Below are positions 1 through 64,000 of a DNA stretch of 64,000 nt, piece after piece. This stretch comes from Candidatus Magasanikiibacteriota bacterium. Its GTDB lineage: Bacteria; Patescibacteriota; Patescibacteriia; Magasanikbacterales; GWA2-37-8. The position numbers were made by a program, and so were the translations under genes. The notes under the pieces were generated by a model. That model did not search any database. It was given only the letters and a program-made list of their open reading frames with translations, and was not told where the DNA came from. Position 1 is the stretch's first letter, and each line of letters opens with the position of its first letter. The stretch is from contig SICD01000001.1 in the NCBI GenBank assembly GCA_009694865.1, positions 403 through 64,402 on the forward strand. Direction: 5' to 3'.

Positions 1-217
1 TTGCGGCTTCCTCTAAAAATTTTGACATTCTTTTGATCAAGTCTTTTTTATTTTGTTGGAATGATTCTATGTAAAAATTTTCAAAGACACCAAAAACAAC
101 ATACTGGTTGTCGGCATTACCATGTGATGCGATAGCTTGAAAATCTTTAAAATCACGGATTTCAGGAATCAACCTTAATAATTCTCCAATACTATTTTGA
201 AAAGTTAAATTTTCCAT
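1..217 (-). CDS. Partial small protein (N-terminal 72 aa seen; runs off the window). Its start sits 5 nt after the stop of the giant repeat protein, so it may be an immunity-like partner.
   Basis: ATG at 215-217 on the minus strand gives an open frame to position 1 (MENLTFQNSIGELLRLIPEIRDF...). It is tightly coupled to the upstream gene, whose stop is at 223-225. No SD, as for other backbone genes. Confidence 0.4.
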   Translation of the reverse strand, partial: MENLTFQNSIGELLRLIPEIRDFKDFQAIASHGNADNQYVVFGVFENFYIESFQQNKKDLIKRMSKFLEEAA

Positions 218-222
218 AAATA

Positions 223-2286
223 TTATTTATTACACAGAGCGTCTTCTATATCATTTATCAAATCGTTAACAACTTCTTGATCGGAAAGACGAGCCTTCGG
301 GTTGTTGTTTAACCAATTCTTTAACCCTTTGAGATACGCCTTACCTTTTAAACTATGGAATTTATTACCAACTTGATTCCCTGTGGCCAACTCTTCACGA
401 ATTGCTCCGGCCGTACCACCGGGAATTTTATCAGTTGGCTGAAATAATTTATCTATATAATTTTTTTGAAGTATTTGATCATCTGCTTTAGGCTTATTCA
501 AAACTCGCTTAACTGACGTTTGTCCGCAATCATCACCTGATTTATTCGGCGGCTGTGGAGTGGCGGTAGCATCGACAGATACACTCTTTGGCTGTACCTT
601 TGGTAGTGCCTGATCTTGGCTAAGCGAAACGTCTTGTGGAACAGGCTCTCCGCATCCCGCGCATTCTGGCCAAAATACTCCAACTATAATTCCAATAATG
701 GGCAGTGCTCTCAAACCAACCTTCGCTGCCGCGCCAGCTAACTCCGCCCCTCCAATGGCGGGCAAGGCAGGCCACGCAGGCGTTAACACACCTTCCGCCG
801 TTCCGGCAGTAAATGCTACGTAGCCGATTGGCGAAATAGATGGAGTATTTATAATAGCCTTCAAGGACGACTCATCCGTTATGGCTCCGGTATAATATAT
901 ACTACTATGAACATCAACCGTGCTTCCATCGCCCATATGAAAGCTCGCATCAGGCATTAATACTTTAATTTTCTTCACCACCTGCTTCGGTACCTCCACC
1001 ACATATTCATAAACCTCTTTCACTTTCTGGATAACCGTCTCCTTAACCGTATCATACACGGTTTTAACAACCCGATAGGCCTCTTCAGATTTTTGCGTCA
1101 CATAATCGGTAACTTGCCGAACGACTGGAACAATTTTTTCCACCAATCGTTTACCAGTTTGCCACACCGTATCCACTACTTGACGCACTACCTGAACTGG
1201 CTTTTGCACCCAACGATAAGCTGTCTCGCGCACAGTATCATAAACTGTTTTTACTACTGACACCGCGCGATTCACCCACTCCGTCACCGTGTCGTACACC
1301 GTGCGAGCCACGCTCGTTATCACGGGGACAACTCTGGCTACTGTTCGAGTAACATAATCGGTAATCGTATCGTATACCGTGCGAGCGACGTGAGTGATTT
1401 GTTGAACCAATTGAGTGACATACCCCCAAAACTTACCCAACCAACTACTTACTTGTTTCGGCACCCAACTGGTAACTGCATCCCAAACAGTACGGGCTAC
1501 TTGCCGAACCACTGGAACAGTTTCCTGTATCCACTGCGTCACATAGTTAGTCACGCGATCATACACAGTGCGAGCGATTTGTTTTGTCACCGCCACCTGC
1601 TGATTTACCCATTCGGTAATTTGGCGTGGTACTTGTTTAACTACTTCATAGGCTTCCCGAACGTTTTCTATCACGGTCTCCACCACATTTCTAACAACTT
1701 GGACGGGGTAGGCGTAGGCTTCTTCCACAAACGTTTTAACATATTCAACCACTTGCCGCACTATTGGCACAGTCTTCTCAATCAAACGCGTTCCAGTTTC
1801 AATTATGGTACGGGGCACCTCATGGACTACCTCCACAACCTTATCTACCCAGCGTTCACCGGTTTTAATTACTTTTTCCGTGGTATCAAAAACAACGTCA
1901 ATAATTTTCTCGACCCAACGCCCTCCATTAGAATCAGTAACATTATTTGCGGTCGATAAAACTGTTGCCACATTTGACCGGACCGGAACCGACACGGTAG
2001 TAGGGATTTCAACAACTTTCGCTGGCACTGTCGTGACAATTGGAAGAAGCGGCAATTCTGATGACGCGGCGCCAAAAAATGTTGGCTTGGGCGATCTGGT
2101 CAAAGGAGTTTGTAAACGTCCCGGAGCCGAAACAGTAAAAGGAATTGCTTGCTTTGAAGGCGCAGTGAAACTCCCGGCAGACGGACTAAAAATACCAATC
2201 GCGGCTGCGGGAACCACGTTTGAAAAAAAAGTTGAAACCAAAACCAAAAAAACGAAAAATTTTCTGATAATGATAAGTCGTTTCAT
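223..2286 (-). CDS. Large secreted protein (about 687 aa). It has a signal peptide, roughly 40 tandem 11-residue amphipathic-helix repeats, a C-terminal hydrophobic segment and a distinct roughly 100-aa C-terminal domain of unknown (toxin-like?) function.
   Basis: ORF track 223..2331. The likely ATG is at 2286 (MKRLIIIRKFFVFLVLV... signal peptide). The repeats follow the pattern TVYDTVTEWVN / RQVVDTVWQTG. A C-terminal hydrophobic stretch LRALPIIGIIVGVFW precedes the tail ...KIPGGTAGAIREELATGNQVGNKFHSLKGKAYLKGLKNWL.... The two + strand ORFs 1390..1959 and 1805..2542 are shadows of the repeats. Confidence 0.7.
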   Translation of the reverse strand: MKRLIIIRKFFVFLVLVSTFFSNVVPAAAIGIFSPSAGSFTAPSKQAIPFTVSAPGRLQTPLTRSPKPTFFGAASSELPLLPIVTTVPAKVVEIPTTVSVPVRSNVATVLSTANNVTDSNGGRWVEKIIDVVFDTTEKVIKTGERWVDKVVEVVHEVPRTIIETGTRLIEKTVPIVRQVVEYVKTFVEEAYAYPVQVVRNVVETVIENVREAYEVVKQVPRQITEWVNQQVAVTKQIARTVYDRVTNYVTQWIQETVPVVRQVARTVWDAVTSWVPKQVSSWLGKFWGYVTQLVQQITHVARTVYDTITDYVTRTVARVVPVITSVARTVYDTVTEWVNRAVSVVKTVYDTVRETAYRWVQKPVQVVRQVVDTVWQTGKRLVEKIVPVVRQVTDYVTQKSEEAYRVVKTVYDTVKETVIQKVKEVYEYVVEVPKQVVKKIKVLMPDASFHMGDGSTVDVHSSIYYTGAITDESSLKAIINTPSISPIGYVAFTAGTAEGVLTPAWPALPAIGGAELAGAAAKVGLRALPIIGIIVGVFWPECAGCGEPVPQDVSLSQDQALPKVQPKSVSVDATATPQPPNKSGDDCGQTSVKRVLNKPKADDQILQKNYIDKLFQPTDKIPGGTAGAIREELATGNQVGNKFHSLKGKAYLKGLKNWLNNNPKARLSDQEVVNDLINDIEDALCNK

Positions 2287-2299
2287 ACTTTTTTTCAAA

Positions 2300-2345
2300 T
2301 CATTATTAAAAAACAAATTTAAAGCCCCCAAAATTGGGGGCTTTA
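2300..2345 (-). terminator. Intrinsic terminator or attenuator hairpin between the flp pilin gene and the giant repeat-protein gene
   Basis: Palindrome aaagcccccaaaattgggggcttt at about 2321-2344. On the minus strand it is followed by a T-rich tract (tttgtttttt). This fits the common partial terminator found after pilin genes. Confidence 0.45.
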
Positions 2346-2349
2346 AAAA

Positions 2350-2526
2350 CTATAAGGGTTTTGTACCAAGTGCCGCGGTAGCGGCTTTAAAGGCATCGCC
2401 GAGTTTGTCTCGAAACGCCACCACCAGTATCACCAGCCCGGCAATAACCAAAGCTATTAATAGGCCGTACTCCGCCATGGCCTGGCCCGACTCATCAGAA
2501 AACCATTTTTTTACAACACGCGACAT
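2350..2526 (-). CDS. flp: Flp/Fap-family type IVb prepilin (58 aa)
   Basis: Hand translation of the minus strand gives MSRVVKKWFSDESGQAMAEYGLLIALVIAGLVILVVAFRDKLGDAFKAATAALGTKPL. This has the Flp G-x4-EY processing motif followed by a hydrophobic helix. Length is 177 nt including the stop. It was not in the ORF track because it is under 60 aa. Confidence 0.75.
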   Translation of the reverse strand: MSRVVKKWFSDESGQAMAEYGLLIALVIAGLVILVVAFRDKLGDAFKAATAALGTKPL

Positions 2527-2627
2527 ATGGTTGATGATATAAGAATAAATGTATTTAAAATATGAGCATGAGCTTTCTCGATTTAAATTTAGTTAAATGT
2601 AGAAATCGTGAGCGTTGTTTACACTTT

Positions 2628-2769
2628 TGTCATTCCGACCGAAACGAATCGCCTCGCGGCGATGAGTGCAATGGAGGTCATCACAGATACTCCGAGGAGT
2701 GAATCTCGCCGTAATGGCTTGATAAAATGGCTTAACTACGAGATCCCGCGACTGCGCTCGGGATGACAA
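2628..2769. repeat. MITE-like palindromic element, family A (termini tgtcattccgac...gggatgacaa), intergenic
   Basis: The terminal inverted repeats are visible. It shares the internal module ...gagatccc.../...gggatctc... with the other copies. ORF 2593..2796 lies inside it and is spurious. Confidence 0.7.
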
Positions 2770-2884
2770 TTGGTGGTTATCGCAAAGTGTATACAACGCT
2801 CTAAATTCTTACAAGTTAAACTAACAAAACACGTCTCTAAAACATTGTAGGTACACTGTCACGAAAGCGACATGTTGTCAAAAA

Positions 2885-2917
2885 ACTTATCCACAGGGTC
2901 ATTCGACCCTGCGAGCA
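2885..2917 (+). repeat. 33-bp repeat acttatccacagggtcattcgaccctgcgagca (DnaA-box-like TTATCCACA plus a 7-bp-stem hairpin); copy 1
   Basis: A near-identical copy lies in inverse orientation at 11923..11955. A weaker third box (ttatccacagga) is at 15738..15749. Confidence 0.5.
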
Positions 2918-2930
2918 ATGGATAGCATCT

Positions 2931-3242
2931 TTAGTTTAACAAAGAGGCGATGTCGTTCCCCACGAAGAGGGCGTGCTTTCCCGCCCCGCCTTCAGCCAAT
3001 TCCAAACAGGCCACCGTCCCCTTCGGCCCCCTCGCCACTCGCCAAGGGCCAAGATTGGCCTGTATCTCAATAACTTTATTTTGCCAGTCAAGCCACACCA
3101 CGTCAATTGGGAAACGCATAAACCAAGTATGCACTCCCATACAATGAGGAATCAAAAGGGCTTCGTCCGGCGGCAAATTAGATTTTCCAAGAAGCCCAAT
3201 CAGACGAGCGAAAAATGTTTTGGCGGTATAAATAGTGAGCAT
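2931..3242 (-). CDS. DUF192 (COG1430)-family protein
   Basis: Pattern recall: 103 aa with ...IPHCMGVHTWFMRFPIDVVWLD...ACLELAEG..., typical of DUF192. Confidence 0.5.
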   Translation of the reverse strand: MLTIYTAKTFFARLIGLLGKSNLPPDEALLIPHCMGVHTWFMRFPIDVVWLDWQNKVIEIQANLGPWRVARGPKGTVACLELAEGGAGKHALFVGNDIASLLN

Positions 3243-3249
3243 ACATACA

Positions 3250-4887
3250 TTATACCACCCCCTCGCTCGGCGGCGTTGGTTTCAGCGGTATCCAAAACCC
3301 AAACTCACTCCCCTTTTTAAGCCCCGCACTTTTGGCCCACACCCGCCCGCCATGGGTTTCAATAAACTTGCGACAGACATACAGCCCCAAACCCGTGCCG
3401 TTCACATTCTTATTTTTTACATTCTCGCCCCGATAAAACTTTTGGAAAAAATTTGGTTGGTCCACCACTCCAAAACCAAAACCTTTGTCGTTAACCCGAA
3501 CCGCCAAACCATCTTTCTCGGGCGCTACCGTTACCGTAATATCGCCGTGCTCGCTGTACTTAATGGCGTTGTCAATAAAATTAAATACCACATGGCGCAC
3601 TTTTTCCTCATCCATAATAATGACTGGTAATTTAATATGGCGCCACACCAATCGGGGACCACGTTGTTTAGCCCGCTCTTCCAATTCTTTCACCACTCCA
3701 TCTATTAAAACGGCCATATCATGCTCGGCAAAATCAAATTTGGTGCGCCCTTGCTCAATCCGCGTAATATCCAAAAATTCATCCACGAGTTTAATTAAGC
3801 GGCCGTTGCTCTCGTCAATATTGTGAAAAATATCTTTGGTGGCCTTGGTCACTTTGCCATACGCGCCATCACCCAATAATTCAATATAGCCGTTAATAAT
3901 AGAGAGGGGCGTGCGAAGCTGATGCGCCGCAATGGAAAGAAAATCGGTTTTCTGGCGGTCGAGCTCTTGCAAACGCGCATTGGCTAATTCCAAAGATTTG
4001 GCGAGTTTAGATAATTCTTCGCGCTGGGCAATTTCTTTAGTAACGCTTTTAACTAAAAACACTCCTAAACCAGCCACCAAACAAGCCAAAACAATTTTAA
4101 ACAAGATAATCGGGAGCGAACCAGACAACACCCCTTCCGAAAGAAGTAAAATCGTCAAAATAGCCACTAGAACTTCAGTGGCCACAATTTTAATGTCAAA
4201 TAAATGATATCTAAAGATAGCGTAGGCGATAAAACTAATTAAAATAACGGAGGAAAGCGGCCCCAAAAATACCGCCGCCGATGTTTTGAGAATAACCACA
4301 AAAATGACCGTTGTGATGGCCATAAAAGAAAACGTGGCGATGACTCCCAAAAGAAAAAATAAAATTTGAACCCGTTCGTTGCCGCTTGATTTGCGGTGCT
4401 TGTAGATTAGAATAATGAAACTTAAAATAAATAGACCGACAAAATCAGCAAAAAAAATACCAATGCCCGGCCCCGGTACTGGCACCGGTTCGCCGCTCGC
4501 GTAACTTAGAGAACTAAATACCGCCGGGGTTAAAGACGCAATGGCCGATGTGGCCATAAGAATAATAAGGGGAACAAGATAGCGCGTTTTAATAGTAAAA
4601 TGATCATGCGGGAAAGTTGCTACCAAAAATACCAAAGTGGGTCCAATAAACGAACAGGTAAACATTACAACCCTAATCCAAAAAAGTTGCGCCGCGACCT
4701 CCGGCGGGTGGAGTGAAATAAAATTGACTAAAATATAAACATCTATTAAAAAACTCAAAATAATAAAAAACCGACTCGTCCAACTTGCCCTATTTTTAAG
4801 CCAGACCACCAAGCCTAAATAGGTAGTAAACAAAAACGTAAAAATACCCAAAAGTATTTCGGCGTTGAAGAGCTGAAAGTAGTTCAT
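3250..4887 (-). CDS. Sensor histidine kinase with a multi-pass (about 7 TM) N-terminal sensor domain. There is no adjacent response regulator.
   Basis: HisKA H-box LSIAAHQLRTPLSIINGYIELL and HATPase_c G-box GTGLGLYVCRKFIETHGGRVWAKS. The likely start is the ATG at 4885-4887 (MNYFQLFNAEILLG...). The longer ORF-track start at 5037 runs into the foreign high-GC island. Confidence 0.8.
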   Translation of the reverse strand: MNYFQLFNAEILLGIFTFLFTTYLGLVVWLKNRASWTSRFFIILSFLIDVYILVNFISLHPPEVAAQLFWIRVVMFTCSFIGPTLVFLVATFPHDHFTIKTRYLVPLIILMATSAIASLTPAVFSSLSYASGEPVPVPGPGIGIFFADFVGLFILSFIILIYKHRKSSGNERVQILFFLLGVIATFSFMAITTVIFVVILKTSAAVFLGPLSSVILISFIAYAIFRYHLFDIKIVATEVLVAILTILLLSEGVLSGSLPIILFKIVLACLVAGLGVFLVKSVTKEIAQREELSKLAKSLELANARLQELDRQKTDFLSIAAHQLRTPLSIINGYIELLGDGAYGKVTKATKDIFHNIDESNGRLIKLVDEFLDITRIEQGRTKFDFAEHDMAVLIDGVVKELEERAKQRGPRLVWRHIKLPVIIMDEEKVRHVVFNFIDNAIKYSEHGDITVTVAPEKDGLAVRVNDKGFGFGVVDQPNFFQKFYRGENVKNKNVNGTGLGLYVCRKFIETHGGRVWAKSAGLKKGSEFGFWIPLKPTPPSEGVV

Positions 4888-4920
4888 ACTACTATAGTAT
4901 ATACTATTTTGGCTTGACTC

Positions 4921-4957
4921 ACAACAAAAAAGTTTAAAAAGAACAGCGCCCCGCGGA
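4921..4957 (-). terminator. Intrinsic terminator of the high-GC cassette gene 5045..5608
   Basis: Hairpin gcgccccgcggatgcggagcgc at 4936-4957, preceded on the plus strand by aaaaagaaca (a T-run on the minus strand). Confidence 0.5.
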
Positions 4958-5044
4958 TGCGGAGCGCTTTGTTGCCTTGTTGCGAAGGCGAGCCCGAAGG
5001 GACCGAGCGACCTCGATAGAACCGAGCCACCCAGCACCCCAGTG

Positions 5045-5608
5045 CTACTTGCCGCGCGGGAGGACGTAGCGGGCGCCGAAGTCGTTGCCGACCCAGCCGA
5101 AGTCGAGCACCCACGCGTCGCCGCGCCAGAACAGGCCGGCGACGTAGAGGTTGCAGTCGGAGCGGCGCAGGCGAGTTGCGGTGAAGACGATGGCCTTCTT
5201 GCCCCGGAACTCCTCCGGGATGAGGTGCGGGTTGTCCCGCAGGTACACCGCGTCCAGGAGACCCTTGTTGGCCTCGAGGATCATCGCGCGACCGCACATC
5301 ACCTCGCCGACCACCGAGCCGCCGTCGCCCTCCTCGAAGAACGAGGGGTATTCGATCCCATTGGCCTTGAAGAGGGTGGGGATGACATCGGTCTCGACCG
5401 TAAAGCCGTGCTTAGCGGCTTCGGCGCTCGAGGGGAACTGCAGGTCGCCGCCGACGGCCTCGAACCGGCCTTCCGTGAGCGCCTGAAGCGCCACGTCCAG
5501 CTGGTCTGTGTCGAAGGGGTAGCCTTCCCGCTGCCGGAGCTGGCGGACGATCTCCAGCAACTTCCCGTCCAACTTGTAGTACTGATCGCCAGTGACGATA
5601 GTCGCCAT
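5045..5608 (-). CDS. Hypothetical protein (187 aa) carried on a conspicuously high-G+C island; probably horizontally acquired
   Basis: G+C is about 65% by eye against mid-40s flanks, with codons ending in G or C. A canonical SD (aggag) lies 6 nt upstream of the ATG at 5608 (plus strand ctcct at 5614-5618). It has its own terminator at 4921-4957. The plus- and minus-strand ORFs 5042..5626, 5151..5486, 5299..5724 and 5412..5645 are GC-rich shadows. Confidence 0.6.
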   Translation of the reverse strand: MATIVTGDQYYKLDGKLLEIVRQLRQREGYPFDTDQLDVALQALTEGRFEAVGGDLQFPSSAEAAKHGFTVETDVIPTLFKANGIEYPSFFEEGDGGSVVGEVMCGRAMILEANKGLLDAVYLRDNPHLIPEEFRGKKAIVFTATRLRRSDCNLYVAGLFWRGDAWVLDFGWVGNDFGARYVLPRGK

Positions 5609-5882
5609 GACAATCTCCTTTCGTAAGGCTCATACCCGCCAGCACACATGTGCCGACAGATGTTTGCCTGATTTGACTGGGTAGTTCCCAGCCTTCTTTC
5701 TAATCCCGAGTTAGTCGTGACCAAAAAGAAAGCTGGTAATTATAAAGTCCGCCTCTTCGGCGGATCAGCCGGTGAGGCTGAAACAACGGATAACTATAAC
5801 ACATTTTAGCACGATTGTCAATAGTGACATACAAAAAATGGCTCTCATAAGCCATTAGATTCTTAGGTATCCTAAAAATACT

Positions 5883-6044
5883 CTACGATTCTACGCCATC
5901 TTTAATTTTTTTAACAATCGTAACAAGACTCTCAAGTATTACTTTTATCTCTCGCAGATCATCCTTAGTCGCCATAGTTTCCTTAACTATACGCATATCT
6001 TCTTTCAACCCAATTATTTCTTGTATAACTTTATCTTCATCCAT
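5883..6044 (-). CDS. Small hypothetical coiled-coil protein (53 aa)
   Basis: Internal ATG of ORF 5883..6074: MDEDKVIQEIIGLKEDMRIVKETMATKDDLREIKVILESLV... The composition matches the backbone. No homology was recognised. Confidence 0.25.
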   Translation of the reverse strand: MDEDKVIQEIIGLKEDMRIVKETMATKDDLREIKVILESLVTIVKKIKDGVES

Positions 6045-6150
6045 AGTATTGTAGTAACAAAAATTAAACCTCACCTAACGTCTTAGAACTGGTAGCGAGT
6101 TATTTCTATAAGTGGCTTAACGTAGCCAAAAATTGACAAAAATTTTTGGC

Positions 6151-6279
6151 TGTCATTCCGACGACACAGGAGGTCTCGCGATCCCTCATAGGGGAATCTC
6201 TGGCTCACTCAATTGATGACATTTGTTGTTGGGTAAGCCAGAGATCCCTCGTCGGCGCGAGCCTCGCTCGGGATGACAA
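6151..6279. repeat. MITE-like palindromic element family A, intergenic
   Basis: tgtcattccgacgacacaggaggtctcgcgatccc...gggatctc...cgctcgggatgacaa. The central part is a nested palindrome. Confidence 0.7.
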
Positions 6280-6395
6280 TTGGTGAAACTCGCTATGAAT
6301 TCTTATACCTTTTAGTATATATAACAAAAAAAGCCTTGTCAAACGCAAACACCGTTGTTGCTCGTTCCCCGTTTATATAATATAATTCCCCCACT

Positions 6396-7568
6396 ATGGA
6401 CAATTACTCTGCCTGGAACGTTCCCCAGCATTCTCCTGATATTTTTAAAACACTCCCCCCGCGAGAACAGCTAGAATATCTGTGCGCCTTGGCCCACCTC
6501 GCCCCCAGCACCCACAACACCCAGCCATGGCGATTTAAGATATCGGTGGAGACGCACATTATTGAACTCTATCTGGATCGCAACACCGTACTGCCGGCTT
6601 CGGACGTGGTGGGTCGACAATCGGTAGTGAGCTGTGGCACGGCGCTCGCTCACCTCAAACTCGCTTCGGAATATTATGGCTTTAAAGCAGAAGTGGCTAC
6701 CGCGTCAATTGATCCAGCGTCAGTGAAACCGCTTCCTGTTTCGAGCCTCCCCTCACCCAACCTCTCCCGTGAGGAGAGGAGGTCGTTCCCCTCGCCCCGC
6801 GGGAGAGGGACGCAGGGTGAGGGGTCGCCGCTCGCAATCATAGCGCTCACCCCAGCGACACCAAACCTAAATAAAGAAAAATTAATCACCAGTATCTGGA
6901 AACGAAAAATGATGCGCGCGGAATTTAAACCAGACCAACTCATCCCAACAGAAGTAATATCAGAATTAAAACAATGGACCGATAACGACGTAACAAAACT
7001 TCACATTATAACCGACCCGGTGCGACGCTTGAGCATCGCGGAATTCCAAGCCCAGGCCGATGGGTTTGTGATAAACTCAACAAAATTTAGCCGTGAGCTC
7101 GGCGATTGGCTCCTCCCCAACGATACAAATTCCCCGGTCGGCATGCCCGGCATTGGTTTTGGCCTGCAAGACGAAGAAGCTAAACGATTACACGCCGGAC
7201 TCTCTGGCGAAAAAGCTCTCGAAGCCGAAGACGGCCTGCGTTTTGCTTTGGGCGGAAAAATGGGGCTAGAAAAATCGCCGCTCATTGGCTTTATTACGAC
7301 CAAAGATGACACACCGGAAAGTTGGCTGGCGGCGGGCGAAGCGTTTGAAAAAATGAATTTAACGCTCGTTGCCGCCGGTTTAAGCGTTGCCATGCACGCC
7401 GGCATTACCGAAGTACCGCTCATTAAAAAAATTTTTAGCGTGTCGCTCGGCACGCTCCGGCCTATCACTGTGCTCTTTCGCGCCGGTTATTTAAAAAATG
7501 AGCACGATGCGAATCGCCCTCATTCTCCTCGTCTGCCACTCTCCGCTGTCATCCTGAAAGATAAGTGA
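6396..7568 (+). CDS. Nitroreductase-superfamily protein (long form, about 390 aa) carrying an in-frame palindromic insertion
   Basis: The nitroreductase signature APSTHNTQPWRF is near the N-terminus. The size fits a two-domain (Acg/SagB-like) nitroreductase. Family-B element 6747-6824 is translated in-frame as ...[31 protein letters not shown].... Confidence 0.65.
   Translation: MDNYSAWNVPQHSPDIFKTLPPREQLEYLCALAHLAPSTHNTQPWRFKISVETHIIELYLDRNTVLPASDVVGRQSVVSCGTALAHLKLASEYYGFKAEVATASIDPASVKPLPVSSLPSPNLSREERRSFPSPRGRGTQGEGSPLAIIALTPATPNLNKEKLITSIWKRKMMRAEFKPDQLIPTEVISELKQWTDNDVTKLHIITDPVRRLSIAEFQAQADGFVINSTKFSRELGDWLLPNDTNSPVGMPGIGFGLQDEEAKRLHAGLSGEKALEAEDGLRFALGGKMGLEKSPLIGFITTKDDTPESWLAAGEAFEKMNLTLVAAGLSVAMHAGITEVPLIKKIFSVSLGTLRPITVLFRAGYLKNEHDANRPHSPRLPLSAVILKDK
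6747..6824. repeat. Palindromic element family B (cccctcaccc...gggtgagggg with two internal hairpins), in-frame inside the nitroreductase gene
   Basis: cctcccctcacccaacctctcccgtgaggagaggaggtcgttcccctcgccccgcgggagagggacgcagggtgagggg. A second copy is at 61803-61877 inside uvrB. Confidence 0.65.
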
Positions 7569-7584
7569 AGGATCTAATTTAAAT

Positions 7585-7719
7585 TGTCATTCCGAATCCC
7601 CCGTCGCAGGGGGTGAGGAATCTCTGTCTCAATCAACGTAACGACAGACAGAGATCCCCCTACGAGGGATCGCGAGACCTCGTCGCACCGCACGATACGG
7701 GGCTCGCTCGGGATGACAG
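7585..7719. repeat. MITE-like palindromic element family A, filling exactly the gap between convergent genes (stop at 7568 and stop at 7720)
   Basis: tgtcattccgaatcccccgtcgcagggggtgagg...cgctcgggatgacag. Confidence 0.7.
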
Positions 7720-8970
7720 TTAAAAAATCTTCGCTGTCAAATTGTGTTTATTAATAATCGCCCTTGGCGGATAATCGTAACCAAGCCGAATTCGCGCCAC
7801 CGTTTCAGCCGCTACTGCACCCGCCATCGCCACGGTTGACCCCAGTTGCGGAATTAAAGTTGAAGTAGGAATTTCACTTTTTTCTTCAATAATATCTTTT
7901 AACTCGTCTTGACGATACGCGGTGCCAACGAGGCTATCCACAAACGCAAAAAATGCTTGCCTATTGCCAGGCCGATTATAAACTTCTTCCATTTTTTTAT
8001 ACAACTCACTATCGGTCGTTCCAAATGTGAGCGGAAGCGTTTGGTCTTGGTCAAATCGACACACATCCAGTTGCACAGCCGAGCCAATGTCCGTCACCAT
8101 CACCACCGGAAGTTTCCGTTTCCTTGCTTCCTCGCGAATGAATAATTTCACACGTGGATCATCCACTTCTTCCACAACAATATCGGTCGTTGGCTCGCCC
8201 TCTCTGCCATCAAAAAATTCTTTCACATTATCCAATGTCACGCCTTCGTCGTACACAAACACATTCATATACGGATCCATGGCATAAATTTGTTCCGCCA
8301 CGACCCGCGCTTTATTTTTTAACGCCAAATCTACTTCGCTTGCTCGCTCGGCCTGGCTTTTTACCATTTCAAAATATCCCAAACGCACGCGGTTAATATT
8401 TTCCATTTTATACAAACTCTTGTCGGCTACTTTAATATTACTCGGACGCATGTCCATAACCAGGCTATGGATGACGCTGCTCCCCACGCTGCACCCGGCC
8501 ACTGCCACAACAGTAGTAGATAATTTCTCTCGCACCTCTGCCCAGGATAATTTTTTATTTTTATCAGTCAGCAGGGTGGAACTACTGGTGACAGCCACGG
8601 TGTGATGCCAGTACGGCGGACAAAACCTCACTAGATGGTTCCGCTCGGCATAATAAGCATAATACCCATAAGCAAACGGCGCACCTGGCCCCAAAACGGA
8701 TAATTGATTGCTGTAATTTTCCCATTCACCATTAAACTCTTCACGCAAACTTTTCCCAGAAGCGCCCCGCGCCGAAAGCGTCAATCTCTCATTCAAACCA
8801 AAAATTGTGGCTTGGGTTAAATCGTATTGATGCGACGGTGGGACGCCTCGCTCCTCGCCATCAATCGTAATTTTTGTTGTTCCGTCATTTTCGTAACGCA
8901 CCAAACCTAAACTGTGAGCCACACCAGCTTCATAGATAAACGGTTTACCAATTAGTCGAGAAACGGACAT
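7720..8970 (-). CDS. ThiF/MoeB/E1-like adenylyltransferase-family protein with a roughly 150-aa N-terminal extension
   Basis: Rossmann GxGxxG loop VAVAGCSVGSSVIHSLV followed by a ThiF-like core. Its start is 3 nt after the stop of the upstream 371-aa gene. Confidence 0.6.
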   Translation of the reverse strand: MSVSRLIGKPFIYEAGVAHSLGLVRYENDGTTKITIDGEERGVPPSHQYDLTQATIFGLNERLTLSARGASGKSLREEFNGEWENYSNQLSVLGPGAPFAYGYYAYYAERNHLVRFCPPYWHHTVAVTSSSTLLTDKNKKLSWAEVREKLSTTVVAVAGCSVGSSVIHSLVMDMRPSNIKVADKSLYKMENINRVRLGYFEMVKSQAERASEVDLALKNKARVVAEQIYAMDPYMNVFVYDEGVTLDNVKEFFDGREGEPTTDIVVEEVDDPRVKLFIREEARKRKLPVVMVTDIGSAVQLDVCRFDQDQTLPLTFGTTDSELYKKMEEVYNRPGNRQAFFAFVDSLVGTAYRQDELKDIIEEKSEIPTSTLIPQLGSTVAMAGAVAAETVARIRLGYDYPPRAIINKHNLTAKIF

Positions 8971-8973
8971 AGT

Positions 8974-10089
8974 CTATTTAAGATCAAGAGCCGCGACCGC
9001 TGCGTCCAATTGCGCGCGCCACCCTGGCGCGTCAATAAATCGGAGTAGTGGTCCATCCCCCACTTCCGCGTCTACCAAGGCTCGCAGTTGTTTACCAGTT
9101 AACGTAGCGCCGGGAATTTGTCCATGGGCTGTAAGCAGACGCCCCAATCCGCGCAGATGATTCAATAAATCGCGGTGCGATGATTCTTCCCACTGTTCAA
9201 TTTCATGTTCCACAAAATTTTCCAAAAAATGACAAAACGACTGCGCTGTCATCTTGCCTTCGTGATAAAGCCGTTTGAGGAGCCGTGCTAGCTCGTGCAT
9301 ATTCAAAAAATACCCCGGAAAACGATAGGCCATTACTTTGCGCTCCAACATAATTTCTTCCGGAGTACATTTAAAATGCACTTCAATACCCGGCACAGTG
9401 AGCTGAACATTTGTTTCGCGCTGAATCTCCATCGAAATTTTATTAAATAGTCGTTCACTAAACACCGCTGTAACAAAGGTAAGATCGCGCGTGGTGGCAT
9501 GGTGAAACACATAATAATTCATCAGCAAAAAAGCGACCGCTGAATATTTAAGACGCGTGGAACGATTCCCAATAAGACCCTTGGAATTATAATGAGCAAA
9601 ACCGCAAATGCGCGATATCGTCATGACATTTTTCCAAAAAACACCCTCACTCTCGCCCACCTCCTCCGCGAGATGCTGACCAACACTTTTTCCAAGAAAA
9701 TGATACTGGTCAAGATCTTCAGTGGAAAGTGGCGTGCCGTTCGCTGGAATAAAACGAGTGCTTACCCATTCCGTATGATACGTTACCACCCCTTCTTCGT
9801 CGGTCGCTGGATAATCTACTCGGCACAGATATACCGCGGCCTTGTCGTCGTAGCTATCGAGCAACGGCACCGCGCCATAACGCAAGTACGATCGCCGCGC
9901 TTCACTCACCAGCGCTGGCCAATGGGGGTGAAGCCAATTAGATACGTGGAATTCTTTTGCTTCGTATAAAACAAAATGAACCTGACCCCAACGATAGGTA
10001 TAAAGAGGGTCGGGTAATTCACTGGTAAGATGCTGGATATGCTCCGGCGTCAAAGCTGACTTTCCATTTCGATGGATGCCAAAAGGCAT
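8974..10089 (-). CDS. Hypothetical protein (371 aa), translationally coupled between argS and the E1-like gene
   Basis: Open frame with a conserved-looking Cys/His-containing core (...MTISRICGFAHYNSKGLIGNRSTRLKYSAVAFLLMNYYVFHHATTRD...). No family was recognised with confidence. Confidence 0.55.
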   Translation of the reverse strand: MPFGIHRNGKSALTPEHIQHLTSELPDPLYTYRWGQVHFVLYEAKEFHVSNWLHPHWPALVSEARRSYLRYGAVPLLDSYDDKAAVYLCRVDYPATDEEGVVTYHTEWVSTRFIPANGTPLSTEDLDQYHFLGKSVGQHLAEEVGESEGVFWKNVMTISRICGFAHYNSKGLIGNRSTRLKYSAVAFLLMNYYVFHHATTRDLTFVTAVFSERLFNKISMEIQRETNVQLTVPGIEVHFKCTPEEIMLERKVMAYRFPGYFLNMHELARLLKRLYHEGKMTAQSFCHFLENFVEHEIEQWEESSHRDLLNHLRGLGRLLTAHGQIPGATLTGKQLRALVDAEVGDGPLLRFIDAPGWRAQLDAAVAALDLK

Positions 10090-10102
10090 ATAAGGATGAA
10101 AA

Positions 10103-11800
10103 TTACATCTTTTCTACCACTTTAATTCCCAAAAGATAGAGGCCGCGCTTGGCGACTGTGAGAACGCTTTTAATTAATTGAGCTCGAAAAATTCTAGTAG
10201 CACCTTCAGATTTTACTACCGAGCAGGCTGCATAAAAATCGCTAAAGCGTTGCGCGAGTACCAGCAAATAATGAGCAATAAGCGAAGGATCCGGCAATGC
10301 CGCCGCCCGTGCTGTGACCGCTCCAAATTCGCCTAGCAATAATAATAGCCGTTTTTCTTCTAAAACAATCGTCTCCGGAATCTCGCCGAGACTAAGAGTG
10401 CCAATTTTTTCTAAAATACTGCGAATACGCGCGCACATATACAAAAGATACGGCCCAGAATCACCCGTTAAACTCACCGAAGTTTTAAAATCAAACGCAA
10501 TATCATTCTCAATTCCCGTCTTAAGAAACGCATACTTAACCGCCGCCAAAGCAACATTTTTAATAACATCGTCCTTGTTTGGAAGATCGCTCTCGCTCAT
10601 AATTTGCGTCACTTCTTTTTCTGCTTCGTCCAAAAGCCACTCCCCTAAAACCACTTTGCCTGTGCGCGAACTCATTTTCCCCTCTTTAAGTTTGACCCAA
10701 CCATATTCTAAATGCCGCTCTCGCTCCTTGCTTTTTGGCAAAGTAAATTCTAAAGCTTTAAACAACACTTTAAAATATTCCGATTGTTCCTTGGCCACCA
10801 CATGATAAATTGCTACTGGGTCAAACTCAGCAAATTGTTTTTCCGCCAAAGCCAAATCCTTGGCTTCATACGTAGGGAAGCCTTTGCTGTTTAAAAACAC
10901 CCGGTCGTGCAAACCAAATTCAGAGCCTTTAAAAATCACCGCGCCCTCACTTTGCACAAAAATTTCTTTTACCACGCACTCTTTCACAATTTCCCGTCCA
11001 CGCGCGAACACTTCCGATTCAAAATACAACCGGTCAAACCGACTCCCCACGCGCGCATAAATAGCGTCAAAATATTCCAAACTCCAGCCCCTCGTCTCCG
11101 TGTACATTTCTCGAATGGATTCGTCGTGAGTGTAAATCGATTCATTAATCTCCCCAATTTCGGCTTTAACCTTTTCATCTTGTTCAAACGTCTGACTCCC
11201 CAAAGCATAAGCCTTGCCCAAAAACGCCACGCGCTCGGTAATCGTTTTATTTTTTACCGTCTCATATTCAGCTCGCAGCTGCCGCACTCCCCACAAACAT
11301 TTGGCAATGTGCATACCCACATCACCCTGATAATTCGCTCGCACCACTTCGTATCCGGCATTCTCCAAAATTCGCACTAAACTCTCGCCCGTCACGATAT
11401 TTCGTAAATGACCAATATGAAAAGCTTTGTGTGTGTTCGGATGCGCGAACTCCACTATCACTTTTTTACCTTTCCCAATTTCACCCATGCCATAATCATC
11501 ACCCCGGCGCGTAATTTCTTCAATCACCATTCTAGCCACCTCCGCTCCATTAAGAAAAAAATTCACATACGATCCCACCGCGCGCACGTCACTCACCATT
11601 CTTAATTCTTCATTCTTAATTCTTAATTCCAATTCTTTGGCCACTTCCACCGGACTCTTTTTTTGAGTCTTCGCGATCCCAAAACACGCGAACGCGAAAT
11701 CACCCATCTCGGCTTTAGGTGGAGCGGTAAATTCAATTGCGCCTTCCACTCCCACGGAGCGGAGCGCGGCTTCTAATTCACTGGTTATCTTAAAAGACAT
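10103..11800 (-). CDS. argS: Arginyl-tRNA synthetase
   Basis: Class I HIGH region EFAHPNTHKAFHIGHLRN, and the ArgS-type C-terminus ...AKRGLYLLGIKVVEKM. The likely start is MSFKITSELEAAL (ATG at 11798-11800). Confidence 0.8.
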   Translation of the reverse strand: MSFKITSELEAALRSVGVEGAIEFTAPPKAEMGDFAFACFGIAKTQKKSPVEVAKELELRIKNEELRMVSDVRAVGSYVNFFLNGAEVARMVIEEITRRGDDYGMGEIGKGKKVIVEFAHPNTHKAFHIGHLRNIVTGESLVRILENAGYEVVRANYQGDVGMHIAKCLWGVRQLRAEYETVKNKTITERVAFLGKAYALGSQTFEQDEKVKAEIGEINESIYTHDESIREMYTETRGWSLEYFDAIYARVGSRFDRLYFESEVFARGREIVKECVVKEIFVQSEGAVIFKGSEFGLHDRVFLNSKGFPTYEAKDLALAEKQFAEFDPVAIYHVVAKEQSEYFKVLFKALEFTLPKSKERERHLEYGWVKLKEGKMSSRTGKVVLGEWLLDEAEKEVTQIMSESDLPNKDDVIKNVALAAVKYAFLKTGIENDIAFDFKTSVSLTGDSGPYLLYMCARIRSILEKIGTLSLGEIPETIVLEEKRLLLLLGEFGAVTARAAALPDPSLIAHYLLVLAQRFSDFYAACSVVKSEGATRIFRAQLIKSVLTVAKRGLYLLGIKVVEKM

Positions 11801-11922
11801 GTAGGCTATTCTATTACAAACAAAGGCAAAAAGCAAATAAAAAAATAATCCCACTTCACAGGATTATCGTTCCCCTCCTCAAAGAACATTATACCACAAT
11901 TTATCGGATAATGACACTACCC

Positions 11923-11955
11923 TGCTCGCAGAGTCGAATGACCCTGTGGATAAGT
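11923..11955 (-). repeat. Copy 2 of the 33-bp DnaA-box-like/hairpin repeat, in inverse orientation
   Basis: The reverse complement reads acttatccacagggtcattcgactctgcgagca (1 mismatch to the copy at 2885-2917). Confidence 0.5.
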
Positions 11956-11960
11956 TCTTG

Positions 11961-12260
11961 CTATTCCGCTTCATGAATAACGCGAGCGCGACGCAAAAGC
12001 GTAGGGTTAACTAAACGATGGGCACGGGTAATGTCGTCAACCAAAAGCGCGCTACCCGGATTTTCTCCAACTCGCCCCATAAAACGCCATGGCTTAACGT
12101 CATCCCGCGATTGAACCAAATCGCCCGGCTGCGCCTTGCAACCAGAAAACGATTCGGGGTAATAGATGATATTTTGCTCCGGCGATGTGAATGTTTGCGG
12201 ACGAATCTCTTTTGGGCTCACGCTATCGCGACTTCCTTCGCCACCAAGTCTTTTACTCAT
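11961..12260 (-). CDS. Hypothetical protein (99 aa) coupled 4 nt downstream of tyrS
   Basis: Only ORF evidence and tight coupling. No homology was recognised. Confidence 0.3.
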   Translation of the reverse strand: MSKRLGGEGSRDSVSPKEIRPQTFTSPEQNIIYYPESFSGCKAQPGDLVQSRDDVKPWRFMGRVGENPGSALLVDDITRAHRLVNPTLLRRARVIHEAE

Positions 12261-12264
12261 ACAC

Positions 12265-13458
12265 TTAGATTGTTTTTACAAAAAACCGCTTGCCTTTTTG
12301 GATGATATCACCTGGCTTTAAAATCGTGTATTGATCGGCAACAACATCATTTACTCGAACACCGTCTTGCGATAAAAGTCTACGTGCCTCAGTCCTGCTT
12401 GAACATAATCCAGAGTATAATAATACTGAGATAATGCTACTATCACTAGCAAGAAGTTTGTGCTCTGGAATATCTTCGACTGGGGGTCTTTCTTTATTTT
12501 GGATAACACTGGCAAAATTTTTCTCTCCCTGCTCAGCCGCTTCCTCGCCTAAAAATGTTTTAGTAATTTCATACGCCAACATTTTTTTAAATTTCATCGG
12601 CTCGGCTTGAATGAATTTTTCACTCGGCACGTCAGCGCGGGTACATAATTCAAACCCACCACGAATCATCCCATCGCTCCAGCGCATTACTTTGCCAAAC
12701 ATATCTTCCGGCGTATCGCTAAACGCCACCATATTTCCTTCGGTCTTGCCCATTTTTACACCGCTGTCATCGACCAAAAGCTTAAGCGTAAGTACAAATT
12801 TTTCTTTTCCTTTAAACTGCTTCATCAAATCACGCCCTACTAGCATGTTAAACGTCTGATCATTCCCACCGACTTCGCCATCTACCTCCATTGCCACCGA
12901 ATCATATCCTTGAAGCAAGGGATATAATAACTCGTGCGCGTAAATTGGTTTGCTCTCAGCTAGTCGCTTTTGGAACATATCTCGCTCCATTAAACGTTGT
13001 TGCGTAATATGTGTAGCGACATTCAATAAATCAGCCGCACTCATCTTGCCCCACCACTCGCCATTAAATTTAACGAGCGCTGGATTGTCACCGCTAAAAT
13101 TTAAGATAGCACTCGCCTGTTTTTTGTATAACGCGCAGTTCTGGCTTACCTGTTCTGGCGTCAGTTGTTGGCGTGCCGCCAATTTATCAGTCGGGTCGCC
13201 TATCATGCCAGTAAAATCACCAACCAAAAAAATTACCTTGTGGCCAAGTTCTTGAAATTGTTGAAGTTTTAAAAGTGTGATCCCATTGCCAATATGGAGC
13301 GTGGGAGCCGTTGGATCATAGCCAACATAGAGCGTGAGCGGCTTTCCATCTTTAAGGCGAGCCTCCAAAAATTCTTTTTTAGGGTAAATATTTTCTACTC
13401 CGCGAGAGAGAAGTTCGTTAATTTTTTTATCGTCAGTTGAAATTTTCATATTGGCCAT
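12265..13458 (-). CDS. tyrS: Tyrosyl-tRNA synthetase
   Basis: YVGYDPTAPTLHIGNGI (HIGH-like), LLQGYD, KMGKTEGN (KMSKS) and a C-terminal S4 domain (...EARRLLSQDGVRVND...). Confidence 0.85.
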   Translation of the reverse strand: MANMKISTDDKKINELLSRGVENIYPKKEFLEARLKDGKPLTLYVGYDPTAPTLHIGNGITLLKLQQFQELGHKVIFLVGDFTGMIGDPTDKLAARQQLTPEQVSQNCALYKKQASAILNFSGDNPALVKFNGEWWGKMSAADLLNVATHITQQRLMERDMFQKRLAESKPIYAHELLYPLLQGYDSVAMEVDGEVGGNDQTFNMLVGRDLMKQFKGKEKFVLTLKLLVDDSGVKMGKTEGNMVAFSDTPEDMFGKVMRWSDGMIRGGFELCTRADVPSEKFIQAEPMKFKKMLAYEITKTFLGEEAAEQGEKNFASVIQNKERPPVEDIPEHKLLASDSSIISVLLYSGLCSSRTEARRLLSQDGVRVNDVVADQYTILKPGDIIQKGKRFFVKTI

Positions 13459-15680
13459 TTTTGAATCATAAGTAGTTTTTCTTTTTCCTTTCCATACATC
13501 TCACTCCAAATCGCCTCCGTCACAAACGGCATAAACGGGTGCAGGAGCTTGAGCGACATAATAAGATTATGGAGAAGAATTTTTTTAGTATTATCCGCAA
13601 ACGCTTCGTCAACTAATTGCGTTTTGCTCGCCTCCAAATACACATCGGCCAATTTGTGCCACACAAAATCATAAATAGTTTGCGCCGCTTCGTGCAAACG
13701 AAACGCTTCAAGACCGCTCGTCACTCCCTCAATCGTTTGTTGTAATTCGAGAATAATGGTTTTATCGGCCTCAGTCTTCGTTTCAATCGATTTGGAGCTT
13801 GAAATTTGGAGCTTGGAAACTTCCAGATTTGTCAAAACAAATCTGGCGATGTTCCACAACTTATTCGCGAAATGCTTCATACCCTTAACCTTATCTTCCG
13901 CCAACGGAATATCGTTACCCGCCGCAGTGGAAAACACCAGCGCGAAACGAAGCGCGTCCGTACCATAGGTATCAATAACTCCTAACGGATCAATCACATT
14001 CCCCTTACTTTTGCTCATTTTCTGACGATCTTTATCGCGCACCAGGCCATGCAAAAATATTTTTTCAAATGGCGGTTTGCTAGTTCGATAATATGACATC
14101 ATTACCATTCTAGCCACCCAGAAAAAAATAATATCCCAACCAGTTTCCATTACTTGCGTAGGAAAATAGGTTTCAAAATCTTTGGTACCATGCTTGGCAT
14201 CATTCGCCATAAGCGTGGCGTACGGCCACTGACCGGACGAAAACCAAGTGTCGAAAGTATCAGGATCATGAATAATTTCTGTAGAATCACAATGCGGGCA
14301 GACTGTCAGAGTATTCTCAACATCAACAATCACACCATTCTTCATTCGACATTCGTCATTCTGCATTCGCTGACAGTACCACACTGGCAGCGGTATCCCC
14401 CACCAAATTTGGCGGCTAATTGGCCAATCGCGAATATTTTCCATCCAGTGACGATATGTTTTTTCGAATTTCTCCGTAACAATCTCTACTTCTTTTTTGT
14501 CGAGCGCCTGGACGGCCATATCGCGAAGCGAAGGGCGGCCATCGGGCAATTGCTTGGTCATGGCAATGTACCACTGCGGCACAATTTGCGGCTCAATGAG
14601 ATTACCACATTTGTAGCAGAGCTGGACATTGTGCTTATATTTATCATCAATATGGTCTACCAACCCTTTGCCTTGTAGTTTCTCCACAATTTTAACGCGC
14701 GCGTCCAAAATTTTCATACCCGAAAACTCTCCGGTCATCGGGAGCATTTTACCTCGTTTGTCTATTACCTGTTCAACATCCAATTTGTGCCGCTCCGCAA
14801 TCTCAAAATCCACCGCCGAGTGTGCTGGAGTGATGGTCATAACGCCGGTACCAAATTCCATATCCGCGGCTTCATCTTTTATAACGGTGGCGGTAATGGA
14901 TCCGTTAATCCATTCTAAATTTAATTTATCACCATGTTTATACCGGGTGTAGCGCTTATCATCCGGATGCATAACAACATATTTATCGCCAAATTTTGTT
15001 TCGGGACGCGATGTGCCAATAACAAACGGACCGTATTTAAAATAATAAAATTGTTCTTGGCGCTCTTCATATTTCGTTTCTAAATCTGCCAAACCGGTTT
15101 GATGCTTGGGACACCAATTGCAAATACGACCCGCACGATAAATTAGACCATCGGCGTACATTTGTTTAAACGTGGCGTAAACGACTTTAACAATTTCCGG
15201 ATCAAGACTAAAAATATTTCGGCTCCAATCGCATGACGCCCCCAAACGGCGAATACCATTCTCGCTCAAATGCTTGTTATGTTGCACAAAATCCCAACAC
15301 GCTTTATAGAATTCCTCACGCGTCATTTTAAAACGGCTGGTGCCTTCTTTCTCTAATTTTTTTTCAAATACCACCTGGGTTTCAAAACCAGCGTGGTCGG
15401 TGCCCGGCAACCACAAAGCTCTGCGCCCGCGCATGCGGTGATACCGAGTTAAAATATCTTGAATTGTTAAACCCAAAGCATGCCCCACGTGCAAGGGAGC
15501 GTTGGCGTTGGGGAGCGGGAGCATTATCGTAAAGGGCCTTCGCTCCGCTTCGCTTAGATTATCCACCCAAGGCAGATGCGCCTCGGGCGCAAAAAAACCG
15601 CTGTCTTCCCAGCGCTTATAAATATCGGCCTCGTATTGGCCAGGGTCGTAAGCTTTAGCTAATTCTTCCATAGTCTCCAT
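13446..15680 (-). CDS. valS: Valyl-tRNA synthetase, short form (744 aa; the C-terminal coiled-coil appears absent). Its 3' end overlaps tyrS by 13 nt.
   Basis: PNANAPLHVGHALG...LWLPGTDHAGFETQ, WPISRQIWWGIPLPVWYC, KMSKSKGNVIDP. Confidence 0.85.
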   Translation of the reverse strand: METMEELAKAYDPGQYEADIYKRWEDSGFFAPEAHLPWVDNLSEAERRPFTIMLPLPNANAPLHVGHALGLTIQDILTRYHRMRGRRALWLPGTDHAGFETQVVFEKKLEKEGTSRFKMTREEFYKACWDFVQHNKHLSENGIRRLGASCDWSRNIFSLDPEIVKVVYATFKQMYADGLIYRAGRICNWCPKHQTGLADLETKYEERQEQFYYFKYGPFVIGTSRPETKFGDKYVVMHPDDKRYTRYKHGDKLNLEWINGSITATVIKDEAADMEFGTGVMTITPAHSAVDFEIAERHKLDVEQVIDKRGKMLPMTGEFSGMKILDARVKIVEKLQGKGLVDHIDDKYKHNVQLCYKCGNLIEPQIVPQWYIAMTKQLPDGRPSLRDMAVQALDKKEVEIVTEKFEKTYRHWMENIRDWPISRQIWWGIPLPVWYCQRMQNDECRMKNGVIVDVENTLTVCPHCDSTEIIHDPDTFDTWFSSGQWPYATLMANDAKHGTKDFETYFPTQVMETGWDIIFFWVARMVMMSYYRTSKPPFEKIFLHGLVRDKDRQKMSKSKGNVIDPLGVIDTYGTDALRFALVFSTAAGNDIPLAEDKVKGMKHFANKLWNIARFVLTNLEVSKLQISSSKSIETKTEADKTIILELQQTIEGVTSGLEAFRLHEAAQTIYDFVWHKLADVYLEASKTQLVDEAFADNTKKILLHNLIMSLKLLHPFMPFVTEAIWSEMYGKEKEKLLMIQKWPI

Positions 15681-15766
15681 ATTCTACTTAAAAAAGAGAA
15701 AATACGCAAGTTTTTTGGCTAAAATAATGAGTTTTGTTATCCACAGGACACCCAAACTTGGCGTAG

Positions 15767-15795
15767 TTGACACATTTCTTAAAATTTGCTACAAT
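15767..15795 (+). promoter_or_regulatory. Sigma70-like promoter TTGACA-N17-TACAAT upstream of the DHH-family gene
   Basis: ttgaca at 15767-15772, a 17-nt spacer, and tacaat at 15790-15795. Confidence 0.5.
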
Positions 15796-15844
15796 CACTG
15801 GTCGTCTTGATGGCAGACCTTTGTGCTTTTATTAGATAAATCCT

Positions 15845-16984
15845 GTGGCTTTAAATGATACTGAACAATTTAAAACCCTGCTTACCAATAGCCGCCACGC
15901 GCTAATTGTGTTCGCGTCCAAAAATAATGGCGACGCTATCGCGAGCGCGCTAGCCCTTAAAAAATGGTGTGGACGGGGAAATCGTGAGGCTGAAATCGCC
16001 TGCAGTGATTTTACCGCGCCCGCGAATTTAAAATTTCTTCCCGGCCTAACCGAAATTAAACCCGAACTCGCGCACCTGCAAAAATTCATCATCAAAGTAG
16101 ATGTGAGTAAAGCACCGATTGATACTTTAAGTTACGATGTAAAAGATAACTGGCTCTCCATTTATTTAACCCCCAAAGCCGGCACCATCACCAAACAAGA
16201 ACTGCGCACCGCCCAGTCCACTTTTAAATATGATTTAATTATTACGCTCGGCGCTCCGGATTTGGATTCGCTCGGGAGCATCTTTTTTAATAACACTGAT
16301 TTGTTTTACCGCACGCCCATCGTCAATTTTGATTACCAAAGCGGCAACGAACGCTACGGCCAAGTAAATATTGTAGACGGAACTGCCAGCGCCATTGCCG
16401 AAGTGGTAGCGCACACCCTGCACACTTTGGAACCAACCAGTCTGAATGGCGAAATTGCCACCGCGCTCCTTGCCGGGCTGACGATTGCGACTGGCAGTTT
16501 TAAACATGCCCGCCTCTCCCCCCTCACTATGCAACTCGCCAGCGACCTGGTGACCGCCGGCGCCGAACGCGAAAAAATTGTCCAACACCTCTACCGCACC
16601 CGCTCGGTCGCCAGCCTTAAGCTCTGGGGCCAGGCGCTTACTCATTTACAAATCGATGCCGAGCTCGGCCTGGTATCAACACTATTAACCCGCGATGATT
16701 TTATTCACTCCGGAACGACCGCGGACGATTTGCACGGCATTGTAGAAGAACTACTCTCCACCGCGCCCGAAGCCAAGCTCACCTTGGTACTCTACGAAGT
16801 TAACGGTGGAGGAACAAAAAAAATCCACGGCATTTTAGCCGTGGATAAAAACTTTGACGCCACGAAACTCCTCGCCCAATTAAACCCCACCGGCACCAAA
16901 CGCCAGGTGTCGTTTATTTTGGAAAATATGAGTTTGCAGGAAGCGGAGGAGAAAGTGAAGATCATAATTAAAGAAGCCCGCTAA
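15845..16984 (+). CDS. DHH-family (NrnA-like) phosphoesterase homolog lacking the catalytic DHH motif
   Basis: DHH fold motifs I/II are diverged (IVFASKNNGDAIASALAL). In place of DHH it has ITLGAPDLDSL. A DHHA1-like GGG...H region is present (EVNGGGTKKIHG). It has a GTG start. Confidence 0.55.
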   Translation: MALNDTEQFKTLLTNSRHALIVFASKNNGDAIASALALKKWCGRGNREAEIACSDFTAPANLKFLPGLTEIKPELAHLQKFIIKVDVSKAPIDTLSYDVKDNWLSIYLTPKAGTITKQELRTAQSTFKYDLIITLGAPDLDSLGSIFFNNTDLFYRTPIVNFDYQSGNERYGQVNIVDGTASAIAEVVAHTLHTLEPTSLNGEIATALLAGLTIATGSFKHARLSPLTMQLASDLVTAGAEREKIVQHLYRTRSVASLKLWGQALTHLQIDAELGLVSTLLTRDDFIHSGTTADDLHGIVEELLSTAPEAKLTLVLYEVNGGGTKKIHGILAVDKNFDATKLLAQLNPTGTKRQVSFILENMSLQEAEEKVKIIIKEAR

Positions 16985-16991
16985 TCGCTCA

Positions 16992-17080
16992 CTGTCATTC
17001 TGAGCGGAGCGAAGAATCCCTTAAAGCCAACATCTAAGTTAATGCAAACATCAAGGGATCCTTCATTTCACTCAGGACAA
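16992..17080. repeat. Degenerate copy of MITE family A, immediately upstream of high-GC cassette A
   Basis: ctgtcattctgagcggagcgaagaatccc...gggatccttcatttcactcaggacaa. Confidence 0.5.
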
Positions 17081-17151
17081 CAAAGAGAACAACAACCCAT
17101 GAGGTGGCCGCCCCAAAAGGACAGGCCACCAGCCTCGAAAGGAGGCAGACC

Positions 17152-17463
17152 ATGAAGATGTTCCTGGTCGTATACATCTCCAAGACCGTGGGAATCCCCT
17201 TCGCTAATGTCGTCACAGGGAAAAAGATCAAGACCCAGAAGCAAGCGCGAGAGACCATGGTGGCGAAAGGCCACACCGTTGTATCCGTGAGTGAGGTCCC
17301 AGTCAAGAACACAAGTGATGAGGATACGAAGAAGATGGCGGTGGCACTGATCAATCTCGTCGAGCAGTGCCCTCCGCTCAACAACGTCCTCAACAGTCTG
17401 GCGTATTGGGCGTTGTGCGCGGGACGCGACTACGAACGCAAGCTCGGCCTGAAGAAGAAGTAA
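17152..17463 (+). CDS. Small hypothetical protein (103 aa) on a high-G+C single-gene cassette
   Basis: aggagg at 17140-17145, 6 nt before the ATG at 17152 (MKMFLVVYISKTVGIPF...). G+C is visibly higher than the flanks. It is followed by three hairpins including a canonical terminator. The ORF-track 17104 start and the antisense ORFs 17034..17393 and 17068..17526 are rejected. Confidence 0.55.
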   Translation: MKMFLVVYISKTVGIPFANVVTGKKIKTQKQARETMVAKGHTVVSVSEVPVKNTSDEDTKKMAVALINLVEQCPPLNNVLNSLAYWALCAGRDYERKLGLKKK

Positions 17464-17598
17464 ATCAGCGCGCCCTTCACCGCCTGCCCCCTCCACACGG
17501 GTCCAACCCCCGTGGAGCGAAAACACAGATCGCTCGTGCTCTCGCTTTATTGGTACAAACAGTTGTATTAATAAAGCGCGAGCGATCTGAAATTTAAA

Positions 17599-17632
17599 AC
17601 ATCCTGACGCTATCCGTCGGGATGTTTTTTTG
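17599..17632 (+). terminator. Rho-independent terminator of cassette A
   Basis: acatcctgacg-ctatc-cgtcgggatgt followed by ttttttt. Two further GC-rich hairpins lie upstream (17491-17517 and 17528-17587). Confidence 0.55.
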
Positions 17633-17679
17633 TGCTACTGTACTAGTACAATAGCACACTAACTCTTAAAAATTAATTG

Positions 17680-19401
17680 CTACAGTTCATCTTCAATAAC
17701 ATCTATCTCCTCTTCAATTTTCTTTTCAATACCACGAATCTGCGCCCGCAGATCGCGTAGAACCTTTTCTTCGGCCGCGCTTAATTTTCGCTCGGCCATG
17801 GCCTGTTCCAAATGTTTAATATCCTGCCGCATTTGTTCGGCTAAATCACCTAATGATTCGTGCACCGTGTTGCGTATCAGTACAGCCTCTTTACGCAACA
17901 ACCGGTTGGTATAAAAACCCCGATACGAGAAAAAAAGAATAATGGCAAAAAGCACAAGAATAACCGCCACCAAAATTATAATAATATAGTTATAGGCGCT
18001 TATGGATTCCAAGAGGGGCACCGGGTGAACGGTAAATGTTTCTACGGCGCTTCGCTCGCTCACATTGCCGCTGGTGTCAATGGCCTGGACCCAAAACGCA
18101 TAGGTACCCCGACGTAACTTTTTAGGCCACGCCAGAGAAAAATATCCGGCATTGTTGCTTTTGGTCTCGGCCATGGAAATTATTCCTTTGCTGTCTTTAA
18201 CCGATACCACGGCGGTGGCAAAGGGGTACGAACTACCCTGGACTTGAAATAAGTCGCCCTCGTCTAAATCGGCCGGAAAATTTGAAACCAGGGGCATGGC
18301 CAGCGGATTAATAACCACTTCTGCATTAGCTTCGCGAAAATTACCGGCATTATCTACGGCCCGCACGAGCACCGCGTATTTCCCTGGCTCACGAGGCGGC
18401 AATACAAAAGGGTTAGATTCCACCACCTCGGCCGGAACTACCTTTAAATAGGGGGAATCGCCAATTTTAACCTCATAATACGCGATACCAGAAATTTTAT
18501 CGGGTGTATTAAACAAAACAACCGGCCGCTGATCGGGAGTCACGTCGCCATGAGGGAATGTGACCGCAAACGGTTCAGGCGGTTCGTTGTCAATTTGCAG
18601 ACGGTAGACAACTACTTTTCCCCAGCCAAGGGCAGTGCGCGCCTGCAGTTGAAAATACCAAACACCATTGGCCAAATCAGGGATAGTTTTAGAGCGAACC
18701 GAAACTGGCACGGCCTGGCTAGGCAGAGCGCCTACCTCCCGACTTATTCCCCACCGAGTCGCGCTCGTGAGGGGCGGCAGGGTCCAGTTAAAGACAGCGG
18801 TTGACGTGGCATACCAGCCTGTCGAATCTGGATGGGTAAGAGAACTAATACGCGGGAGAGTTGGGTCGTCGCTCAACGATTTTGACAAGCTGCTAGACCC
18901 CTGAATAACATACTGCGCTGATTCGGTTTTGGCTTGTACATTGGTGCCGTTACCATCGTTCGCTAGTACCAGGGCGGAAACAAACGACACCTGCGCCACC
19001 CCTGAAGAAAGCGCGCGGAAGCGAATAGTGGCCAAAGTTCCTCCCGACCCGCTAAACCCCGGATTTTTAATAATGCCCTCTAGGCCAATGGTGCTCTGGT
19101 TACGGATAATAACAGGCTCGCGTACCCAAAAATCAATAATTGAATTACTAGTGGAAACAGACAGGGCTTCGAGAGTGGTTGCGGAATAACGCAAAATCGC
19201 CTGCACCGCGTTTATGGGGTCATCGCTCCCGGCCTCAAGGGTAACGGTAAAAATATCGCCAGCCGAAATAGGGGCGCGCGGACCAACAAAAAACAAGCGA
19301 GCCGGTTTATCCGTTGCCGTTGCACTAGAGGCAAGTGCGGCTCCGATAACGGATGAGAGCATCGCCACCCCGATAATTATTTTTTTAAATAAATCCCCCA
19401 T
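17680..19401 (-). CDS. Surface protein (573 aa) with a signal peptide, an N-terminal cohesin-like domain, FN3/Ig-like repeats, and a C-terminal TM anchor plus cytoplasmic coiled-coil tail
   Basis: The cohesin-like pattern is ARLFFVGPRAPISAGDIFTVTLEAGSDDPINAVQAILRYSATTLEAL...GGTLATIRFRALSSGVAQVSF. The FN3-like pattern YYEV...VRAVDNAGN occurs three times. The TM segment is YIIIILVAVILVLFAIILFF, followed by a charged helical tail. Confidence 0.65.
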   Translation of the reverse strand: MGDLFKKIIIGVAMLSSVIGAALASSATATDKPARLFFVGPRAPISAGDIFTVTLEAGSDDPINAVQAILRYSATTLEALSVSTSNSIIDFWVREPVIIRNQSTIGLEGIIKNPGFSGSGGTLATIRFRALSSGVAQVSFVSALVLANDGNGTNVQAKTESAQYVIQGSSSLSKSLSDDPTLPRISSLTHPDSTGWYATSTAVFNWTLPPLTSATRWGISREVGALPSQAVPVSVRSKTIPDLANGVWYFQLQARTALGWGKVVVYRLQIDNEPPEPFAVTFPHGDVTPDQRPVVLFNTPDKISGIAYYEVKIGDSPYLKVVPAEVVESNPFVLPPREPGKYAVLVRAVDNAGNFREANAEVVINPLAMPLVSNFPADLDEGDLFQVQGSSYPFATAVVSVKDSKGIISMAETKSNNAGYFSLAWPKKLRRGTYAFWVQAIDTSGNVSERSAVETFTVHPVPLLESISAYNYIIIILVAVILVLFAIILFFSYRGFYTNRLLRKEAVLIRNTVHESLGDLAEQMRQDIKHLEQAMAERKLSAAEEKVLRDLRAQIRGIEKKIEEEIDVIEDEL

Positions 19402-19407
19402 GTTATT

Positions 19408-20328
19408 TTATTTTTTTATGCGTCGGCGTATACCAAAAACGAACAGAAGCGCAACGCCACTTACTACTAGTATACTCCAAATTCGTACAGAATAAAATGG
19501 TGATAAATTAACTGACGGAGGCAATGTCACCATAGCGCGATTCCCAGCACTGTCGACTGCCCGAACCGCCACAAAATGACGCGCCAATTGATCGCGCAAT
19601 ATATAAGGGCTGGTGGCGCGCTTCCAGGCGCCCGGCTTCGCATCACTCTCTCGAGTTTCCGCCACTTCATAATACTCAACTCCTGACTGCGTATCTCGCC
19701 CCATAAATACTACGGTTTTGACCCCCCCTGCCACCATAGGGTGCTCGGCGCGTTCTGCTACCAGAGAGGGCGGCGTGGTATCAGAAACGCGAAGCAAAGC
19801 CGCGGGGGCCACTCCTTGAGATTCAATAATATTAACGGTTAACGGTACAACCGTTACTGGCAACACAGTTGCTTTACCATCATGAGAGAGGAGGCTCACT
19901 TTAGACAAGGAAAATGTTACCGAGCCGGGCTCTCTAGCTTCAAAATCCACGCTAAACATTTTACCCGGTTCTGGTTCTTTGGCATACGGACTAAACACAC
20001 CTTGAAAACCGCCAGGAATAATTCCGGAAAAAACCACTCCCCGTTTTTGAATAACAGGGGCAGTAACCCACCAAGTAATAATTGAATTAGCGCCCGAAGT
20101 AGCGCGCGGAACTACCCGATCCGTATCGGCTTCCAGCGTTCCCTCTAAGGCATTAATCACCACCTCGTCCGGCTTAAGTTCGGCCGACACGGTAAAGGTA
20201 CTGCCCACCGGAACCGACCGTGCGGGACCAATTAAATTAATAGTGGCGGCCTTAGCAACACCGCCCATTGCTAAAGCAATAAATCCAAGGGCAATACTAA
20301 AACCCAAACGCAAAATAAAAAATTTCAT
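19408..20328 (-). CDS. Surface protein (306 aa) with a signal peptide, a cohesin-like domain, an FN3-like domain and a C-terminal TM anchor
   Basis: ATINLIGPARSVPVGSTFTVSAELKPDEVVINALEGTLEAD...SIITWWVTAPV... aligns by eye with the N-domain of the 573-aa protein. C-terminal anchor IWSILVVSGVALLFVFGIRRRIKK. Confidence 0.6.
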   Translation of the reverse strand: MKFFILRLGFSIALGFIALAMGGVAKAATINLIGPARSVPVGSTFTVSAELKPDEVVINALEGTLEADTDRVVPRATSGANSIITWWVTAPVIQKRGVVFSGIIPGGFQGVFSPYAKEPEPGKMFSVDFEAREPGSVTFSLSKVSLLSHDGKATVLPVTVVPLTVNIIESQGVAPAALLRVSDTTPPSLVAERAEHPMVAGGVKTVVFMGRDTQSGVEYYEVAETRESDAKPGAWKRATSPYILRDQLARHFVAVRAVDSAGNRAMVTLPPSVNLSPFYSVRIWSILVVSGVALLFVFGIRRRIKK

Positions 20329-20338
20329 AATGCCTCAA

Positions 20339-21253
20339 TTAGCCCGTCCAATAAAACGCCATAATACTAAAATCTTTTAAATCAATCTGTCCGTCATTAT
20401 TTAAATCAAACTGCGCCGGTGCCCCGGGTTTTGCATACCAAAAAGCAATCATGGAAAAATCTACCAAATTAACACGCTGGTCTGCGTTAAAATCTCCGAG
20501 TAGTGTCTGCGTACCCGCCGGGTTAAAGGTCGTTGTATCCCCGAGCAATACCGTTTCGGGGCGACTGGCCGGGGTTTCCTTATCCCCCACTATAACCGAG
20601 GCCTCTAACGTATAGGTTCCGCGCAAGAACGGTTTTGTGTTAATAACCACCCGAAATAAACCGACGTTGTTAGAGCGCGTGGTAATAAGAGCCGAGGAAG
20701 GACCCTTTAAACGAATTGTCACCCGCGCGCCCGGCGAGGAGAGGCCGCTCACAATTAAATTATCGCCTTGCTTTACCGCGCTCTGGTCTGCCCACATCAC
20801 GGGCGTGGCAACAATACCGCTAACCGTGAGGGTGGTACGCTCGGCAACTAACAGTGGAATCAAAAAATTGCTGGAACGAAAACCGTTGGTATCAATGCTA
20901 TTAATAGTAAAGACGTGGTTGCCAATTGTAACCGCCGGTAAAACAATGGTAAATGCACCCTGCGCTGTGGTTGTGGCGCTGGTGGTGAGCACGCCATCAG
21001 TGAGAATTGTTATACGAGCTCCTGGGAACGACGTGCCGGCAAAACTCACGCTGGTAGGTGTGTTAAGTTCAGAAAAAGCCCCGCCCCCGCCAGATGTTTG
21101 CCCTGGAGAATTGGACTGTGTCCCCGGCAACACTACCGCGGTCACCGTTATGGTAGTTTCAGCCCCCTGTACCCTCTCCCCCGCCACCAACAAAAAAACA
21201 GCCAGCATTATTGCCAGGCCGACTGAATATAATTTTGAAACAGTGGTAATCAT
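20339..21253 (-). CDS. Secreted protein (304 aa) with two Ig-like domains and a C-terminal type-I-like dockerin module
   Basis: The C-terminus carries duplicated calcium-loop segments: GDFNADQRVNLVDFSMIAFWY and FDLNNDGQIDLKDFSIMAFYW (DxNxDxxVNxxD pattern, two copies). Confidence 0.7.
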   Translation of the reverse strand: MITTVSKLYSVGLAIMLAVFLLVAGERVQGAETTITVTAVVLPGTQSNSPGQTSGGGGAFSELNTPTSVSFAGTSFPGARITILTDGVLTTSATTTAQGAFTIVLPAVTIGNHVFTINSIDTNGFRSSNFLIPLLVAERTTLTVSGIVATPVMWADQSAVKQGDNLIVSGLSSPGARVTIRLKGPSSALITTRSNNVGLFRVVINTKPFLRGTYTLEASVIVGDKETPASRPETVLLGDTTTFNPAGTQTLLGDFNADQRVNLVDFSMIAFWYAKPGAPAQFDLNNDGQIDLKDFSIMAFYWTG

Positions 21254-21261
21254 GGGCCTTA

Positions 21262-22278
21262 CTAGTGGCGGGAATCACGCGCGCGAGCAATAATCCAGGC
21301 ATTATAACGCCGAATACCCACGCGGCCGCCGATCAATATCAAAGCTATAATTAGAACACAAAGAGTTAGCAGCTGCCACGGCACCAGTAGCACGCGCTGC
21401 GTAGCCATCATTTGCTCGACCGATTCCACCCCCCACTTTAAGTCGAGCTTGGCGGTGTACAACCCAAAAGCAAAATGATTCCATTGGTGTTTTACGGTTT
21501 GCCAATAACCAGCGGGCCGATTTAAATTGCCAGCAAATTCTTGAGGCCAAACGACCTCAAAACGCCGAATGCTCGCCGGTAAAACATTATTTTCTGCCGG
21601 GTTGGCGGAAAGCTCGGCCACCTTCTGGCCAAGCATAGAAGTAATTGTTATGGTTCCGGCAGGCTTTAGCCGATCACCCCCGCCGTTGCGCAAACGAAAC
21701 ACAAACGTCACTGGCACGCTATCAAACCAGCGCTGGTTATTAAGCGAAGTAAACTCAACTAGCCCAGCTTCCTCTTTGACATCGCCCGAAACACGAAGCA
21801 AAACCAGGGTGCCTATTTTGGCTCCCACGGCTAATTGCCCGCCTTGGCCCTGGCTTGGCGTTGTGCTCCAAAAAATTGCGGCAAAGTGGCCACCCGGTTC
21901 TGCCGACGCCGGAATGGTTATGGTAAAAGGAACTTTACGCTGCTCTCCCGGAGCCAGGGTTATCTCGCCAGACGTGTTCACCCATGTTGACAAGCCTTCG
22001 GTTCCAGCCACAAAATTGGGTACTCCACCTTCGCCTTGGGCCTCAAAATTTTCGGCCGAAGAATAAAAACGTTTGGACTCCTTTTGGTCATTCATGAGGA
22101 GGAGTTCGGAACTAATAACACTGCCCGGGTCCCCCGTTAACTCCAGTCGCGCCGGAGAAATGGTAAGGGCCTTCGCGCTCTTTGACCCTAAAAAAAAGCT
22201 CATCGCTATCAAAAAAAATATCGCGGAGCTCTTTGTTGCCGAACGGAAAAAAATATGAAACGTAAGAAACTTTTTCAT
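21262..22278 (-). CDS. C-terminally membrane-anchored surface protein (338 aa) with an N-terminal beta-rich domain resembling pilus-chaperone / DUF916-like domains
   Basis: Signal peptide, then ALTISPARLELTGDPGSVISSELLLMNDQKESKRFY. C-terminal TM LLTLCVLIIALILIGG followed by a basic tail RVGIRRYNAWIIARARDSRH. Confidence 0.55.
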   Translation of the reverse strand: MKKFLTFHIFFRSATKSSAIFFLIAMSFFLGSKSAKALTISPARLELTGDPGSVISSELLLMNDQKESKRFYSSAENFEAQGEGGVPNFVAGTEGLSTWVNTSGEITLAPGEQRKVPFTITIPASAEPGGHFAAIFWSTTPSQGQGGQLAVGAKIGTLVLLRVSGDVKEEAGLVEFTSLNNQRWFDSVPVTFVFRLRNGGGDRLKPAGTITITSMLGQKVAELSANPAENNVLPASIRRFEVVWPQEFAGNLNRPAGYWQTVKHQWNHFAFGLYTAKLDLKWGVESVEQMMATQRVLLVPWQLLTLCVLIIALILIGGRVGIRRYNAWIIARARDSRH

Positions 22279-22315
22279 ACGTTACCAACCTCCCATTTAA
22301 ACATATAAAAAAGGA

Positions 22316-23368
22316 CTAGAAGTTTGCGGTGGCAACGTAGGTTAACGTGGCTGTATAGCTACCCGCTTCGGTGTTAGCGCCGATATTAGCCAGATACCGC
22401 ACCGAGTAGGTGGTGTTGGCCGAAGCGCCCGCCGCCGATGCGACGGTACTTGCCGTGTTGCCCGTGGCGGCATAAGCAAACCCAGCGGCCGCATAGGGCG
22501 CGCTTACCGCACCGCTGCCGCCTGCCGCGTTACTACGCAAACCAAATTGTTCAGTGCCGGCGCTGGACGCGGTATTAACGTTACCAATGGCGCTAACCGT
22601 ATTAGCGCCGCTTGTTAGCGTGGCGCCTTTAACAGTAACGGTGTACCCGCTGTTTCCGTTGGTACTGGCAATTAAGGTATGCGCTTCGGCTTCCACGTCC
22701 GAGCCAGCACCAACGCCAGCATAGCGAGCCGCGGCCGAACTTAAAGTCCCAAAATCAATGGTGTTGGCCGAGATACTAAAAGACAAAGAGGGCGCGACCG
22801 TTGCCGAAATCGCCACTTGGTCGTTGGTGACAATCTGCACGCTCATGATTCCCGCATCACCAAACGTACCGCTAATAGTAATAGTATATGGCCCAGCGAC
22901 CGAGGGGTTAACGGCATTGGAGCTATCCAAAATCATAATGAGCTTATCGCTGGCCGCTACGGCCGCCGCGCCCACGCCATCCGTTGGCGCCGTTAAAGTT
23001 AATATACGATTTTGGACTCCGGAAAAAACCGCCCCCCAAGCAGTGGCGGAGGGGTTAGCGGCCAAGGTCTCGGTGTTCTCGGCCCCGGTATTGGCACCAT
23101 GGGTAAACGTCACAGTATTAATTGCTTTGCTCGACAAATTAAAATCTGAGGGAAATGTGACTATTATGGTATCAGTATTTTCATTGGCACCGGTTGGTGA
23201 AGTAAAAGTGAGGATGTGGCTCGAAGCGGTATTTACCTTAAGCGAGGACATGGTATCGCTTAAACCCATAAGCGCCGCCGCCTCCGCCCCGGAGTATGGC
23301 CACCCTACCCCAGCCATAATAACACTTATAACGAGAGTGGCGGAAACAATTATTTTGACTGTTCTCAT
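22316..23368 (-). CDS. Secreted protein (350 aa) whose C-terminal roughly 150-aa beta-domain is paralogous to the C-terminus of the next gene
   Basis: SLSFSISANTIDFGTLSSAAARYAGVGAGSDVEAEAHTLIASTNGNSGYTVTVKG...TEQFGLR...GSYTATLTYVATANF matches FLSFSISTSTAGFGLLYPHAARYATASGAGAATETEAHTLAIGSDGVLPYVITVQG...TNQFGLR...GEYQAALTYVVTATY. Confidence 0.6.
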   Translation of the reverse strand: MRTVKIIVSATLVISVIMAGVGWPYSGAEAAALMGLSDTMSSLKVNTASSHILTFTSPTGANENTDTIIVTFPSDFNLSSKAINTVTFTHGANTGAENTETLAANPSATAWGAVFSGVQNRILTLTAPTDGVGAAAVAASDKLIMILDSSNAVNPSVAGPYTITISGTFGDAGIMSVQIVTNDQVAISATVAPSLSFSISANTIDFGTLSSAAARYAGVGAGSDVEAEAHTLIASTNGNSGYTVTVKGATLTSGANTVSAIGNVNTASSAGTEQFGLRSNAAGGSGAVSAPYAAAGFAYAATGNTASTVASAAGASANTTYSVRYLANIGANTEAGSYTATLTYVATANF

Positions 23369-23466
23369 ATATTTAAAATTACTCCTTTTTTAGGATTTCT
23401 TTAGAGCCTATAGTATAACACAGTTTGCTCAAGTCTCGAACAAAGTTATACACATAATTAATTCGT

Positions 23467-25689
23467 CTAATAGGTAGCAGTAACCACATAGGTGAGGGCG
23501 GCTTGATATTCGCCCGTTGGTTTAGTGGGGGCAACATTGGCCACATACCGAACGGAAACAGTCGTTGGCGCTCCGACGAGCGTACTTCCCCCTACAATCA
23601 TACTCGTGCTCGTGCCGGTAGCGCCATACGCAAACCCAGCTCCCATATAAGGAGTAGTGATAATGTTTGAACCGTTGGAGATGACAATCCGTAGGCCAAA
23701 CTGGTTCGTACCAGGCATTGATGCTGTATTGACGGGGCCAATCGCATTAATAACTCCTATCACGGAACCAAGCGGATCGCCCTGTACCGTTATAACATAG
23801 GGCAAAACTCCGTCTGATCCAATGGCCAAGGTATGGGCTTCGGTTTCGGTAGCGGCTCCCGCGCCACTAGCCGTAGCATAACGCGCGGCGTGGGGATATA
23901 ACAAACCAAAACCGGCCGTGCTGGTTGAAATTGAAAAAGACAAAAATGTCGGCGGAGGTGGATTTGTCGCCGGAGTTATCCACCTCACACTCACCAGCGC
24001 AAAATCCCAATCCCGCGTCACCGGCGCCACCGCCGTAGAAGCCGACGTGCGCAAACGCAGAGCCGCCACATTGTTCACGGTATCAATAAAATTCTGCGGG
24101 TTAATTTGGAAGATGCCATCCGTAAACGTGAACGTGGTTAAAGCGTTGGTACCACCCACCGCGCTCCACCCCCCGGCAATGGTTTGGCCGGCAAATTGAC
24201 CGGAATAATCTTTAAGGCCAAGCTGAACGGTGTTGGCCGTGACATTGCTTCTAAAGCGAGCCGCGAAACGAATGCCGGTGACGGCCGCGCCAGCGGGAAC
24301 GGTAATCGGAACGGTCACATTGGCGCTCGCGCTGTAATTGGTTCCCCAGGTACCAGCCCCATCGGTTGGGTAGGGCGTGGTAGCGCAGGGGGCCGTGTTG
24401 TTTAAACAGGTTGTTTGGGTCCACGTGTTACCAACGGTGGCCGTGGTGAGAGCGGCTAAATCTGCTGTCGCCGCAGATGTACCGGACCCTAGTTGACCAA
24501 AAGATATTTCCGATTGGTTCGTATCGGTATTCACCGAGCCAACGGTAATATATATTTGATCGGTGCCCAGTGTTTGCGTGCCGCCCACGGTGCTAAAAAT
24601 AAGGATTCTCGTTTCTCCACTGGAGATATAATTAGCGAGCGTGACATTGGATTTGGCAAAAAAATTACTTTGGAGGGTATTAATCGCGGAAGCGACAATG
24701 GGAGCGGCGTTTAAATTTTCCCAACTGCTACTATTGAAATTCCAAATAGCCACATTGTACGTGAGGGCAAGGTTTGAAACAAAGCCGCCGTTGTACGCCA
24801 CGAGGATAGTGTTCGCGCCAGTGTAGGTTTGAATGTTTTTAAAAGAATAGTAAAAACTTAAAGGGTTGGCTACGGTGTTGGTAATGGTTTGGCGAGTAGC
24901 ATTGTTAGTAAACACCGAAAGGTAATCTCCATTTACGGCGCCGGCAAACGGGGCGATGGGGTTGTAGGAGTCGGGGTAATACACCGGGTCAATGGCCGCC
25001 TCAAGCTGTACTCTGTCAAGGTTGAATTGTACCAGCGAATTAACGGTGGAAAAAAATCTAATCCGCACGGTACTGTTCGAGACGAAGTTGGTGAGCGGGG
25101 TGGCGACTTTAACCCCGGGGTTGGTGCCCGTGTAAAAATATCCGTTAAAAATTTCAAAGGTGCGGCTGGTGTCAGCCGTTTCGGTAAAAGCGGTGGCTTT
25201 GGGGTTGTTCAGCGTGCGCCATCCCCCGCCCGTACACTGTGCGTCGGCGACATTGTCGACTCCGGTGGACGAAGCCCAATCACAAATTTGAATAAAGAAA
25301 TTGCGGGCCGTGGTAACATTCGCGGTCTCGGTTGTGAGGAGCAGTTTGTTAGCGCCATTGAGGCTGACGCCGCCGAGATCAACCTGGGCATTGAAGCCGG
25401 TGGGCGTGCCAACAAACGACCAGAACAGGTTGTCGGTGGCGAGGGTACCACGATATGACCCGACATTAGTGGCGGAATTGGCAGCAGGGGTGCCGAGGAC
25501 AAGGTTGCCGGCCGAGGGGGAGAAGAGGGAGGTGGCGGCCTGAACCGGGGTGACCAAAGAATTGTCCGGCCCCACATTTAAACCAATACCCACTAATAGC
25601 GGCACCGATGCGTTAGAAAAAACGATGACCGCGGTGAGCGCCCATACGGCCAGTACAATAAATTTTTTTCGTATCGCGCGCATATGCAA
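23467..25689 (-). CDS. Large secreted protein (740 aa) with a signal peptide, a long N-terminal region and the shared C-terminal beta-domain
   Basis: See the previous entry. N-terminal signal MHMRAIRKKFIVLAVWALTAVIVFSNA. Confidence 0.6.
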   Translation of the reverse strand: MHMRAIRKKFIVLAVWALTAVIVFSNASVPLLVGIGLNVGPDNSLVTPVQAATSLFSPSAGNLVLGTPAANSATNVGSYRGTLATDNLFWSFVGTPTGFNAQVDLGGVSLNGANKLLLTTETANVTTARNFFIQICDWASSTGVDNVADAQCTGGGWRTLNNPKATAFTETADTSRTFEIFNGYFYTGTNPGVKVATPLTNFVSNSTVRIRFFSTVNSLVQFNLDRVQLEAAIDPVYYPDSYNPIAPFAGAVNGDYLSVFTNNATRQTITNTVANPLSFYYSFKNIQTYTGANTILVAYNGGFVSNLALTYNVAIWNFNSSSWENLNAAPIVASAINTLQSNFFAKSNVTLANYISSGETRILIFSTVGGTQTLGTDQIYITVGSVNTDTNQSEISFGQLGSGTSAATADLAALTTATVGNTWTQTTCLNNTAPCATTPYPTDGAGTWGTNYSASANVTVPITVPAGAAVTGIRFAARFRSNVTANTVQLGLKDYSGQFAGQTIAGGWSAVGGTNALTTFTFTDGIFQINPQNFIDTVNNVAALRLRTSASTAVAPVTRDWDFALVSVRWITPATNPPPPTFLSFSISTSTAGFGLLYPHAARYATASGAGAATETEAHTLAIGSDGVLPYVITVQGDPLGSVIGVINAIGPVNTASMPGTNQFGLRIVISNGSNIITTPYMGAGFAYGATGTSTSMIVGGSTLVGAPTTVSVRYVANVAPTKPTGEYQAALTYVVTATY

Positions 25690-25692
25690 GTA

Positions 25693-27192
25693 CTATGGCG
25701 ATAGTGTTGTCGTAACTACTGTTATTATGGGCGATGAACTCGCCATAATTTCGCTAGTAGTGGTAGTAAACATATCACTCGTGCTCGTGGCCATAACCGA
25801 AAGTATTGTGGTATCTGGCGAAGACGAAACAACGATGGTAGGAACGGCGACCAGCGGCAAAGCCACTAAAGCCGCTACTGTGGTGGTGGCGTTAAGTGCG
25901 GCCACAACCTGCGAGTCCGGCAACTCATACTCTTCAGTGTCTCCGTTAAAAATAATCCATTGCCCGCCGCGCCAGTGCACTTTATAACTGCCCGATCCAA
26001 TCCAATCGGTTGGTTCGCTGTCAATAATAATAGTTTGTGAATTATACTCGCCGTCAGCGCGCCAGGCGGCAATCACCTCTGGCTCCGCTCGGCCCGAGAG
26101 CCAAAAAATAGTGTTGTCTTTCACCATTGGGGGGAGCGGCAAAAGCTCGGAGGTTTCAATTTTGTACGCGGGAGCCGTGGTGTTGCCCAACTCATCGGCT
26201 GGCGCGTACCACAAACTATACCCATCCGGGGTATGCGCCAAAGCAGTAGTAATACCCGGAGACACCACCACAATGCTAATTTCTTCGGCTTTGAGAAGCG
26301 GCTCTACAGCCTCCGGCACACTATCGGTTGGCGCGGCAATAAGCATCATCCCATCCACATACACCGGCGGCTCTGGCATAGCCCCCGGTACAAACTGGAG
26401 CATTATTTGCACCCGCCCCGGATCAATTGGTTCTGTAATGGGAATTTCAAAATCGCTCTCGGGGTGATCAATGTTAACGGTCGCGAGCGATTGCCAAGCC
26501 ACCCCATCGAGCGAGTATTGTATTAAGAACATCCCGGGTAAACTTTCGGGTACGAGTAGCGCAGTGGAGGCTTCCGCGGTTGAACTAACATTATCACTGG
26601 TGGATGTAACCACTAGGGGTAGTTCAAAAACACTACCAGTAGTAGAATTTGTCTCGGGGATAGTTTCCTCATCCAACGCCATACTCAATTCAAGAGTGGC
26701 GGGTTCCTCGGTCGTGGTGGTTGCGGCGGATGGCGTAATTTCATTAACCGTACTCACTAAAGATTCTTCAGAAACCAACGACCAGGCTAAATGCAAACGC
26801 AAACGCGAAACAAGTATTTGCTCCTCTGCCACACCCCGAAAATCCCCGCAATACAATTGCTGTACTCCTTCCGTGAACACAGCCGCGGTAGTAGTGGAAA
26901 ACAAATCTCGGGGTTCAGTAGTATCTAAAATATTTTGAGCGGCGTGCTGTGGATTTTGAACACTGCCCAAACAGGTGGTAGGGAAAAATACTATTTCTTG
27001 AGCTTGAGAAATAGAAAAAATAACCATTGTTAGCGCAATGCCAAAAAACACGGTGGTGGTTACCAAACCAAACGTCCGTATTTTTACATACGCCCACAGA
27101 CGCTCTGCGATAGTTGCGGACGTTGATAGTGCCCTGTGTCTACGACGCCACACCACAGCGCGAGTGCGTGCCTTCAATTTTTTCGCAGCCAT
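25693..27192 (-). CDS. Type II (N-terminally anchored) membrane protein, 499 aa, with a Thr/Ser-rich extracellular domain. It is the first gene of the surface locus.
   Basis: Basic cytoplasmic N-terminus MAAKKLKARTRAVVWRRRHR, a single TM LVTTTVFFGIALTMVIFSI, then a large ectodomain with T-rich stretches. Confidence 0.55.
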   Translation of the reverse strand: MAAKKLKARTRAVVWRRRHRALSTSATIAERLWAYVKIRTFGLVTTTVFFGIALTMVIFSISQAQEIVFFPTTCLGSVQNPQHAAQNILDTTEPRDLFSTTTAAVFTEGVQQLYCGDFRGVAEEQILVSRLRLHLAWSLVSEESLVSTVNEITPSAATTTTEEPATLELSMALDEETIPETNSTTGSVFELPLVVTSTSDNVSSTAEASTALLVPESLPGMFLIQYSLDGVAWQSLATVNIDHPESDFEIPITEPIDPGRVQIMLQFVPGAMPEPPVYVDGMMLIAAPTDSVPEAVEPLLKAEEISIVVVSPGITTALAHTPDGYSLWYAPADELGNTTAPAYKIETSELLPLPPMVKDNTIFWLSGRAEPEVIAAWRADGEYNSQTIIIDSEPTDWIGSGSYKVHWRGGQWIIFNGDTEEYELPDSQVVAALNATTTVAALVALPLVAVPTIVVSSSPDTTILSVMATSTSDMFTTTTSEIMASSSPIITVVTTTLSP

Positions 27193-27218
27193 ATAAATAA
27201 TTTTTCCTAAAATTTTGT

Positions 27219-28865
27219 TTATATCAAAGGCGTCCCCGTCATCTCTTTGGGCTGTGTAAGCCCCATAAGTTTTAAAACCGTCGGCGCGACATCCGCTAAA
27301 AATCCCACCGGCGGAAGCAAACTCAGATCCCCTTCCGGCGCGTCGCCACCTGGGCCGGCCTGACCGCGAAAATCAGCGCCGATGACGAGCAGGGGAACGG
27401 GATTGGTAGAGTGCTCTTTATCCATTTCACCAGTTTGCAAATTAATCACTTCTTCGGCATTGCCATGATCCGCTGTCATAATAACCACACCGCCAACCGC
27501 CAGTGTATGGCCTACAATATCGCCCAAACATTTATCAATGGTCTCACACGCGGCAATGGTGGCTTTGCGATCGCCGGTGTGGCCAACCATATCGGCATTG
27601 GCATAATTAATAACCACCAAATCAAACTTGCCGCTATCGATGGCTTTAATAGTTTTTTTTGTTACTTCGGACGCTGACATAGCTGGTACTTCGGCGTAAC
27701 TGGCCACATGCGGCGACGACACCAAAGCGCGCTCCTCGCCCGGAAAAGCTTCTTCAATTGTGCCATTCAAAAAAAATGTTACATGCGCGTATTTTTCCGT
27801 TTCCGCCGCGTGAAATTGCTTAAGACCGGCCAAACTAACGGCTTCAGCCAAACAATTACGCGCCACAATGGGCGCATAGGCCACTACCACCGGCAAATCT
27901 TTTTCATACTCCATCATGGTGACAAAAAATAACTTTTTTATGTCGCTGCGTTTAAATTTATCAAACCCGGGGAGTACAAAGGCTTTAGTGAGTTCGCGCG
28001 CGCGGTCGGGACGAAAATTAGCAAAAATAATAGCATCCCCATCAGTCACAGTCGCCACTGGCTTACCTGCCTCGCTCGCCTCGCTGGAGCTATGGCGAAG
28101 CGGGCCGGAGCCTTTGGCGGAGGCTGAATCACCATCCATAATCACGGTCGGCACAAATTCTTCATCATAATTTTTTTTCGCGTAGCTGGCTTTAATCGCC
28201 TCGGCGGGGCTAGTCGCGCTGCGTTCCGCTTTGCCTTCCGCCATTGCTTTGTAAGCCGCTTCAACTCGTTCCCAGCGGTTATCCCTATCCATGGCATAAA
28301 ACCGCCCCGAGAGCGAGGCGATCGCTCCAACTTTCAACTTTTTCAGCTTCGCTTCCAATTCTTTTACAAAACTTTCCCCGGCGCTATAAATACAGTCACG
28401 CCCATCTAAGATAACGTGGACAAAAACCTCTTTGCCTAAACCTTGCTTTTTACACAAATCCAAAAGTGCATAAAGGTGTTCATTGCTAGCGTGCACATTA
28501 CCGGAACTTAACATGGCAATAATATGGAGTTTGCTTTTATTCTTTTCCACGTGGGCAATCGCATCTAGAAAAGCCTTGTTCTTAAAAAATTCACCGCTCG
28601 ATATTTCTTGGTTAATGCGAGGACAGGATTGATAATAAACTCTACCCGCGCCAATATTAAGGTGCCCCACTTCCGAATTACCAATTTCACCAAATAAAAG
28701 ACCCACTTCGTTCCCCGAAGCGTGCAAGGTCATCGCCGGATACTCTTTAATATACGATTTAAAATTGGGCAACTTAGCCTGGGCAATAGCATTGCCATCG
28801 CTATCTGGCGCTACACCCCAACCGTCGCAGATGACAAGGGTAACTGGTTTGTAAGATTTACTCAT
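27219..28865 (-). CDS. gpmI: 2,3-bisphosphoglycerate-independent phosphoglycerate mutase (copy 1, 548 aa)
   Basis: iPGM motifs GNSEVGHLNIGAGRV and TADHGNAEE, with a metalloenzyme core. Confidence 0.85.
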   Translation of the reverse strand: MSKSYKPVTLVICDGWGVAPDSDGNAIAQAKLPNFKSYIKEYPAMTLHASGNEVGLLFGEIGNSEVGHLNIGAGRVYYQSCPRINQEISSGEFFKNKAFLDAIAHVEKNKSKLHIIAMLSSGNVHASNEHLYALLDLCKKQGLGKEVFVHVILDGRDCIYSAGESFVKELEAKLKKLKVGAIASLSGRFYAMDRDNRWERVEAAYKAMAEGKAERSATSPAEAIKASYAKKNYDEEFVPTVIMDGDSASAKGSGPLRHSSSEASEAGKPVATVTDGDAIIFANFRPDRARELTKAFVLPGFDKFKRSDIKKLFFVTMMEYEKDLPVVVAYAPIVARNCLAEAVSLAGLKQFHAAETEKYAHVTFFLNGTIEEAFPGEERALVSSPHVASYAEVPAMSASEVTKKTIKAIDSGKFDLVVINYANADMVGHTGDRKATIAACETIDKCLGDIVGHTLAVGGVVIMTADHGNAEEVINLQTGEMDKEHSTNPVPLLVIGADFRGQAGPGGDAPEGDLSLLPPVGFLADVAPTVLKLMGLTQPKEMTGTPLI

Positions 28866-28883
28866 AAAAAATCAAGATACGAT

Positions 28884-29067
28884 TGTCATTTCGAAGCCCC
28901 CTTCGCAGGGGGTGAGAAATCTCTGGCTCAATCACTTGTCATCCCGAGCGTAGTCGAGGGATCTCGCGTCGTTGGCGAGATTCCTCCACTTCGCTGCGCT
29001 CCGGTCGGAATGACAAACGACGGACAGAGATCCCTCGTCGGCCGCGAGGCCTCGCTCGGGATGACAG
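28884..29067. repeat. Composite or nested MITE family A element (about 185 bp) between the two gpmI paralogs
   Basis: tgtcatttcgaagcccccttcgcagggggtgag...cttgtcatcccgagcg...ggtcggaatgacaaacgacggacagagatccctcgtcgg...cgctcgggatgacag. It looks like two elements, one inside the other. Confidence 0.65.
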
Positions 29068-29070
29068 CAC

Positions 29071-30657
29071 TTACAGCAAGCTTCGTCCTGTCATTTCCTT
29101 CGGTTTCTTAATTCCCATTATTTTTAAAATCGTGGGAGACACGTCCGCCAGTTTGCCTTTTTTAAGGTTTCGAGATTTTAGCTTAAATTGTTTATGTACG
29201 GACGCAGGCGCTATAAACACAAATGGCACGGGATTTACCGAATGCTCCGTATCAACTTCGTCGGTCTTGAGGTTTACCATTTCTTCGGCATTACCATGAT
29301 CGGCGGTTATAACACATTGCCCTCCAGCCTTGAGGACACTCTGTGCCACGCGGTTAAGCTGTTTGTCAAGAATCGCAATCGCCTTTTCGGCGGCCGCAAT
29401 ATTCCCCGTGTGCCCCACCATGTCGGCATTGGCAAAATTAACCGCGATAAAATCATATTCCCGCGCTTCAATTGCTTTCACGGCGTAGGTGGCGATTTTA
29501 TCCGCTTCCATCGCCGGGTCAGTTTCAAAATCTTTCACGCGATCCGAAGCAATTTTTACCCACCGCTCATCGCCAAAATGCTGTTGGTAGCCGCCATTAA
29601 AAAAATAAGTGACGTGCGCGAACTTTTCTGATTCAGCGAGATATAATTGCCGGCGCGGACACAAAGTCTGTACCAAAGTATTAGGAATGTCACGACTCGG
29701 AAACGCTGTGAGTACACGCGGAAAATCCGGACCAAAATCCGCCATCGCCACAAACCGAGTATTTTTCGGCACAATTTTTCGATCAAACGTTCCGCCATTT
29801 TCCTTCTCAAACTGCGGATGCACAAACGCCTTCGTAATCTGCCGCGCCCGGTCACTGCGCAAATTAAAAAAGAAAATCGCGTCGTTACTTTTTATCGTCG
29901 CCACTGGTTTATTATTTTCAACAATCACCATGGGCGTAATAAACTCATCACTTTCACCAGAATTATACGCTTGCGTTAGTGCCTCTTCCGCGCTATTTGC
30001 CTGCTTACCTTTGCCTTCAACCATCGCCCGGTACGCCTTTTGTGTCCGGTGCCAAATTTTATTACGATCCATCCCGTATAACCGCCCCATCACCGTCGCA
30101 ATTTTCTCCGTGCCGTGAAAATGATTTTGTAAATGTTTAAGATGATGCGGCGCGTCGTGTTGACCAGAATCCCGCCCATCGGTAAATAAATGCAAATACA
30201 CTTTTTTAATTCCCTCCTGATGAATTAAACCCAAAAGCGCGAACAGGTGCTCCGGACAGGAATGCGCGCTGTTGTGATTCGAGAGCAATCCCATCAAATG
30301 CACCGCCGTTTTGTATTTTTTTACATGGTGCAGTGCTTCGTGAAACGCATTATTCTTAAAAAACGTACCGTCATTAATCGCATCGGTAATATACAGCGTA
30401 TCTTGTTTTACAACTCGCCCCGCCCCAATATTCAAATGCCCGGCTTCACTATTCCCCTCCTGCCCGCGCGGCAATCCGACGGCGACACCGCTCGCCTCAA
30501 GAAGAGTGTGGGGATATTTTTTCCACCAACCAAAAAAATTCGGCGCCGTTTTGGGCGTAATAGCGTTGCCCTTTTGTTTTGGGTCAGCCATGCCAAAGCC
30601 GTCGAGGATAATGAGGATGGTGATTGGTGATTTTGTAGGCATAATATTTCGTAACAA
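29071..30657 (-). CDS. gpmI: 2,3-bisphosphoglycerate-independent phosphoglycerate mutase (copy 2, a divergent paralog of 528 aa)
   Basis: GNSEAGHLNIGAGRV, ITADHGNAEE. Collinear with copy 1 but clearly diverged. Confidence 0.8.
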   Translation of the reverse strand: MLRNIMPTKSPITILIILDGFGMADPKQKGNAITPKTAPNFFGWWKKYPHTLLEASGVAVGLPRGQEGNSEAGHLNIGAGRVVKQDTLYITDAINDGTFFKNNAFHEALHHVKKYKTAVHLMGLLSNHNSAHSCPEHLFALLGLIHQEGIKKVYLHLFTDGRDSGQHDAPHHLKHLQNHFHGTEKIATVMGRLYGMDRNKIWHRTQKAYRAMVEGKGKQANSAEEALTQAYNSGESDEFITPMVIVENNKPVATIKSNDAIFFFNLRSDRARQITKAFVHPQFEKENGGTFDRKIVPKNTRFVAMADFGPDFPRVLTAFPSRDIPNTLVQTLCPRRQLYLAESEKFAHVTYFFNGGYQQHFGDERWVKIASDRVKDFETDPAMEADKIATYAVKAIEAREYDFIAVNFANADMVGHTGNIAAAEKAIAILDKQLNRVAQSVLKAGGQCVITADHGNAEEMVNLKTDEVDTEHSVNPVPFVFIAPASVHKQFKLKSRNLKKGKLADVSPTILKIMGIKKPKEMTGRSLL

Positions 30658-30731
30658 AGATCATCGGCATCCCCTCCTTACCAAAAAGGGCGAGGGGTGA
30701 TTTGCCGTTGCGCGCGCTGCCGAGTGAGCAC

Positions 30732-31055
30732 CTAAACATTTTGCTTAACAAGAAGCAGCGTTGCTTCATCTAGCTTGCCTTTTGCTTTAATGTTAGCCGC
30801 CGTTTCTGGCGTCACTATGGCTTTAAGCGCCGCTAATAAATCAGGTTTTTTCTTTAAAAATTCTATTTTAGCAATAATTTCATTTCGCTTGTTGCTACCC
30901 ACCCCTAAATCTCTTAGAACCTTTTGCAGCTCCCATATTGTGTCATCCAATGTTTCCTCACTTACCTTATCAGCCGCAGATTTTTCGTCAGCCCATACCC
31001 ACTTATCACCATCTAACACATACTGACCATCACTCCCTCGTTTTACATCGGCCAT
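30732..31055 (-). CDS. Hypothetical protein (about 107 aa)
   Basis: ATG at 31053-31055 (MADVKRGSDGQYVLDGDKWVWADEK...). The ORF-track start at 31082 is a GTG. Confidence 0.35.
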   Translation of the reverse strand: MADVKRGSDGQYVLDGDKWVWADEKSAADKVSEETLDDTIWELQKVLRDLGVGSNKRNEIIAKIEFLKKKPDLLAALKAIVTPETAANIKAKGKLDEATLLLVKQNV

Positions 31056-31145
31056 ATATTTTATTGATAATTTCTTAGGCACAAAATTTTGGCACCCTTG
31101 AATAAATAAAAATAGTTTAATAATTGAACAATCGAACCGTTGAAC

Positions 31146-31202
31146 CGGACAGAGATTCCCCTAAGAGGGATCGCGAGACCTCCTTCTTCGTCGGAATGAC
31201 AG
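31146..31202. repeat. Half copy of MITE family A (3' arm ...cttcgtcggaatgacag), followed by a ccccctcgaggggg hairpin at 31238-31252
   Basis: cggacagagattcccctaagagggatcgcgagacctccttcttcgtcggaatgacag. Confidence 0.5.
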
Positions 31203-31295
31203 TTGGGCGGCGGCGCATGGGCCTTACACCCCCACCGTCCCCCTCGAGGGGGAATTCACGAATTTCGTACTTTCGTAGTTTTCATATTTTGTACA

Positions 31296-32543
31296 TTACA
31301 ATCCTAATTCCGCTTCAATCTCCATCAACCGATTATACTTTTCCACCCGCTCCGAACGCGACATAGAACCAGTTTTAATAAATTCCGCGTTCACCGCCAC
31401 TGCCAAATCCGCAATAAACGTATCGGCGGTCTCCCCGCTCCGGTGCGACACGGCAATTTGATAACCGCTGGTCTGCGCCAAACGAACCGCTTCAATCGTA
31501 TCCGTTAGTGTCCCAATTTGGTTCAGCTTGATGAGAATGGCATTCCCCACATGGCTCTCAATTCCCTTATTCAACCGTTCCACATTCGTCACAAACAAAT
31601 CATCGCCCACCAGCAAAACTTTTTTACCAAGTTCTTGTGTGAGTATTTGCCAATTTTTCCAATCATCTTCCGCTAGCCCATCTTCAATGGAAATCAAAGG
31701 ATATTTTTTAACCCAAGCCGCCATTTGAACAATCATTTTTTCCGCCCGCCAGGCTTGTTTTTTACCTACAAAATAATAATTACCGTGACGATAAAATTCT
31801 GAAGCGGCCACGTCGAGCCCTAAAAAGACATGCTTGCCTGGTGTCCAACCAGCCAATTTTATCGCTTCCATAATCAGTTGCAATCCACGCTCGTTATTCA
31901 AAAGTTCCGGCGCAAACCCGCCCTCGTCACCAACGGACGTAAGGTAGCCTTTTTGACTTAATAAATTCGCCAAAGAATGAAAAATTTGCGAACCCATGCG
32001 CACGCGCTCGCGAAACAATTTATGCCGCGGCATAATTAAAAACTCCTGAATCGTTAGGCCGTTATCCGCGTGCCGCCCGCCGTTTAAAATATTGATCATC
32101 GGCACGGGCAAACGCCATTCTTTATATGGCAATTCAAACGCTTTGCGAATGTAGCGATACAATGATAACTTCGCTTCGGCCGCAAAAGCGCGAGTGGCCG
32201 CGAGCGACACCGCGAGCGTGGCATTGGCCCCCAAACGCGATTTATTTTCCGTCCCATCTAATCTATCTAAAAGTTTATCCAATTCCAAAATACTCGCAAC
32301 CGTCCGATCACTAAAAAATTTAGCAATCGTCGTATTAACATTATTCACGGCTTTCAAAACGCCTTTGCCGCCATAGCGCTTGCCCCCATCACGTAATTCT
32401 AAATCCTCGTGCTCACCCGTGGACGCGCCCGAGGGTACTTTAGCGATACCAACAAAACCAGTGTCGAGCGTAAGCTTGGCCTCCACAGTTGGGTTGCCGC
32501 GCGAATCGAGAATTTCACGAGCGGTAATTTGTTTAATTTTCAT
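31296..32543 (-). CDS. eno: Enolase
   Basis: The start MKIKQITAREILDSRGNPTVEAKL is the canonical enolase N-terminus. The likely ATG is at 32541-32543 rather than the ORF-track 32603. Confidence 0.9.
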   Translation of the reverse strand: MKIKQITAREILDSRGNPTVEAKLTLDTGFVGIAKVPSGASTGEHEDLELRDGGKRYGGKGVLKAVNNVNTTIAKFFSDRTVASILELDKLLDRLDGTENKSRLGANATLAVSLAATRAFAAEAKLSLYRYIRKAFELPYKEWRLPVPMINILNGGRHADNGLTIQEFLIMPRHKLFRERVRMGSQIFHSLANLLSQKGYLTSVGDEGGFAPELLNNERGLQLIMEAIKLAGWTPGKHVFLGLDVAASEFYRHGNYYFVGKKQAWRAEKMIVQMAAWVKKYPLISIEDGLAEDDWKNWQILTQELGKKVLLVGDDLFVTNVERLNKGIESHVGNAILIKLNQIGTLTDTIEAVRLAQTSGYQIAVSHRSGETADTFIADLAVAVNAEFIKTGSMSRSERVEKYNRLMEIEAELGL

Positions 32544-32716
32544 ATGATTTAACGAAATCATGCTGCGCAACCGATTTGACGAAATCGTGTCGCGTAACGT
32601 CATCTGAGACGCGACGAAGCGCGGCCTAATACTTTTAAATAACCTACTTTATATTACCATAACTTGATAGAATAAAAAAGAGGCTCCGCGTTTGCGAAGC
32701 CTCCCTTAAAACAGGT

Positions 32717-33610
32717 TTAATAGGCGTAATATTTCGGCGCAATCTTATAGGTAATATTCACGTTCATAACCACATCTTTACTGCCCGTAGCTACTGCTTC
32801 CGGAGCATTCATCATTGGCCCTCCTCCCATCGCGTCCATTTTAAGCATCGGATACGGCCCGGGGTATTCTGGCCCGCCTTCATATTCGTTATAAGCCACC
32901 ACCTCAACGAGTCTAACACCGAGCTGTCGTGCCAAAGTTTTAGCTTTCATGCCGGCATCCGTTAAGGCTTTATCGCGCGCGGCCACTTTAAGATTGTCCG
33001 GATCATCAATGGTAAAACTAAGCCCGCTCACTTCGGTAGCGCCATACTTGCCCGGAAGCGACAACACAGCTGGAATCTTGGTAAGGTCGCGAATTTTTAT
33101 GGTTACGTTATTGCTGACGCGATAGCCTTTTAACTGCTGCCCCTTATCTTGTGTATAATTATATTCGGGATAAATAGTATAATTCGTTTGCATGTCTTTT
33201 TCAGACACTCCCATTTTCTTCAATTCGGTCATTAGCGCGTCCATAACCTTTTTATTCGCGGCTTGAGCCTTGGCAACGTCGGCATCTACATTGGAGTAGC
33301 CTATCGTCGTAACAGCAATATCATTAGCACCATTCACTTTGCCATAACCGTTCACCGTAATCATGCGTTCAGTTTGGTCGGCAGTGCCAATATAATCAAA
33401 TTTCTTAATACTATTACGAGTTAAAACACCCACGTAAAAAACCAGATACACCAAAAGAACGCCCATCAGCGTCATCATTATTTTTTTACCAAAATGATCG
33501 TGGCGCATTCCACCCCACCCGGTGCCACAGTGTCCGGCGCCATTCACTTCACTCGGACCGGAGGAACTGTTTCCATTTTTTATTGGTTTACCATTTATTC
33601 CTACTGGCAT
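32717..33610 (-). CDS. SIMPL/DUF541-family protein (related to the 26-kDa periplasmic immunogenic protein) with an N-terminal signal-anchor
   Basis: Pattern recall: ...TNYTIYPEYNYT...GYRVSNNVTIKIRDL...LSFTIDDPDNLKVAARDKALTDAGMKAKTLARQLG.... The true start may be an internal Met (MRHDHFGKKIMMTLMG...). Confidence 0.55.
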   Translation of the reverse strand: MPVGINGKPIKNGNSSSGPSEVNGAGHCGTGWGGMRHDHFGKKIMMTLMGVLLVYLVFYVGVLTRNSIKKFDYIGTADQTERMITVNGYGKVNGANDIAVTTIGYSNVDADVAKAQAANKKVMDALMTELKKMGVSEKDMQTNYTIYPEYNYTQDKGQQLKGYRVSNNVTIKIRDLTKIPAVLSLPGKYGATEVSGLSFTIDDPDNLKVAARDKALTDAGMKAKTLARQLGVRLVEVVAYNEYEGGPEYPGPYPMLKMDAMGGGPMMNAPEAVATGSKDVVMNVNITYKIAPKYYAY

Positions 33611-33668
33611 ATTATTCTCCTTTATGAATTACCCCTGCGAGAGAAGTAATTCGCTTAAATAAATATTT

Positions 33669-34859
33669 TTATTTTTTTAAAGCTTCAATCCCTGGCAATT
33701 TCTTACCACCTAAAAATTCTAACATCGCACCGCCACCAGTAGAAACGAGATTTATCTTATTAATTATACCACACTTCTTAAGTATCTCCACACTTTCACC
33801 GCCACCTACGATGCTAAAAGCCTTGGTTTTTCCCAAAAGCTTCATTAAAGCAAAAGTGCCTTTCTCATAAGGACGCACTTCAAACTTACCCATGGCACCA
33901 TTCCACAAAATCGTCCCCGCCTTTTTAAGGTAGGTACTAAACAATTCTACGGTTTGTGGGCCAATATCATACATTCCATGGTCATTGGGAACGGCCATGG
34001 GTGAGAGCGCAGAGAAAACCCTAACGTCACCTCCTTGTGGTGCCCCCACCACGCAATCAACTGGCAAAACTACTTTTTTATTTTTACAATATTTTAAAAT
34101 ATCCGCCTTAAAATCTTTGCCAACGAGCGACTGCCCCACGGTACTTCCTTTGGCCCACCAATAGGTGTTGGCAATTTCGCCGCCCACTAAAATGTAATCG
34201 GCCTTCTGTAGTAGATGGCGTACAATCGGAATTTTTGTTTCCACTTTAGCGCCGCCGAGCAAAACCACCAAAGGCCGTTTTGGTTTTTCCATCGCGCGAG
34301 ACAAAACGCTTACTTCTTCAAAAAGTAACAAACCAGCAAAATGCGGGAGATACTTGGCCACGCCCGTAATCGAGGCCGCGTCGCGGTGCGCGACCGCGAA
34401 ACAATCTGAAACAAAAATATCAGCCAGCGCCGCCAGTGCTTTGGCAACATTCGGGTCATTATCTTCTTCTCCCTTAACAAACCGAATATTTTCGAGCATC
34501 GCCAGTTCGCCGTTTTTTAATTTTTCAATCGCTCGACCGACAATCTTCCAATCTTGTAATCTTCCAATCTTCACAAATGCCACCAACTGCTTCAACAATT
34601 TCTCAAGATGCTCCACAACCGGTTGTAGGCTCAGCTTAGTGTCAACCCCCTTCGGCCTCCCCAAATGACTCACCAAAATAACTTTCGCTCCTTTTTTGAT
34701 AAGATACTGAATTGTTGGTAAAGTTTTTTTAATTTTAAAATCATCTTTCACTTTCCCATTTTCAAGCGGTACATTAAAATCAACCCGCACTAATACTCGT
34801 CTGCCTTTTACATCCTTTATTTCTTTAATTGATCGTATATACATAAAATCTCGGCTCAA
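33669..34859 (-). CDS. pgk: Phosphoglycerate kinase
   Basis: Canonical PGK N-terminus ...RVLVRVDFNVP and C-terminus ...VSTGGGAMLEFLGGKKLPGIEAL. Confidence 0.9.
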   Translation of the reverse strand: MSRDFMYIRSIKEIKDVKGRRVLVRVDFNVPLENGKVKDDFKIKKTLPTIQYLIKKGAKVILVSHLGRPKGVDTKLSLQPVVEHLEKLLKQLVAFVKIGRLQDWKIVGRAIEKLKNGELAMLENIRFVKGEEDNDPNVAKALAALADIFVSDCFAVAHRDAASITGVAKYLPHFAGLLLFEEVSVLSRAMEKPKRPLVVLLGGAKVETKIPIVRHLLQKADYILVGGEIANTYWWAKGSTVGQSLVGKDFKADILKYCKNKKVVLPVDCVVGAPQGGDVRVFSALSPMAVPNDHGMYDIGPQTVELFSTYLKKAGTILWNGAMGKFEVRPYEKGTFALMKLLGKTKAFSIVGGGESVEILKKCGIINKINLVSTGGGAMLEFLGGKKLPGIEALKK

Positions 34860-34896
34860 TTATTAACAATGTAACAATTGAACAATGTAACAATTA

Positions 34897-35955
34897 TCAC
34901 TCCACATCATTCGCCAAATTAAGATAGCCGTGGTCGCTGGGCCAGCGATAATGTGTGAGGACCCATTCGGCCAAATCCCTGGCTTCGCTAAAACGCGCGG
35001 TGTTCGAATCCGTTCCCAGCACCACTACGCGCACAGCGCGATGATTATCATCGGCGAGGCGTACCGCGAAATTATAACCAGACTCGGCAATGTAGCCGGT
35101 TTTACCAACAATATTTTCCTTATCAAAATTATTAGGCACCCAATTGTTTAACAGCCAATCCGTACTCCATACCCGGCGCGCTTGCTTGCTTCCAATGGGA
35201 TGAGCATAGTACTCGCCGATTTGGAGAGCGCTATAAATTTTATCGTTTTGCAGAGCGCGCTGGAGGAGCCGTACAACATCGCTGGCGCTCCCCACGTTTT
35301 GGGGGGAGAGGCCGGTTGGTTCGACAAAATGGAGGGTACGCAAACGCCACTCTTCGACTTGACTGTTCATTTTAGTTACAAACGCTTCTTCACTTAACCC
35401 ACTTGCTCTCACCAAGGCATTAATCGCGCTGTTGGACGACCCAACCAACGCCACGTGCCATAAATCTTCCAAAGTAAAACGCTCGCCCGCACTCACACTG
35501 TGACTGCCAGGGTCAATATCATCTTGTTCTACCACGGTAGTACTCGCCCAGTTAATTGGCAACCCCTGCAAAACCAAAGCGGTCATAAGTTTTGTAATGC
35601 TGGCCAGCGGCCGGGGAACAGCGCTATTTAATTCAAACAACGGAGCATTCGTTTTATCATCCACCACAATCGCGGCCGCCGCGCTCAAACCTCCTTCGAA
35701 AGGAGTGTTCGTAGTCGCCAACGGAATCTCTGGGTGCAGCGGCAACGATGGTGGCAACACATTGTCGCCTCCCGAACTTTCCGAAAGCCGAATAGTAGGC
35801 ACCGTGCCGCTAGCCACCATTTTTATTCCCGCTACCGCCGCTAGCGGCCGAGCTGGGGTGGCATGACTAAATGTAACCGAACCAACCAATAATAAAAACA
35901 CCCCTAAAATCATGAGGCCAAAAGAAGAGAGGAAATCGGAAAATTTATTAGACAT
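34897..35955 (-). CDS. D-alanyl-D-alanine carboxypeptidase (peptidase S11 / PBP5 family)
   Basis: SxxK (ASITKLMT), SxN (GSSNSA) and KTG (GKTGYI) motifs in the expected order, with a signal peptide. Confidence 0.75.
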   Translation of the reverse strand: MSNKFSDFLSSFGLMILGVFLLLVGSVTFSHATPARPLAAVAGIKMVASGTVPTIRLSESSGGDNVLPPSLPLHPEIPLATTNTPFEGGLSAAAAIVVDDKTNAPLFELNSAVPRPLASITKLMTALVLQGLPINWASTTVVEQDDIDPGSHSVSAGERFTLEDLWHVALVGSSNSAINALVRASGLSEEAFVTKMNSQVEEWRLRTLHFVEPTGLSPQNVGSASDVVRLLQRALQNDKIYSALQIGEYYAHPIGSKQARRVWSTDWLLNNWVPNNFDKENIVGKTGYIAESGYNFAVRLADDNHRAVRVVVLGTDSNTARFSEARDLAEWVLTHYRWPSDHGYLNLANDVE

Positions 35956-35964
35956 ATATTTTTA

Positions 35965-36069
35965 CTGTCATCCTGAGGGAGTGGAGCGACCGAAGGATCT
36001 AGTTCGCTGGCCAACTAGATTCTTCGCGGAGTTTATCCTGAGCGGAGCGAACGGGCTCAGAATGACAGA
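35965..36069. repeat. MITE-like element, subfamily A2 (termini ctgtcatcctgag...ctcagaatgacag)
   Basis: ctgtcatcctgagggagtggagcgaccgaaggatctagttcg...cgaacgggctcagaatgacag. Confidence 0.65.
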
Positions 36070-36078
36070 CCCTCTATG

Positions 36079-36621
36079 TTAGCTGGTTCCGGCCAAAACG
36101 TTAGTAATAAATTCATGTTTATGTAATTCTTGATAATCCGGCAATTCCTCAAGTGAAATCAATCCCATATGTCGCAAATATTCCATGGTTACTTCGTAAG
36201 TAGGCAAAAGATTGGCCACATCTTCGTTCTCTTTCACCAATCCGCGCATGAGTAAATTTCGTAGAATCAAACTGCAATTAACTCCGCGAATTTGTTCCAA
36301 TTCCGGTTTCGTAATTGGCCCGCAATATGAGATAACGGTAATCGTCTCGAGTTGTGGGCGAGTGAGCTCGCCGGAAATTTCCGCTTTCACAAATTGTTCG
36401 GCAATTTCGCGATTGGCCGGATTACTCACCAGTTGCCAATCTTCATTGGTGTGGAGCAGTGTTACGCCAGAATCGGCTCCGGAAAATTTGAGCATTAATT
36501 GACCAAGAGCATCCGACACATCTGTTTCTTGTGTGCCAAGAACTTTCGCCATTTTTTTGGCCGTCAAAGGTTTGCCCGCCACAAATAAAATGGATTCAAT
36601 TTTTGATGATACATTATTCAT
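36079..36621 (-). CDS. scpB: Segregation and condensation protein B
   Basis: ScpB pattern ...IESILFVAGKPL...QLETITVISY.... Its start overlaps the scpA stop (36618-36621). Confidence 0.8.
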   Translation of the reverse strand: MNNVSSKIESILFVAGKPLTAKKMAKVLGTQETDVSDALGQLMLKFSGADSGVTLLHTNEDWQLVSNPANREIAEQFVKAEISGELTRPQLETITVISYCGPITKPELEQIRGVNCSLILRNLLMRGLVKENEDVANLLPTYEVTMEYLRHMGLISLEELPDYQELHKHEFITNVLAGTS

Positions 36622-37313
36622 ACTCGTCGTATTTCCATGTCTCCAAACGCGTCCGATTGTTTAATCGTTATTTTTTCTTGTTTCACCAACTCAAGAAGTG
36701 CTAAAAAACTCACAATCACTTCCGTTTTATTTTCCGACTGGCCGAGCAATTTTTTAAAGCTTAAGTGCGTCCACTGCTTTAAAAAATTAAAAATTGATTC
36801 CACTTTTTGTTTTACCGAAAACGTATGATCAATCCGCACTTCTGGCAAGGGGGCGATTGGTTTTAAGCGTTTTAACAAAAAGACAAACGAAGCGTGCAAA
36901 TCGTGCGGGTGGGCGTTAACGGGAACCACCATTTCAGGAGATCGCGCGGGCGGCGGTTCAACTCGGCCATACGACACGTTTCCCTCGTTCCACAAATTTT
37001 CCACCAATTTACTCGCGTCGGCGTAGCGTTTATAAAGTTTAAGCTGGTCCGCGAGGCTCGGCCCCTCATCCTCCTCCGGGTACAGGTACGGCAACAACTG
37101 TTTTGATTTTAAATAGACGAGTTTCGTAGCAATGACCAAAAAATCCGCCAATAATTCCGACCGTTCGCCTCCCAGTGTATCAAGGTGCTTAAAATATTGC
37201 TCTGTCACCTGGCCGAGCGCGACCTCCGTAATATTTAATTTTTCTTCTTCAATGAGTTCAAGCAACAGTTCTAGCGGTCCCTGAAATTTTTCGAGCTTAA
37301 GCTCCGCTGTCAT
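36618..37313 (-). CDS. scpA: Segregation and condensation protein A
   Basis: ScpA N-terminus LKLEKFQGPLELLLELIEEEKLNITEVALGQVTEQY. Confidence 0.8.
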   Translation of the reverse strand: MTAELKLEKFQGPLELLLELIEEEKLNITEVALGQVTEQYFKHLDTLGGERSELLADFLVIATKLVYLKSKQLLPYLYPEEDEGPSLADQLKLYKRYADASKLVENLWNEGNVSYGRVEPPPARSPEMVVPVNAHPHDLHASFVFLLKRLKPIAPLPEVRIDHTFSVKQKVESIFNFLKQWTHLSFKKLLGQSENKTEVIVSFLALLELVKQEKITIKQSDAFGDMEIRRV

Positions 37314-37318
37314 AGTAT

Positions 37319-38656
37319 TTATTGTTTGTTCTCCGGCGGGGACAACTGTAAATCAATGCGGTTTAAATCACGGGGGAAAAGCACTGCCTCTTTTACATTG
37401 GGTATTTCGAGCATTCTAGCCGTAATTCTTTCTAACCCCGTGGAACACCCACCGTGTGGGGGCATGCCATACTTAAAAGCTTCCAAATAAAACGAAAATT
37501 TTTCCGGATCTAATCCGCGGCTCTTAATTTTCTCTACTAATGTCTCGTATGAGTGGACGCGCTGAGCACCACTGTTAATCTCAAGCCCCCGGAACAGCAA
37601 ATCAAACCCGCGGGATAACGGCGCTTCACTCGGCTCTTCATAGGTATACCATGCCCGCGCTTTAGTTGGGAAGTGTGTTATAAAAACAAAATCAGAATTT
37701 TTTTCTTTTTTCGCCCATTCGCAAATGGCCCGTTCCTGTTCCGGATCCAGATCATCGCTGTGGGGAGCTCCCAAAATATCCTGCGCTTCGTGGAGTTTAA
37801 AAATGGGGAATTTCTCTCCCGAGAGCGGTAATGGAACGCCGCGTTTGGCAAACACACTAGCGTGCTTCTCTACCACCCGGGCCACAATATGCTTAATTAC
37901 TTTTTCAAGCATTGCCATCACATCGTATTGGTCGTTAATAAAACCCATTTCAAAATCCATTTGTACAATCTCACTCAAATGCCGCGTGGTAGCGCTTTTT
38001 TCCGCCCGAAAAATTTTCGCCGTGGTAAACACACGCTCAAATACGCCTGTCATGATTTGCTTGTACAGCTGCGGACTGGTAGCCAGATAAGCCTTTTGGT
38101 TGTAAAAATAATCAACCTTAAACACTGCCGAACCGCCTTCGGCGTCACCACCCACCAAGGCAGGCGACTGAAACTCGGTAAACTGTTCCTGTGCCAAAGC
38201 TTCACGGAAACTTTGAATGATGGTTTCCTGCACCTTAAAAACATCCTGCCAGCGTTCGGCGCGCAGGGTAATCGGCAAATGATCTAAGTGGATGTCGAGG
38301 CCAACTTTGTCGTCTTCCAAATCAATTGGGAGCGGTTCGGCCATGGAAAGCACGCGGAGTTCTTTAATTAGGACTTCGACATTGCCGGTTGGGACATTTG
38401 AATTCTTCTGTTTCTCCCCGCGCTCCTGCACCACACCCGTAACTTCAACCACCCACTCGTGCCGAACGTCTTTCATCCGCTCCACCGATTCCGCGTCCAT
38501 TTGGCTCGACACTCCCACCAACTGCACAATGCCGCCCCGATCACGCAAATCCAAAAACACAATTTTACCCATGTTGCGCCGAGCATTAATCCAACCTTTT
38601 AAAAGGACTTCTTCGCCTATTTTGGTTACCGTTTCAATGGAAAGAGTGCGATTCAT
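37319..38656 (-). CDS. Class IIb aspartyl/asparaginyl-tRNA synthetase (445 aa; archaeal-type AspRS or AsnRS, which cannot be told apart by eye)
   Basis: N-terminal OB fold (VLLKGWINARRNMGKIVFLDLRD), SPQLYKQ, and motif 3 PPHGGCSTGLERITARML...LFPRD. Confidence 0.8.
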   Translation of the reverse strand: MNRTLSIETVTKIGEEVLLKGWINARRNMGKIVFLDLRDRGGIVQLVGVSSQMDAESVERMKDVRHEWVVEVTGVVQERGEKQKNSNVPTGNVEVLIKELRVLSMAEPLPIDLEDDKVGLDIHLDHLPITLRAERWQDVFKVQETIIQSFREALAQEQFTEFQSPALVGGDAEGGSAVFKVDYFYNQKAYLATSPQLYKQIMTGVFERVFTTAKIFRAEKSATTRHLSEIVQMDFEMGFINDQYDVMAMLEKVIKHIVARVVEKHASVFAKRGVPLPLSGEKFPIFKLHEAQDILGAPHSDDLDPEQERAICEWAKKEKNSDFVFITHFPTKARAWYTYEEPSEAPLSRGFDLLFRGLEINSGAQRVHSYETLVEKIKSRGLDPEKFSFYLEAFKYGMPPHGGCSTGLERITARMLEIPNVKEAVLFPRDLNRIDLQLSPPENKQ

Positions 38657-38659
38657 AAA

Positions 38660-39004
38660 TTATTTATCCTTTCTCGCCGCTAACGCAAACTTGAAAAAAT
38701 ATTTTTCCAACCCCTCCGGGGTATCATTGTATTCCCTTTTCCCATAAAACGTATCAGCCACCACCTCGCGCGCTCGACAAATTTCTTTTAAACGTTTGCG
38801 CCAACGGGTGTCGGCCATCGTCAAATCGAGCAAATCAAAGGCACGGTCAAGCGCCTGGTTCCGGCGGCTCACATCACCTTGGCGCTCCCATTTAGTCGCC
38901 CGACCAATTTCACTCCCCACATTTCCCAATTGTTCACAGAGCGTCATGGTAAACCAGCTGCCAGCGGCTATATTTTTATGAATTGCATCAGCCATATCAA
39001 ACAA
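38660..39004 (-). CDS. Small all-alpha protein, possibly a MazG-like NTP pyrophosphohydrolase
   Basis: Weak pattern recall only (...CEQLGNVGSEIGRATKWERQG...DRAFDLLDLTM...). Confidence 0.3.
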   Translation of the reverse strand: MFDMADAIHKNIAAGSWFTMTLCEQLGNVGSEIGRATKWERQGDVSRRNQALDRAFDLLDLTMADTRWRKRLKEICRAREVVADTFYGKREYNDTPEGLEKYFFKFALAARKDK

Positions 39005-39362
39005 TTAATTTGCGCACCACCTCGCGAATACGATTCTGGGCATCAATGTCTTCCACCGAACGCGAACGATTATTTTGTTTTGGCCGCAGATTAATCATGG
39101 AATCAAACTCCAGAAAATCCAACCCGCTCACGTCAGGGTACAAATTTATTCCCCAAAGATTCTCTTGCGCCGAACCATGTTCGAGCATCACCGCTTCTTC
39201 ATCCGCGTGCAGATCGCCGCCAATCGCCATAATTTCTTGATTAACATCCACAACCGCCTTTACCATATTGCCAAACCGCTCCGCTGCCACGTTTTTTAAG
39301 TCAGCGAGCGAAATTGGCTCGGTTATTATTTTAATGCTATTTTCATCGGTGGGCTTATTCAT
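38997..39362 (-). CDS. Hypothetical protein (121 aa; DUF5674-like pattern ...IGGDLHADEE..LLEHGSAQENLWGINLYP...)
   Basis: ORF plus pattern recall. Its 3' end overlaps the next gene by 8 nt. Confidence 0.35.
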   Translation of the reverse strand: MNKPTDENSIKIITEPISLADLKNVAAERFGNMVKAVVDVNQEIMAIGGDLHADEEAVMLEHGSAQENLWGINLYPDVSGLDFLEFDSMINLRPKQNNRSRSVEDIDAQNRIREVVRKLIV

Positions 39363-39502
39363 ACAAGAACTTTATTGTAACAAAACAATTCGAAAAAATT
39401 CGTGTTTCAAATTTGTGTTTCCCATTGTAACAGATAAAAAAATACCTGGCAACTCTATTTATTGTAACTATTCATTACTTTCCCAAACAACACGCGATCA
39501 CT

Positions 39503-39638
39503 TGTCATTTCGACCGAAGCGACCGTAGGAGCGAAGTGGAGAAATCGCTTAACAACGTTGGCCAATTGGTGAAAGGGATTCTTCGACGGAGTTTACCCTG
39601 AGCGAGCGACAGTGAGTCGAACGGGCTCAGAATGACAG
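39503..39638. repeat. MITE-like element subfamily A2
   Basis: cttgtcatttcgaccgaagcgaccgtaggagcgaagtggag...gagcgagcgacagtgagtcgaacgggctcagaatgacag. Confidence 0.65.
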
Positions 39639-39692
39639 CGTTTGGAAAGAAGTGAATAGATACCTCCCAAACTTCCCATACAAGCCAGTAAG

Positions 39693-40955
39693 TTAGATAG
39701 TCACCAAACAGACCAAAAGCCCCAACAGCGCCACGGTTTGCACAATAATATGGGGATGTTGGCGACGAAACTCAATAACGATATTTAAAACTAATACCAG
39801 GCTAAAAAATATAAGGAAACCTAAATAAATTCCCTGCGACGCGGAAAATAACCATTTAAACGACGGCAAAACTTGCGCGTTAAAATATTGCTCCATCGGG
39901 CTGGGGGCGGTAACTTTGACAGTATACCAATCAATACTATCAGTCACTTCCTGTCCTTGGGGCGCACGAATTATAATACTCGGAATAATAATCGGATGAA
40001 AAAAAGTCTCTGGCGACAAGGGAACTCGGAGGTCGGCTGTCCAATCATCGCTCGCCGGGTCGGATGTAAGCGGAATTGAATACTGCCCCACAATCACGCT
40101 CGCCCCGGCCACCGGCCCAGTCAAACGCGCTTTAATAGTGAGAACTGTTTGGTTATTATCCCCCGCCCAAAAAACATGGGAGTGTTCTTTATCAATTGCC
40201 GGAAGGTTTTGCGCAACTGGAGCACTGACTTTTTCTCCCTTTACCTTTGGAGCCAAAGCTAAACGACTGGTCGCGCTTGGTACGGTAGAGTGTGCCGCTG
40301 GTTTAGCAACAATTAAATTCGACGCAGTCGCGACAACAAGGGGAGGGGCTCCAAAATGCTGGGCCACAAATACCGTGGGAATTCCACTGTACTCACCCGC
40401 TTCTAGCCCCAAACCAAACTCACGATAATCGGCGTCGAGTAAATTTTGATAATGCGTTGGACTTTTCAGCCAAGCCCCAATTACTTCTTCGCCGCTTTTA
40501 AATCCCATGGCCAAATTTTCCCCGGCCACACCATAACGATATCCGGCTTGGCTTAAAAAATACTGCAGGGTATGTGCTTTAGGCCCAAAATGGCTAAAAT
40601 AATTATTCTCGGCCATGTCATTGGCTTTGGCCGTGGCCGAACTATTTAATTTGTTCTGGACGATAAGCTCCGGAAGGCCGTGCTGGGCACGCGCACTATT
40701 CGTGAGGTCAATAATGTTTTGATAATGCACCGCCAAAACATCCGGCGCCAAATAGGCCCGCGCGGGAATAAATAACACTGTGACAAAAACAATCAATTTT
40801 AAACCCAAAAAAACCGTGCTATAAAAAATAGCGCGTTTGGTGTGCAAAATGTGCGGGTGGTAGTTATTCCCATGATGGGGAATAAAAAAGTCGTGTAACT
40901 TTGAAGACATAATCGCAAGCCCCCCCCTCGAGGGGGCGGTTGTATTGATTAACAA
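39693..40955 (-). CDS. Membrane protein with a CAP (SCP/PR-1, YkwD-like) domain
   Basis: N-terminal TM. CAP signature ...NDMAENNYFSHFGP...GENLAMG...WLKSPTHYQNLL...DYREFGLG.... C-terminal TM helices. Confidence 0.65.
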   Translation of the reverse strand: MLINTTAPSRGGLAIMSSKLHDFFIPHHGNNYHPHILHTKRAIFYSTVFLGLKLIVFVTVLFIPARAYLAPDVLAVHYQNIIDLTNSARAQHGLPELIVQNKLNSSATAKANDMAENNYFSHFGPKAHTLQYFLSQAGYRYGVAGENLAMGFKSGEEVIGAWLKSPTHYQNLLDADYREFGLGLEAGEYSGIPTVFVAQHFGAPPLVVATASNLIVAKPAAHSTVPSATSRLALAPKVKGEKVSAPVAQNLPAIDKEHSHVFWAGDNNQTVLTIKARLTGPVAGASVIVGQYSIPLTSDPASDDWTADLRVPLSPETFFHPIIIPSIIIRAPQGQEVTDSIDWYTVKVTAPSPMEQYFNAQVLPSFKWLFSASQGIYLGFLIFFSLVLVLNIVIEFRRQHPHIIVQTVALLGLLVCLVTI

Positions 40956-41947
40956 AATTCTTCGGCCATTTCAATAAGCCGATGCGCGTACCCGGCTTCG
41001 TTATCGTACCAGGCCACTACTTTAACTAAGTTACCACCAACAACGTTCGTGAGTGCCAAATCTACCGTGGCCGAATATGTGTTGCCAATAAAATCGGATG
41101 AAACGAGTGGCTCATTTGTTACTGCCAAAATATTTTTAAACCGCGGCGACTCGGCCGCCTTCGTCAAAGCCGCATTAATTTGCTCCTTCGTCACGTCACG
41201 TTTAAGAACTGCCGTGATATCAGAAAGTGAAACCGTGGTCACTGGCACACGAATGGCGACTCCGTCAAAAATACCATGAAGCTCGGGGATGGCTTCCGTC
41301 GTGGCCAGTGCGGCTCCGGTCGTGGTCGGGACAATATTCGCGGCGGCGGCGCGTGCCCGGCGCAAATCTTTATGCGGCCCATCCTGAAGATTTTGATCAG
41401 CAGTATACCCGTGCACTGTCGTCATCATCGCCTTCTCGATACCAAACGTGTCTTCTAAAACTTGCATCACCGGTGAAATGCAATTTGTTGTACACGACGC
41501 ATTATTTATCACCTTTACTTTTTCGCCTTTTACTTTTTTACTATTCACAGACATTACATATGTTGGCACATCACCGCCCTTGGCTGGCGCGCTAATAATC
41601 ACTTTCTTGGCTCCCGCTTTTAAATGGAGCCCGGCCCCCTCTTTATCCGTAAACCGCCCGGTACACTCCAGCACCACATCCACTTTTAATTTAGCCCACG
41701 GGAGCAGGCTTGGATCTTTTTCCGCAAACACCGGAATTTTTTTGGTGCCAATAATAATATTTTTTTCATCGTGAGAAATCGCCATCGGCCAGGTGCCATA
41801 GGCCGTGTCGTATTTTAAAAGATGCGCCAAGGTTTTGGTGTCGGTTAAATCGTTGATGGCCACAATTTTAATATCCTTTTTTAAAAACGCGGCCTTAAGC
41901 GCTTGCCGCCCAATGCGACCAAAACCATTAATTGCGATGTTTGTCAT
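40949..41947 (-). CDS. gap: Glyceraldehyde-3-phosphate dehydrogenase
   Basis: INGFGRIGR near the N-terminus, the active-site motif ASCTTNCISP, and ...WYDNEAGYA... at the C-terminus. Confidence 0.9.
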   Translation of the reverse strand: MTNIAINGFGRIGRQALKAAFLKKDIKIVAINDLTDTKTLAHLLKYDTAYGTWPMAISHDEKNIIIGTKKIPVFAEKDPSLLPWAKLKVDVVLECTGRFTDKEGAGLHLKAGAKKVIISAPAKGGDVPTYVMSVNSKKVKGEKVKVINNASCTTNCISPVMQVLEDTFGIEKAMMTTVHGYTADQNLQDGPHKDLRRARAAAANIVPTTTGAALATTEAIPELHGIFDGVAIRVPVTTVSLSDITAVLKRDVTKEQINAALTKAAESPRFKNILAVTNEPLVSSDFIGNTYSATVDLALTNVVGGNLVKVVAWYDNEAGYAHRLIEMAEEFC

Positions 41948-41967
41948 ATCAAAAAATAAATTTCAAA

Positions 41968-42387
41968 TTAATAGAATTCTCTATAACGAAAAGCTCCGGG
42001 GTGCCCTTTAATATCCAACAATAGACTTTTGTGATAACCAAAATGGGATGAGGCAACCGCAAAATGCGTCTCCGCCATTTTCTTCAACAATTGTTCGTAC
42101 AGGGCTTTAGCTTTAGCCGGGCTCGCAATCGAAGATGACAAATGGACGAACGGGCTGATTAAAATATTCTGTACACCCAACTCCTCCGCTGTTTTCAGTA
42201 TCTCATGATATAAATCTACCAGCTGCTTAGTAGCATCGTCTTTCTCGGCGCAAAACAATACGCTCAAACACTGCGTCATTTTACCATTTGATCCTGAAGG
42301 ATCTTCCGGTTCAATAGCGACTGGTCGCGACGATGGTTCAACCAAGCGAGATTCAAACCGGTTAGTATGTAATAATAAAGCCCGCAT
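41968..42387 (-). CDS. Free-standing archaeal-type threonyl-tRNA synthetase editing domain (ThrRS-ed / tRNA-Thr_ED, DTD-like fold)
   Basis: MRALLLHTNRFESRLV..., ISPFVHLSSSIASP and SHFGYHKSLLLDIKGHPGAFR align with the N-terminal editing domain of archaeal ThrRS (MRVLLIHSDYIEYEV..., [34 protein letters not shown]). Confidence 0.7.
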   Translation of the reverse strand: MRALLLHTNRFESRLVEPSSRPVAIEPEDPSGSNGKMTQCLSVLFCAEKDDATKQLVDLYHEILKTAEELGVQNILISPFVHLSSSIASPAKAKALYEQLLKKMAETHFAVASSHFGYHKSLLLDIKGHPGAFRYREFY

Positions 42388-42412
42388 AAGTTAGCCTATA
42401 GTATACTCTATG

Positions 42413-43714
42413 TTAGAGTACTTTTGCAAAAACACACTTTAAATACTCCCCTTCCGTAAACGCCGCCAGTTCCGGGTGGTCAATGCCGTGGGTGAATGTT
42501 TCCAGTACTTGCACAGTCCTTCCGGCCCGAGCTGCCGCCTCCGACAACATAAACCTAAAATCCTCCAGCCGCACGTGAGCCGAGCATGAGCAGGTCAAAA
42601 GAATGCCCCCTGGCGGCAAAATGCGTAAAGCCATCTCATTAATTTTCCTGTATCCTTGTAACCCTTCTTTTATTTTGTGCCGATCTTTAACAAACGCTGG
42701 TGGGTCTAAAATAATCACATCAAATTCGCCCGACTGACAATCCGTTAGATATTCCTTCACATCCGCCAAAATAAATTCGCATTTTGATTCGTCCAATTTA
42801 TTTAATTTCACATTCTCTTCGGCCAGCTCAAGTGCTGGTTGCGAAGCATCCACGCTCACCACACTCTTAGCGCCCGCGCCGAGGGCATAAACTGAAAAAC
42901 CGCCGGTATAAGAAAAACAATTCAACACTTTTTTATTCATTACATATTTTTGTAGAGCCAAACGCTTATCCCGCTGATCCAAGAAAAACCCCGTTTTCTG
43001 TCCACCAATAATATCGACCCAAAACAAATAGCCGTTCTCTTTTATCTTTACTCTCTCCGGCACTTCGCCAAAAAGCAAACCGACTTTTTCGTTGTCATTC
43101 CGAGCGAAGTCGAGGAATCCCTTGGTTTGGCCAGGAGGGATTTCTCCACTGCGCTTCGCTTCGGTCGAAATGACAGAATGTGCGCTATGCCCCGTACGAC
43201 GTCCAACATCCGACCGCTCATAAATCCCTTTTGGTTTTAAAATCTTAACGAGCGCTTTCACAATCAAATCTTTCCAATGTTCGATCCCCGGATTATGAAA
43301 CTGAACGGAAAGATACTCGGCGTATTTATCAACAATTAGCCCCGGCAACAAATCATTTTCCGCGTGGATTAATCGATACGCGTTCGTCTGTGTCCCCCTG
43401 CCCGAGGGGGACTGTAGGGGGGAGGGAGTGTTGGCGACAAAATCTTTGCGCAACTCATAAGCCCGTTTGAGGCGTTTCTCAAAAAATTCCGCGTCAACCA
43501 TCTCCTCTTTATCCCAACTCCAAATCCGCACCGCGATTTGCGAATACGAATTAAAAAAACCCTGCGCCAAAAAATTGCCTTGCTCATCGTGGAGTACTAC
43601 CGGCTCGCCGCTCGTGAGTCCTTCCGGAATATTTTTCAACGCGCCCGAAAACACCCACGGATGCCTTCCGCGAATTGGTCCAACACGTTCTTTTTTAACT
43701 ATTAGTGTAACCAT
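42413..43714 (-). CDS. rlmI: PUA-domain class I SAM-dependent rRNA (m5C) methyltransferase, RlmI-like, carrying in-frame repeat insertions
   Basis: N-terminal PUA-like VKKERVGPIRGRHPWVFSG and a SAM-methyltransferase core (...DPPAF...). MITE 43092-43176 and a GC hairpin at 43391-43410 are read through in-frame. Confidence 0.7.
   Translation of the reverse strand: MVTLIVKKERVGPIRGRHPWVFSGALKNIPEGLTSGEPVVLHDEQGNFLAQGFFNSYSQIAVRIWSWDKEEMVDAEFFEKRLKRAYELRKDFVANTPSPLQSPSGRGTQTNAYRLIHAENDLLPGLIVDKYAEYLSVQFHNPGIEHWKDLIVKALVKILKPKGIYERSDVGRRTGHSAHSVISTEAKRSGEIPPGQTKGFLDFARNDNEKVGLLFGEVPERVKIKENGYLFWVDIIGGQKTGFFLDQRDKRLALQKYVMNKKVLNCFSYTGGFSVYALGAGAKSVVSVDASQPALELAEENVKLNKLDESKCEFILADVKEYLTDCQSGEFDVIILDPPAFVKDRHKIKEGLQGYRKINEMALRILPPGGILLTCSCSAHVRLEDFRFMLSEAAARAGRTVQVLETFTHGIDHPELAAFTEGEYLKCVFAKVL
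43092..43176. repeat. MITE family A copy inserted in-frame within rlmI
   Basis: ttgtcattccgagcgaagtcgaggaatcccttggtttggccaggagggatttctccactgcgcttcgcttcggtcgaaatgacag. Confidence 0.65.
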
Positions 43715-43809
43715 AAGAATGCACGCATTATACCATTTTTAGGCCTAAAAAACAAGAGACGCCTTCAAGGCGTCTCTACTTTAATAGACCTGATAACTTT
43801 ATGAACTTG

Positions 43810-44688
43810 CTACTTGTTCACTTGCTCCGCTACTTCCGCCACAAAATCTTTCGTTACCTTCTCAATCCCCTCGCCCAATTCGTATCGAACGAATCGGACA
43901 ATCGTCGCGCCTTTGCCCTTGGCCAGGTCGCCCACCTTCACATCTTCGTTCTTAATGAACGCTTGTTCCAGCAAAGTAACATCACTATAAAATTTATCTA
44001 TTTTACCTTTAAGAATATTTTCAATAATATTCTCCGGCTTGCCCGCTGCTTTAAGCTGGGCGGCGTACACATCACGTTCGCTTGCAAGTAAAGCGGCATC
44101 AACGCCCGAACGATCCAAAGCCTTAGGGTTACTGGCGGCCACATGCATAGCCACGTCGGTGCCAAGTTCCGCGTCACCACCAGTCATTTCAATCATGACG
44201 CCAATTTTACTGCCGTGTAAATATGAGTACACTTTTCCGACACTTGACTCGTAGCGCGTAAACCGGCGCACGCTAATTTTTTCACCGATTTTTAAGGTGA
44301 GATTATTCGCAGTTTCGCCGACGGTTCCGCCAGCCCCGAGTTTGGTGTTTTGGAGAGCGTCAACATCAACTGGATTTTCTTTCGCCACAACTTCTGCCAC
44401 GCTTTTGGCAAACGCTCCAAAATCCGCACTCTGTCCCACAAAATCCGTTTCACAATTTACCTCAACCAAAACCCCCGCTTTGCTGTCAACGGAAATAAAA
44501 CTAGCAACCAACCCTTCGGCCGCCACCTTGTCGGCCCGCTTGGCCGCTTTAAGAATTCCTTTTTTGCGCAAAAGATCAACGGCTTTGTCCATATCGCCAC
44601 CCGCCTCTTCCAACGCGTTTTTACAATCCATCATGCCCGCCCCAGTAGAATTCCGGAGCTTCATGACGTCAGAAGCACTTATTGTCAT
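43810..44688 (-). CDS. tsf: Elongation factor Ts
   Basis: N-terminal UBA-like VMKLRNSTGAGMMDCKNALEEAGGDMDKAVDLLRKKG and a duplicated EF-Ts core. Confidence 0.9.
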   Translation of the reverse strand: MTISASDVMKLRNSTGAGMMDCKNALEEAGGDMDKAVDLLRKKGILKAAKRADKVAAEGLVASFISVDSKAGVLVEVNCETDFVGQSADFGAFAKSVAEVVAKENPVDVDALQNTKLGAGGTVGETANNLTLKIGEKISVRRFTRYESSVGKVYSYLHGSKIGVMIEMTGGDAELGTDVAMHVAASNPKALDRSGVDAALLASERDVYAAQLKAAGKPENIIENILKGKIDKFYSDVTLLEQAFIKNEDVKVGDLAKGKGATIVRFVRYELGEGIEKVTKDFVAEVAEQVNK

Positions 44689-44690
44689 AT

Positions 44691-44800
44691 AATTTCAAAT
44701 ATCAAAATCCAAATGTCAAACCAAGTTCAAAATCCAAAAACCAATTTTTGACATTATGGCTTTGGATTTGATTTGGCATTTGACATTTGTCGTTTGGATT
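44691..44800. repeat. Leader repeat family C (aaatccaaatgtcaaa / tttgacatttg motifs) between rpsB and tsf. A related copy lies upstream of rplY at 52700-52830.
   Basis: caaaatccaaatgtcaaaccaagttcaaaatccaaaaacc...ggatttgatttggcatttgacatttgtcgtttggattttt. It contains TTGACA motifs in the sense orientation of tsf. Confidence 0.55.
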
Positions 44801-44801
44801 T

Positions 44802-45668
44802 TTAAACAACCTCTTGCGTTTTAATCACCCGGCGTTCTTTTTTAGAAGCGTACGGAGTAACTGACTCGGCCGGAATAGCGCTGGCCACAATTTTAGGCAT
44901 CGCGGCCGCTACTTTAACTTCCCCGCCCGAGGCGGGTCCGCCTTGGGAGGATTGCTCTTTAAGCAAAGCTTTAGTTTTTTCATAATCTGCCTTGCCTTCT
45001 TTCACCGCTTCAGCCATTAAATTCACTATCATCTTAATGGAATTCACCGCGTCATCATTCGCGGGAATGGCATAATTAACTTTGGTAGGGTCAACATTGG
45101 TGTCGCAAACTGCCACCATGGGAATATTCAAACGCACCGCTTCAGCCACCGCGGTTTTTTCTACCCGCAAATCAGCAATATACAAAGCGTCCGGTAATTT
45201 TTCCAGAGTTACCAAACCAGCCAAATACTTTTCCATTTTCTCAACTTGTTTTTGAAACACTACCTGTTCTTTTTTCGTGTACTTTTCAATTTCACCAGTC
45301 GCGAACATTTCTTTAATACCTTTATACTTCTTCATGCGACGTTTAAACTCATCAAAATTGGTTATGAGTCCGCCAATCCAGCGTTCGGTTAAGTACGGCA
45401 TACCACAATCGAGCGCGGCCACTTTAACCAATTCGCGCGCCTGGCGCTTGGTGCCAACAAATAAAATAACCTTGCCTTTAGCGGCGAGGTCGTGCACGTA
45501 CTGGAGCGCGCTTGCGAGTTGCTCCAAAGTTTTGTCTAAATCAATCACGTGCACGCCATTACGCAGACCAAAAATATAGGGCTGCATTTTAGGGTGCCAG
45601 CGTGACCGTTGGTGGCCAAAATGGACGCCTGCTTTAAGCATTTCCATGAGGCTTGGTAGCTGTGTCAT
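44802..45668 (-). CDS. rpsB: 30S ribosomal protein S2
   Basis: MLKAGVHFGHQRSRWHPKM and ...ITNF.... There is a C-terminal extension. Confidence 0.9.
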   Translation of the reverse strand: MTQLPSLMEMLKAGVHFGHQRSRWHPKMQPYIFGLRNGVHVIDLDKTLEQLASALQYVHDLAAKGKVILFVGTKRQARELVKVAALDCGMPYLTERWIGGLITNFDEFKRRMKKYKGIKEMFATGEIEKYTKKEQVVFQKQVEKMEKYLAGLVTLEKLPDALYIADLRVEKTAVAEAVRLNIPMVAVCDTNVDPTKVNYAIPANDDAVNSIKMIVNLMAEAVKEGKADYEKTKALLKEQSSQGGPASGGEVKVAAAMPKIVASAIPAESVTPYASKKERRVIKTQEVV

Positions 45669-45805
45669 AATATTTTTTTCCTTATTACTCCTCTCAACCT
45701 AACCCACGGGAATGGCCCAGGGAGGAAAATGTCCGCCAAAAGCGGAGGTTGATGAGATATTTAAAGTATCATCAGTATATAGGAAAACTAAGAATCAGTC
45801 AAGTC

Positions 45806-45834
45806 TTGACACCCCCAGCGAGTAATGTTATACT
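45806..45834 (+). promoter_or_regulatory. Sigma70-like promoter TTGACA-N17-TATACT upstream of rpmE
   Basis: ttgaca at 45806-45811, a 17-nt spacer, tatact at 45829-45834. Confidence 0.5.
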
Positions 45835-45855
45835 CTTTTCACTTATAAAAATCAT

Positions 45856-46164
45856 ATGAAAACCAAAATTCATCCCGAATATCATACCGATTGCCAAGTC
45901 ACCTGCGCTTGCGGTAATAAATTCGTAACCGGCTCCACACTAAAAGAACTTCGCGTGGAACTGTGCAACCAATGCCATCCTTTTTATACCGGCAAACAAA
46001 AATTCGTTGACACCGCCCGCCGCGTCGAAAAGTTTGAGGAAAAAATGGGCAAAGTAAGCGCTGTCGCCGCCAGTCGCAAAGGCAAAAAAGTAAAAAAGGC
46101 CGTCGCAACTGCTAAAAAGGAAGCGAAGAAAAAGGAAGCCAAAACCGCCGCGACCGAAAAATAG
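45856..46164 (+). CDS. rpmE: 50S ribosomal protein L31 with a Lys/Ala-rich C-terminal extension
   Basis: [28 protein letters not shown]...[12 protein letters not shown], with a 30-aa basic tail. Confidence 0.8.
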
Positions 46165-46222
46165 CTAAAATTTTCAAAACAGACTATACTATTGTTAGTC
46201 TGTTTTTGTTTAGTATTTCACT

Positions 46223-46336
46223 TGTCATCCCGAGCGAGGCTCGCGCCGACGAGGTCTCGCGATCCCTCGTAGGGGAATCTCTGTCCGTCGGTTGTTGATT
46301 GAGCCAGAGATTCCTCCTTCGTCGTCGGAATGACAA
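46223..46336. repeat. MITE family A copy abutting the prfA start codon
   Basis: cttgtcatcccgagcgaggctcgcgccgacgaggtctcgcgatccc...cttcgtcgtcggaatgacaa. The prfA ATG is 4 nt after the element. Confidence 0.7.
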
Positions 46337-46339
46337 TTG

Positions 46340-47422
46340 ATGACCGACCATGAAAAATATATGCTCGCCAAGTACTCGCATCTCTTAACCAAGTTCAAAT
46401 CCCTCGAAACCTCTTTGCAAAATCCAGAGGTTATTAATGATGCCAAAAAATTAAAGGACGCCTCCCAGGAATATACCGATATGAAACCGGTCGCGGAAAA
46501 AATCTCTGAATTGTATTCAATTGAAAAGAATATTGCCGAGACAGATTTAATGCTCGCGAGCGATGGTGATACCGAAATACAAAACTTGGCCACTGGCGAG
46601 CTACTCGAACTCCGAGACAAAAAAACCGCTCTGGAAACCAAACTCGCCGACCTCACCCGCCCTCAAGACCCCCTTAATAAAAAAAATGTGATTGTGGAAA
46701 TTAGGGCCGCGGCCGGGGGCGACGAATCGGCCCTATTCGCGGCCGAGCTGTTCCGCATGTATTCCAAATACGCGGAAAGTAAAAAATGGAAAACCTCGTT
46801 TATCGATTCCAGTCAAATTGGCATTGGCGGATTTAAAGAAGTGCTTTTTTCGGTTAAGGGGCATGACGTCTACAAAGATTTAAAATGGGAAATGGGCGTG
46901 CACCGCGTGCAACGCGTGCCCGAAACCGAAAAAGCCGGCCGGGTGCACACCTCCACCGTAACGGTAGCGGTGATGCCCGAAATTGAGGAAACTGAATTAA
47001 AAATTGATCCTAAAGACTTGCGTATCGACACCATGACCGCCGGCGGCCACGGCGGGCAGAGCGTGAATACCACCTATTCGGCGGTGCGCATTGTGTATAT
47101 TCCCACCGGTATGATTGTACAATGTCAGGATGAGCGTAGCCAGCAAGCCAACCGGGAAAAAGCCATGGCGGTACTCCGCGCGCGCCTGTTTGACATTGAA
47201 CGAGCCAAAAAAGCAGAGGAACTATCGGCCAAACGCCAAGCGCAAATCGGCACCGGCGATCGCAGTGAAAAAATCCGTACCTACAACTTCCCCCAAGACC
47301 GCATTACCGACCACCGAATTCATGCCAGCTGGAATAATATTGGCACGATTTTAGAAGGCAACTTAGAGCCAATTATTACCGCGCTACAAAAAGCGGAGCA
47401 TGAACAACAAGACAAAGATTAA
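46340..47422 (+). CDS. prfA: Peptide chain release factor 1
   Basis: GGQ motif [18 protein letters not shown], and an RF1-type PxT tripeptide region [18 protein letters not shown]. Confidence 0.9.
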
Positions 47423-47455
47423 AAGACTGGAAGATTACAAGATTGCCATTTGACA

Positions 47456-47470
47456 CAATCTTCTAATCTT
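47456..47470 (+). repeat. Left 15-bp direct repeat (caatcttctaatctt) flanking high-GC cassette B
   Basis: It is identical to 47937-47951. The extended similarity is gattgcca...caatcttctaatctt versus gattgtcgcaatcttctaatctt. Confidence 0.7.
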
Positions 47471-47525
47471 TTGATCTTTCTCTGATCAAACCGCGCCAGC
47501 GGATTCTGGAATTTTGGAGGGAAAC

Positions 47526-47831
47526 ATGCCGGGACCGGGAGTAAGTCGTTGGCACCGAGTGCTGCTGGCACTCGATCTGTGCGTCGAGCAAGTGCGAATG
47601 GCGCTGTCATTGCCGGCGCCGGGAAACATCGAGTTGATTCGTCTCCAGCATCGCTGGGTGCGGAGAAGGCTCGGACTGGAAAGGCGGCATGAGGCTGTTA
47701 TCTTTTGGTTCGATGGCGGAAAGACCGGCATCTGCCAAATGTGTAACGAAGACGTGGCTTTCGAGCAGGGGGGAAGCCACCCGACCAATTGCCCGGGCCC
47801 GCCCAACACCACCGACCGTTCTGGCCGGTGA
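47526..47831 (+). CDS. Small hypothetical Cys-containing protein (101 aa) on high-G+C cassette B
   Basis: ggagg at 47516-47520 precedes the ATG at 47526 (MPGPGVSRWHRV...CQMCNEDV...NCPGPP). It is G+C-rich and has its own terminator at 47865-47897. The antisense ORFs 47419..47610 and 47486..47812 are rejected. Confidence 0.5.
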   Translation: MPGPGVSRWHRVLLALDLCVEQVRMALSLPAPGNIELIRLQHRWVRRRLGLERRHEAVIFWFDGGKTGICQMCNEDVAFEQGGSHPTNCPGPPNTTDRSGR

Positions 47832-47864
47832 AGAGCGATGCCGGCGCTAACCCCGGCTCATCCA

Positions 47865-47897
47865 AAAACAGCTTTTTTAAAAGGCTGTTTTTGTTTG
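47865..47897 (+). terminator. Rho-independent terminator of cassette B
   Basis: aacagc-ttttttaaaag-gctgtt followed by tttgttt. Confidence 0.5.
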
Positions 47898-47936
47898 CGT
47901 TGACTGAAGTGTGGTGGTACAGTACGATGATTGTCG

Positions 47937-47951
47937 CAATCTTCTAATCTT
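47937..47951 (+). repeat. Right 15-bp direct repeat (caatcttctaatctt) flanking cassette B, 8 nt upstream of the prmC ATG
   Basis: Identical to 47456-47470. Confidence 0.7.
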
Positions 47952-47958
47952 AAAATTC

Positions 47959-49083
47959 ATGCCAACTATCAAAATTTTACAAAAACGATACCATAGCCAA
48001 ATAAACGAGCTTGACTTTAGCATTCTTCTCGCTCACGCTATTAACAAACCGCGAGAATTCCTCTACGCTCACCCCAACTTTCCGCTTTCCGCTTTCGCCT
48101 ACGCGCGCCTAAGGTATTTTTTGTTTCACTACAAACGCGGCTATTCCGTTGCCGCCATTACCCACCATAAAGAATTTTACGGGTTAAATTTTTATGTGAA
48201 CAAAGACACCCTCATCCCCCGCCCCGAAACTGAACTGCTGGTTGAAGAAGCCATTGCGGCAATTAAAACCCCCCCCTCGCGGGGGGGCTCGGGGGGGTGT
48301 TGGCTCATCGACGTTGGCACTGGGAGCGGGTGTATTCCAATCACGATCGCCACACACCTCAATTGTCATCCTGAGCGCAGCGAAGGATCTCTGTCTCAAT
48401 CGGGAGCGGACAGAGATTCTTCGATCGCTAAGCTCCCTCAGAATGACAGTTTAAAAATATTTGCGACGGACATTTCTAAATCAGCGCTTCGCGTCGCCCG
48501 TAAAAACGCTCGAATACAAAATGTATCCATAAACTTTTTACACGGTAACCTCCTCGAACCGTTCGTAAAACAGATCAACACCGCAACACATCAACACCGC
48601 AACACTTTAACAATTGAACAATTGAACAATCAAACTATTATAATAACAGCAAATCTTCCGTATCTTACTCCGATTCAATTCGAAGCCGAACCAAGTATCC
48701 AACGCGAACCTCGCTCCGCCTTGGTTGCGGAAAATAGCGGCCTCGCATTGTACGAAAAATTGTTACAACAAATTTCTCATCTTTCTCCGTCTGTCATTTC
48801 GACGACACGTTCGCTACGCTCAGTGCAGGCTCCGGAGGAATCTCTGGCTCAATCGGCAAAACGGACAGAGATTCCCCTACGAGGGATCGCGAGACCTCGT
48901 CGGCCGCGAGACCTCACTCGGAATGACAAACTAAAAATGATCATTTTTTTCGAAATCGATCCTTCCCAAACACAAAAAATATCCTCTCTCGTAAAAACCT
49001 ATCTTCCTTTGGCCTCTATCGAAATAAAAACCGACCTCGCGGGGCGAGATCGGGTGGTGAAAATTAACCTTACGTTACCTTAG
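47959..49083 (+). CDS. prmC: Release-factor glutamine N5-methyltransferase (PrmC/HemK) carrying three in-frame repeat insertions
   Basis: NLPY variant of NPPY (ITANLPYLTP) and a SAM-binding motif IDVGTGSGCI. The product is about 90 aa longer than typical PrmC. The extra segments coincide with hairpin 48271-48287, MITE 48364-48449 and MITE 48792-48929. Confidence 0.75.
   Translation: MPTIKILQKRYHSQINELDFSILLAHAINKPREFLYAHPNFPLSAFAYARLRYFLFHYKRGYSVAAITHHKEFYGLNFYVNKDTLIPRPETELLVEEAIAAIKTPPSRGGSGGCWLIDVGTGSGCIPITIATHLNCHPERSEGSLSQSGADRDSSIAKLPQNDSLKIFATDISKSALRVARKNARIQNVSINFLHGNLLEPFVKQINTATHQHRNTLTIEQLNNQTIIITANLPYLTPIQFEAEPSIQREPRSALVAENSGLALYEKLLQQISHLSPSVISTTRSLRSVQAPEESLAQSAKRTEIPLRGIARPRRPRDLTRNDKLKMIIFFEIDPSQTQKISSLVKTYLPLASIEIKTDLAGRDRVVKINLTLP
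48364..48449. repeat. MITE subfamily A2 copy in-frame within prmC
   Basis: attgtcatcctgagcgcagcgaaggatctctgtctcaatcgggagcggacagagattcttcgatcgctaagctccctcagaatgacag. Confidence 0.65.
48792..48929. repeat. MITE family A copy in-frame within prmC
   Basis: ctgtcatttcgacgacacgttcgctacgctcagtgcaggctccggaggaatctctggctcaatcgg...gggatcgcgagacctcgtcggccgcgagacctcactcggaatgacaa. Confidence 0.65.
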
Positions 49084-49084
49084 T

Positions 49085-50647
49085 CTAGCGCTTCCTCTTT
49101 CTTTTTTTATGAACATCTCTTTTCTGTTCCGCTTTTTCCACTTCCTGCTTACGACGACCGAAGCGATGCAATAAACCAAGGGCTGCTATCACTGCAGTGG
49201 TAATAATGGTGACTTCTCCCGCCCCACCGGTACAAGGGCCTGGTGCGCTCTCTCGATGTAAACCCGGTTTCGTTGCTGATTGGCTTGATGTTACATTGTG
49301 CTCTGGCAAAACACCCAAACCAGGCTTCTGTTTTGCCTCAAGACGTTCATACAGTTTTCTTGCCAAATGTTCTAGCTTGGGCGGATCCAAAGCCAAACTT
49401 GGCAAAAAAAATAATGCTTGGTTTTTTTCGCTGATACCAGAATCATTACGAAATTGTAACCCGTAATACTCCGGCTTAGCAAGAATCTCTTCCACAGCTG
49501 CTGCTCGCAAGTTTTCTGCCGCCACTTGATGACCGGCATCGGTCAAATTATTCCGATGAGCTTCATCCGAAATATACACAACATCCATGAGTGCGCGCAC
49601 CTTATCCTTAGCAAATAATAAATGACCTACGGCACCATACGACTCCGCTCGAGCTGATTGTTCATTTTCTAATTTAGCCTCTTGACTGGCTGAACGTACT
49701 CCTGGCTGAGGCATAAAATCTGCTTGGTAGCTACTACTTTGTCTATGCAACAGATGCCCAGACTCATGTGCGATAGAATTAGCTTCCTGATTAAAATTAG
49801 AAAATGTTTGTGTATAAAATATCCGCATGAGGCGCTGCGAAGCTCCAATTGTCGCCCATTTATTTTGTTCACTGCCGCTCTTGGCAGCAATATGATTCCA
49901 CATAAAAGCATCATCCTTATCGGCGAAATAAACTAAATATTGTGGTCGCTTCTGGATTCGCTCATCGTGTACCGCTCGTAAAAGTCCTTCATCAAGAACA
50001 ATACTATTCCTAGCATTATGAGCTTCTTCTATGTTGCCGCCTCTGCGAACAGATGCGCCATTAATAACCAATTGATCCACCATGACAATTTGACGCGGGT
50101 ACTCACGACCATTAAACATGAGGCTGTCATTTTTAACTTTGTGTATACGACGTAGTTCAAATTTAGGAATACGAGCTACTACTTTATCGTGCTCATCCGT
50201 CGCTTTATCAGCACCAATGGTTACCCAAACCCCGTGCTCAGCGAGTATTTTGGGAATATCCTGAAGCAAAAGTCGAAAAAACTTTTCTTCCGAATATGCC
50301 ACATGACGATTCAACAATTTGTTTCCTGCCTCCCATAACGCTGCGTGATCGGTAGGCCCAGGAATTCGACCTCGAGCGATAATCGAATCATGCGCATTTT
50401 GAAGCGCGACCATTTCTTCTACTATTTTAGCGACTGGCTTTGGCAATTCTCCTTGTGATTCGCGGCATTGTGGCGTTGAATTATCAAGTTCAAAGGCAAG
50501 ATTTTGAATTAAAAATTGAACTTCGGGTGATTGGTAAAAATTTTCTCCAGCTTCGGCACGACCTTCTTGAGTAATTTTGCCAACAGCTAATGCGGCGCCT
50601 GCAGCTAACCCAGCCTCAAGAAAACTTCTTCTAGAAATATCACTCAT
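49085..50647 (-). CDS. Tat-signal protein with an HExxH zinc-metallopeptidase-like motif and a C-terminal TM plus Lys/Arg-rich tail. It is A+T-richer than its neighbours.
   Basis: Twin-arginine motif MSDISRRSFLEAGLAAGAALAVG. Motif IAHESGHLLH. C-terminal ...VTIITTAVIAALGLLHRFGRRKQEVEKAEQKRDVHKKRKRKR. Codon usage (AGA/AGT-rich) differs from the backbone. Confidence 0.55.
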   Translation of the reverse strand: MSDISRRSFLEAGLAAGAALAVGKITQEGRAEAGENFYQSPEVQFLIQNLAFELDNSTPQCRESQGELPKPVAKIVEEMVALQNAHDSIIARGRIPGPTDHAALWEAGNKLLNRHVAYSEEKFFRLLLQDIPKILAEHGVWVTIGADKATDEHDKVVARIPKFELRRIHKVKNDSLMFNGREYPRQIVMVDQLVINGASVRRGGNIEEAHNARNSIVLDEGLLRAVHDERIQKRPQYLVYFADKDDAFMWNHIAAKSGSEQNKWATIGASQRLMRIFYTQTFSNFNQEANSIAHESGHLLHRQSSSYQADFMPQPGVRSASQEAKLENEQSARAESYGAVGHLLFAKDKVRALMDVVYISDEAHRNNLTDAGHQVAAENLRAAAVEEILAKPEYYGLQFRNDSGISEKNQALFFLPSLALDPPKLEHLARKLYERLEAKQKPGLGVLPEHNVTSSQSATKPGLHRESAPGPCTGGAGEVTIITTAVIAALGLLHRFGRRKQEVEKAEQKRDVHKKRKRKR

Positions 50648-50658
50648 AATAAAACAAA

Positions 50659-51708
50659 TTAATTCATCACCATCACAACTAAGCTTTCTGGCACCACTTC
50701 TACCCACATCTTCCCTGGCGGAAACACAATCTCACTGCCGTTTGCATCATAAAATTTCGTGCGGGTGGAGACACTTGGTTTTTTCCACGAGCCACGAAAT
50801 AATTGACCATTAAACAAAATTCTGGCATTGCCGCTTCCCACGGTGGCAAACTCACGCCTGCCTTCGGCATCAAGAACACTCACCGGCATAAACTGAACAA
50901 TCACCGTGGTAGCAGACATTGGCAATTTGTCGTCGCCAAACTTCGCCTCGTCATTTATAAAACGCTCATAGCTACTGCTGGCCTTATTAAATTTCCAGGC
51001 AACAGAATAATCCAAGGTAAAAGGTAAAATCACTCCCCCAACTAGTTCCGTGGACGCACTCACGCGAATAGTCTTCGTAGTCGCAAATTTCCAACTCTCA
51101 AAATTGGTCGCGGTGTTCACGGGGCGGGATAAGAGCAAAGACTGCCACAAACTACTAGAGGTAAATAAATCATGCGGGGCTATGGCTATTTTGTCGCGCC
51201 AATAATATTTGCCCCAATAAAATTCATTCACATCGCGCACCGGCGGAGGATTGTTTTTCAGATACTCAAGGGCTACTGGCGAACCGCCGGAATGAAGATA
51301 AAGCGGATTGCCATACTCCCTTAGCCAATCGATGTAATACGGCCGGGCGCTCCGAATGGGCCCGAGTTTATAAACAGTCTGGTCGGACGTAAACAATGCT
51401 AAGTACCGTGTAATTCCTCCCTCGGCTAACGCCTCGTAGACTACCTTGGCGCTCGAAAGCCTTGCCTGATACTCCCAAGCTTCCGGATTGTTGTCTATCA
51501 TGGCACCTAAGACTACCCCCTCATTTTCCTTAGCCGTTAATCCCGAACCATTGAGCTTACTAAAATGCGTGTACCCCGGGCCAGTTGGCCGACGCACAAT
51601 TTTTCGTCCTAAAACCAATTGCGGGGCAGTAATTACCGCGCTTGCCAAATCAAAGGCAACCACAATAATTACCAATAAACCCGTGAGAAGTAAATATTTT
51701 TTGTGCAT
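50659..51708 (-). CDS. DUF3048 (YerB-like) family lipoprotein or secreted protein
   Basis: Signal peptide. DUF3048 pattern ...GPIRSARPYYIDWL... Confidence 0.55.
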   Translation of the reverse strand: MHKKYLLLTGLLVIIVVAFDLASAVITAPQLVLGRKIVRRPTGPGYTHFSKLNGSGLTAKENEGVVLGAMIDNNPEAWEYQARLSSAKVVYEALAEGGITRYLALFTSDQTVYKLGPIRSARPYYIDWLREYGNPLYLHSGGSPVALEYLKNNPPPVRDVNEFYWGKYYWRDKIAIAPHDLFTSSSLWQSLLLSRPVNTATNFESWKFATTKTIRVSASTELVGGVILPFTLDYSVAWKFNKASSSYERFINDEAKFGDDKLPMSATTVIVQFMPVSVLDAEGRREFATVGSGNARILFNGQLFRGSWKKPSVSTRTKFYDANGSEIVFPPGKMWVEVVPESLVVMVMN

Positions 51709-51722
51709 AGGGTAAATTCAGT

Positions 51723-51839
51723 GCGTCATTGCGAGCGAGATAATTGTGGTCGTCCCGACGGCGGTCGGGACAATCCCTTCGTTTTAAGAAGTTTTTAAGC
51801 TAGGGGATTGCCACGTCGCTTCGCTCCTCGCAATGACGC
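51723..51839. repeat. MITE-like element, subfamily A3 (termini gcgtcattgcgag...ctcgcaatgacgc)
   Basis: gcgtcattgcgagcgagataattgtggtcgtcccgacggcggtcgggacaatccc...ggggattgccacgtcgcttcgctcctcgcaatgacgc. Confidence 0.65.
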
Positions 51840-51952
51840 CATCATAACACAAAACAAAAACCCCGACAATCGCCGGGGTTAATCTGTTTAAATCATCACA
51901 AAATCTGTCTAAATCTGTGTTACTTTTTCTCTGCCCTTGCCTCGCCATAGCT

Positions 51953-52699
51953 TTACGCGGAGGCAGGCTTCTTCTTGTCGTCTTTCTTAGCTTCAGCCGC
52001 TTTATCCGCCGTAGCTTTAGCGGAGGCGGACGGAGCTCCTGCGGCACCCTCCGCGCCTTCTTCAGGAGCCTTCTCGGGCTTGGCCGATTCAATCTTCGCC
52101 AAATCAACCGTAACCGAACCAGCTGTTTCCATCGCCTTAATTTGTTCCTCGGTCAAAGCCGGAGCCGCTTTAACCACCAAAGCATCCTCCTGCGGACTCA
52201 AAATTTTAATACCGGCCGGTAACACAAAATCTTTAATTTTTATAACATCCTCGTAGGAATTAAGCCCCGCGATGGAAATATCAATATGTGAAACTAAATC
52301 CTGCGGCAAACACTCTACTTCCACGGTATGCACGCTGGTTACAATAGTTCCACCGGAAGCTTTAATCACCGGCGCTTCCCCAATAAAACGAAGCTCAACC
52401 GGCGCTTTCATTTTTTTACTCATATCAATTCGTTTCAAGTCAACATGAATAATGCGGTCGCTCACCGGGTCATGCTGAACTTCTTGGACAATCACCTTGC
52501 CCACACTGGCGCCATCAACAAGCAAATCCACCAAGGTAGATTCACCAGCGGCCCGATAGAGTTTTACAAAATCCGAATAACCAAAGGACACCGACTCCGA
52601 AATGGTCTTCGCGCCATACACAACACCGGGAAGCTGACCTTCGTAGCGTGTCTTTTGTCCTTTTACCGAACGCTTCATTGCGGTGAGTTGAAAGTTCAT
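51953..52699 (-). CDS. rplY: 50S ribosomal protein L25 / general stress protein Ctc, with an Ala/Lys-rich C-terminal tail
   Basis: MNFQLTAMKRSVKGQKTRYEGQLPGVVYG, the L25 N-terminus. The likely ATG is at 52697-52699. Confidence 0.85.
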   Translation of the reverse strand: MNFQLTAMKRSVKGQKTRYEGQLPGVVYGAKTISESVSFGYSDFVKLYRAAGESTLVDLLVDGASVGKVIVQEVQHDPVSDRIIHVDLKRIDMSKKMKAPVELRFIGEAPVIKASGGTIVTSVHTVEVECLPQDLVSHIDISIAGLNSYEDVIKIKDFVLPAGIKILSPQEDALVVKAAPALTEEQIKAMETAGSVTVDLAKIESAKPEKAPEEGAEGAAGAPSASAKATADKAAEAKKDDKKKPASA

Positions 52700-52830
52700 A
52701 TATTTATTCAAATTTCAAATTACAAATGTCAAATCAAATCCAAAATCCAAATTTTAAAACCATCACATTTGAGCTTTGAGCTTGATTTGACATTTGGATT
52801 TTGTCATTTGGCATTTGCTGCGTTAGTAAT
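52700..52830. repeat. Leader repeat family C copy upstream of rplY
   Basis: caaatttcaaattacaaatgtcaaatcaaatccaaaatccaaa...ttgatttgacatttggattttgtcatttggcatttg. Same motifs as 44691-44800. Confidence 0.55.
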
Positions 52831-52844
52831 TTCTTTAAAATCAA

Positions 52845-53186
52845 TTATTGTCGAGTCGCTTCCTTTTGGAACTCATCTTGTAACATAAATTGGTACCCAT
52901 CAATAATCTCATCCACCGTAATTGATTCGGCCGTGTGGAGCCGTTCCACGTCAGCAAAATTTAAATCTGTTACCATACCCACCGAACTAAGACCCTGTCC
53001 CAAAAGCACAATCATGGCCACAAAACCACTCCCACAACCCTGGCACGTCAGGTGCACCAGGCTCGCTGTTTCATTTTTAGCAAAAATTTTAGCCGCGTCA
53101 GGCTCGTAATCGGCCTTACAAATTGGGCAACGGCTCATCATTTTAAGCGCCTCCCGCCATCTATCCGATTGAGAAACAGACTTCAT
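52845..53186 (-). CDS. Small zinc-ribbon protein (CxxC...CxxC), hypothetical
   Basis: ...MMSRCPICKADYEP...LTCQGCGSGFVAMIVLLG.... Backbone-like composition. Confidence 0.4.
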   Translation of the reverse strand: MKSVSQSDRWREALKMMSRCPICKADYEPDAAKIFAKNETASLVHLTCQGCGSGFVAMIVLLGQGLSSVGMVTDLNFADVERLHTAESITVDEIIDGYQFMLQDEFQKEATRQ

Positions 53187-53240
53187 ATGGCTTGAAAGTA
53201 GGACAATACTAATGTATTAGACAAAAAATGTCAAGAGGTT

Positions 53241-53286
53241 AAGAGTATAAATACTCTTGACGTCACTTACTAGTATAGACTATAGT
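53241..53286 (+). promoter_or_regulatory. Perfect 18-bp palindrome (aagagtataaatactctt) overlapping a putative promoter (TTGACG-N18-TATAGT) of cassette C. Candidate operator.
   Basis: Palindrome 53241-53258, -35 ttgacg at 53257-53262, -10 tatagt at 53281-53286. Confidence 0.4.
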
Positions 53287-53316
53287 GAACCTGTCGTCAA
53301 ACCAAGGAGGCTCCCG

Positions 53317-53835
53317 ATGAGTCGTGAAATCCCGCACCAGATGATGCTCTTGGCCTTTCTCTCGCTTTTCCGAGCGCTCCGCGTTCAGCGCCGCTTCTCG
53401 GTAGAACAGCGGGAGACGCTGGTCACGGCGCTGCCCCAACCGTACTCGCTCGGATCGGCTCCGATGGATCTGCAAATCGCCTGGAACATGCTGGGGCGGA
53501 CCCTCGACCTCCCTCTGGGAGAAACCGCCCTCAACAACGAACGCGGCCTCGCGAAGAAGGCTCCGCTCCGACCCACGAATTGGGATCTGATCGCCGCACT
53601 CGCGTCGCTGTTCCGTGTCCTCAAGGCAACACGAGCGTTCCGGCGAGAGAAACTTCATGAGCTCCGATGCCAGCTGCTGGAACCGCTCGGACGCGAGAGC
53701 CGGTACATGCCACCCGCCACAGCCTGGGAGACGATCAGGCTCGGACTCTTGCATGGCTCCTTTGAGATGCTCGGACTCTCGCTCAAGCACTTCAAGAAGA
53801 GGCATGCGGCTCCACAAAAGACGAAAACGGGGTGA
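53317..53835 (+). CDS. Hypothetical helical protein (172 aa) on high-G+C cassette C
   Basis: aaggagg at 53304-53310 precedes the ATG at 53317 (MSREIPHQMMLLAFLSLFRAL...). Visibly G+C-rich. A hairpin and a T-rich region follow the stop. The antisense ORFs 53263..53853, 53385..53624 and 53655..53843 are rejected. Confidence 0.5.
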   Translation: MSREIPHQMMLLAFLSLFRALRVQRRFSVEQRETLVTALPQPYSLGSAPMDLQIAWNMLGRTLDLPLGETALNNERGLAKKAPLRPTNWDLIAALASLFRVLKATRAFRREKLHELRCQLLEPLGRESRYMPPATAWETIRLGLLHGSFEMLGLSLKHFKKRHAAPQKTKTG

Positions 53836-53944
53836 ACCCCCAAGGAGAGACAACCAAAGGACGGCGAGCGACTCCGCTCGCCGTCCCAGCTTCTAAAAAA
53901 TAAACCAGTCGCTCACAAGTGACTGATTTTTATTTCTCCCGCCA

Positions 53945-55468
53945 TCAGTGGGATACCGCTCGCCGCGGGACAATTTGTCTCGTTCTTCGTTTTCTATGAA
54001 ACGTAATCGCGAACCGGTGCGCTTCGTCGCGAACCTGAATTAATAATCTCTGATGCCGAGTAACCCACGCAATAAATTCCGGACTCTTATCTCCTAAAAT
54101 TATATCGTTACGTTTGCGCTCTCTCCCTTTGGCAATACCGACGATTGGAATTCTGCGCACAGACGCATTGCTATGCGTCTCTACAAAGTTCCGCGCCCGA
54201 CTCACTTGCGGCCGTCCCCCGTCAATCAAAATGACATTTGGGAACTGCCATTCCGCGTGCTTAAACCGGCGCTCCAAAACTTCTGCCAATGAATCAACAT
54301 CACTCTGCCCAAAAACAGTTTTAATAATAAACTTTCGATACTCCGATTTCACCGGACCCTCCTCATTAAACACCACCATACTCCCCACTTTTTCGGAAGC
54401 ACCTAAGTTGGAAATATCATAACCTTCGATTCGGAGCTTCCTCTCCCCCCGAGCCCCCTCTCTGGCAGAGGGGGACACACCGCCTCCCCCTCTTTCTAAG
54501 AGGGGGCGTGGGGGAGTTGCCGTCGCCGTGTCAACAAAACTCTTATTCAAAAGCGCAATATCCTGAATTCTACGCAGAGAGTGTAATTGGTCACGCAGTC
54601 TCGCCGCGTCTTCAAACCGCTCGTCTTTCCCCGCCCGCTTCATCTCCATTTCAAAAATTTTAATAACCTGCTTTTTCCGACCTGACAAAAATGTCACCAG
54701 CGGCCGAATGATCTGCCGTCGATACTCGGCTGAACTAATCTCACCCGTGCACACCCCCGGACACCACCCCATTTGGCGATACAGGCACACTCGACTTCCA
54801 GGCACACAATTACTAAACCGAAACATCCGCCGCAACAACTTCATCGCCGCCTTCGTATTCAACCCCGGATACGGCCCAAAAACATAGGCAAAGGCGTCAT
54901 CACGAGCGAGCTTAAGGCGAGCGTCGTGATCCCCTTGCTGTAAAAACTTATTTAGTTCGGGGGATTGCGACGTCGCTGCGCTCCTCGCAATGACGCTGTA
55001 CTCCCGCTCCCGCATTGTCAAAACTTTTGGATATTCGTCTTTGCTGACGAGAATATAATTCCAACTCTTATCATCCTTTCCATCCACATTATACTTGGGC
55101 TGGAATTTTTTAATGTACTCCGCTTCCAAAATAATCGCCTCAAGCGCCGACTCGGTCTCCTTCCACTTAATATCTACCACCTCATGAATCATTCCCTCAA
55201 TCGGACGACTCACAACCGCACTGTCATTCTGAGCGGAGGCTCGCGCCGTAGTCGAAGAATCCCTCTCACCGTGGTAAGGGGATTTCTCCACTTCGTTCCT
55301 TTGTCGCTGTGGTCGGAATGACAATCGAAAATACGACCGCACCCGACTCCGGAGCGACGTCGCCTTGCCCACATACACCAATTCTTTTTGGGAATTATAA
55401 AAAAGATATACCCCCGGCGAATCTGGCAAACTAACTAAAATTTTACCGACACCATCTGCCTTATCCAT
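53945..55468 (-). CDS. uvrC: Excinuclease ABC subunit C, with in-frame repeat insertions
   Basis: GIY-YIG N-terminus (PGVYLFYNSQKELVYVGKA) and a UvrC RNaseH-like/endonuclease C-terminal region. The hairpin cluster 54425-54520, the A3 half-element 54959-54995 and MITE 55221-55324 are all translated in-frame. Confidence 0.85.
   Translation of the reverse strand: MDKADGVGKILVSLPDSPGVYLFYNSQKELVYVGKATSLRSRVRSYFRLSFRPQRQRNEVEKSPYHGERDSSTTARASAQNDSAVVSRPIEGMIHEVVDIKWKETESALEAIILEAEYIKKFQPKYNVDGKDDKSWNYILVSKDEYPKVLTMREREYSVIARSAATSQSPELNKFLQQGDHDARLKLARDDAFAYVFGPYPGLNTKAAMKLLRRMFRFSNCVPGSRVCLYRQMGWCPGVCTGEISSAEYRRQIIRPLVTFLSGRKKQVIKIFEMEMKRAGKDERFEDAARLRDQLHSLRRIQDIALLNKSFVDTATATPPRPLLERGGGGVSPSAREGARGERKLRIEGYDISNLGASEKVGSMVVFNEEGPVKSEYRKFIIKTVFGQSDVDSLAEVLERRFKHAEWQFPNVILIDGGRPQVSRARNFVETHSNASVRRIPIVGIAKGRERKRNDIILGDKSPEFIAWVTRHQRLLIQVRDEAHRFAITFHRKRRTRQIVPRRAVSH
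54959..54995. repeat. Half copy of MITE subfamily A3 in-frame within uvrC
   Basis: gggggattgcgacgtcgctgcgctcctcgcaatgacgc. Confidence 0.55.
55221..55324. repeat. MITE family A copy in-frame within uvrC
   Basis: ctgtcattctgagcggaggctcgcgccgtagtcgaagaatccctctcaccgtggtaaggggatttctccacttcgttcctttgtcgctgtggtcggaatgacaa. Confidence 0.65.
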
Positions 55469-55552
55469 AAAATTATTGCCTCTAAAAATAACTTATGCTA
55501 TAATTATCTTTGTTCGTGGCGACACCGTCGCGATATTTAATTATTATACACT

Positions 55553-56143
55553 ATGACCAAACACTATCGGCTCATGGGTTTAGTTACCACTTCGCTCGGG
55601 GCAGCATTACTGTTGGGCGGCGGAGGCTGCGGCAGCACACCTATCACCACCCTAACCACAACCAAAGAAGAAACCAAAGCTCCTGTCGTTGCCATGAGCA
55701 CCTTTGCCAACTCTAAATATCATTTCGAAATTCAATATCCCAGCGACTGGATGATGAACGACAAAGACGCTGCAACCGCGGTTAAATTATTCTCTCCCCT
55801 CGAAAGTGCCGCTGACACCTTTCGCGAAAACATAAATGTCATCGAGAAAGACTACTCCCAGTATACCATCACACTCGACCAATATTTTCAACTTAACCTA
55901 AAGGATATCACCGCCGCGCCTAACTTTAAACAAGTGGAATCTAAAAATACTACCATTGCCGGCCAACCAGCGAAAAAATTGGTTTTCATGGCCACCCTCG
56001 ATGACCAAAACTTGGAATTTCTCCAATATTACATCTTAAAAGACAAACGAACCTACATTATAACCTGCACCACCCCACCCGATACCTTCAAAAAATTCAC
56101 TCCCACCTGTGAAAAACTTATTGGGACATTCAAACTGAAATAA
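55553..56143 (+). CDS. Lipoprotein (196 aa), hypothetical
   Basis: Lipobox LLGGGGCGS after a signal peptide. It is followed by a terminator at 56178-56207. Confidence 0.6.
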   Translation: MTKHYRLMGLVTTSLGAALLLGGGGCGSTPITTLTTTKEETKAPVVAMSTFANSKYHFEIQYPSDWMMNDKDAATAVKLFSPLESAADTFRENINVIEKDYSQYTITLDQYFQLNLKDITAAPNFKQVESKNTTIAGQPAKKLVFMATLDDQNLEFLQYYILKDKRTYIITCTTPPDTFKKFTPTCEKLIGTFKLK

Positions 56144-56177
56144 TCACTTCCAGAAAACAACCCCAACAACCCCTTCC

Positions 56178-56207
56178 GATCCCGACTCCGTCGGGGTCGG
56201 TTTTTTT
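56178..56207 (+). terminator. Rho-independent terminator after the lipoprotein gene
   Basis: cccgactccgtcggggtcgg followed by ttttttt. Confidence 0.55.
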
Positions 56208-56291
56208 ATGTGCTTTTTTTATGTGCTTTACAAACCCCTTCCAATTTGCTAATTTATAAGTACTGTCCAAAACGACAGTGAGGAAAAAACC

Positions 56292-56531
56292 ATGATATCT
56301 TGCCGATTGTCGGGTACGGTTGCTCGGCTGCTCAAGCCGGGCGAAAACTTTCACCTGGGGCACGACTGCTACACGCATGCCACCGCACCGCCCGCCTGGA
56401 GTGCGGGCGAGGTGTTCGGCGAATGCAAGAATCTGTGGGCCACCCCGCTCGACGGCGGAGAGATGAAACAGATCTCCGCGGAAACGTCCGTCCACATCAT
56501 CCCGCCCCCCAAGGTCAAAATCGGCCAGTAG
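56292..56531 (+). CDS. Small hypothetical protein (79 aa) on a high-G+C island (cassette D)
   Basis: gtgaggaaaaaacc precedes the ATG at 56292. G+C-rich (MISCRLSGTVARLLKPGENFHLGHDCYTHATAPPAWSAGEVFGECKNLW...). A hairpin plus T-run lies at about 56549-56624. Confidence 0.45.
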   Translation: MISCRLSGTVARLLKPGENFHLGHDCYTHATAPPAWSAGEVFGECKNLWATPLDGGEMKQISAETSVHIIPPPKVKIGQ

Positions 56532-56666
56532 CCGCCGGGGGAGCAATCAGCATCCGCTCCCTGTTACCCCGATAATTAATTGTCGGAATAACAAGGAGGT
56601 ATCCGCGGATGCTTTTTGTTTTATTTAACTTAAAACGCCTTGCCTCACCCTTCGAGAACGACGGGG

Positions 56667-56695
56667 TTGACAAATAGCGACTCTCTCATTAGAAT
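56667..56695 (+). promoter_or_regulatory. Sigma70-like promoter TTGACA-N17-TAGAAT upstream of cassette E
   Basis: ttgaca at 56667-56672, a 17-nt spacer, tagaat at 56690-56695. Confidence 0.45.
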
Positions 56696-56758
56696 TACCC
56701 GCATCAGTAACCTGTTCCGCCGACGGTCGGCGGCCAACGTTCTGAAAGGAGCAATGCG

Positions 56759-56932
56759 ATGTCGAGATTAATCGTGTTCGGTTCCGGAGTGGCCCTGATC
56801 ATCAGCGCCGCGATCGTGGTCATGATCAAGGAGGTCCTCAAAAAGAAGACGGGAGAGGGACTGTACTGGCTCGCTGCCGTGCTGATCCTCGCCGGAGCGG
56901 CCCTCGCCTTTCCCGCCTTATACGACCCATGA
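56759..56932 (+). CDS. Small two-TM membrane protein (57 aa) on a high-G+C island (cassette E). It is not in the ORF track because it is under 60 aa.
   Basis: aaggag precedes the ATG at 56759. Hand translation gives MSRLIVFGSGVALIISAAIVVMIKEVLKKKTGEGLYWLAAVLILAGAALAFPALYDP, ending at the stop at 56930-56932. G+C-rich. The antisense ORF 56704..56940 is rejected. Confidence 0.4.
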   Translation: MSRLIVFGSGVALIISAAIVVMIKEVLKKKTGEGLYWLAAVLILAGAALAFPALYDP

Positions 56933-57158
56933 CCGCCCACCAGCCCCGCCGTGCGCCCTGCGCGCCGGCGGGCTTCCTATTTTAAATGATCTTAAATATA
57001 TGCACTGCTGTACCATTACACGAGTACACATATCTCTCAACTATTTTTATTAGCACCACCCCGGGGTCTGGGGGTCCAGCTGTTTGAGCGTCCTGCCATA
57101 CACAATAACTTTAGCCACATGACGACTAAGCGAGTTTTGGACCCCCAGCAGTTTTTTG

Positions 57159-57186
57159 GATACTTTTTTGCTGCCAAAAAAGTATC
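57159..57186. terminator. Bidirectional intrinsic terminator (perfect 12-bp inverted repeat with T-runs on both strands) between cassette E and the convergent uvrA
   Basis: gatacttttttg-ctgc-caaaaaagtatc. Confidence 0.5.
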
Positions 57187-57260
57187 ATCGCAATTATTTC
57201 AAAACCCGCTTCAAATACTGCCCCGCCTTCGCTAAAGCTTCGGCGGGCAAGCCTGTAAAA

Positions 57261-60092
57261 CTATTTAAGCACACGTTTAAGGTATTGCCCGGTGAAAGAA
57301 GCGGATTTCTTAGCAACTTCTTCCGGTGTCCCGCTGGCAACAACCTCACCCCCCTTATCCCCCCCCTCCGGCCCCAAATCAATAATCCAATCCGCGCATT
57401 TAATCACATCCAAATTATGTTCAATCACCATCACGGTATTCCCTTGTCCAACAAGTCGTTGGAGCACATCAAGCAACTTCCGCACATCATCATAATGCAA
57501 ACCCGTCGTCGGCTCATCCAGCAAATACAACGTCTTAGTCGTGCCGTGTTTTGCCAACTCCCGGCTAAGTTTAATCCGCTGTGCTTCCCCGCCCGACAGC
57601 GTCGTTGCCGATTGTCCCAAGGTTAAATAATCCAACCCCACCTCATTTAACATTTTCAATTTATCTTCCACCAGCGGAATATCTTTAAAAAACTCTTCCG
57701 CGTCTTCAATTGTCATGTTCAAAACATCCGAAATATTCTTGTCTTTATAATGCACCTGTAAAATTTCGTTGGTAAACCGTTTGCCGCGGCACACATCACA
57801 AATAATTTGCACGCTCGGCAAGAAATGCATCTCAATTTCTAAATTTCCTCGGCCTTCACAGTTTTCACAACGCCCACCTGGGACGTTAAAGCTAAATTTA
57901 CCAGATTTGTACCCCCGAATTTTTGCCTCTGGAGTTGACGCGAATAATTCCCGAATAAAATCGAAGGCTTTCGTATACGTCGCCGGGTTACTACGCGGCG
58001 TGCGCCCAATCGCGCTCTGGTCAATCGTAATCATCCGATCAATATATTCGGTCCCGGTGATTTCCAAATGCTTGCCGACCGATTTATTAAGACGAAATAA
58101 ACGATTGTTAATCGAGCGATGCAAAATATCGTGCATTAAAGTAGATTTTCCCGATCCGGAAACACCGGTAAGGCATACAAACCGTCGCAGAGGAATCTCC
58201 ACGGTAATATTTTTCAAATTATGTTCCGTCGCTTTCTTAATTTTAATTTTCGGCGTCGCCCCATCTACTTTCCGTCGCTTTTCGGGTACAGGAACTTTTA
58301 ATTCGCCGCGGAGGTATTGGCCGGTGAGAGATTTTGCTGGGTCGCCTTGGGTAGCGGCAAATACGGACTGCCCCCTCGAGGGGGCCTCACGGGGGTGTAA
58401 GACCGCTGCGTGGCCGTTTCGACTTCGCTCAAGGCCACCCTGAGCAAGGTCGAATTGGTGGCGGTCGTCGATTGAGCGACGCAAAGGACTCACACCCCCC
58501 CGAACGCCCTGCGGGGCGCCCCCCTCGAGGGGGGATTTGGCGAGCATCACCTCTAACGGCCCCGAAAACACCACTTCCCCACCATGCTTCCCCGCCCCCG
58601 GTCCAATGTCCACAATCCAATCACTCACCATAATCGTATCCTCATCATGCTCCACAACAATAATGGTATTCCCCACATCACACAAATTCCGGAGCGTCCT
58701 CACTAGTCGGTCGTTATCCCGTTGATGCAACCCAATCGTTGGTTCATCCAGTACATACAAAGCACCAACCAGTCGCGTGCCCACTTGTGATGCTAACCGA
58801 ATACGCTGTGCCTCACCTCCCGACAGAGTGCCCGCTTTCCGATTAAGTGTTAGATAATGCAAACCAACATCAAACATGAACTGCAAACGATTGCAGACTT
58901 CCTTCAATACCGCCCCGGCAATTTCGCGTTGCGTTTCCGGCAATTCCATATCCACGCTCGCAAAAAATTCCCGCGCTTCGGCAATCGATAAATTTGTTAC
59001 TTCCCAAATATTTTTATCCACCACTTTCACGCTCAAGGCCGTGGCGTTTAACCGCTTGCCTTTACACACCGGACACTCTTCTTCACTGAATAATTCTTTA
59101 GTGCCCAAACCAGTACACGCTTGGCAATAACCATAAGGACTGTTAAAACTAAACAACCGCGGTTCAATTTCCGGAAAACTAAAACCATCTTTAGGGCAAG
59201 AATATTCGGTGCTATAAATATGTTCCTCGCCGCTGGGGTACAAGACCGTACAAAGGCCGTTGGAAAGTTCCACCGCATTGGCTACTGCTTCGCCCAAACG
59301 CTGTTCAACGTCTTTCTTTGTCATCCCGACAGAGGCTCGCGCCGACGAGGTCGAAGATCCTCCGAGGAGGAGATCTCTGTCTATCGTTTGGTGAGCCAGA
59401 GATTTCTCCTTCGCCGTCGAAATGACAGACAACGCTGCCATTGGAATTTTATCAACAATTACTTCAATAGTATGTTTATCATTTTTTTCTAAAATAACCC
59501 GTTCACGCAAACTTTTTATATTGCCATCCACTCGCACCTCTAAATATCCGGAATTATAAACATCATACAACATCTGATAATATTCGCCTTTGCGTCCGCG
59601 TACTACCGGAGAAAATAAAATTAATTCAGGAGCCTTTTTTGTTTTCCCACCATCTTGTTTTAGTGCTTTTTTAATTTTTTCTATCATCTGATCGGTCGTC
59701 ATTTTCTGAATTTTCGTGCCACAAAGCGGACAATGCGGCTCGCCTACTCGGGCAAATAAAACACGGAGATAATCATAAATCTCCGTGATCGTCGCCACGG
59801 TGGAACGCGGATTCGCACTGTGCGCTTTTTGATCGATCGAAATTGCCGGCGACAACCCTTCAATTTCATCCACATCCGGCTTTTGCATGCCACCCAAAAA
59901 CTGCCGCGCGTAAGCCGACAAACTTTCAATATACCGCCGCTGACCTTCCGCAAAAATCGTATCAAAAGCCAAGCTCGATTTTCCCGAACCTGATAATCCT
60001 GTAAACACAATCATTTTATTCCGCGGCAGTTCCAAATTAATATTCTTGAGATTGTGTTCTCGCGCCCCTTTGATTATAATTTTGTCTTGCAT
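57261..60092 (-). CDS. uvrA: Excinuclease ABC subunit A, with in-frame repeat insertions
   Basis: The start [20 protein letters not shown] is the canonical UvrA N-terminus (ATG at 60090-60092). It has two ABC ATPase modules and zinc-finger Cys clusters. MITE 59318-59428 and the two ccccctcgaggggg hairpin regions at 58371-58384 and 58519-58534 are translated in-frame. Confidence 0.9.
59318..59428. repeat. MITE family A copy in-frame within uvrA
   Basis: ttgtcatcccgacagaggctcgcgccgacgaggtcgaagatcctccgaggaggagatctctgtctatcgtttggtgagccagagatttctccttcgccgtcgaaatgacag. Confidence 0.65.
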
Positions 60093-60100
60093 GTGATTCG

Positions 60101-60182
60101 ACAGAATCATGCCGAGCAATGTCCTTTGAAGCTCGGCGGATTTAACAGAATCATGCCGAGCAATGTCCTTTGAAGCTCGACG
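60101..60182. repeat. Tandem duplication (2 copies of 38 bp, period 44) of a hairpin-containing 38-mer in the uvrA 5' leader
   Basis: acagaatcatgccgagcaatgtcctttgaagctcg[g/a]cg at 60101-60138 and 60145-60182. Each copy contains the stem gccgagc/gctcggc. Confidence 0.65.
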
Positions 60183-60323
60183 AATTAGTGGACAGTGTAA
60201 TAGCGTTTAAAAAAATTGCGGCTTACAACGGCGGCACTATAGCATTGTCGCCATTACCACTTTTCTTGATAATTGACAAACCAGTCAGCCATAGATACAC
60301 TTATGGCCAAGGAGGCAACAACC

Positions 60324-60515
60324 ATGTCGGGGAACGAGCGTGAAGCCCGCCGCGGCGGGCAAATCTGTTTTTCTCTGGGTGCTTTGCTCGGCGGACTCTG
60401 TGGCTGGGCCTTCAGCGGCCAGCCGCTCGAGGGGCTAGCGATCGGCCTCAGTATCGGTCTGTTCTTCGGAGGGTTTATCTACCTCCGTGACCGCCGGCCA
60501 CCGCCGGCCATGTGA
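60324..60515 (+). CDS. Small glycine-zipper membrane protein (63 aa), GlsB/YeaQ/YmgE-like (transglycosylase-associated protein family), on high-G+C cassette F
   Basis: ggagg at 60311-60315 precedes the ATG at 60324 (MSGNEREARRGGQICFSLGALLGGLCGWAFSGQPLEGLAIGLSIGLFFGGFIYLR...). G+C-rich. A terminator hairpin at 60583-60600 plus a T-run overlaps the 3' end of uvrB. An alternative ATG lies at 60303. Confidence 0.45.
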   Translation: MSGNEREARRGGQICFSLGALLGGLCGWAFSGQPLEGLAIGLSIGLFFGGFIYLRDRRPPPAM

Positions 60516-60570
60516 GGAGCCGTGTCCCACCTCGTGCCGGGCTCCGCCATCGCGCGGACCCGGCACACTT

Positions 60571-62931
60571 CTACCCATTGCCCCCGACCACTCGGTCGGG
60601 TTTTTTATTAGAGAGCGCTTTGATTTTCGGCGTTCCCGAAACTTTCACCCTCGTCCGCAATTCCCGCAACTCATCCCTGAGTATCGCCGCCAACTCAAAC
60701 TCTAACCCCTTCGCCGCCTCCCGCATCTGTTTCTCTTTATCTTTAATAATTTCCTCCATCGGCCGCGCATCGCCGAGCAAATCCAAATCAAGAGTTGAAA
60801 TCGCTCCGGTGCGGCCTTTTAGCCCTCTCCCGGCTCTCGCGCCTTTTGAGCCTTTAGCATTTCCCCCATCTCGACTAACACCAAACTCTTCGAGAATATT
60901 CCTAATTGTTTTTTCAATCGTCTTCGGCGTAATGCCATGTTCTTTATTATACGCCAACTGAATTGTGCGACGACGGTCTGTTTCTTTAATCGCTCGTTCC
61001 ATGGAACCCGTCATATTATCCGCATACAACACTACTTGCCCATTCACATTCCGCGCCGCCCGGCCAATCGTCTGAATGAGTGACGTTTCACTGCGCAAAA
61101 ATCCTTCTTTATCCGCGTCTAAAATTGCCACCAGTGATACCTCGGGCATGTCAAGCCCTTCGCGCAACAAGTTAACCCCCACCAACACATCATGTTTACC
61201 CAGCCGCAAATCCATAATAATCTCAATCCGTTCCAACGTGAGCACATCACTATGAATATACGCCACTTTAATTTTTTTCTCTTTTAAATACTCCGTTAAA
61301 TCCTCCGCCATTTTTTTCGTGAGGGTGGTCACGAGCACTCGCTCACCCTGCTTAATCCGTTCGTCGATGCGGATAAGGAGGTCCTCGACTTGCGACTTTC
61401 CTAAATTGTCATTCTGAGCCCCGTCAGGGGTGGCCGAAGAATCTTCCTTTTTTCTATTCGGAAGATCCTTCGCTCCGCTCAGGATGACATTTTTATTTTT
61501 ACCGGTGATGGGCCTCACCACCACCTCTGGATCAATCAACCCCGTCGGCCGCACCACCTGCTCCACAACTTGCTCACTTTCCTTAATTTCATAGGGTGTT
61601 GGCGTAGCAGACACGTACACAAGCTGTCCCACACGCTCTTCAAATTCCTTATACTGAAGCGGCCGATTATCACGCGCACTGGGAAGACGAAAACCATGCT
61701 CAACCAGAGTATCTTTGCGTGCCCGGTCGCCATTATACATCCCTCTGATTTGAGGAACGGTAACGTGGGACTCGTCGATGATGGTGAGGAACCCCCGAGA
61801 CATCCCCTCACCCGACCTCTCCCGCGGGGAGAGGAGGCGCTTCCCCTCGCCCCGCGGGAGAGGGACGGAGGGTGAGGGTTCGGTCGCACTATACCTAAAA
61901 TAATCCAACAACGTAAACGGCGGCTCCCCTTCCGCGCGCCCTTCAAAATGCCGCGAATAATTTTCAATGCCGTTGCAATACCCAATATTTTTTATCATCT
62001 CCAAATCATACGCCACTCGCCGCTTTAACCGTTCATATTCCAAAACTTTCCCCTGCCGTTCAAACACCGCGAGTTGTTCGTCGAGCTCGCTTTTGATTCT
62101 CGCAAACGCCTGTTGACGAGAGGCCTCACTCACCACATAATGCTTCGCCGGAAAAAACCAAACATCAGACTCGCGCCTGATGTTTGTCCTGAGGCCGCGC
62201 ACGGCCGAAGGACCCCTCTCATCAACATCCGAACTAGCAAGAACCGCCCGAGTAACACGATCTAATTTTTCAATTCGGTCGATATGGCTCGAGATCTCGA
62301 ATCGATAAATCGCATCCTCATTCACCGGCATTATTTCAAACACCTGCCCGTGCAACCGAAAACTGCCCCGCTTTAGTTCGCTGTTCGTCCGCTCAAATTG
62401 CATCGCGACCAATTGTTCCAACATCGCCCGCCGATCAAGTTCATCCCCCCGTCGCAAATGCAAAACAATTTTTTCATATTCTTTAGGAGACCCCAAACCG
62501 TAAATCGCCGAAACCGATGCCACAATAATAACATCCCGCCGCGTCAACAACGCCTGCGTACACGCATGCCGCAACCGATCAATCTCCTCGTTCACCTGCG
62601 CCTCTTTTTCAATATAAGTATCACTCCCCGGCATATACGCCTCGGGCTGGTAGTAATCATAATAACTAACAAAATATTCTACCGCGTTATCAGGAAAAAA
62701 TTCCCGAAATTCATTACACAACTGCGCCGCCAAAGTTTTGTTATGCGCAATAACAAGCGTTGGCATTTGCACCTGTTGAATCACATTCGCCATCGTAAAG
62801 GTCTTTCCCGAACCGGTTACGCCAAGCAATGTCTGCTTCCGCATTCCCTGCTCCAAACCCAAAACAAGCCTTTCAATGGCTTTGGGCTGGTCTCCATCTG
62901 GCTGGTATTTTGATTTTATTTTGAATTGCAT
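60571..62931 (-). CDS. uvrB: Excinuclease ABC subunit B, with in-frame repeat insertions
   Basis: The start [22 protein letters not shown] is the UvrB N-terminus (ATG at 62929-62931). Helicase motifs GVTGSGKT and the C-terminal UVR domain are present. MITE 61406-61490 and the family-B element 61803-61877 are read through in-frame (...[26 protein letters not shown]...). Confidence 0.9.
61406..61490. repeat. MITE subfamily A2 copy in-frame within uvrB
   Basis: ttgtcattctgagccccgtcaggggtggccgaagaatcttccttttttctattcggaagatccttcgctccgctcaggatgacat. Confidence 0.65.
61803..61877. repeat. Palindromic element family B copy in-frame within uvrB
   Basis: tcccctcacccgacctctcccgcggggagaggaggcgcttcccctcgccccgcgggagagggacggagggtgaggg. 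Nearly identical to 6747-6824. Confidence 0.65.
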
Positions 62932-62972
62932 GCTGTATGTGTCATTGCGAGGAGGAAAAAATCTACCGCCGA

Positions 62973-63056
62973 CTGTCATCCTGAGTCGGAGCGAAGGATC
63001 TAGTTCGATCAAAATGGCTTACCGACTAGATTCTTCATTTCATTCAGAATGACAGC
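62973..63056. repeat. MITE subfamily A2 copy (intergenic, between uvrB and xerC/D). A partial A3 terminus (tgtgtcattgcgagg) lies at about 62937-62951.
   Basis: ctgtcatcctgagtcggagcgaaggatctagttcgatcaaaatggcttaccgactagattcttcatttcattcagaatgacag. Confidence 0.65.
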
Positions 63057-63086
63057 GTCATTTTTCCCAACCCTCGTCAAACATTA

Positions 63087-63926
63087 TCACACATCCAACG
63101 GACTCACAATCCCCGCGATCGCCGTACTCGCCACATGCGTATAAATTTGCGTCGTCTGCAATTTGGCATGGCCCAACAATTCCTGAATATACCTAATATC
63201 CGTCCCCGCTTCCAAAAGATGCGTAGCGAAACTATGCCGCAACGTATGCGGCGAAACATTTTTTTGTATCCCCGCCTTCTGCGCCGCCGCACCCACAACT
63301 TTCTGAATCGTCGCTTCCGTTAGCCGACTACCTCTACCATTGGTAAAAAGATAATCATCCGCCATTTTTAATTTTTGTTGCTTTAACAAAATTTCTTTCA
63401 ACGCTTTCGGAATAATTGTCTGCCGATCCTTTTTCCCTTTCCCCTGATACACCCGCAAAATCATCCTGTCCAAATCCACATCTCGCATTTTAATGTGCGT
63501 CAACTCACTAACCCGCACTCCCGTGCCATATAAAAGAGAAATAATACAATTGTGTTTAGGGTTTTCCGTCACCTCAATAATTTTGGCCACCTCCGCCTTA
63601 GACAAAACATTGGGCAAATGCTTTTCTTTTTTCGCGCGTGGCAAATTTACAAAAAACCTGCGATACAAAATCTTACCAAAATAAAATAACAGCGCGCTGT
63701 ACGCTGTATTTATAGTAGAAGCAGAAAAATCTTCGCTACTCAAATACTCCAAATATGCCCTCACGTCAGCCTGCGAAACGCTCCGCGCATCTTTATTAGC
63801 AAAACGCAAAAACTCTCCCACATAATGTAAGTAACTTTTAATGGTTTTAACACTGAACCCTCGCAAAACCATCTCCTGCTTAAGCAAAATAACCGGATCC
63901 CTACTTGGCCGATAATGTGTATCCAT
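63087..63926 (-). CDS. Tyrosine site-specific recombinase, XerC/XerD family
   Basis: N-terminal SAM-like core-binding domain. C-terminal catalytic motifs ...HTLRHSFATHLLEAGTDIRYIQELLGHAKLQTTQIYTHV. Confidence 0.8.
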   Translation of the reverse strand: MDTHYRPSRDPVILLKQEMVLRGFSVKTIKSYLHYVGEFLRFANKDARSVSQADVRAYLEYLSSEDFSASTINTAYSALLFYFGKILYRRFFVNLPRAKKEKHLPNVLSKAEVAKIIEVTENPKHNCIISLLYGTGVRVSELTHIKMRDVDLDRMILRVYQGKGKKDRQTIIPKALKEILLKQQKLKMADDYLFTNGRGSRLTEATIQKVVGAAAQKAGIQKNVSPHTLRHSFATHLLEAGTDIRYIQELLGHAKLQTTQIYTHVASTAIAGIVSPLDV

Positions 63927-64000
63927 ACCTTGCTTATGATTACACGTTTATGATAAGATTGTAGCATAAGTTAGGGAAAATATTAAATGGTTGGTATATA

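Follow-up and report, generated by a model that had tools for sequence, protein, structure and literature searches.

The window analysed here, a stretch of 64,000 nucleotides, contains on its minus strand a gene for a 520-residue protein, which is listed at NCBI as a MAG hypothetical protein of Candidatus Magasanikbacteria bacterium (EXS55_00225). The open reading frame called mechanically begins with a GTG and spans 49085..50707 on the minus strand. The ATG at 50647, taken as start in the first-pass annotation of this DNA, lies 12 nt past the stop codon of the upstream gene, and the N-terminus that it yields (MSDISRRSFL) lines up with the N-termini of the homologues in our alignment. The upstream gene encodes a DUF3048 protein and is probably co-transcribed with the target gene; comparison of gene contexts revealed that this pairing is not kept in relatives. 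One terminator-like hairpin sits 32 nt past the target stop, within the 3' end of the convergent gene prmC, and together with a second hairpin and a promoter-like site upstream of the DUF3048 gene it would bound a two-gene transcription unit. The features to which we refer below are, from the upstream to the downstream end of this unit:

51841..51880, minus strand: promoter-like site (51841-51869) and terminator-like hairpin (51859-51880), both preceding the DUF3048 gene; consensus matches only
50659..51708, minus strand: DUF3048 gene, product with a Sec-type N-terminal anchor; ends 12 nt before the target ATG
49085..50647, minus strand: target gene, encoding the Tat-signal / HExxH / C-tail protein; stop codon 49087-49085
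50549..50647, minus strand: predicted Tat signal peptide, residues 1-33 (Pfam TAT_signal; conserved RR)
50627..50632, minus strand: twin-arginine codons, R6 and R7 (sequence and family conservation)
49328..50530, minus strand: predicted globular extracytoplasmic domain, residues ~40-440 (DPP III-like predicted fold)
49754..49768, minus strand: HESGH, residues 294-298, two candidate metal-ligand His and candidate catalytic Glu (family conservation)
49643..49645, minus strand: E335, candidate third metal ligand (role by analogy with gluzincins and M49)
49529..49531, minus strand: H373, candidate transition-state stabiliser (conserved His/Tyr)
49217..49327, minus strand: Pro/Gly/Ser/Thr-rich disordered stalk, residues 441-477 (pLDDT < 50 over 442-490; alignment)
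49160..49213, minus strand: C-terminal transmembrane helix, residues ~479-496, VTIITTAVIAALGLLHRF (hydropathy; modelled helix; ~27 relatives)
49088..49159, minus strand: predicted cytoplasmic poly-basic tail, residues 497-520, GRRKQEVEKAEQKRDVHKKRKRKR (K/R count; R499 conserved)
49031..49053, minus strand: terminator-like hairpin, 10 bp with 7 GC, followed by a T-run; consensus match only

A HMMER scan of 1.84 billion representative proteins retrieved only 34 relatives (35 proteins with the target), most of them 500-615 residues long and matching end to end, which are only ~20% identical to each other. The nearest relative (36% identity) is encoded in another Magasanikbacteria MAG, and the MAG carrying a further member (P0026) could be placed in Patescibacteria, near Doudnabacteria, by means of a class I aminoacyl-tRNA synthetase; as far as seen to date, the family is confined to Patescibacteria. 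Word-indexed homology searches queried by the protein, by the alignment of the whole family and by its trimmed core returned the query alone, plus P0031 once, while a pattern derived from one of the alignments (A2) was found at one locus in JGI metagenomes and at none in GTDB representatives or IMG/VR. Envelope and polysaccharide genes often, though not consistently, lie near the family genes. Since the features of the protein all recur at ~20% identity, which is more than chance would produce, comparison of the sequences indicates that the motifs of the target are not coincidental and that it belongs to a coherent, small and hitherto undescribed family.

The HESGH pentapeptide, which the first-pass annotation had taken for a zinc-protease motif, is the target's version of an HExxH motif conserved across the family (H294 in 33/33, E295 in 33/33 and H298 in 32/33 members). 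A glutamate located 37 residues downstream (HExxH-X36-E), E335, is conserved in 32/32 and constitutes the second Glu of an 'HEE' in most relatives, and position 373 is occupied by His in 28/34 and by Tyr in 5/34. In the AF2 model both the HExxH motif and E335 reside in helices (287-302 and 320-345, respectively), so that the predicted structure exhibits the HExxH helix and the Glu on a following helix by which gluzincins, clan MA(E), are recognized. From the sequence we infer the identity of the metal as well as a peptidase activity. The core is predicted to comprise N-terminal helices, a five-stranded β-unit (140-219) and a helical metal-binding lobe, and this two-lobe fold is predicted to be DPP III-like (M49-like), with DPP III scoring above DUF6421/PolE for both models. 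A metalloprotease-type fold is predicted, as had been surmised. The families proposed for comparison did not provide it: one of the 35 members touches Peptidase_M48 (E = 0.051), and neither M56 nor DUF4157 is matched. Foldseek against the PDB yielded nothing significant (best DPP III match, E = 0.36); the core remained unmatched in sequence searches of Pfam, NCBIfam, the PDB (single sequence and two profiles), PADLOC and PHROGs, and no peptidase-family sequence model matches the target.

Comparison with DPP III itself (MEROPS M49), and especially with CoDPP III of Corallococcus sp. EGB (PDB 5zum; PMC9820243), involves only 11-14% identity over about half of the chain; none of the 35 members matches Pfam Peptidase_M49 at E ≤ 1, and the PDB profile search returned no DPP III. 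The first M49 signature is HExxGH, or HExxH in the plant and CoDPP III types (PMC9820243), and the family has the pentapeptide form. The second motif, EE-x-[RK]-A-[ED] in M49, corresponds to HEEI[ND]G in the family and RAESYG in the target, leaving only 'EE' or a single E in common. Human DPP III separates its ligands by ~52 residues, as compared with 36 in the family. CoDPP III also differs in that it lacks a membrane anchor and carries a signal peptide of the ordinary kind, and M49 enzymes are mostly cytosolic. Thermolysin-type gluzincins (M4 thermolysin and pseudolysin; M30 lugdulysin) obtain far lower structural scores, have another domain organisation and provide no sequence-model match.

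The recent discovery of PolE has shown that the DPP III superfamily includes non-peptidase chemistry (PMC12614342). The target might be a metal enzyme with the same topology and DPP III fold that is not a peptidase, for example an Fe(II)-dependent oxidase or oxygenase akin to PolE/DUF6421 or to the α-KG HExxH enzymes, for which Tat export would be explained by loading of the cofactor in the cytoplasm. We consider this unlikely. The likeness to the Fe- and pterin-dependent oxidases of the PolE/DUF6421 type (PDB 9j2e; PMC12614342) is one of fold only, and DPP III obtains the better score for either model; the DUF6421 proteins are cytosolic, mainly actinobacterial and devoid of Tat signal and anchor, they share no sequence match with the family, and the DUF6421 Pfam model hits none of its 35 members. 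Moreover, their HE/DxxH-X21-23-E pattern admits E or D where the motif Glu of the family is invariant and places the third ligand after 21-23 rather than 36 residues, the conserved His/Tyr at position 373 suits a peptidase transition-state helper, and there would seem to be no obvious extracytoplasmic source of reduced pterin or α-KG.

The N-terminus of the target has the organisation expected for a Tat substrate: an n-region reading S5-R6-R7-S8-F9-L10 followed by Glu (SRRSFLE), a Gly/Ala-rich and weakly hydrophobic h-region, and a c-region containing K24 and R30. A conserved A-x-A in the alignment makes cleavage by signal peptidase after A31-E32-A33 likely. The Pfam model TAT_signal (PF10518) matches residues 3-23 with 23.7 bits (cut-off 22.7), while TIGR01409 falls slightly below its threshold (16.0 versus 16.7). 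Across the family, PF10518 is matched in 10/35 members (E up to 1), and the twin-arginine motif is strongly conserved (R6 in 28/28, R7 in 27/28 and F9 in 27/30). No frame of the window encodes a second N-terminal RR-x-[FLIVM] signal, and the first-pass annotation was right to single out that of the target. The h-regions of the family's RR signals reach a mean maximum hydropathy of 1.97, versus 2.93 for a comparison set composed of the Sec signals of the same window and the family members lacking RR (p = 1e-4), and 24/27 members contain Lys or Arg in the signal c-region, a Sec-avoidance feature. From these properties we infer that export of the protein depends on Tat.

It may be asked if Tat is absent from this lineage or the RR merely a relic, such that Sec/YidC handles the signal and delivers the same surface-anchored enzyme. 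Sec does export some RR signal peptides in reporter assays (PMC10924467), three relatives lack RR and begin with a plain hydrophobic stretch, and a survey of freshwater CPR bacteria does not list Tat for class ABY1, home of Magasanikbacterales, and scores the KEGG Tat module absent in all classes (PMC9166423). A tblastn search with E. coli and B. subtilis TatA and TatC queries found neither gene in the 64-kb window or in ~0.5 Mb of the relatives' loci, a result that is uninformative on whole genomes because so short a length represents a small fraction of any of them; small ORFs downstream of family genes, examined as TatA candidates, turned out not to be TatA. Nevertheless, export by Sec/YidC appears improbable to us. 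The RR dipeptide is essentially invariant in spite of ~20% identity, weak hydrophobicity of the h-region combined with a basic c-region keeps substrates off Sec, and the three RR-less relatives have not only far more hydrophobic N-termini but have also lost the C-terminal anchor, which resembles a genuine switch of pathway and not drift. The premise that the lineage would have no Tat system was, in addition, too strong, since reports of both TatA and TatC exist for Microgenomatia, Paceibacteria and Saccharimonadia (PMC9166423) as well as for a single Saccharibacterium (PMC6031116). Strictly conserved twin-arginine signals would imply a working translocase in Magasanikbacteria (class ABY1), for which none has been reported.

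At the other end of the protein, the AF2 model places a disordered linker between the core and a C-terminal helix, and the hydropathy of the C-terminus peaks at 1.77 for residues 475-493. The 27 residues that follow this hydropathy window (494-520) comprise 14 K/R and 4 D/E, and R499, directly past the transmembrane segment, is Arg in 29/31 members and Lys in the other 2. A transmembrane helix with a basic tail, as described in the first-pass annotation, is found in ~27 family members and in an additional metagenome member (L091); the tails are 24-39 residues long, except for a subgroup in which they extend to 80-110 residues with predicted helices. Of the two fates then envisaged for the protein, secreted or anchored, tethering to the membrane is the one predicted, and release is not.

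A short motif, a hydrophobic helix and a terminal basic cluster also resemble known C-terminal sorting domains, and Tat-dependent sortase substrates exist (PMC10924467). The C-terminus might accordingly be a cleavable signal of sortase, exosortase or rhombosortase-like type, perhaps involving Cys472 in the stalk, from which the enzyme would be either released or transferred onto the wall or onto a lipid. This cysteine is conserved in the closest subgroup, 6-7 residues ahead of the helix, but is missing from most family members; faint, sub-threshold NCBIfam GlyGly-CTERM matches occur, though in the catalytic region and not in the tail. With neither LPXTG nor another known motif present, the C-terminal 81 residues matching no NCBIfam CTERM or LPXTG model up to E = 10, and tails that far exceed those of sorting signals, we largely reject this reading and assign it a very low probability.

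The target gene also stands out by its codon usage. Of the window's 43 genes, none has a lower GC3 (0.329; z = -3.7); the remaining 42 long ORFs lie at 0.40-0.57, with a mean of 0.485 (sd 0.042). The GC3 of the target remains low along the whole gene, shifts sharply at the gene borders and differs from that of the co-transcribed upstream gene (Fisher p = 5e-7). By synonymous-codon likelihood only prmC is more atypical than the target, for which z = -4.2. The atypical, A/T-richer codon usage proposed initially is therefore real, as is the use of AGA (7/38 Arg codons versus 7% elsewhere), whereas AGT is not distinctive (25% versus 21%); with GCA and GCT making up 68% of the Ala codons as compared with 30% elsewhere, the actual signal is a general preference for codons ending in A or T. 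In 7/7 loci the GC3 of the family gene lies below the mean of its neighbours, and in 4/7 it is lowest or second lowest.

Such a bias, with its sharp change at the gene borders and its recurrence in seven loci of seven, as well as the rare and patchy occurrence of the family, would fit the recent acquisition of a metalloprotease effector, secreted or anchored, that is directed against a host or competitor, as the first-pass annotation had proposed. Codon bias is, however, only suggestive of horizontal acquisition, and the nearest relative belongs to the same candidate phylum, in another Magasanikbacteria MAG, while a further member resides in a Patescibacteria MAG. The gene is tightly packed in a housekeeping region extending from prmC to rplY, with no integrase flanking it, no tRNA gene in the window, and no repeats within or beside it; nor were relatives found among phages, plasmids or in IMG/VR, and for want of any such evidence an origin from a mobile element was rejected. 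Likewise, none of the nine gene neighbourhoods compared revealed a conserved partner or a secretion-system neighbour, and nothing ties the target to a host-directed function. Hence, we regard the notion of an acquired effector as quite unlikely.

Taken together, the evidence is best read as describing a gluzincin-like metallopeptidase that would be anchored by its C-terminal tail and put into the membrane by Tat, and we consider it probable that the target is an extracytoplasmic, membrane-tethered metallopeptidase of a small undescribed family. The protein would fold in the cytoplasm, where the metal is probably bound, and the SRRSFL signal peptide would direct it to the TatA/TatC translocase. 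After the globular domain of ~400 residues has moved across the membrane, the C-terminal hydrophobic helix would halt transfer and integrate while the Lys/Arg-rich tail remains cytoplasmic, resulting in the N-out/C-in topology of a 'Tat-dependent tail-anchored' protein. Cleavage of the signal peptide after A31-E32-A33 would leave the catalytic domain at the cell surface on a disordered stalk of ~40 residues. There, a gluzincin-type site may hydrolyse peptides, with H294, H298 and E335 binding the metal, E295 serving as general base and H373 as helper; the DPP III-like two-lobe fold suggests oligopeptide substrates, bound as a β-strand on the five-stranded sheet. One may speculate that the enzyme participates in peptide scavenging or in the processing of envelope proteins in an auxotrophic CPR cell.

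Tat-dependent C-tail proteins are well established as a class, peptidases included (Gallego-Parrilla et al. 2024, PMC10924467), with HybO, HyaA, HybA, FdnH and FdoH of E. coli and an S1 peptidase, a DD-carboxypeptidase and sortase substrates of Streptomyces among its members. The target would share with them the twin-arginine signal, a large exported globular domain, a single C-terminal transmembrane helix and a basic cytoplasmic end, and would thus constitute a new family inside a known class which already holds hydrolases devoid of cofactors. It differs in its catalytic domain, in its host (Patescibacteria, not Proteobacteria or Actinobacteria), in being known here from its sequence alone, and in the tail, which is unusually long and basic in the family and, in one subgroup, is extended by an additional helical cytoplasmic domain. 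No zinc peptidase is mentioned among the C-tail proteins in that work (PMC10924467). A bolder version of our proposal would have the target found a Patescibacteria-specific group of surface zinc peptidases, the first zinc metallopeptidases known to be tail-anchored via Tat, with the metal loaded before export, a working Tat system in ABY1 and a tail that couples the enzyme to the cell interior; this extended version we put forward tentatively and think rather doubtful as a whole.

The value of these findings lies in annotation and in an experimental handle, and not in a new biological principle. Bacteria of the CPR/Patescibacteria are tiny, auxotrophic and largely uncultured, and their surface proteome, which is thought to mediate dependence on other cells, is mostly unannotated. 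For one orphan protein of this proteome a conserved and testable architecture is now at hand, comprising a Tat signal, a DPP III-like zincin domain, a stalk, a tail anchor and a basic tail. With it, the DPP III structural superfamily would gain a distant branch that is membrane-bound, and the class of Tat-dependent tail-anchored proteins, itself broadened only recently, would come to include a new type of enzyme and a new phylum. Finally, the family may serve as an indirect marker for functional Tat in lineages for which, owing to fragmentary MAGs, the translocase is hard to call.

We suggest classifying the 520-residue product of the gene at 49085..50647 (minus strand) as a member of a new, rare, Patescibacteria-associated family of predicted zincins within the Tat-dependent tail-anchored class of proteins. 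The first-pass annotation had described a Tat-targeted, membrane-anchored HExxH protein, and this core reading is largely right, these features being conserved across the family. The product is identical to NCBI EXS55_00225 ('MAG: hypothetical protein', Candidatus Magasanikbacteria bacterium), which identifies the window as a CPR/Patescibacteria chromosome fragment, in agreement with its remaining gene content (prfA, prmC, rplY, uvrABC, aminoacyl-tRNA synthetases, glycolysis genes and a cohesin/dockerin surface-protein cluster). The gene and its surroundings comprise:

51880..51859, minus strand, terminator-like hairpin (consensus match only)
51869..51841, minus strand, promoter-like site (consensus match only)
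50659..51708, minus strand, upstream DUF3048 gene
49085..50707, minus strand, mechanical ORF with a GTG start
49053..49031, minus strand, terminator-like hairpin (consensus match only)

The ATG at 50647 is the credible start, since it lies 12 nt beyond the DUF3048 stop codon and gives an N-terminus (MSDISRRSFLEAG...) that aligns residue for residue with those of the relatives. Bracketed by the hairpins and the promoter-like site, the DUF3048 gene and the target gene likely form a two-gene unit; the pairing is not kept in relatives. prmC (plus strand) and the target gene are convergent with ends one nucleotide apart (49083-49087), so that the hairpin at 49031-49053 lies inside the prmC coding sequence.

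Word-indexed homology searches with the target recovered the query alone. When 1.84 billion representative proteins were scanned in full with HMMER, 34 relatives were obtained at E up to 1e-3; counting the query as well, 35 proteins were listed, 16 of them with E up to 1e-10. Members are mostly 500-615 aa long, match end to end and are 17-36% identical to the target; a JGI metagenome yielded one additional member, at locus L091, with identical layout. Conservation centers on the signal (R6 in 28/28, R7 in 27/28, F9 in 27/30, and also L10) and on the HESGH metal motif, which was correctly noted at first pass and spans residues 294-298 (H294 and E295 each in 33/33, H298 in 32/33). E335 is conserved in 32/32, position 373 is His in 28/34 and Tyr in 5/34, and Y395-G396, Q410, S119 and P132 are likewise conserved. 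One relative, P0012, carries HETGQ in place of HExxH and may be inactive.

The proposed Tat signal is borne out by a Pfam TAT_signal match to residues 3-23 (23.7 bits; cut-off 22.7) and by the family-wide RR-x-F-L, with TIGR01409 falling narrowly under its cut-off (16.0 vs 16.7). A six-frame regex scan of the window found no second N-terminal RR-type signal, in keeping with the earlier remark that this is the only one. The h-regions of the family are markedly less hydrophobic than those of Sec-type signals on secreted proteins encoded in the window (1.97 vs 2.93; Mann-Whitney p = 1e-4), and 24 of 27 members have Lys/Arg in the c-region before a conserved A-x-A. Judged by these features, the signal peptides appear Tat-like rather than Sec-like in behavior. 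Three relatives (P0025, P0029 and P0030) have no RR, possess a strongly hydrophobic Sec-type N-terminus and have lost the C-terminal helix and tail, which suggests that both pathway and topology have genuinely changed, from Tat C-tail anchor to Sec N-terminal anchor, and does not look like motif drift.

The same scan found no TatA-like ORF in the window, and tblastn with TatA and TatC sequences gave no match in the window or in ~0.5 Mb of relatives' loci, a sample that is both small and for the most part irrelevant. The premise that the lineage has no Tat is overstated, since a survey of freshwater CPR MAGs reports TatA and TatC in Microgenomatia, Paceibacteria and Saccharimonadia; ABY1, the class holding Magasanikbacterales, is unlisted there, and the KEGG module table of that survey gives Tat as incomplete in every class (PMC9166423). 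tatBC is present in one soil Saccharibacterium (PMC6031116). That the RR pair is near-invariant despite the divergence of the family suggests that the organisms bearing it use Tat, and this is in our judgement the strongest available, albeit indirect, evidence.

The C-terminal anchor and basic tail hold up equally well: the top hydrophobic segment is 475-493, and 14 of the next 27 residues are K/R. In ~27 members the hydrophobic helix is directly followed by Arg (R499 in 29/31) and a basic tail. Eleven relatives (P0014, P0017, P0019, P0020, P0022, P0023, P0026, P0028, P0032, P0034 and P0035) carry 60-110 extra cytoplasmic residues after the TM helix, predicted to form three or four helices with a conserved LQL...RQxA, and no family match was found for this extension. 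Its predicted helices and conserved LQL...RQ motif argue for a tail that truly resides in the cytoplasm and against a sorting signal that is cleaved off; CTERM/LPXTG models likewise did not match the target tail. In the closest subgroup, a Cys within [DNP]-x-C-[GST] precedes the TM helix by 5-8 residues (Cys472 in the target, window 49232-49234); it has counterparts in P0002, P0003, P0005, P0006, P0008, P0009 and P0033, is missing elsewhere in the family, and might serve as a lipidation, disulfide or sorting site.

With an N-terminal Tat signal, a single C-terminal helix and a basic end, the protein has the layout of the Tat-dependent tail-anchored class. Five E. coli Fe-S proteins originally defined this class, and a 2024 paper added to it, by experiment, a Streptomyces S1 peptidase, a DD-carboxypeptidase and sortase substrates; zinc enzymes and Patescibacteria are unmentioned in that paper (PMC10924467). 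In the mechanism that we propose, the target would fold and take up its metal in the cytoplasm, Tat would carry the globular domain across the membrane, and the C-tail would integrate with its Lys/Arg end remaining inside. Cleavage by signal peptidase after A31-E32-A33 would then leave the enzyme displayed outside the membrane on a stalk of ~40 residues. Observed here are the sequence features, from which we infer each of these steps.

For residues 35-470, sequence searches of Pfam, NCBIfam, PADLOC, PHROG and PDB gave no covering model, and only short sub-threshold touches centered on HExxH were seen (Reprolysin_5, M48, SprT and a small Streptomyces zinc protease). An AlphaFold2 model built with the 35-sequence alignment (mean pLDDT 84, pTM 0.79; pLDDT > 90 over most of 40-440) predicts:

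N-terminal helices
residues 140-219, five-stranded beta unit
residues 287-302 and 320-345, helices of a helical lobe bearing HExxH and E335, respectively
residues 442-490, disordered stalk
after the stalk, long terminal helix

We assign the predicted fold as a DPP III-like zincin. The proposal of a metalloprotease fold stands at the level of prediction, with a DPP III-like fold in place of M48, M56 or DUF4157. In family M49 the second Glu of the 'EE' motif is the zinc ligand; there is a parallel here in that most members have an 'EE' pair (HEEI[ND]G) with the invariant Glu in second place. An apt neighbor is CoDPP III, an atypical bacterial DPP III with a signal peptide, isolated from culture supernatant, in which the pentapeptide HELMH replaces HExxGH and the second motif is EEAKAD (PMC9820243). 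It has a helical zinc lobe, and its other lobe is built around a five-stranded beta core (PMC9820243).

DUF6421/PolE combines the DPP III fold with HE/DxxH-X21-23-E, yet is an Fe- and pterin-dependent desaturase, and alpha-KG HExxH oxygenases are known (PMC12614342). Fold and motif are therefore insufficient proof of hydrolysis, and the family might, like DUF6421/PolE, comprise DPP III-fold metal enzymes of non-hydrolytic chemistry. We consider this less favored, since DPP III ranks above PolE in both structure models, Asp never takes the place of the motif Glu whereas DUF6421 allows either, the ligand spacing is 36 and not X21-23, and position 373 alternates between His and Tyr, as is typical of zincin transition-state helpers. 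Reduced pterin would presumably also be lacking for an exported enzyme. On balance we favor a peptidase.

Nameable hosts are all Patescibacteria, the target and P0002 coming from Magasanikbacteria MAGs. The MAG of P0026 encodes a class I aminoacyl-tRNA synthetase (which we take to be IleRS) 66-78% identical to enzymes of Patescibacteria and Doudnabacteria MAGs, and the contexts of the remaining relatives, with type IV pilus genes and small ORFs, have a CPR-like appearance. Envelope and polysaccharide genes are frequent nearby (Wzy_C, Polysacc_synt, glycosyltransferases, SpoIID, Mur ligase with Ddl), and no common neighbor gene was found across the contexts of eight relatives (L001-L010) and L091.

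The first-pass claim of atypical, A+T-richer codon usage is upheld by outlier statistics. Among the 43 long ORFs in the window, the target gene has the lowest GC3 (0.329; others: mean 0.485, sd 0.042; z = -3.7). Its GC3 is low over the full gene and differs from the 0.501 of the neighboring gene, with which it is probably co-transcribed (Fisher p = 5e-7). By synonymous-codon likelihood the gene is second most atypical in the window (z = -4.2), behind prmC (z = -6.05), which is interrupted in-frame by GC-rich palindromic repeats. AGA is enriched as had been stated, AGT is not, and the overall bias is towards A/T-ending codons. GC3 of the family gene is below its neighbors' mean in 7/7 loci (L001, L003, L005, L006, L007, L008 and the window), where it ranks last in both the window and L005, next to last in L008 and, more marginally, second or third from the bottom in L006. 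Such a pattern may reflect transfer among CPR lineages, perhaps recurrent, or gene-specific codon bias. The DNA beside the target gene contains neither a tRNA nor an integrase nor a repeat. The label 'acquired' is unsupported; so is 'effector', given that relatives' loci share no neighbor gene and that phage, plasmid and IMG/VR collections hold no relatives.

Several further elements were observed in the window. Dispersed GC-rich palindromic repeats of the 'TGTCATCCCGAGCG...GGGATGACA' type (copies 30-55 nt long, with complementarity of up to 100% among them) are probably the 'high-GC cassettes' of the first-pass annotation, and two copies lie in-frame within prmC (47911..49083, plus strand), read through as extra peptide segments. 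They are located at:

2739-2772, 6150-6282, 7583-7685, 28882-29066, 31145-31202
46219-46335, 48361-48390, 48861-48928, 59318-59427, 61463-61492

An 80-nt GC-rich direct repeat (90% identical) occurs at 6748-6827 and 61803-61882, 55 kb apart, inside a nitroreductase-like ORF (6396..7568) and a uvrB-like ORF (60571..63012). Seven successive genes of higher GC (0.49-0.54) at 17680-27192 (minus strand) encode products with an N-terminal signal or anchor, two of them with domains of the pairing cohesin plus Big_13 or Big_6 plus dockerin, and the others without Pfam match; together they may make up a surface assembly resembling a cellulosome, here in a CPR genome. Tandem paralogues at 27219-28865 and 29071-30657 (minus strand; DNA ~70% identical, fixed 1831-nt offset) presumably resemble cofactor-independent phosphoglycerate mutase at their N-termini. 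AT-rich 'CAAAT/ATTTG' arrays at 44691-44805 and 52706-52815, mutually inverted and 71-77% complementary, are intergenic, one between two ORFs (which we take from their N-terminal sequence to be rpsB and tsf) and the other immediately upstream of rplY; they may constitute a shared regulatory or promoter-associated element beside translation genes.

The family reveals no new mechanism; what it offers is a clear and testable way to annotate an orphan surface protein of CPR bacteria, together with an indirect handle on Tat in ABY1.

Follow-up and report, generated by a model that had tools for sequence, protein, structure and literature searches.

Among the described systems closest to the repeats reported here are (i) the palindromic elements of Rickettsia, RPE-1 and others (Ogata et al., 2000, 2002, after the summaries in PMC10969869 and PMC1779305); and (ii) the CGTC-tagged REP superfamily, whose members include RPE-4 and RPE-6 of Rickettsia and dRS3 of Neisseria (Di Nocera et al., 2013, BMC Genomics 14:522, PMC3733652). 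The latter work has already reported REPs lying inside uvrA, uvrB and other DNA-repair genes. In the window analysed here (the whole stretch of 64 kb, from a genome of the candidate phylum Magasanikbacteria), the uvrC, uvrA and uvrB genes together carry at least eight inserts of GC-rich palindromic repeats, all of them in-frame. A first-pass annotation of this DNA had proposed such in-frame inserts in the three genes, and the three intact open reading frames (ORFs) bear it out. In our reading, to which we give a probability of about 0.8, the inserts are palindromic repeats of the REP/RPE type, which form hairpins and are non-autonomous, and they are translated as disordered loops in intact Uvr proteins.

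The three genes are uninterrupted ORFs on the minus strand: uvrC (53945..55468, 507 aa), uvrA (57261..60092, 943 aa) and uvrB (60571..62931, 786 aa). Their products match solved chains of the same proteins and the corresponding Pfam domains, and the uvrB product, which belongs to a protein 667 to 812 aa long in relatives, is identical to one NCBI-annotated UvrB. It could be thought that these are decaying pseudogenes of a reduced genome, in which inserts are tolerated since excision repair is dispensable: the insert load of the present genome (209 aa) is the highest among 39 relatives, UvrC lacks the C-terminal (HhH)2 domain, and ~95 aa of the classical insertion domain are missing from UvrA. 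Both domain losses, however, are common to the whole lineage (with baselines of ~415 aa for UvrC and ~850-860 aa for UvrA), and all three ORFs are full length. The conserved motifs were said to be kept on both sides of the elements and, indeed, UvrB and UvrC retain all the residues that are invariant in the homologue alignments, while the gene cores show a dN/dS of ~0.05-0.14, indicating purifying selection. For the core of the UvrB AlphaFold model, alignment to solved structures of UvrB gives a TM-score of ~0.8. Besides, the same elements occur in prmC, in an rRNA methylase gene and probably in one iPGM gene of the window. Gene decay is, thus, very unlikely.

Several repeat families coexist in the window, and the repeats inserted in the uvr genes are also found between genes. 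Family A is recognised by its TGTCATYCYGA termini, which occur 37 times versus 2.7 expected (a count reached by 0 of 100 shuffles) and pair into ~15 elements. Its architecture is that of an inverted dimer of tagged stem-loops, with end layout TGTC / ATYCY ... RGRAT / CYC and a variable central hairpin between the two ends, whose stem shows covariation. The other families are short G/C-rich hairpins. Family B has only two copies in the window, one in uvrB (~61795-61885) and the other in-frame in a nitroreductase-like gene (6748..6827). The pattern CCCCCT N0-12 AGGGGG has eight matches in the window versus 0.04 expected. The first-pass annotation placed this hairpin in all three uvr genes, which holds for uvrA (58371-84 and 58520-33) and uvrC (54454-74 and 54486-506); uvrB has no match, and what it does contain are related stems (CCTCTCCCGCGGGGAGAGG) in its family-B element and, within its family-A copy, a small hairpin (CCCCGTCAGGGG). 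Seven of the eight uvr inserts fold far better than shuffled sequences (z from -3.0 to -7.2; -36 to -71 kcal/mol).

The family-A copies of the three genes were found within 1-2 nt of the coordinates first assigned to them. In uvrC, this copy (55222..55323; residues 50-83, SFRPQRQ...AQNDS; z = -3.8) lies in the GIY-YIG domain, between helix 39-51 (RVRSYF) and helix 89-96, and the AlphaFold model has pLDDT<50 at residues 61-84. What had been described as a half element at 54959-54995 is part of a complete, degenerate, CGTC-tagged element at ~54897..54997 (residues ~159-191, VIARSAATSQSPE...ARDD; fold z = -4.9) that reads CGTC-ATTGCGAGG...CGTCGCAAT-CCC; inserts are present at this site in 27 of 120 homologues. 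Finally, a double G/C-rich hairpin module (54443..54524; CCCCCTC...GAGGGGG twice; -60 kcal/mol, z = -5.0) occupies an inter-domain linker at residues ~318-342, with pLDDT<50 at 305-341.

In uvrA, the family-A element (59319..59427; residues ~222-258, SVISTAKEK...ASVGMT; z = -3.0) falls between residues 229 and 233 of the PDB chain 9gxk_A, where the UvrB-binding domain has its C-terminal edge; among relatives, this site is empty in L001, L045 and L002 and holds different variants in L046 and L004. A composite insert at ~58335..58547 (-71 kcal/mol, z = -3.4) takes the place of the 5-residue connection between NBD-I and NBD-II (9gxk_A residues 601/607). By alignment to solved UvrA it comprises 71 aa, with 58368-58535 as the recognisable repeat-derived peptide. 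It bears a CCCCCTCGAGGGGG hairpin at each side (58371-84 and 58520-33) and a further TTCGACCTTGCTCAGGG... hairpin within; the hairpin modules of uvrA hence flank one single insert, which refines the initial description.

In uvrB, the family-A element (61407..61489; residues 481-509, ...AQNDN; z = -7.2) lies in the loop from strand 469-473 to helix 514-527, that is, at the junction of the two helicase lobes, with pLDDT<50 at residues 478-510; its site carries inserts in 45 of 120 homologues and is empty in L006, L016 and L014. The family-B element was found where it had been reported (~61795..61885; CCTCTCCCGCGGGGAGAGG twice; residues ~350-378; -66 kcal/mol, z = -5.5), directly upstream of the strand bearing helicase motif II (DESH), at a site with inserts in 34 of 120 homologues and pLDDT<50 at 352-378. 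To these can be added a small hairpin insert of 20 aa in domain 2 (62179..62238; GGTCCT..GGCCG..CGGCC..AGGAC; residues 232-251), absent from the first list, at the tip of a beta-hairpin (pLDDT<50 at 239-248). Since its folding does not differ from that of shuffles (z = 0.1), it is not significant by itself; L006 has it too, with compensatory changes in the stem, and L046 and others lack it. An intergenic family-A copy immediately upstream of the uvrB start (62974..63054) is open in frame and, in consequence, the mechanical uvrB ORF extends to 63012.

The frame is kept throughout. The six family-A copies inside long ORFs of the window are all open in the frame used, as had been stated, whereas intergenic copies have stops in most frames. 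Among ~190 uvr genes of 80 related genomes, none shows a frame break at an element. The encoded peptides range from 20 to 71 aa, and not from 25 to 50 aa as first estimated. Family A is read in several frames (VILS.., CHSE.., SFRP..) and, for this reason, there is no single conserved element-encoded peptide.

Relatives allow the insertions to be seen as such. Their 137 inserts are richer in GC than the gene cores (0.546 vs 0.451) and form stronger folds (-0.297 vs -0.177 kcal/mol per nt, p = 1e-12). Homologues of UvrB, UvrC and UvrA contain hot spots that hold many unrelated repeat-derived peptides and, in the DNA of relatives, some sites are empty and one and the same codon can hold independent variants read in different frames. 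The sites filled here are vacant in relatives or hold different repeat families, so the suggested comparison with orthologs supports insertion. The repeated use of identical codons could reflect target preference, and not selection alone. The source is a metagenome-assembled genome and loop length does differ among homologues, as would suit assembly artefacts or ordinary lineage-specific loop expansions. Nevertheless, the segments inside genes have the same termini and architecture as intergenic copies of the window and copies on unrelated contigs, independent assemblies from other studies have related elements at the same sites, and artefacts would not preserve the frame every time; this explanation is extremely improbable.

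The first-pass annotation also left room for removal of the elements by some other mechanism. The hairpin segments would then be absent from the mature protein, either through intron-like excision from the mRNA or through ribosome skipping, as in T4 gene 60 and the yeast-mitochondrial 'byp' elements; the very stable RNA hairpins formed by the inserts and the precedent of mobile GC-rich inserts bypassed by ribosomes speak for it. But removal would impose no constraint on frame or stops and is, therefore, disfavoured, given that genic copies are all in-frame and stop-free, intergenic ones are not, and no uvr gene of the 80 genomes is frame-broken at an element. Furthermore, the Rfam search gave no intron, ribozyme or other family match, only sub-threshold generic hairpins, and group I or II introns and inteins are all longer than these inserts. 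Removal is, in sum, highly improbable. Judging from the empty and variable sites in relatives, the absence of frame breaks among them and the low dN/dS of the cores, the inserts are most likely translated.

As to their place in the protein, mapping onto Uvr structures puts every insert either between two elements of secondary structure or in a linker between domains, and the inserts coincide with pLDDT<50 coil of otherwise confident AlphaFold models. From these models, the translated inserts are most likely floppy surface loops. The domain-2 insert of uvrB and the family-A insert of uvrA are in, or adjoin, the domains through which UvrA and UvrB contact each other, so that they may have some functional cost; in addition, mRNA hairpins of -40 to -70 kcal/mol might impede translation.

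The presence of inserts in all three subunits of one repair complex had been called striking. The presence itself stands, but the point is weaker than it looks because other genes of the window carry the same repeats, 8 of 39 related genomes have inserts in all three uvr genes, a ValRS control behaves alike, and REPs in uvrA and uvrB were already published. In the window, family-A elements lie in-frame in an RlmI-like methyltransferase gene (43093..43175; SVISTEAKRSGE...FARNDN) and twice in prmC (48364..48448, CHPERSEGS...PQNDS; and 48792..48928, SVISTTRSL...LTRNDK). It could be argued that the inserts have been exapted, as loops or mRNA hairpins that modulate excision repair, or that uvr genes are specifically targeted, which would account for tagged palindromes being associated with uvrABC across phyla. 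Across 80 loci, which were chosen with the insert-bearing UvrA as query and may hence be biased, 16 family-A pairs fall in uvr genes versus 3 in neighbouring long ORFs, a ~10-fold density not obviously predicted by pure neutral tolerance. Likewise, three of the six ORF-internal family-A copies of the window are in uvr genes (~12% of coding sequence), the stem of the uvrB domain-2 insert is maintained by compensatory changes, and Di Nocera et al. (PMC3733652) noted that proteins carrying REPs often serve in DNA repair, excinuclease subunits among them. Against this, a family-agnostic hairpin count sees no uvr enrichment (0.074 vs 0.073 per kb), and ValRS homologues of relatives contain repeat-derived inserts at rates comparable to those of uvr genes; a strong uvr enrichment is confirmed by neither. 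The presence, family, frame and sequence of the inserts differ among close relatives, many of which have none, and the insert peptides are not conserved. Exaptation or targeting is, consequently, unlikely. The insert load is not specific to Uvr proteins: this genome simply bears an unusually heavy repeat load, and the inserts are probably neutral or slightly deleterious passengers, not functional parts of the excinuclease.

If the inserts are translated passengers, their history may have been as follows. The repeats would have spread genome-wide by a trans-acting activity that leaves no target-site duplication, and surviving copies would be mostly intergenic. A genic copy would survive only where the frame is kept, no in-frame stop is present and the site is a loop or inter-domain linker; such a filter would explain why the same few UvrA, UvrB and UvrC sites are, as the comparison shows, repeatedly filled by different families, in different frames and lineages. 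Kept copies would be expressed as part of the host gene, transcribed and translated into disordered loops of 20-71 aa, rich in Ser/Arg/Gly/Pro/Glu, that leave the catalytic core intact, as frame conservation, purifying selection and structure prediction suggest. Finally, precise hairpin-mediated loss, or replacement by other copies, would give rise to the presence/absence pattern seen in relatives.

Compared with known systems, the inserts resemble bacterial MITEs (Correia/NEMIS, ERIC, RUP, Nezha and others) in being small, with terminal inverted repeats, many copies, no coding capacity of their own and occasional in-frame fusions; unlike them, none of the 15 copies examined has a target-site duplication, and the 64-kb window contains neither a transposase gene (its sole recombinase is a tyrosine recombinase) nor a related autonomous IS. 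The mitochondrial coding palindromes of Nematomorpha (PMC6649704) are also strong inverted repeats in still-functional protein-coding genes, but both their arms encode conserved protein regions, whereas the inserts described here are extra, variable loops. Translational-bypass elements (T4 gene 60; 'byps') are, likewise, mobile GC-rich inserts in still-functional genes, but they break the frame that the inserts described here keep. The analogy with Rickettsia palindromic elements drawn in the first-pass annotation is well founded. According to the summaries cited above, these are palindromes of ~100-150 bp, both intergenic and in-frame in unrelated housekeeping genes, whose insertions are predicted to fit the protein fold and which proliferate in a lineage-specific way; the present case differs in its host lineage, in having several unrelated families together and as many as three or four inserts in one gene, and in that one family is read in different frames with no single conserved peptide. 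The ends of family A share the tag/stem/tail layout of the superfamily that includes RPE-4 and RPE-6. As described by Di Nocera et al. (2013), CGTC-tagged REPs have a terminal tag CGTC (often TGTC), an AT stem start and a short C-rich tail, form mostly inverted dimers, have no known dedicated transposase and occur inside ORFs; the uvrA insert of L004, TGTC-ATTCCCGC-GCCG-GCGGGAAT-CCA, agrees with that description. While published monomers have an 8-9-bp stem and a 4-5-nt loop, most family-A monomers have a 5-6-bp closing stem and a 9-23-nt loop, and their dimers add a variable central hairpin in a CPR host. Set against the published description rather than consensus sequences, this likeness may reflect real relatedness, and Magasanikbacteria become a new host for a phenomenon known from Rickettsia and some other bacteria.

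The three excision-repair genes are encoded on the minus strand as uninterrupted ORFs: uvrC (53945-55468, 507 aa), uvrA (57261-60092, 943 aa) and uvrB (60571-62931, 786 aa). All three show full-length similarity to solved UvrA, UvrB and UvrC chains and contain the diagnostic Pfam domains, and UvrB and UvrC keep every residue that is invariant across the homologue alignments. The NCBI entry for UvrC is labelled just "hypothetical protein". Clade-wide (window and loci L001-L080 of related genomes), UvrC is about 415 aa long and terminates directly after the RNase-H-like endonuclease domain and, hence, it lacks the C-terminal (HhH)2 domain, while the UvrA of the clade lacks about 95 aa matching the "insertion domain" of the classical protein. 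Both absences are lineage-wide traits, not caused by the repeats.

In the window, 37 copies of the family-A terminus, TGTCATYCYGA, were counted (2.7 expected), and these termini form about 15 paired elements of 79-141 bp. The CCCCCT..AGGGGG hairpin is present eight times (0.04 expected), and two copies were found of a second repeat family, family B, each within an ORF. The first-pass annotation had described palindromic in-frame inserts across uvrA, uvrB and uvrC, and in this it was right: the ORFs are intact and the elements are confirmed, with family-A copies at 55222-55323 (uvrC), 59319-59427 (uvrA) and 61407-61489 (uvrB). Two details need to be amended: (i) the supposed half element of uvrC is instead a whole degenerate element (about 54897-54997); and (ii) the hairpin module attributed to all three genes is present, as CCCCCT..AGGGGG, in uvrA and uvrC and absent from uvrB. 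Beyond the inserts listed at first pass, uvrB has an additional one of 20 aa in domain 2, and alignment to solved UvrA delimits in uvrA a single composite insert of 71 aa between two hairpins. Seven of the eight in-frame, repeat-derived inserts (three in uvrC, two in uvrA, three in uvrB) fold much better than shuffled controls (z -3.0 to -7.2, down to -71 kcal/mol). Scanning all of the window by sliding-window MFE, intended as a family-unbiased listing of inserts, gave output too noisy for use.

Compared with UvrA, UvrB and UvrC structures, as had been suggested at first pass, the insert sites are located between secondary-structure elements, in linkers and in low-pLDDT segments. In alignments to solved structures, UvrB inserts are found at the tip of a beta-hairpin in domain 2, between reference residues 329 and 331 (directly ahead of the motif II strand) and at the meeting point of both helicase lobes; those of UvrA occur where the UvrB-binding domain ends and where NBD-I connects to NBD-II; and, in the GIY-YIG domain, the first UvrC insert comes after the RVRSYF helix. 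AlphaFold models of UvrB and UvrC, built from homologue alignments, have confident cores, and the TM-score of the UvrB model against solved UvrB structures is about 0.8. The pLDDT drops under 50 at the inserts of UvrB (239-248, 352-378 and 478-510) and of UvrC (61-84, 179-188 and 305-341), each insert segment being flanked on both sides by predicted helices or strands. In UvrB, residues 687-713 also fall below 50, this being mostly the native C-terminal linker with an extra stretch of only 8 aa, and confidence is likewise low, with no insert, at about 96-106, at 462-466 and in the C-terminal tail.

Such elements could be either translated or removed. Splicing-out or bypass would predict a frame shift in two thirds of the insertions, and none of them shifts the frame, which argues against removal: the six family-A copies internal to long ORFs of the window are all in frame and stop-free in the frame used, while intergenic copies contain stop codons in most frames, and no uvr gene is frame-broken at an element among 80 related loci. 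At the gathering score, Rfam gave no match in the whole window, whether to an intron, a ribozyme or any further curated RNA family, and a permissive search of the uvr region returned four sub-threshold matches (three to miRNA precursors, one to an antisense RNA), all far below their gathering scores; a tRNA/tmRNA search found none. The uvr genes show a core dN/dS of 0.05-0.14 against their nearest relatives. Open frames, the lack of frame breaks in these loci and low dN/dS support the main reading of the first-pass annotation, namely that these are translated in-frame palindromic insertions similar to Rickettsia palindromic elements (RPE), and we infer that the uvr inserts would be translated as disordered loops.

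Two apparent frame breaks among the relatives have other origins. In L022, a long-read MAG, the three apparent frameshifts of uvrB (8160-8460) are homopolymer errors unrelated to the elements; they seem to be placed in A-rich homopolymer runs and look like assembly errors. In L018, what had appeared as a second frame of uvrA is actually a paralogous, divergent uvrA (1495-4410, 44% identity), with about 107 additional in-frame codons that include a family-A pair.

Comparison of orthologs with and without insertions, another check proposed at first pass, revealed empty sites, variant elements and differing repeat families. Empty insert sites are seen at the DNA level in close relatives. One UvrA codon is occupied by different family-A variants in three lineages, one of the three in another reading frame, and at two UvrB sites the same position is occupied by different repeat families in different genomes. 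Among the 120 closest homologues, UvrB ranges from 667 to 812 aa, and two of its sites hold inserts of 8 aa or longer, one in 34 homologues and the other in 45, the insert peptides corresponding to many repeat families (VILSEA...SLRMT, VIASEAKQS..., PLPRGEG..., NPTQPPLGEG...). Peptides of the VILSEAKDL... and ...LRFAQDD/SLRMT types are, we assume, the familiar spurious "hypothetical proteins" of several phyla. Insert hot spots follow core positions 47-52, 128-132, 166-169 and 267 in UvrC homologues, and 151, 225 and 493 in those of UvrA. A set of 137 inserts of 10 aa or more, taken from 188 uvr genes of GTDB species representatives, exceeds the gene cores in GC content and in folding strength (folding p = 1e-12). 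All three genes are complete in 39 genomes, and eight of these have inserts in each gene; the correlation of insert load between uvr genes (rho = 0.33-0.48) points to an effect at the level of the genome, and the load is highest in the genome of the window (209 aa, the next one having 121 aa). These data indicate that in-frame repeat insertion is common in one clade of the CPR (Patescibacteria), where intergenic space is scarce, and that permissive loops of conserved enzymes have been struck independently by several repeat families.

The inserts are not specific to Uvr proteins. In the window, prmC contains two in-frame family-A copies, and in-frame repeat elements are also present in an RlmI-like methyltransferase gene and in a nitroreductase-like gene; the final residues and stop codon of the latter ORF (...AVILKDK*) come from a family-A terminus (7547-7568), so that C-termini can also be remodelled by repeats. 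One of the two iPGM genes is probably insert-bearing as well. These paralogues lie in tandem (27219-28871 and 29071-30660), with nested family-A elements between them (28884-29066); in the first one, an extra Ser/Ala/Gly-rich segment of about 20 aa (...SASAKGSGPLRHSSSEASEAG...) breaks the Pfam match to iPGM_N in two, at the place of a strong hairpin (28031-28155). In the clade, ValRS homologues have repeat-derived inserts at two hot spots, and the insert rate per sequence per 100 core residues is 0.096 for ValRS, 0.121 for UvrB and 0.197 for UvrC.

Enrichment of inserts in uvr genes is unproven and is not claimed here, since ValRS rates are similar and three enrichment tests gave mixed results: (i) with 16 pairs against 3, the density of family-A pairs in uvr genes is about ten times that of other long ORFs, in 80 loci that were themselves picked with UvrA as the query; (ii) a family-agnostic count of perfect-stem hairpins, which catches just one of at least eight known inserts, shows no uvr enrichment; and (iii) an orthogroup control failed because synteny across the loci is limited to the uvr genes. 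Reports from Rickettsia, Opitutus and Thioalkalivibrio, together with the recurrent hitting of the same codons in many CPR genomes, could be taken to mean that the association of tagged palindromes with uvrABC goes beyond tolerance, uvr genes being preferentially targeted or insertions being selected there; the expression of excision repair might then be tuned by mRNA hairpins, or an altered UvrABC might help hairpin elements to persist. We consider this quite improbable.

The surroundings of the uvr genes have further peculiarities. Downstream of uvrC, each strand of the GC-rich segment 53251-53892 has a long ORF (192-196 aa, or 195 and 210 codons from stop to stop) that gives no Pfam match; the plus-strand ORF is preceded by a promoter-like TTGACG...TATAGT and encodes a product with an internal duplication (LLAFLSLFRALRVQRRF / LIAALASLFRVLKATRAF). 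The flanks of uvrA (56150-57260 and 60120-60570) are unusually long "intergenic" stretches for an otherwise compact genome, GC-rich and with strong hairpins and small ORFs, including a predicted membrane peptide of about 57 aa starting at 56760 and a Gly-rich, membrane-like ORF of 80 aa on the opposite strand (60273-60515).

Literature searches by topic and by element sequence strings found no description of such inserts in CPR bacteria. The inserts provide a natural map of insertion-tolerant sites for UvrA, UvrB and UvrC, and suggest a candidate mechanism by which disordered loops arise in reduced-genome proteins. They also entail a warning for annotation: repeat-derived peptides lengthen proteins and seed spurious homology, and UvrC itself goes under "hypothetical protein".

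Regarding known systems, the inserts share with RPE the in-frame insertion in functional ORFs at fold-compatible positions; but while each RPE family yields one conserved peptide, here the reading frame of one and the same DNA family changes between genes and lineages. Family A shares with MITEs the terminal inverted repeats, small size and many copies, although not the target-site duplication: no flanking direct repeat was found at 15 copies, just a Y/.../R extension of the palindrome. GTAG REPs, or REPINs with their RAYT, differ in that the termini here are TGTC or CGTC; Pfam scans of window ORFs detected no Y1 transposase (RAYT, IS200/IS605-like), and those covering most long ORFs of the 64-kb window detected no transposase gene. 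A tyrosine recombinase gene of the phage-integrase family (63087-63926) is located directly upstream of uvrB, with a family-A copy between them. The family extends beyond CPR bacteria, since the same element is present in 31 IMG/VR contigs of 45-71% GC; there it lies mostly between genes, and it sometimes forms tandem arrays whose central loops vary. In two such contigs, L088 (8545-8970) and L100 (9002-9430), four to five tandem units of TGTCATTCTGAG...CTCAGGATGACA follow one another with a period of about 80-90 bp, their arms being nearly constant and their 12-16-nt central loops variable.

Short palindromic repeats (REPs) tagged with CGTC, as described by Di Nocera et al. (2013, PMC3733652), often have TGTC as the tag, start their stem with AT, carry a 3-nt tail, are mostly dimers and have no known dedicated transposase; Rickettsia RPE-4 and RPE-6 belong to this superfamily, as does Neisseria dRS3. 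The article also places REPs within uvrB of R. conorii, uvrA of Thioalkalivibrio and both uvrA genes of Opitutus terrae, and remarks that the proteins decorated by REPs are often DNA-repair proteins (PMC3733652). Family A and the second uvrC element share the terminal tag (CGTC, or TGTC/CCTC), most of 30 family-A termini in the window starting with TGTC (including all six in uvr genes) and the second uvrC element with CGTC. The A-T start of the stem is also shared, the termini reading TGTC followed by AT and the closing arm ending in AT. Two family-A units, TGTC/ATYCY (loop) RGRAT/CYC, are paired in inverted orientation on either side of a central hairpin; this hairpin is variable, and its stem shows covariation in an alignment of nine window copies. 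The tags of the pair face outward; published REPs are mostly inverted (head-to-head) dimers. The 3-nt tails are mostly CTC, CCC, CTT and CTA, the published consensus CCA being present in the relative L004. The 8-9-bp stem and 4-5-nt loop of tagged REPs are, in contrast, unmatched: most termini here have a closing stem of 5-6 bp and a loop of 9-23 nt, in the second uvrC element the stem is 8/9 bp and the loop 10 nt, and only the L004 copy (ATTCCCGC-GCCG-GCGGGAAT) fits the published sizes. Judged from sequence and by published description, the architecture of family A resembles that of CGTC-tagged REPs, stem and loop sizes apart. As tagged REPs inside uvrA and uvrB have previously been described, the novelty is limited: the genome of the window reveals no new kind of system; it adds a host lineage, and a case of unusually heavy load, to a phenomenon already known.
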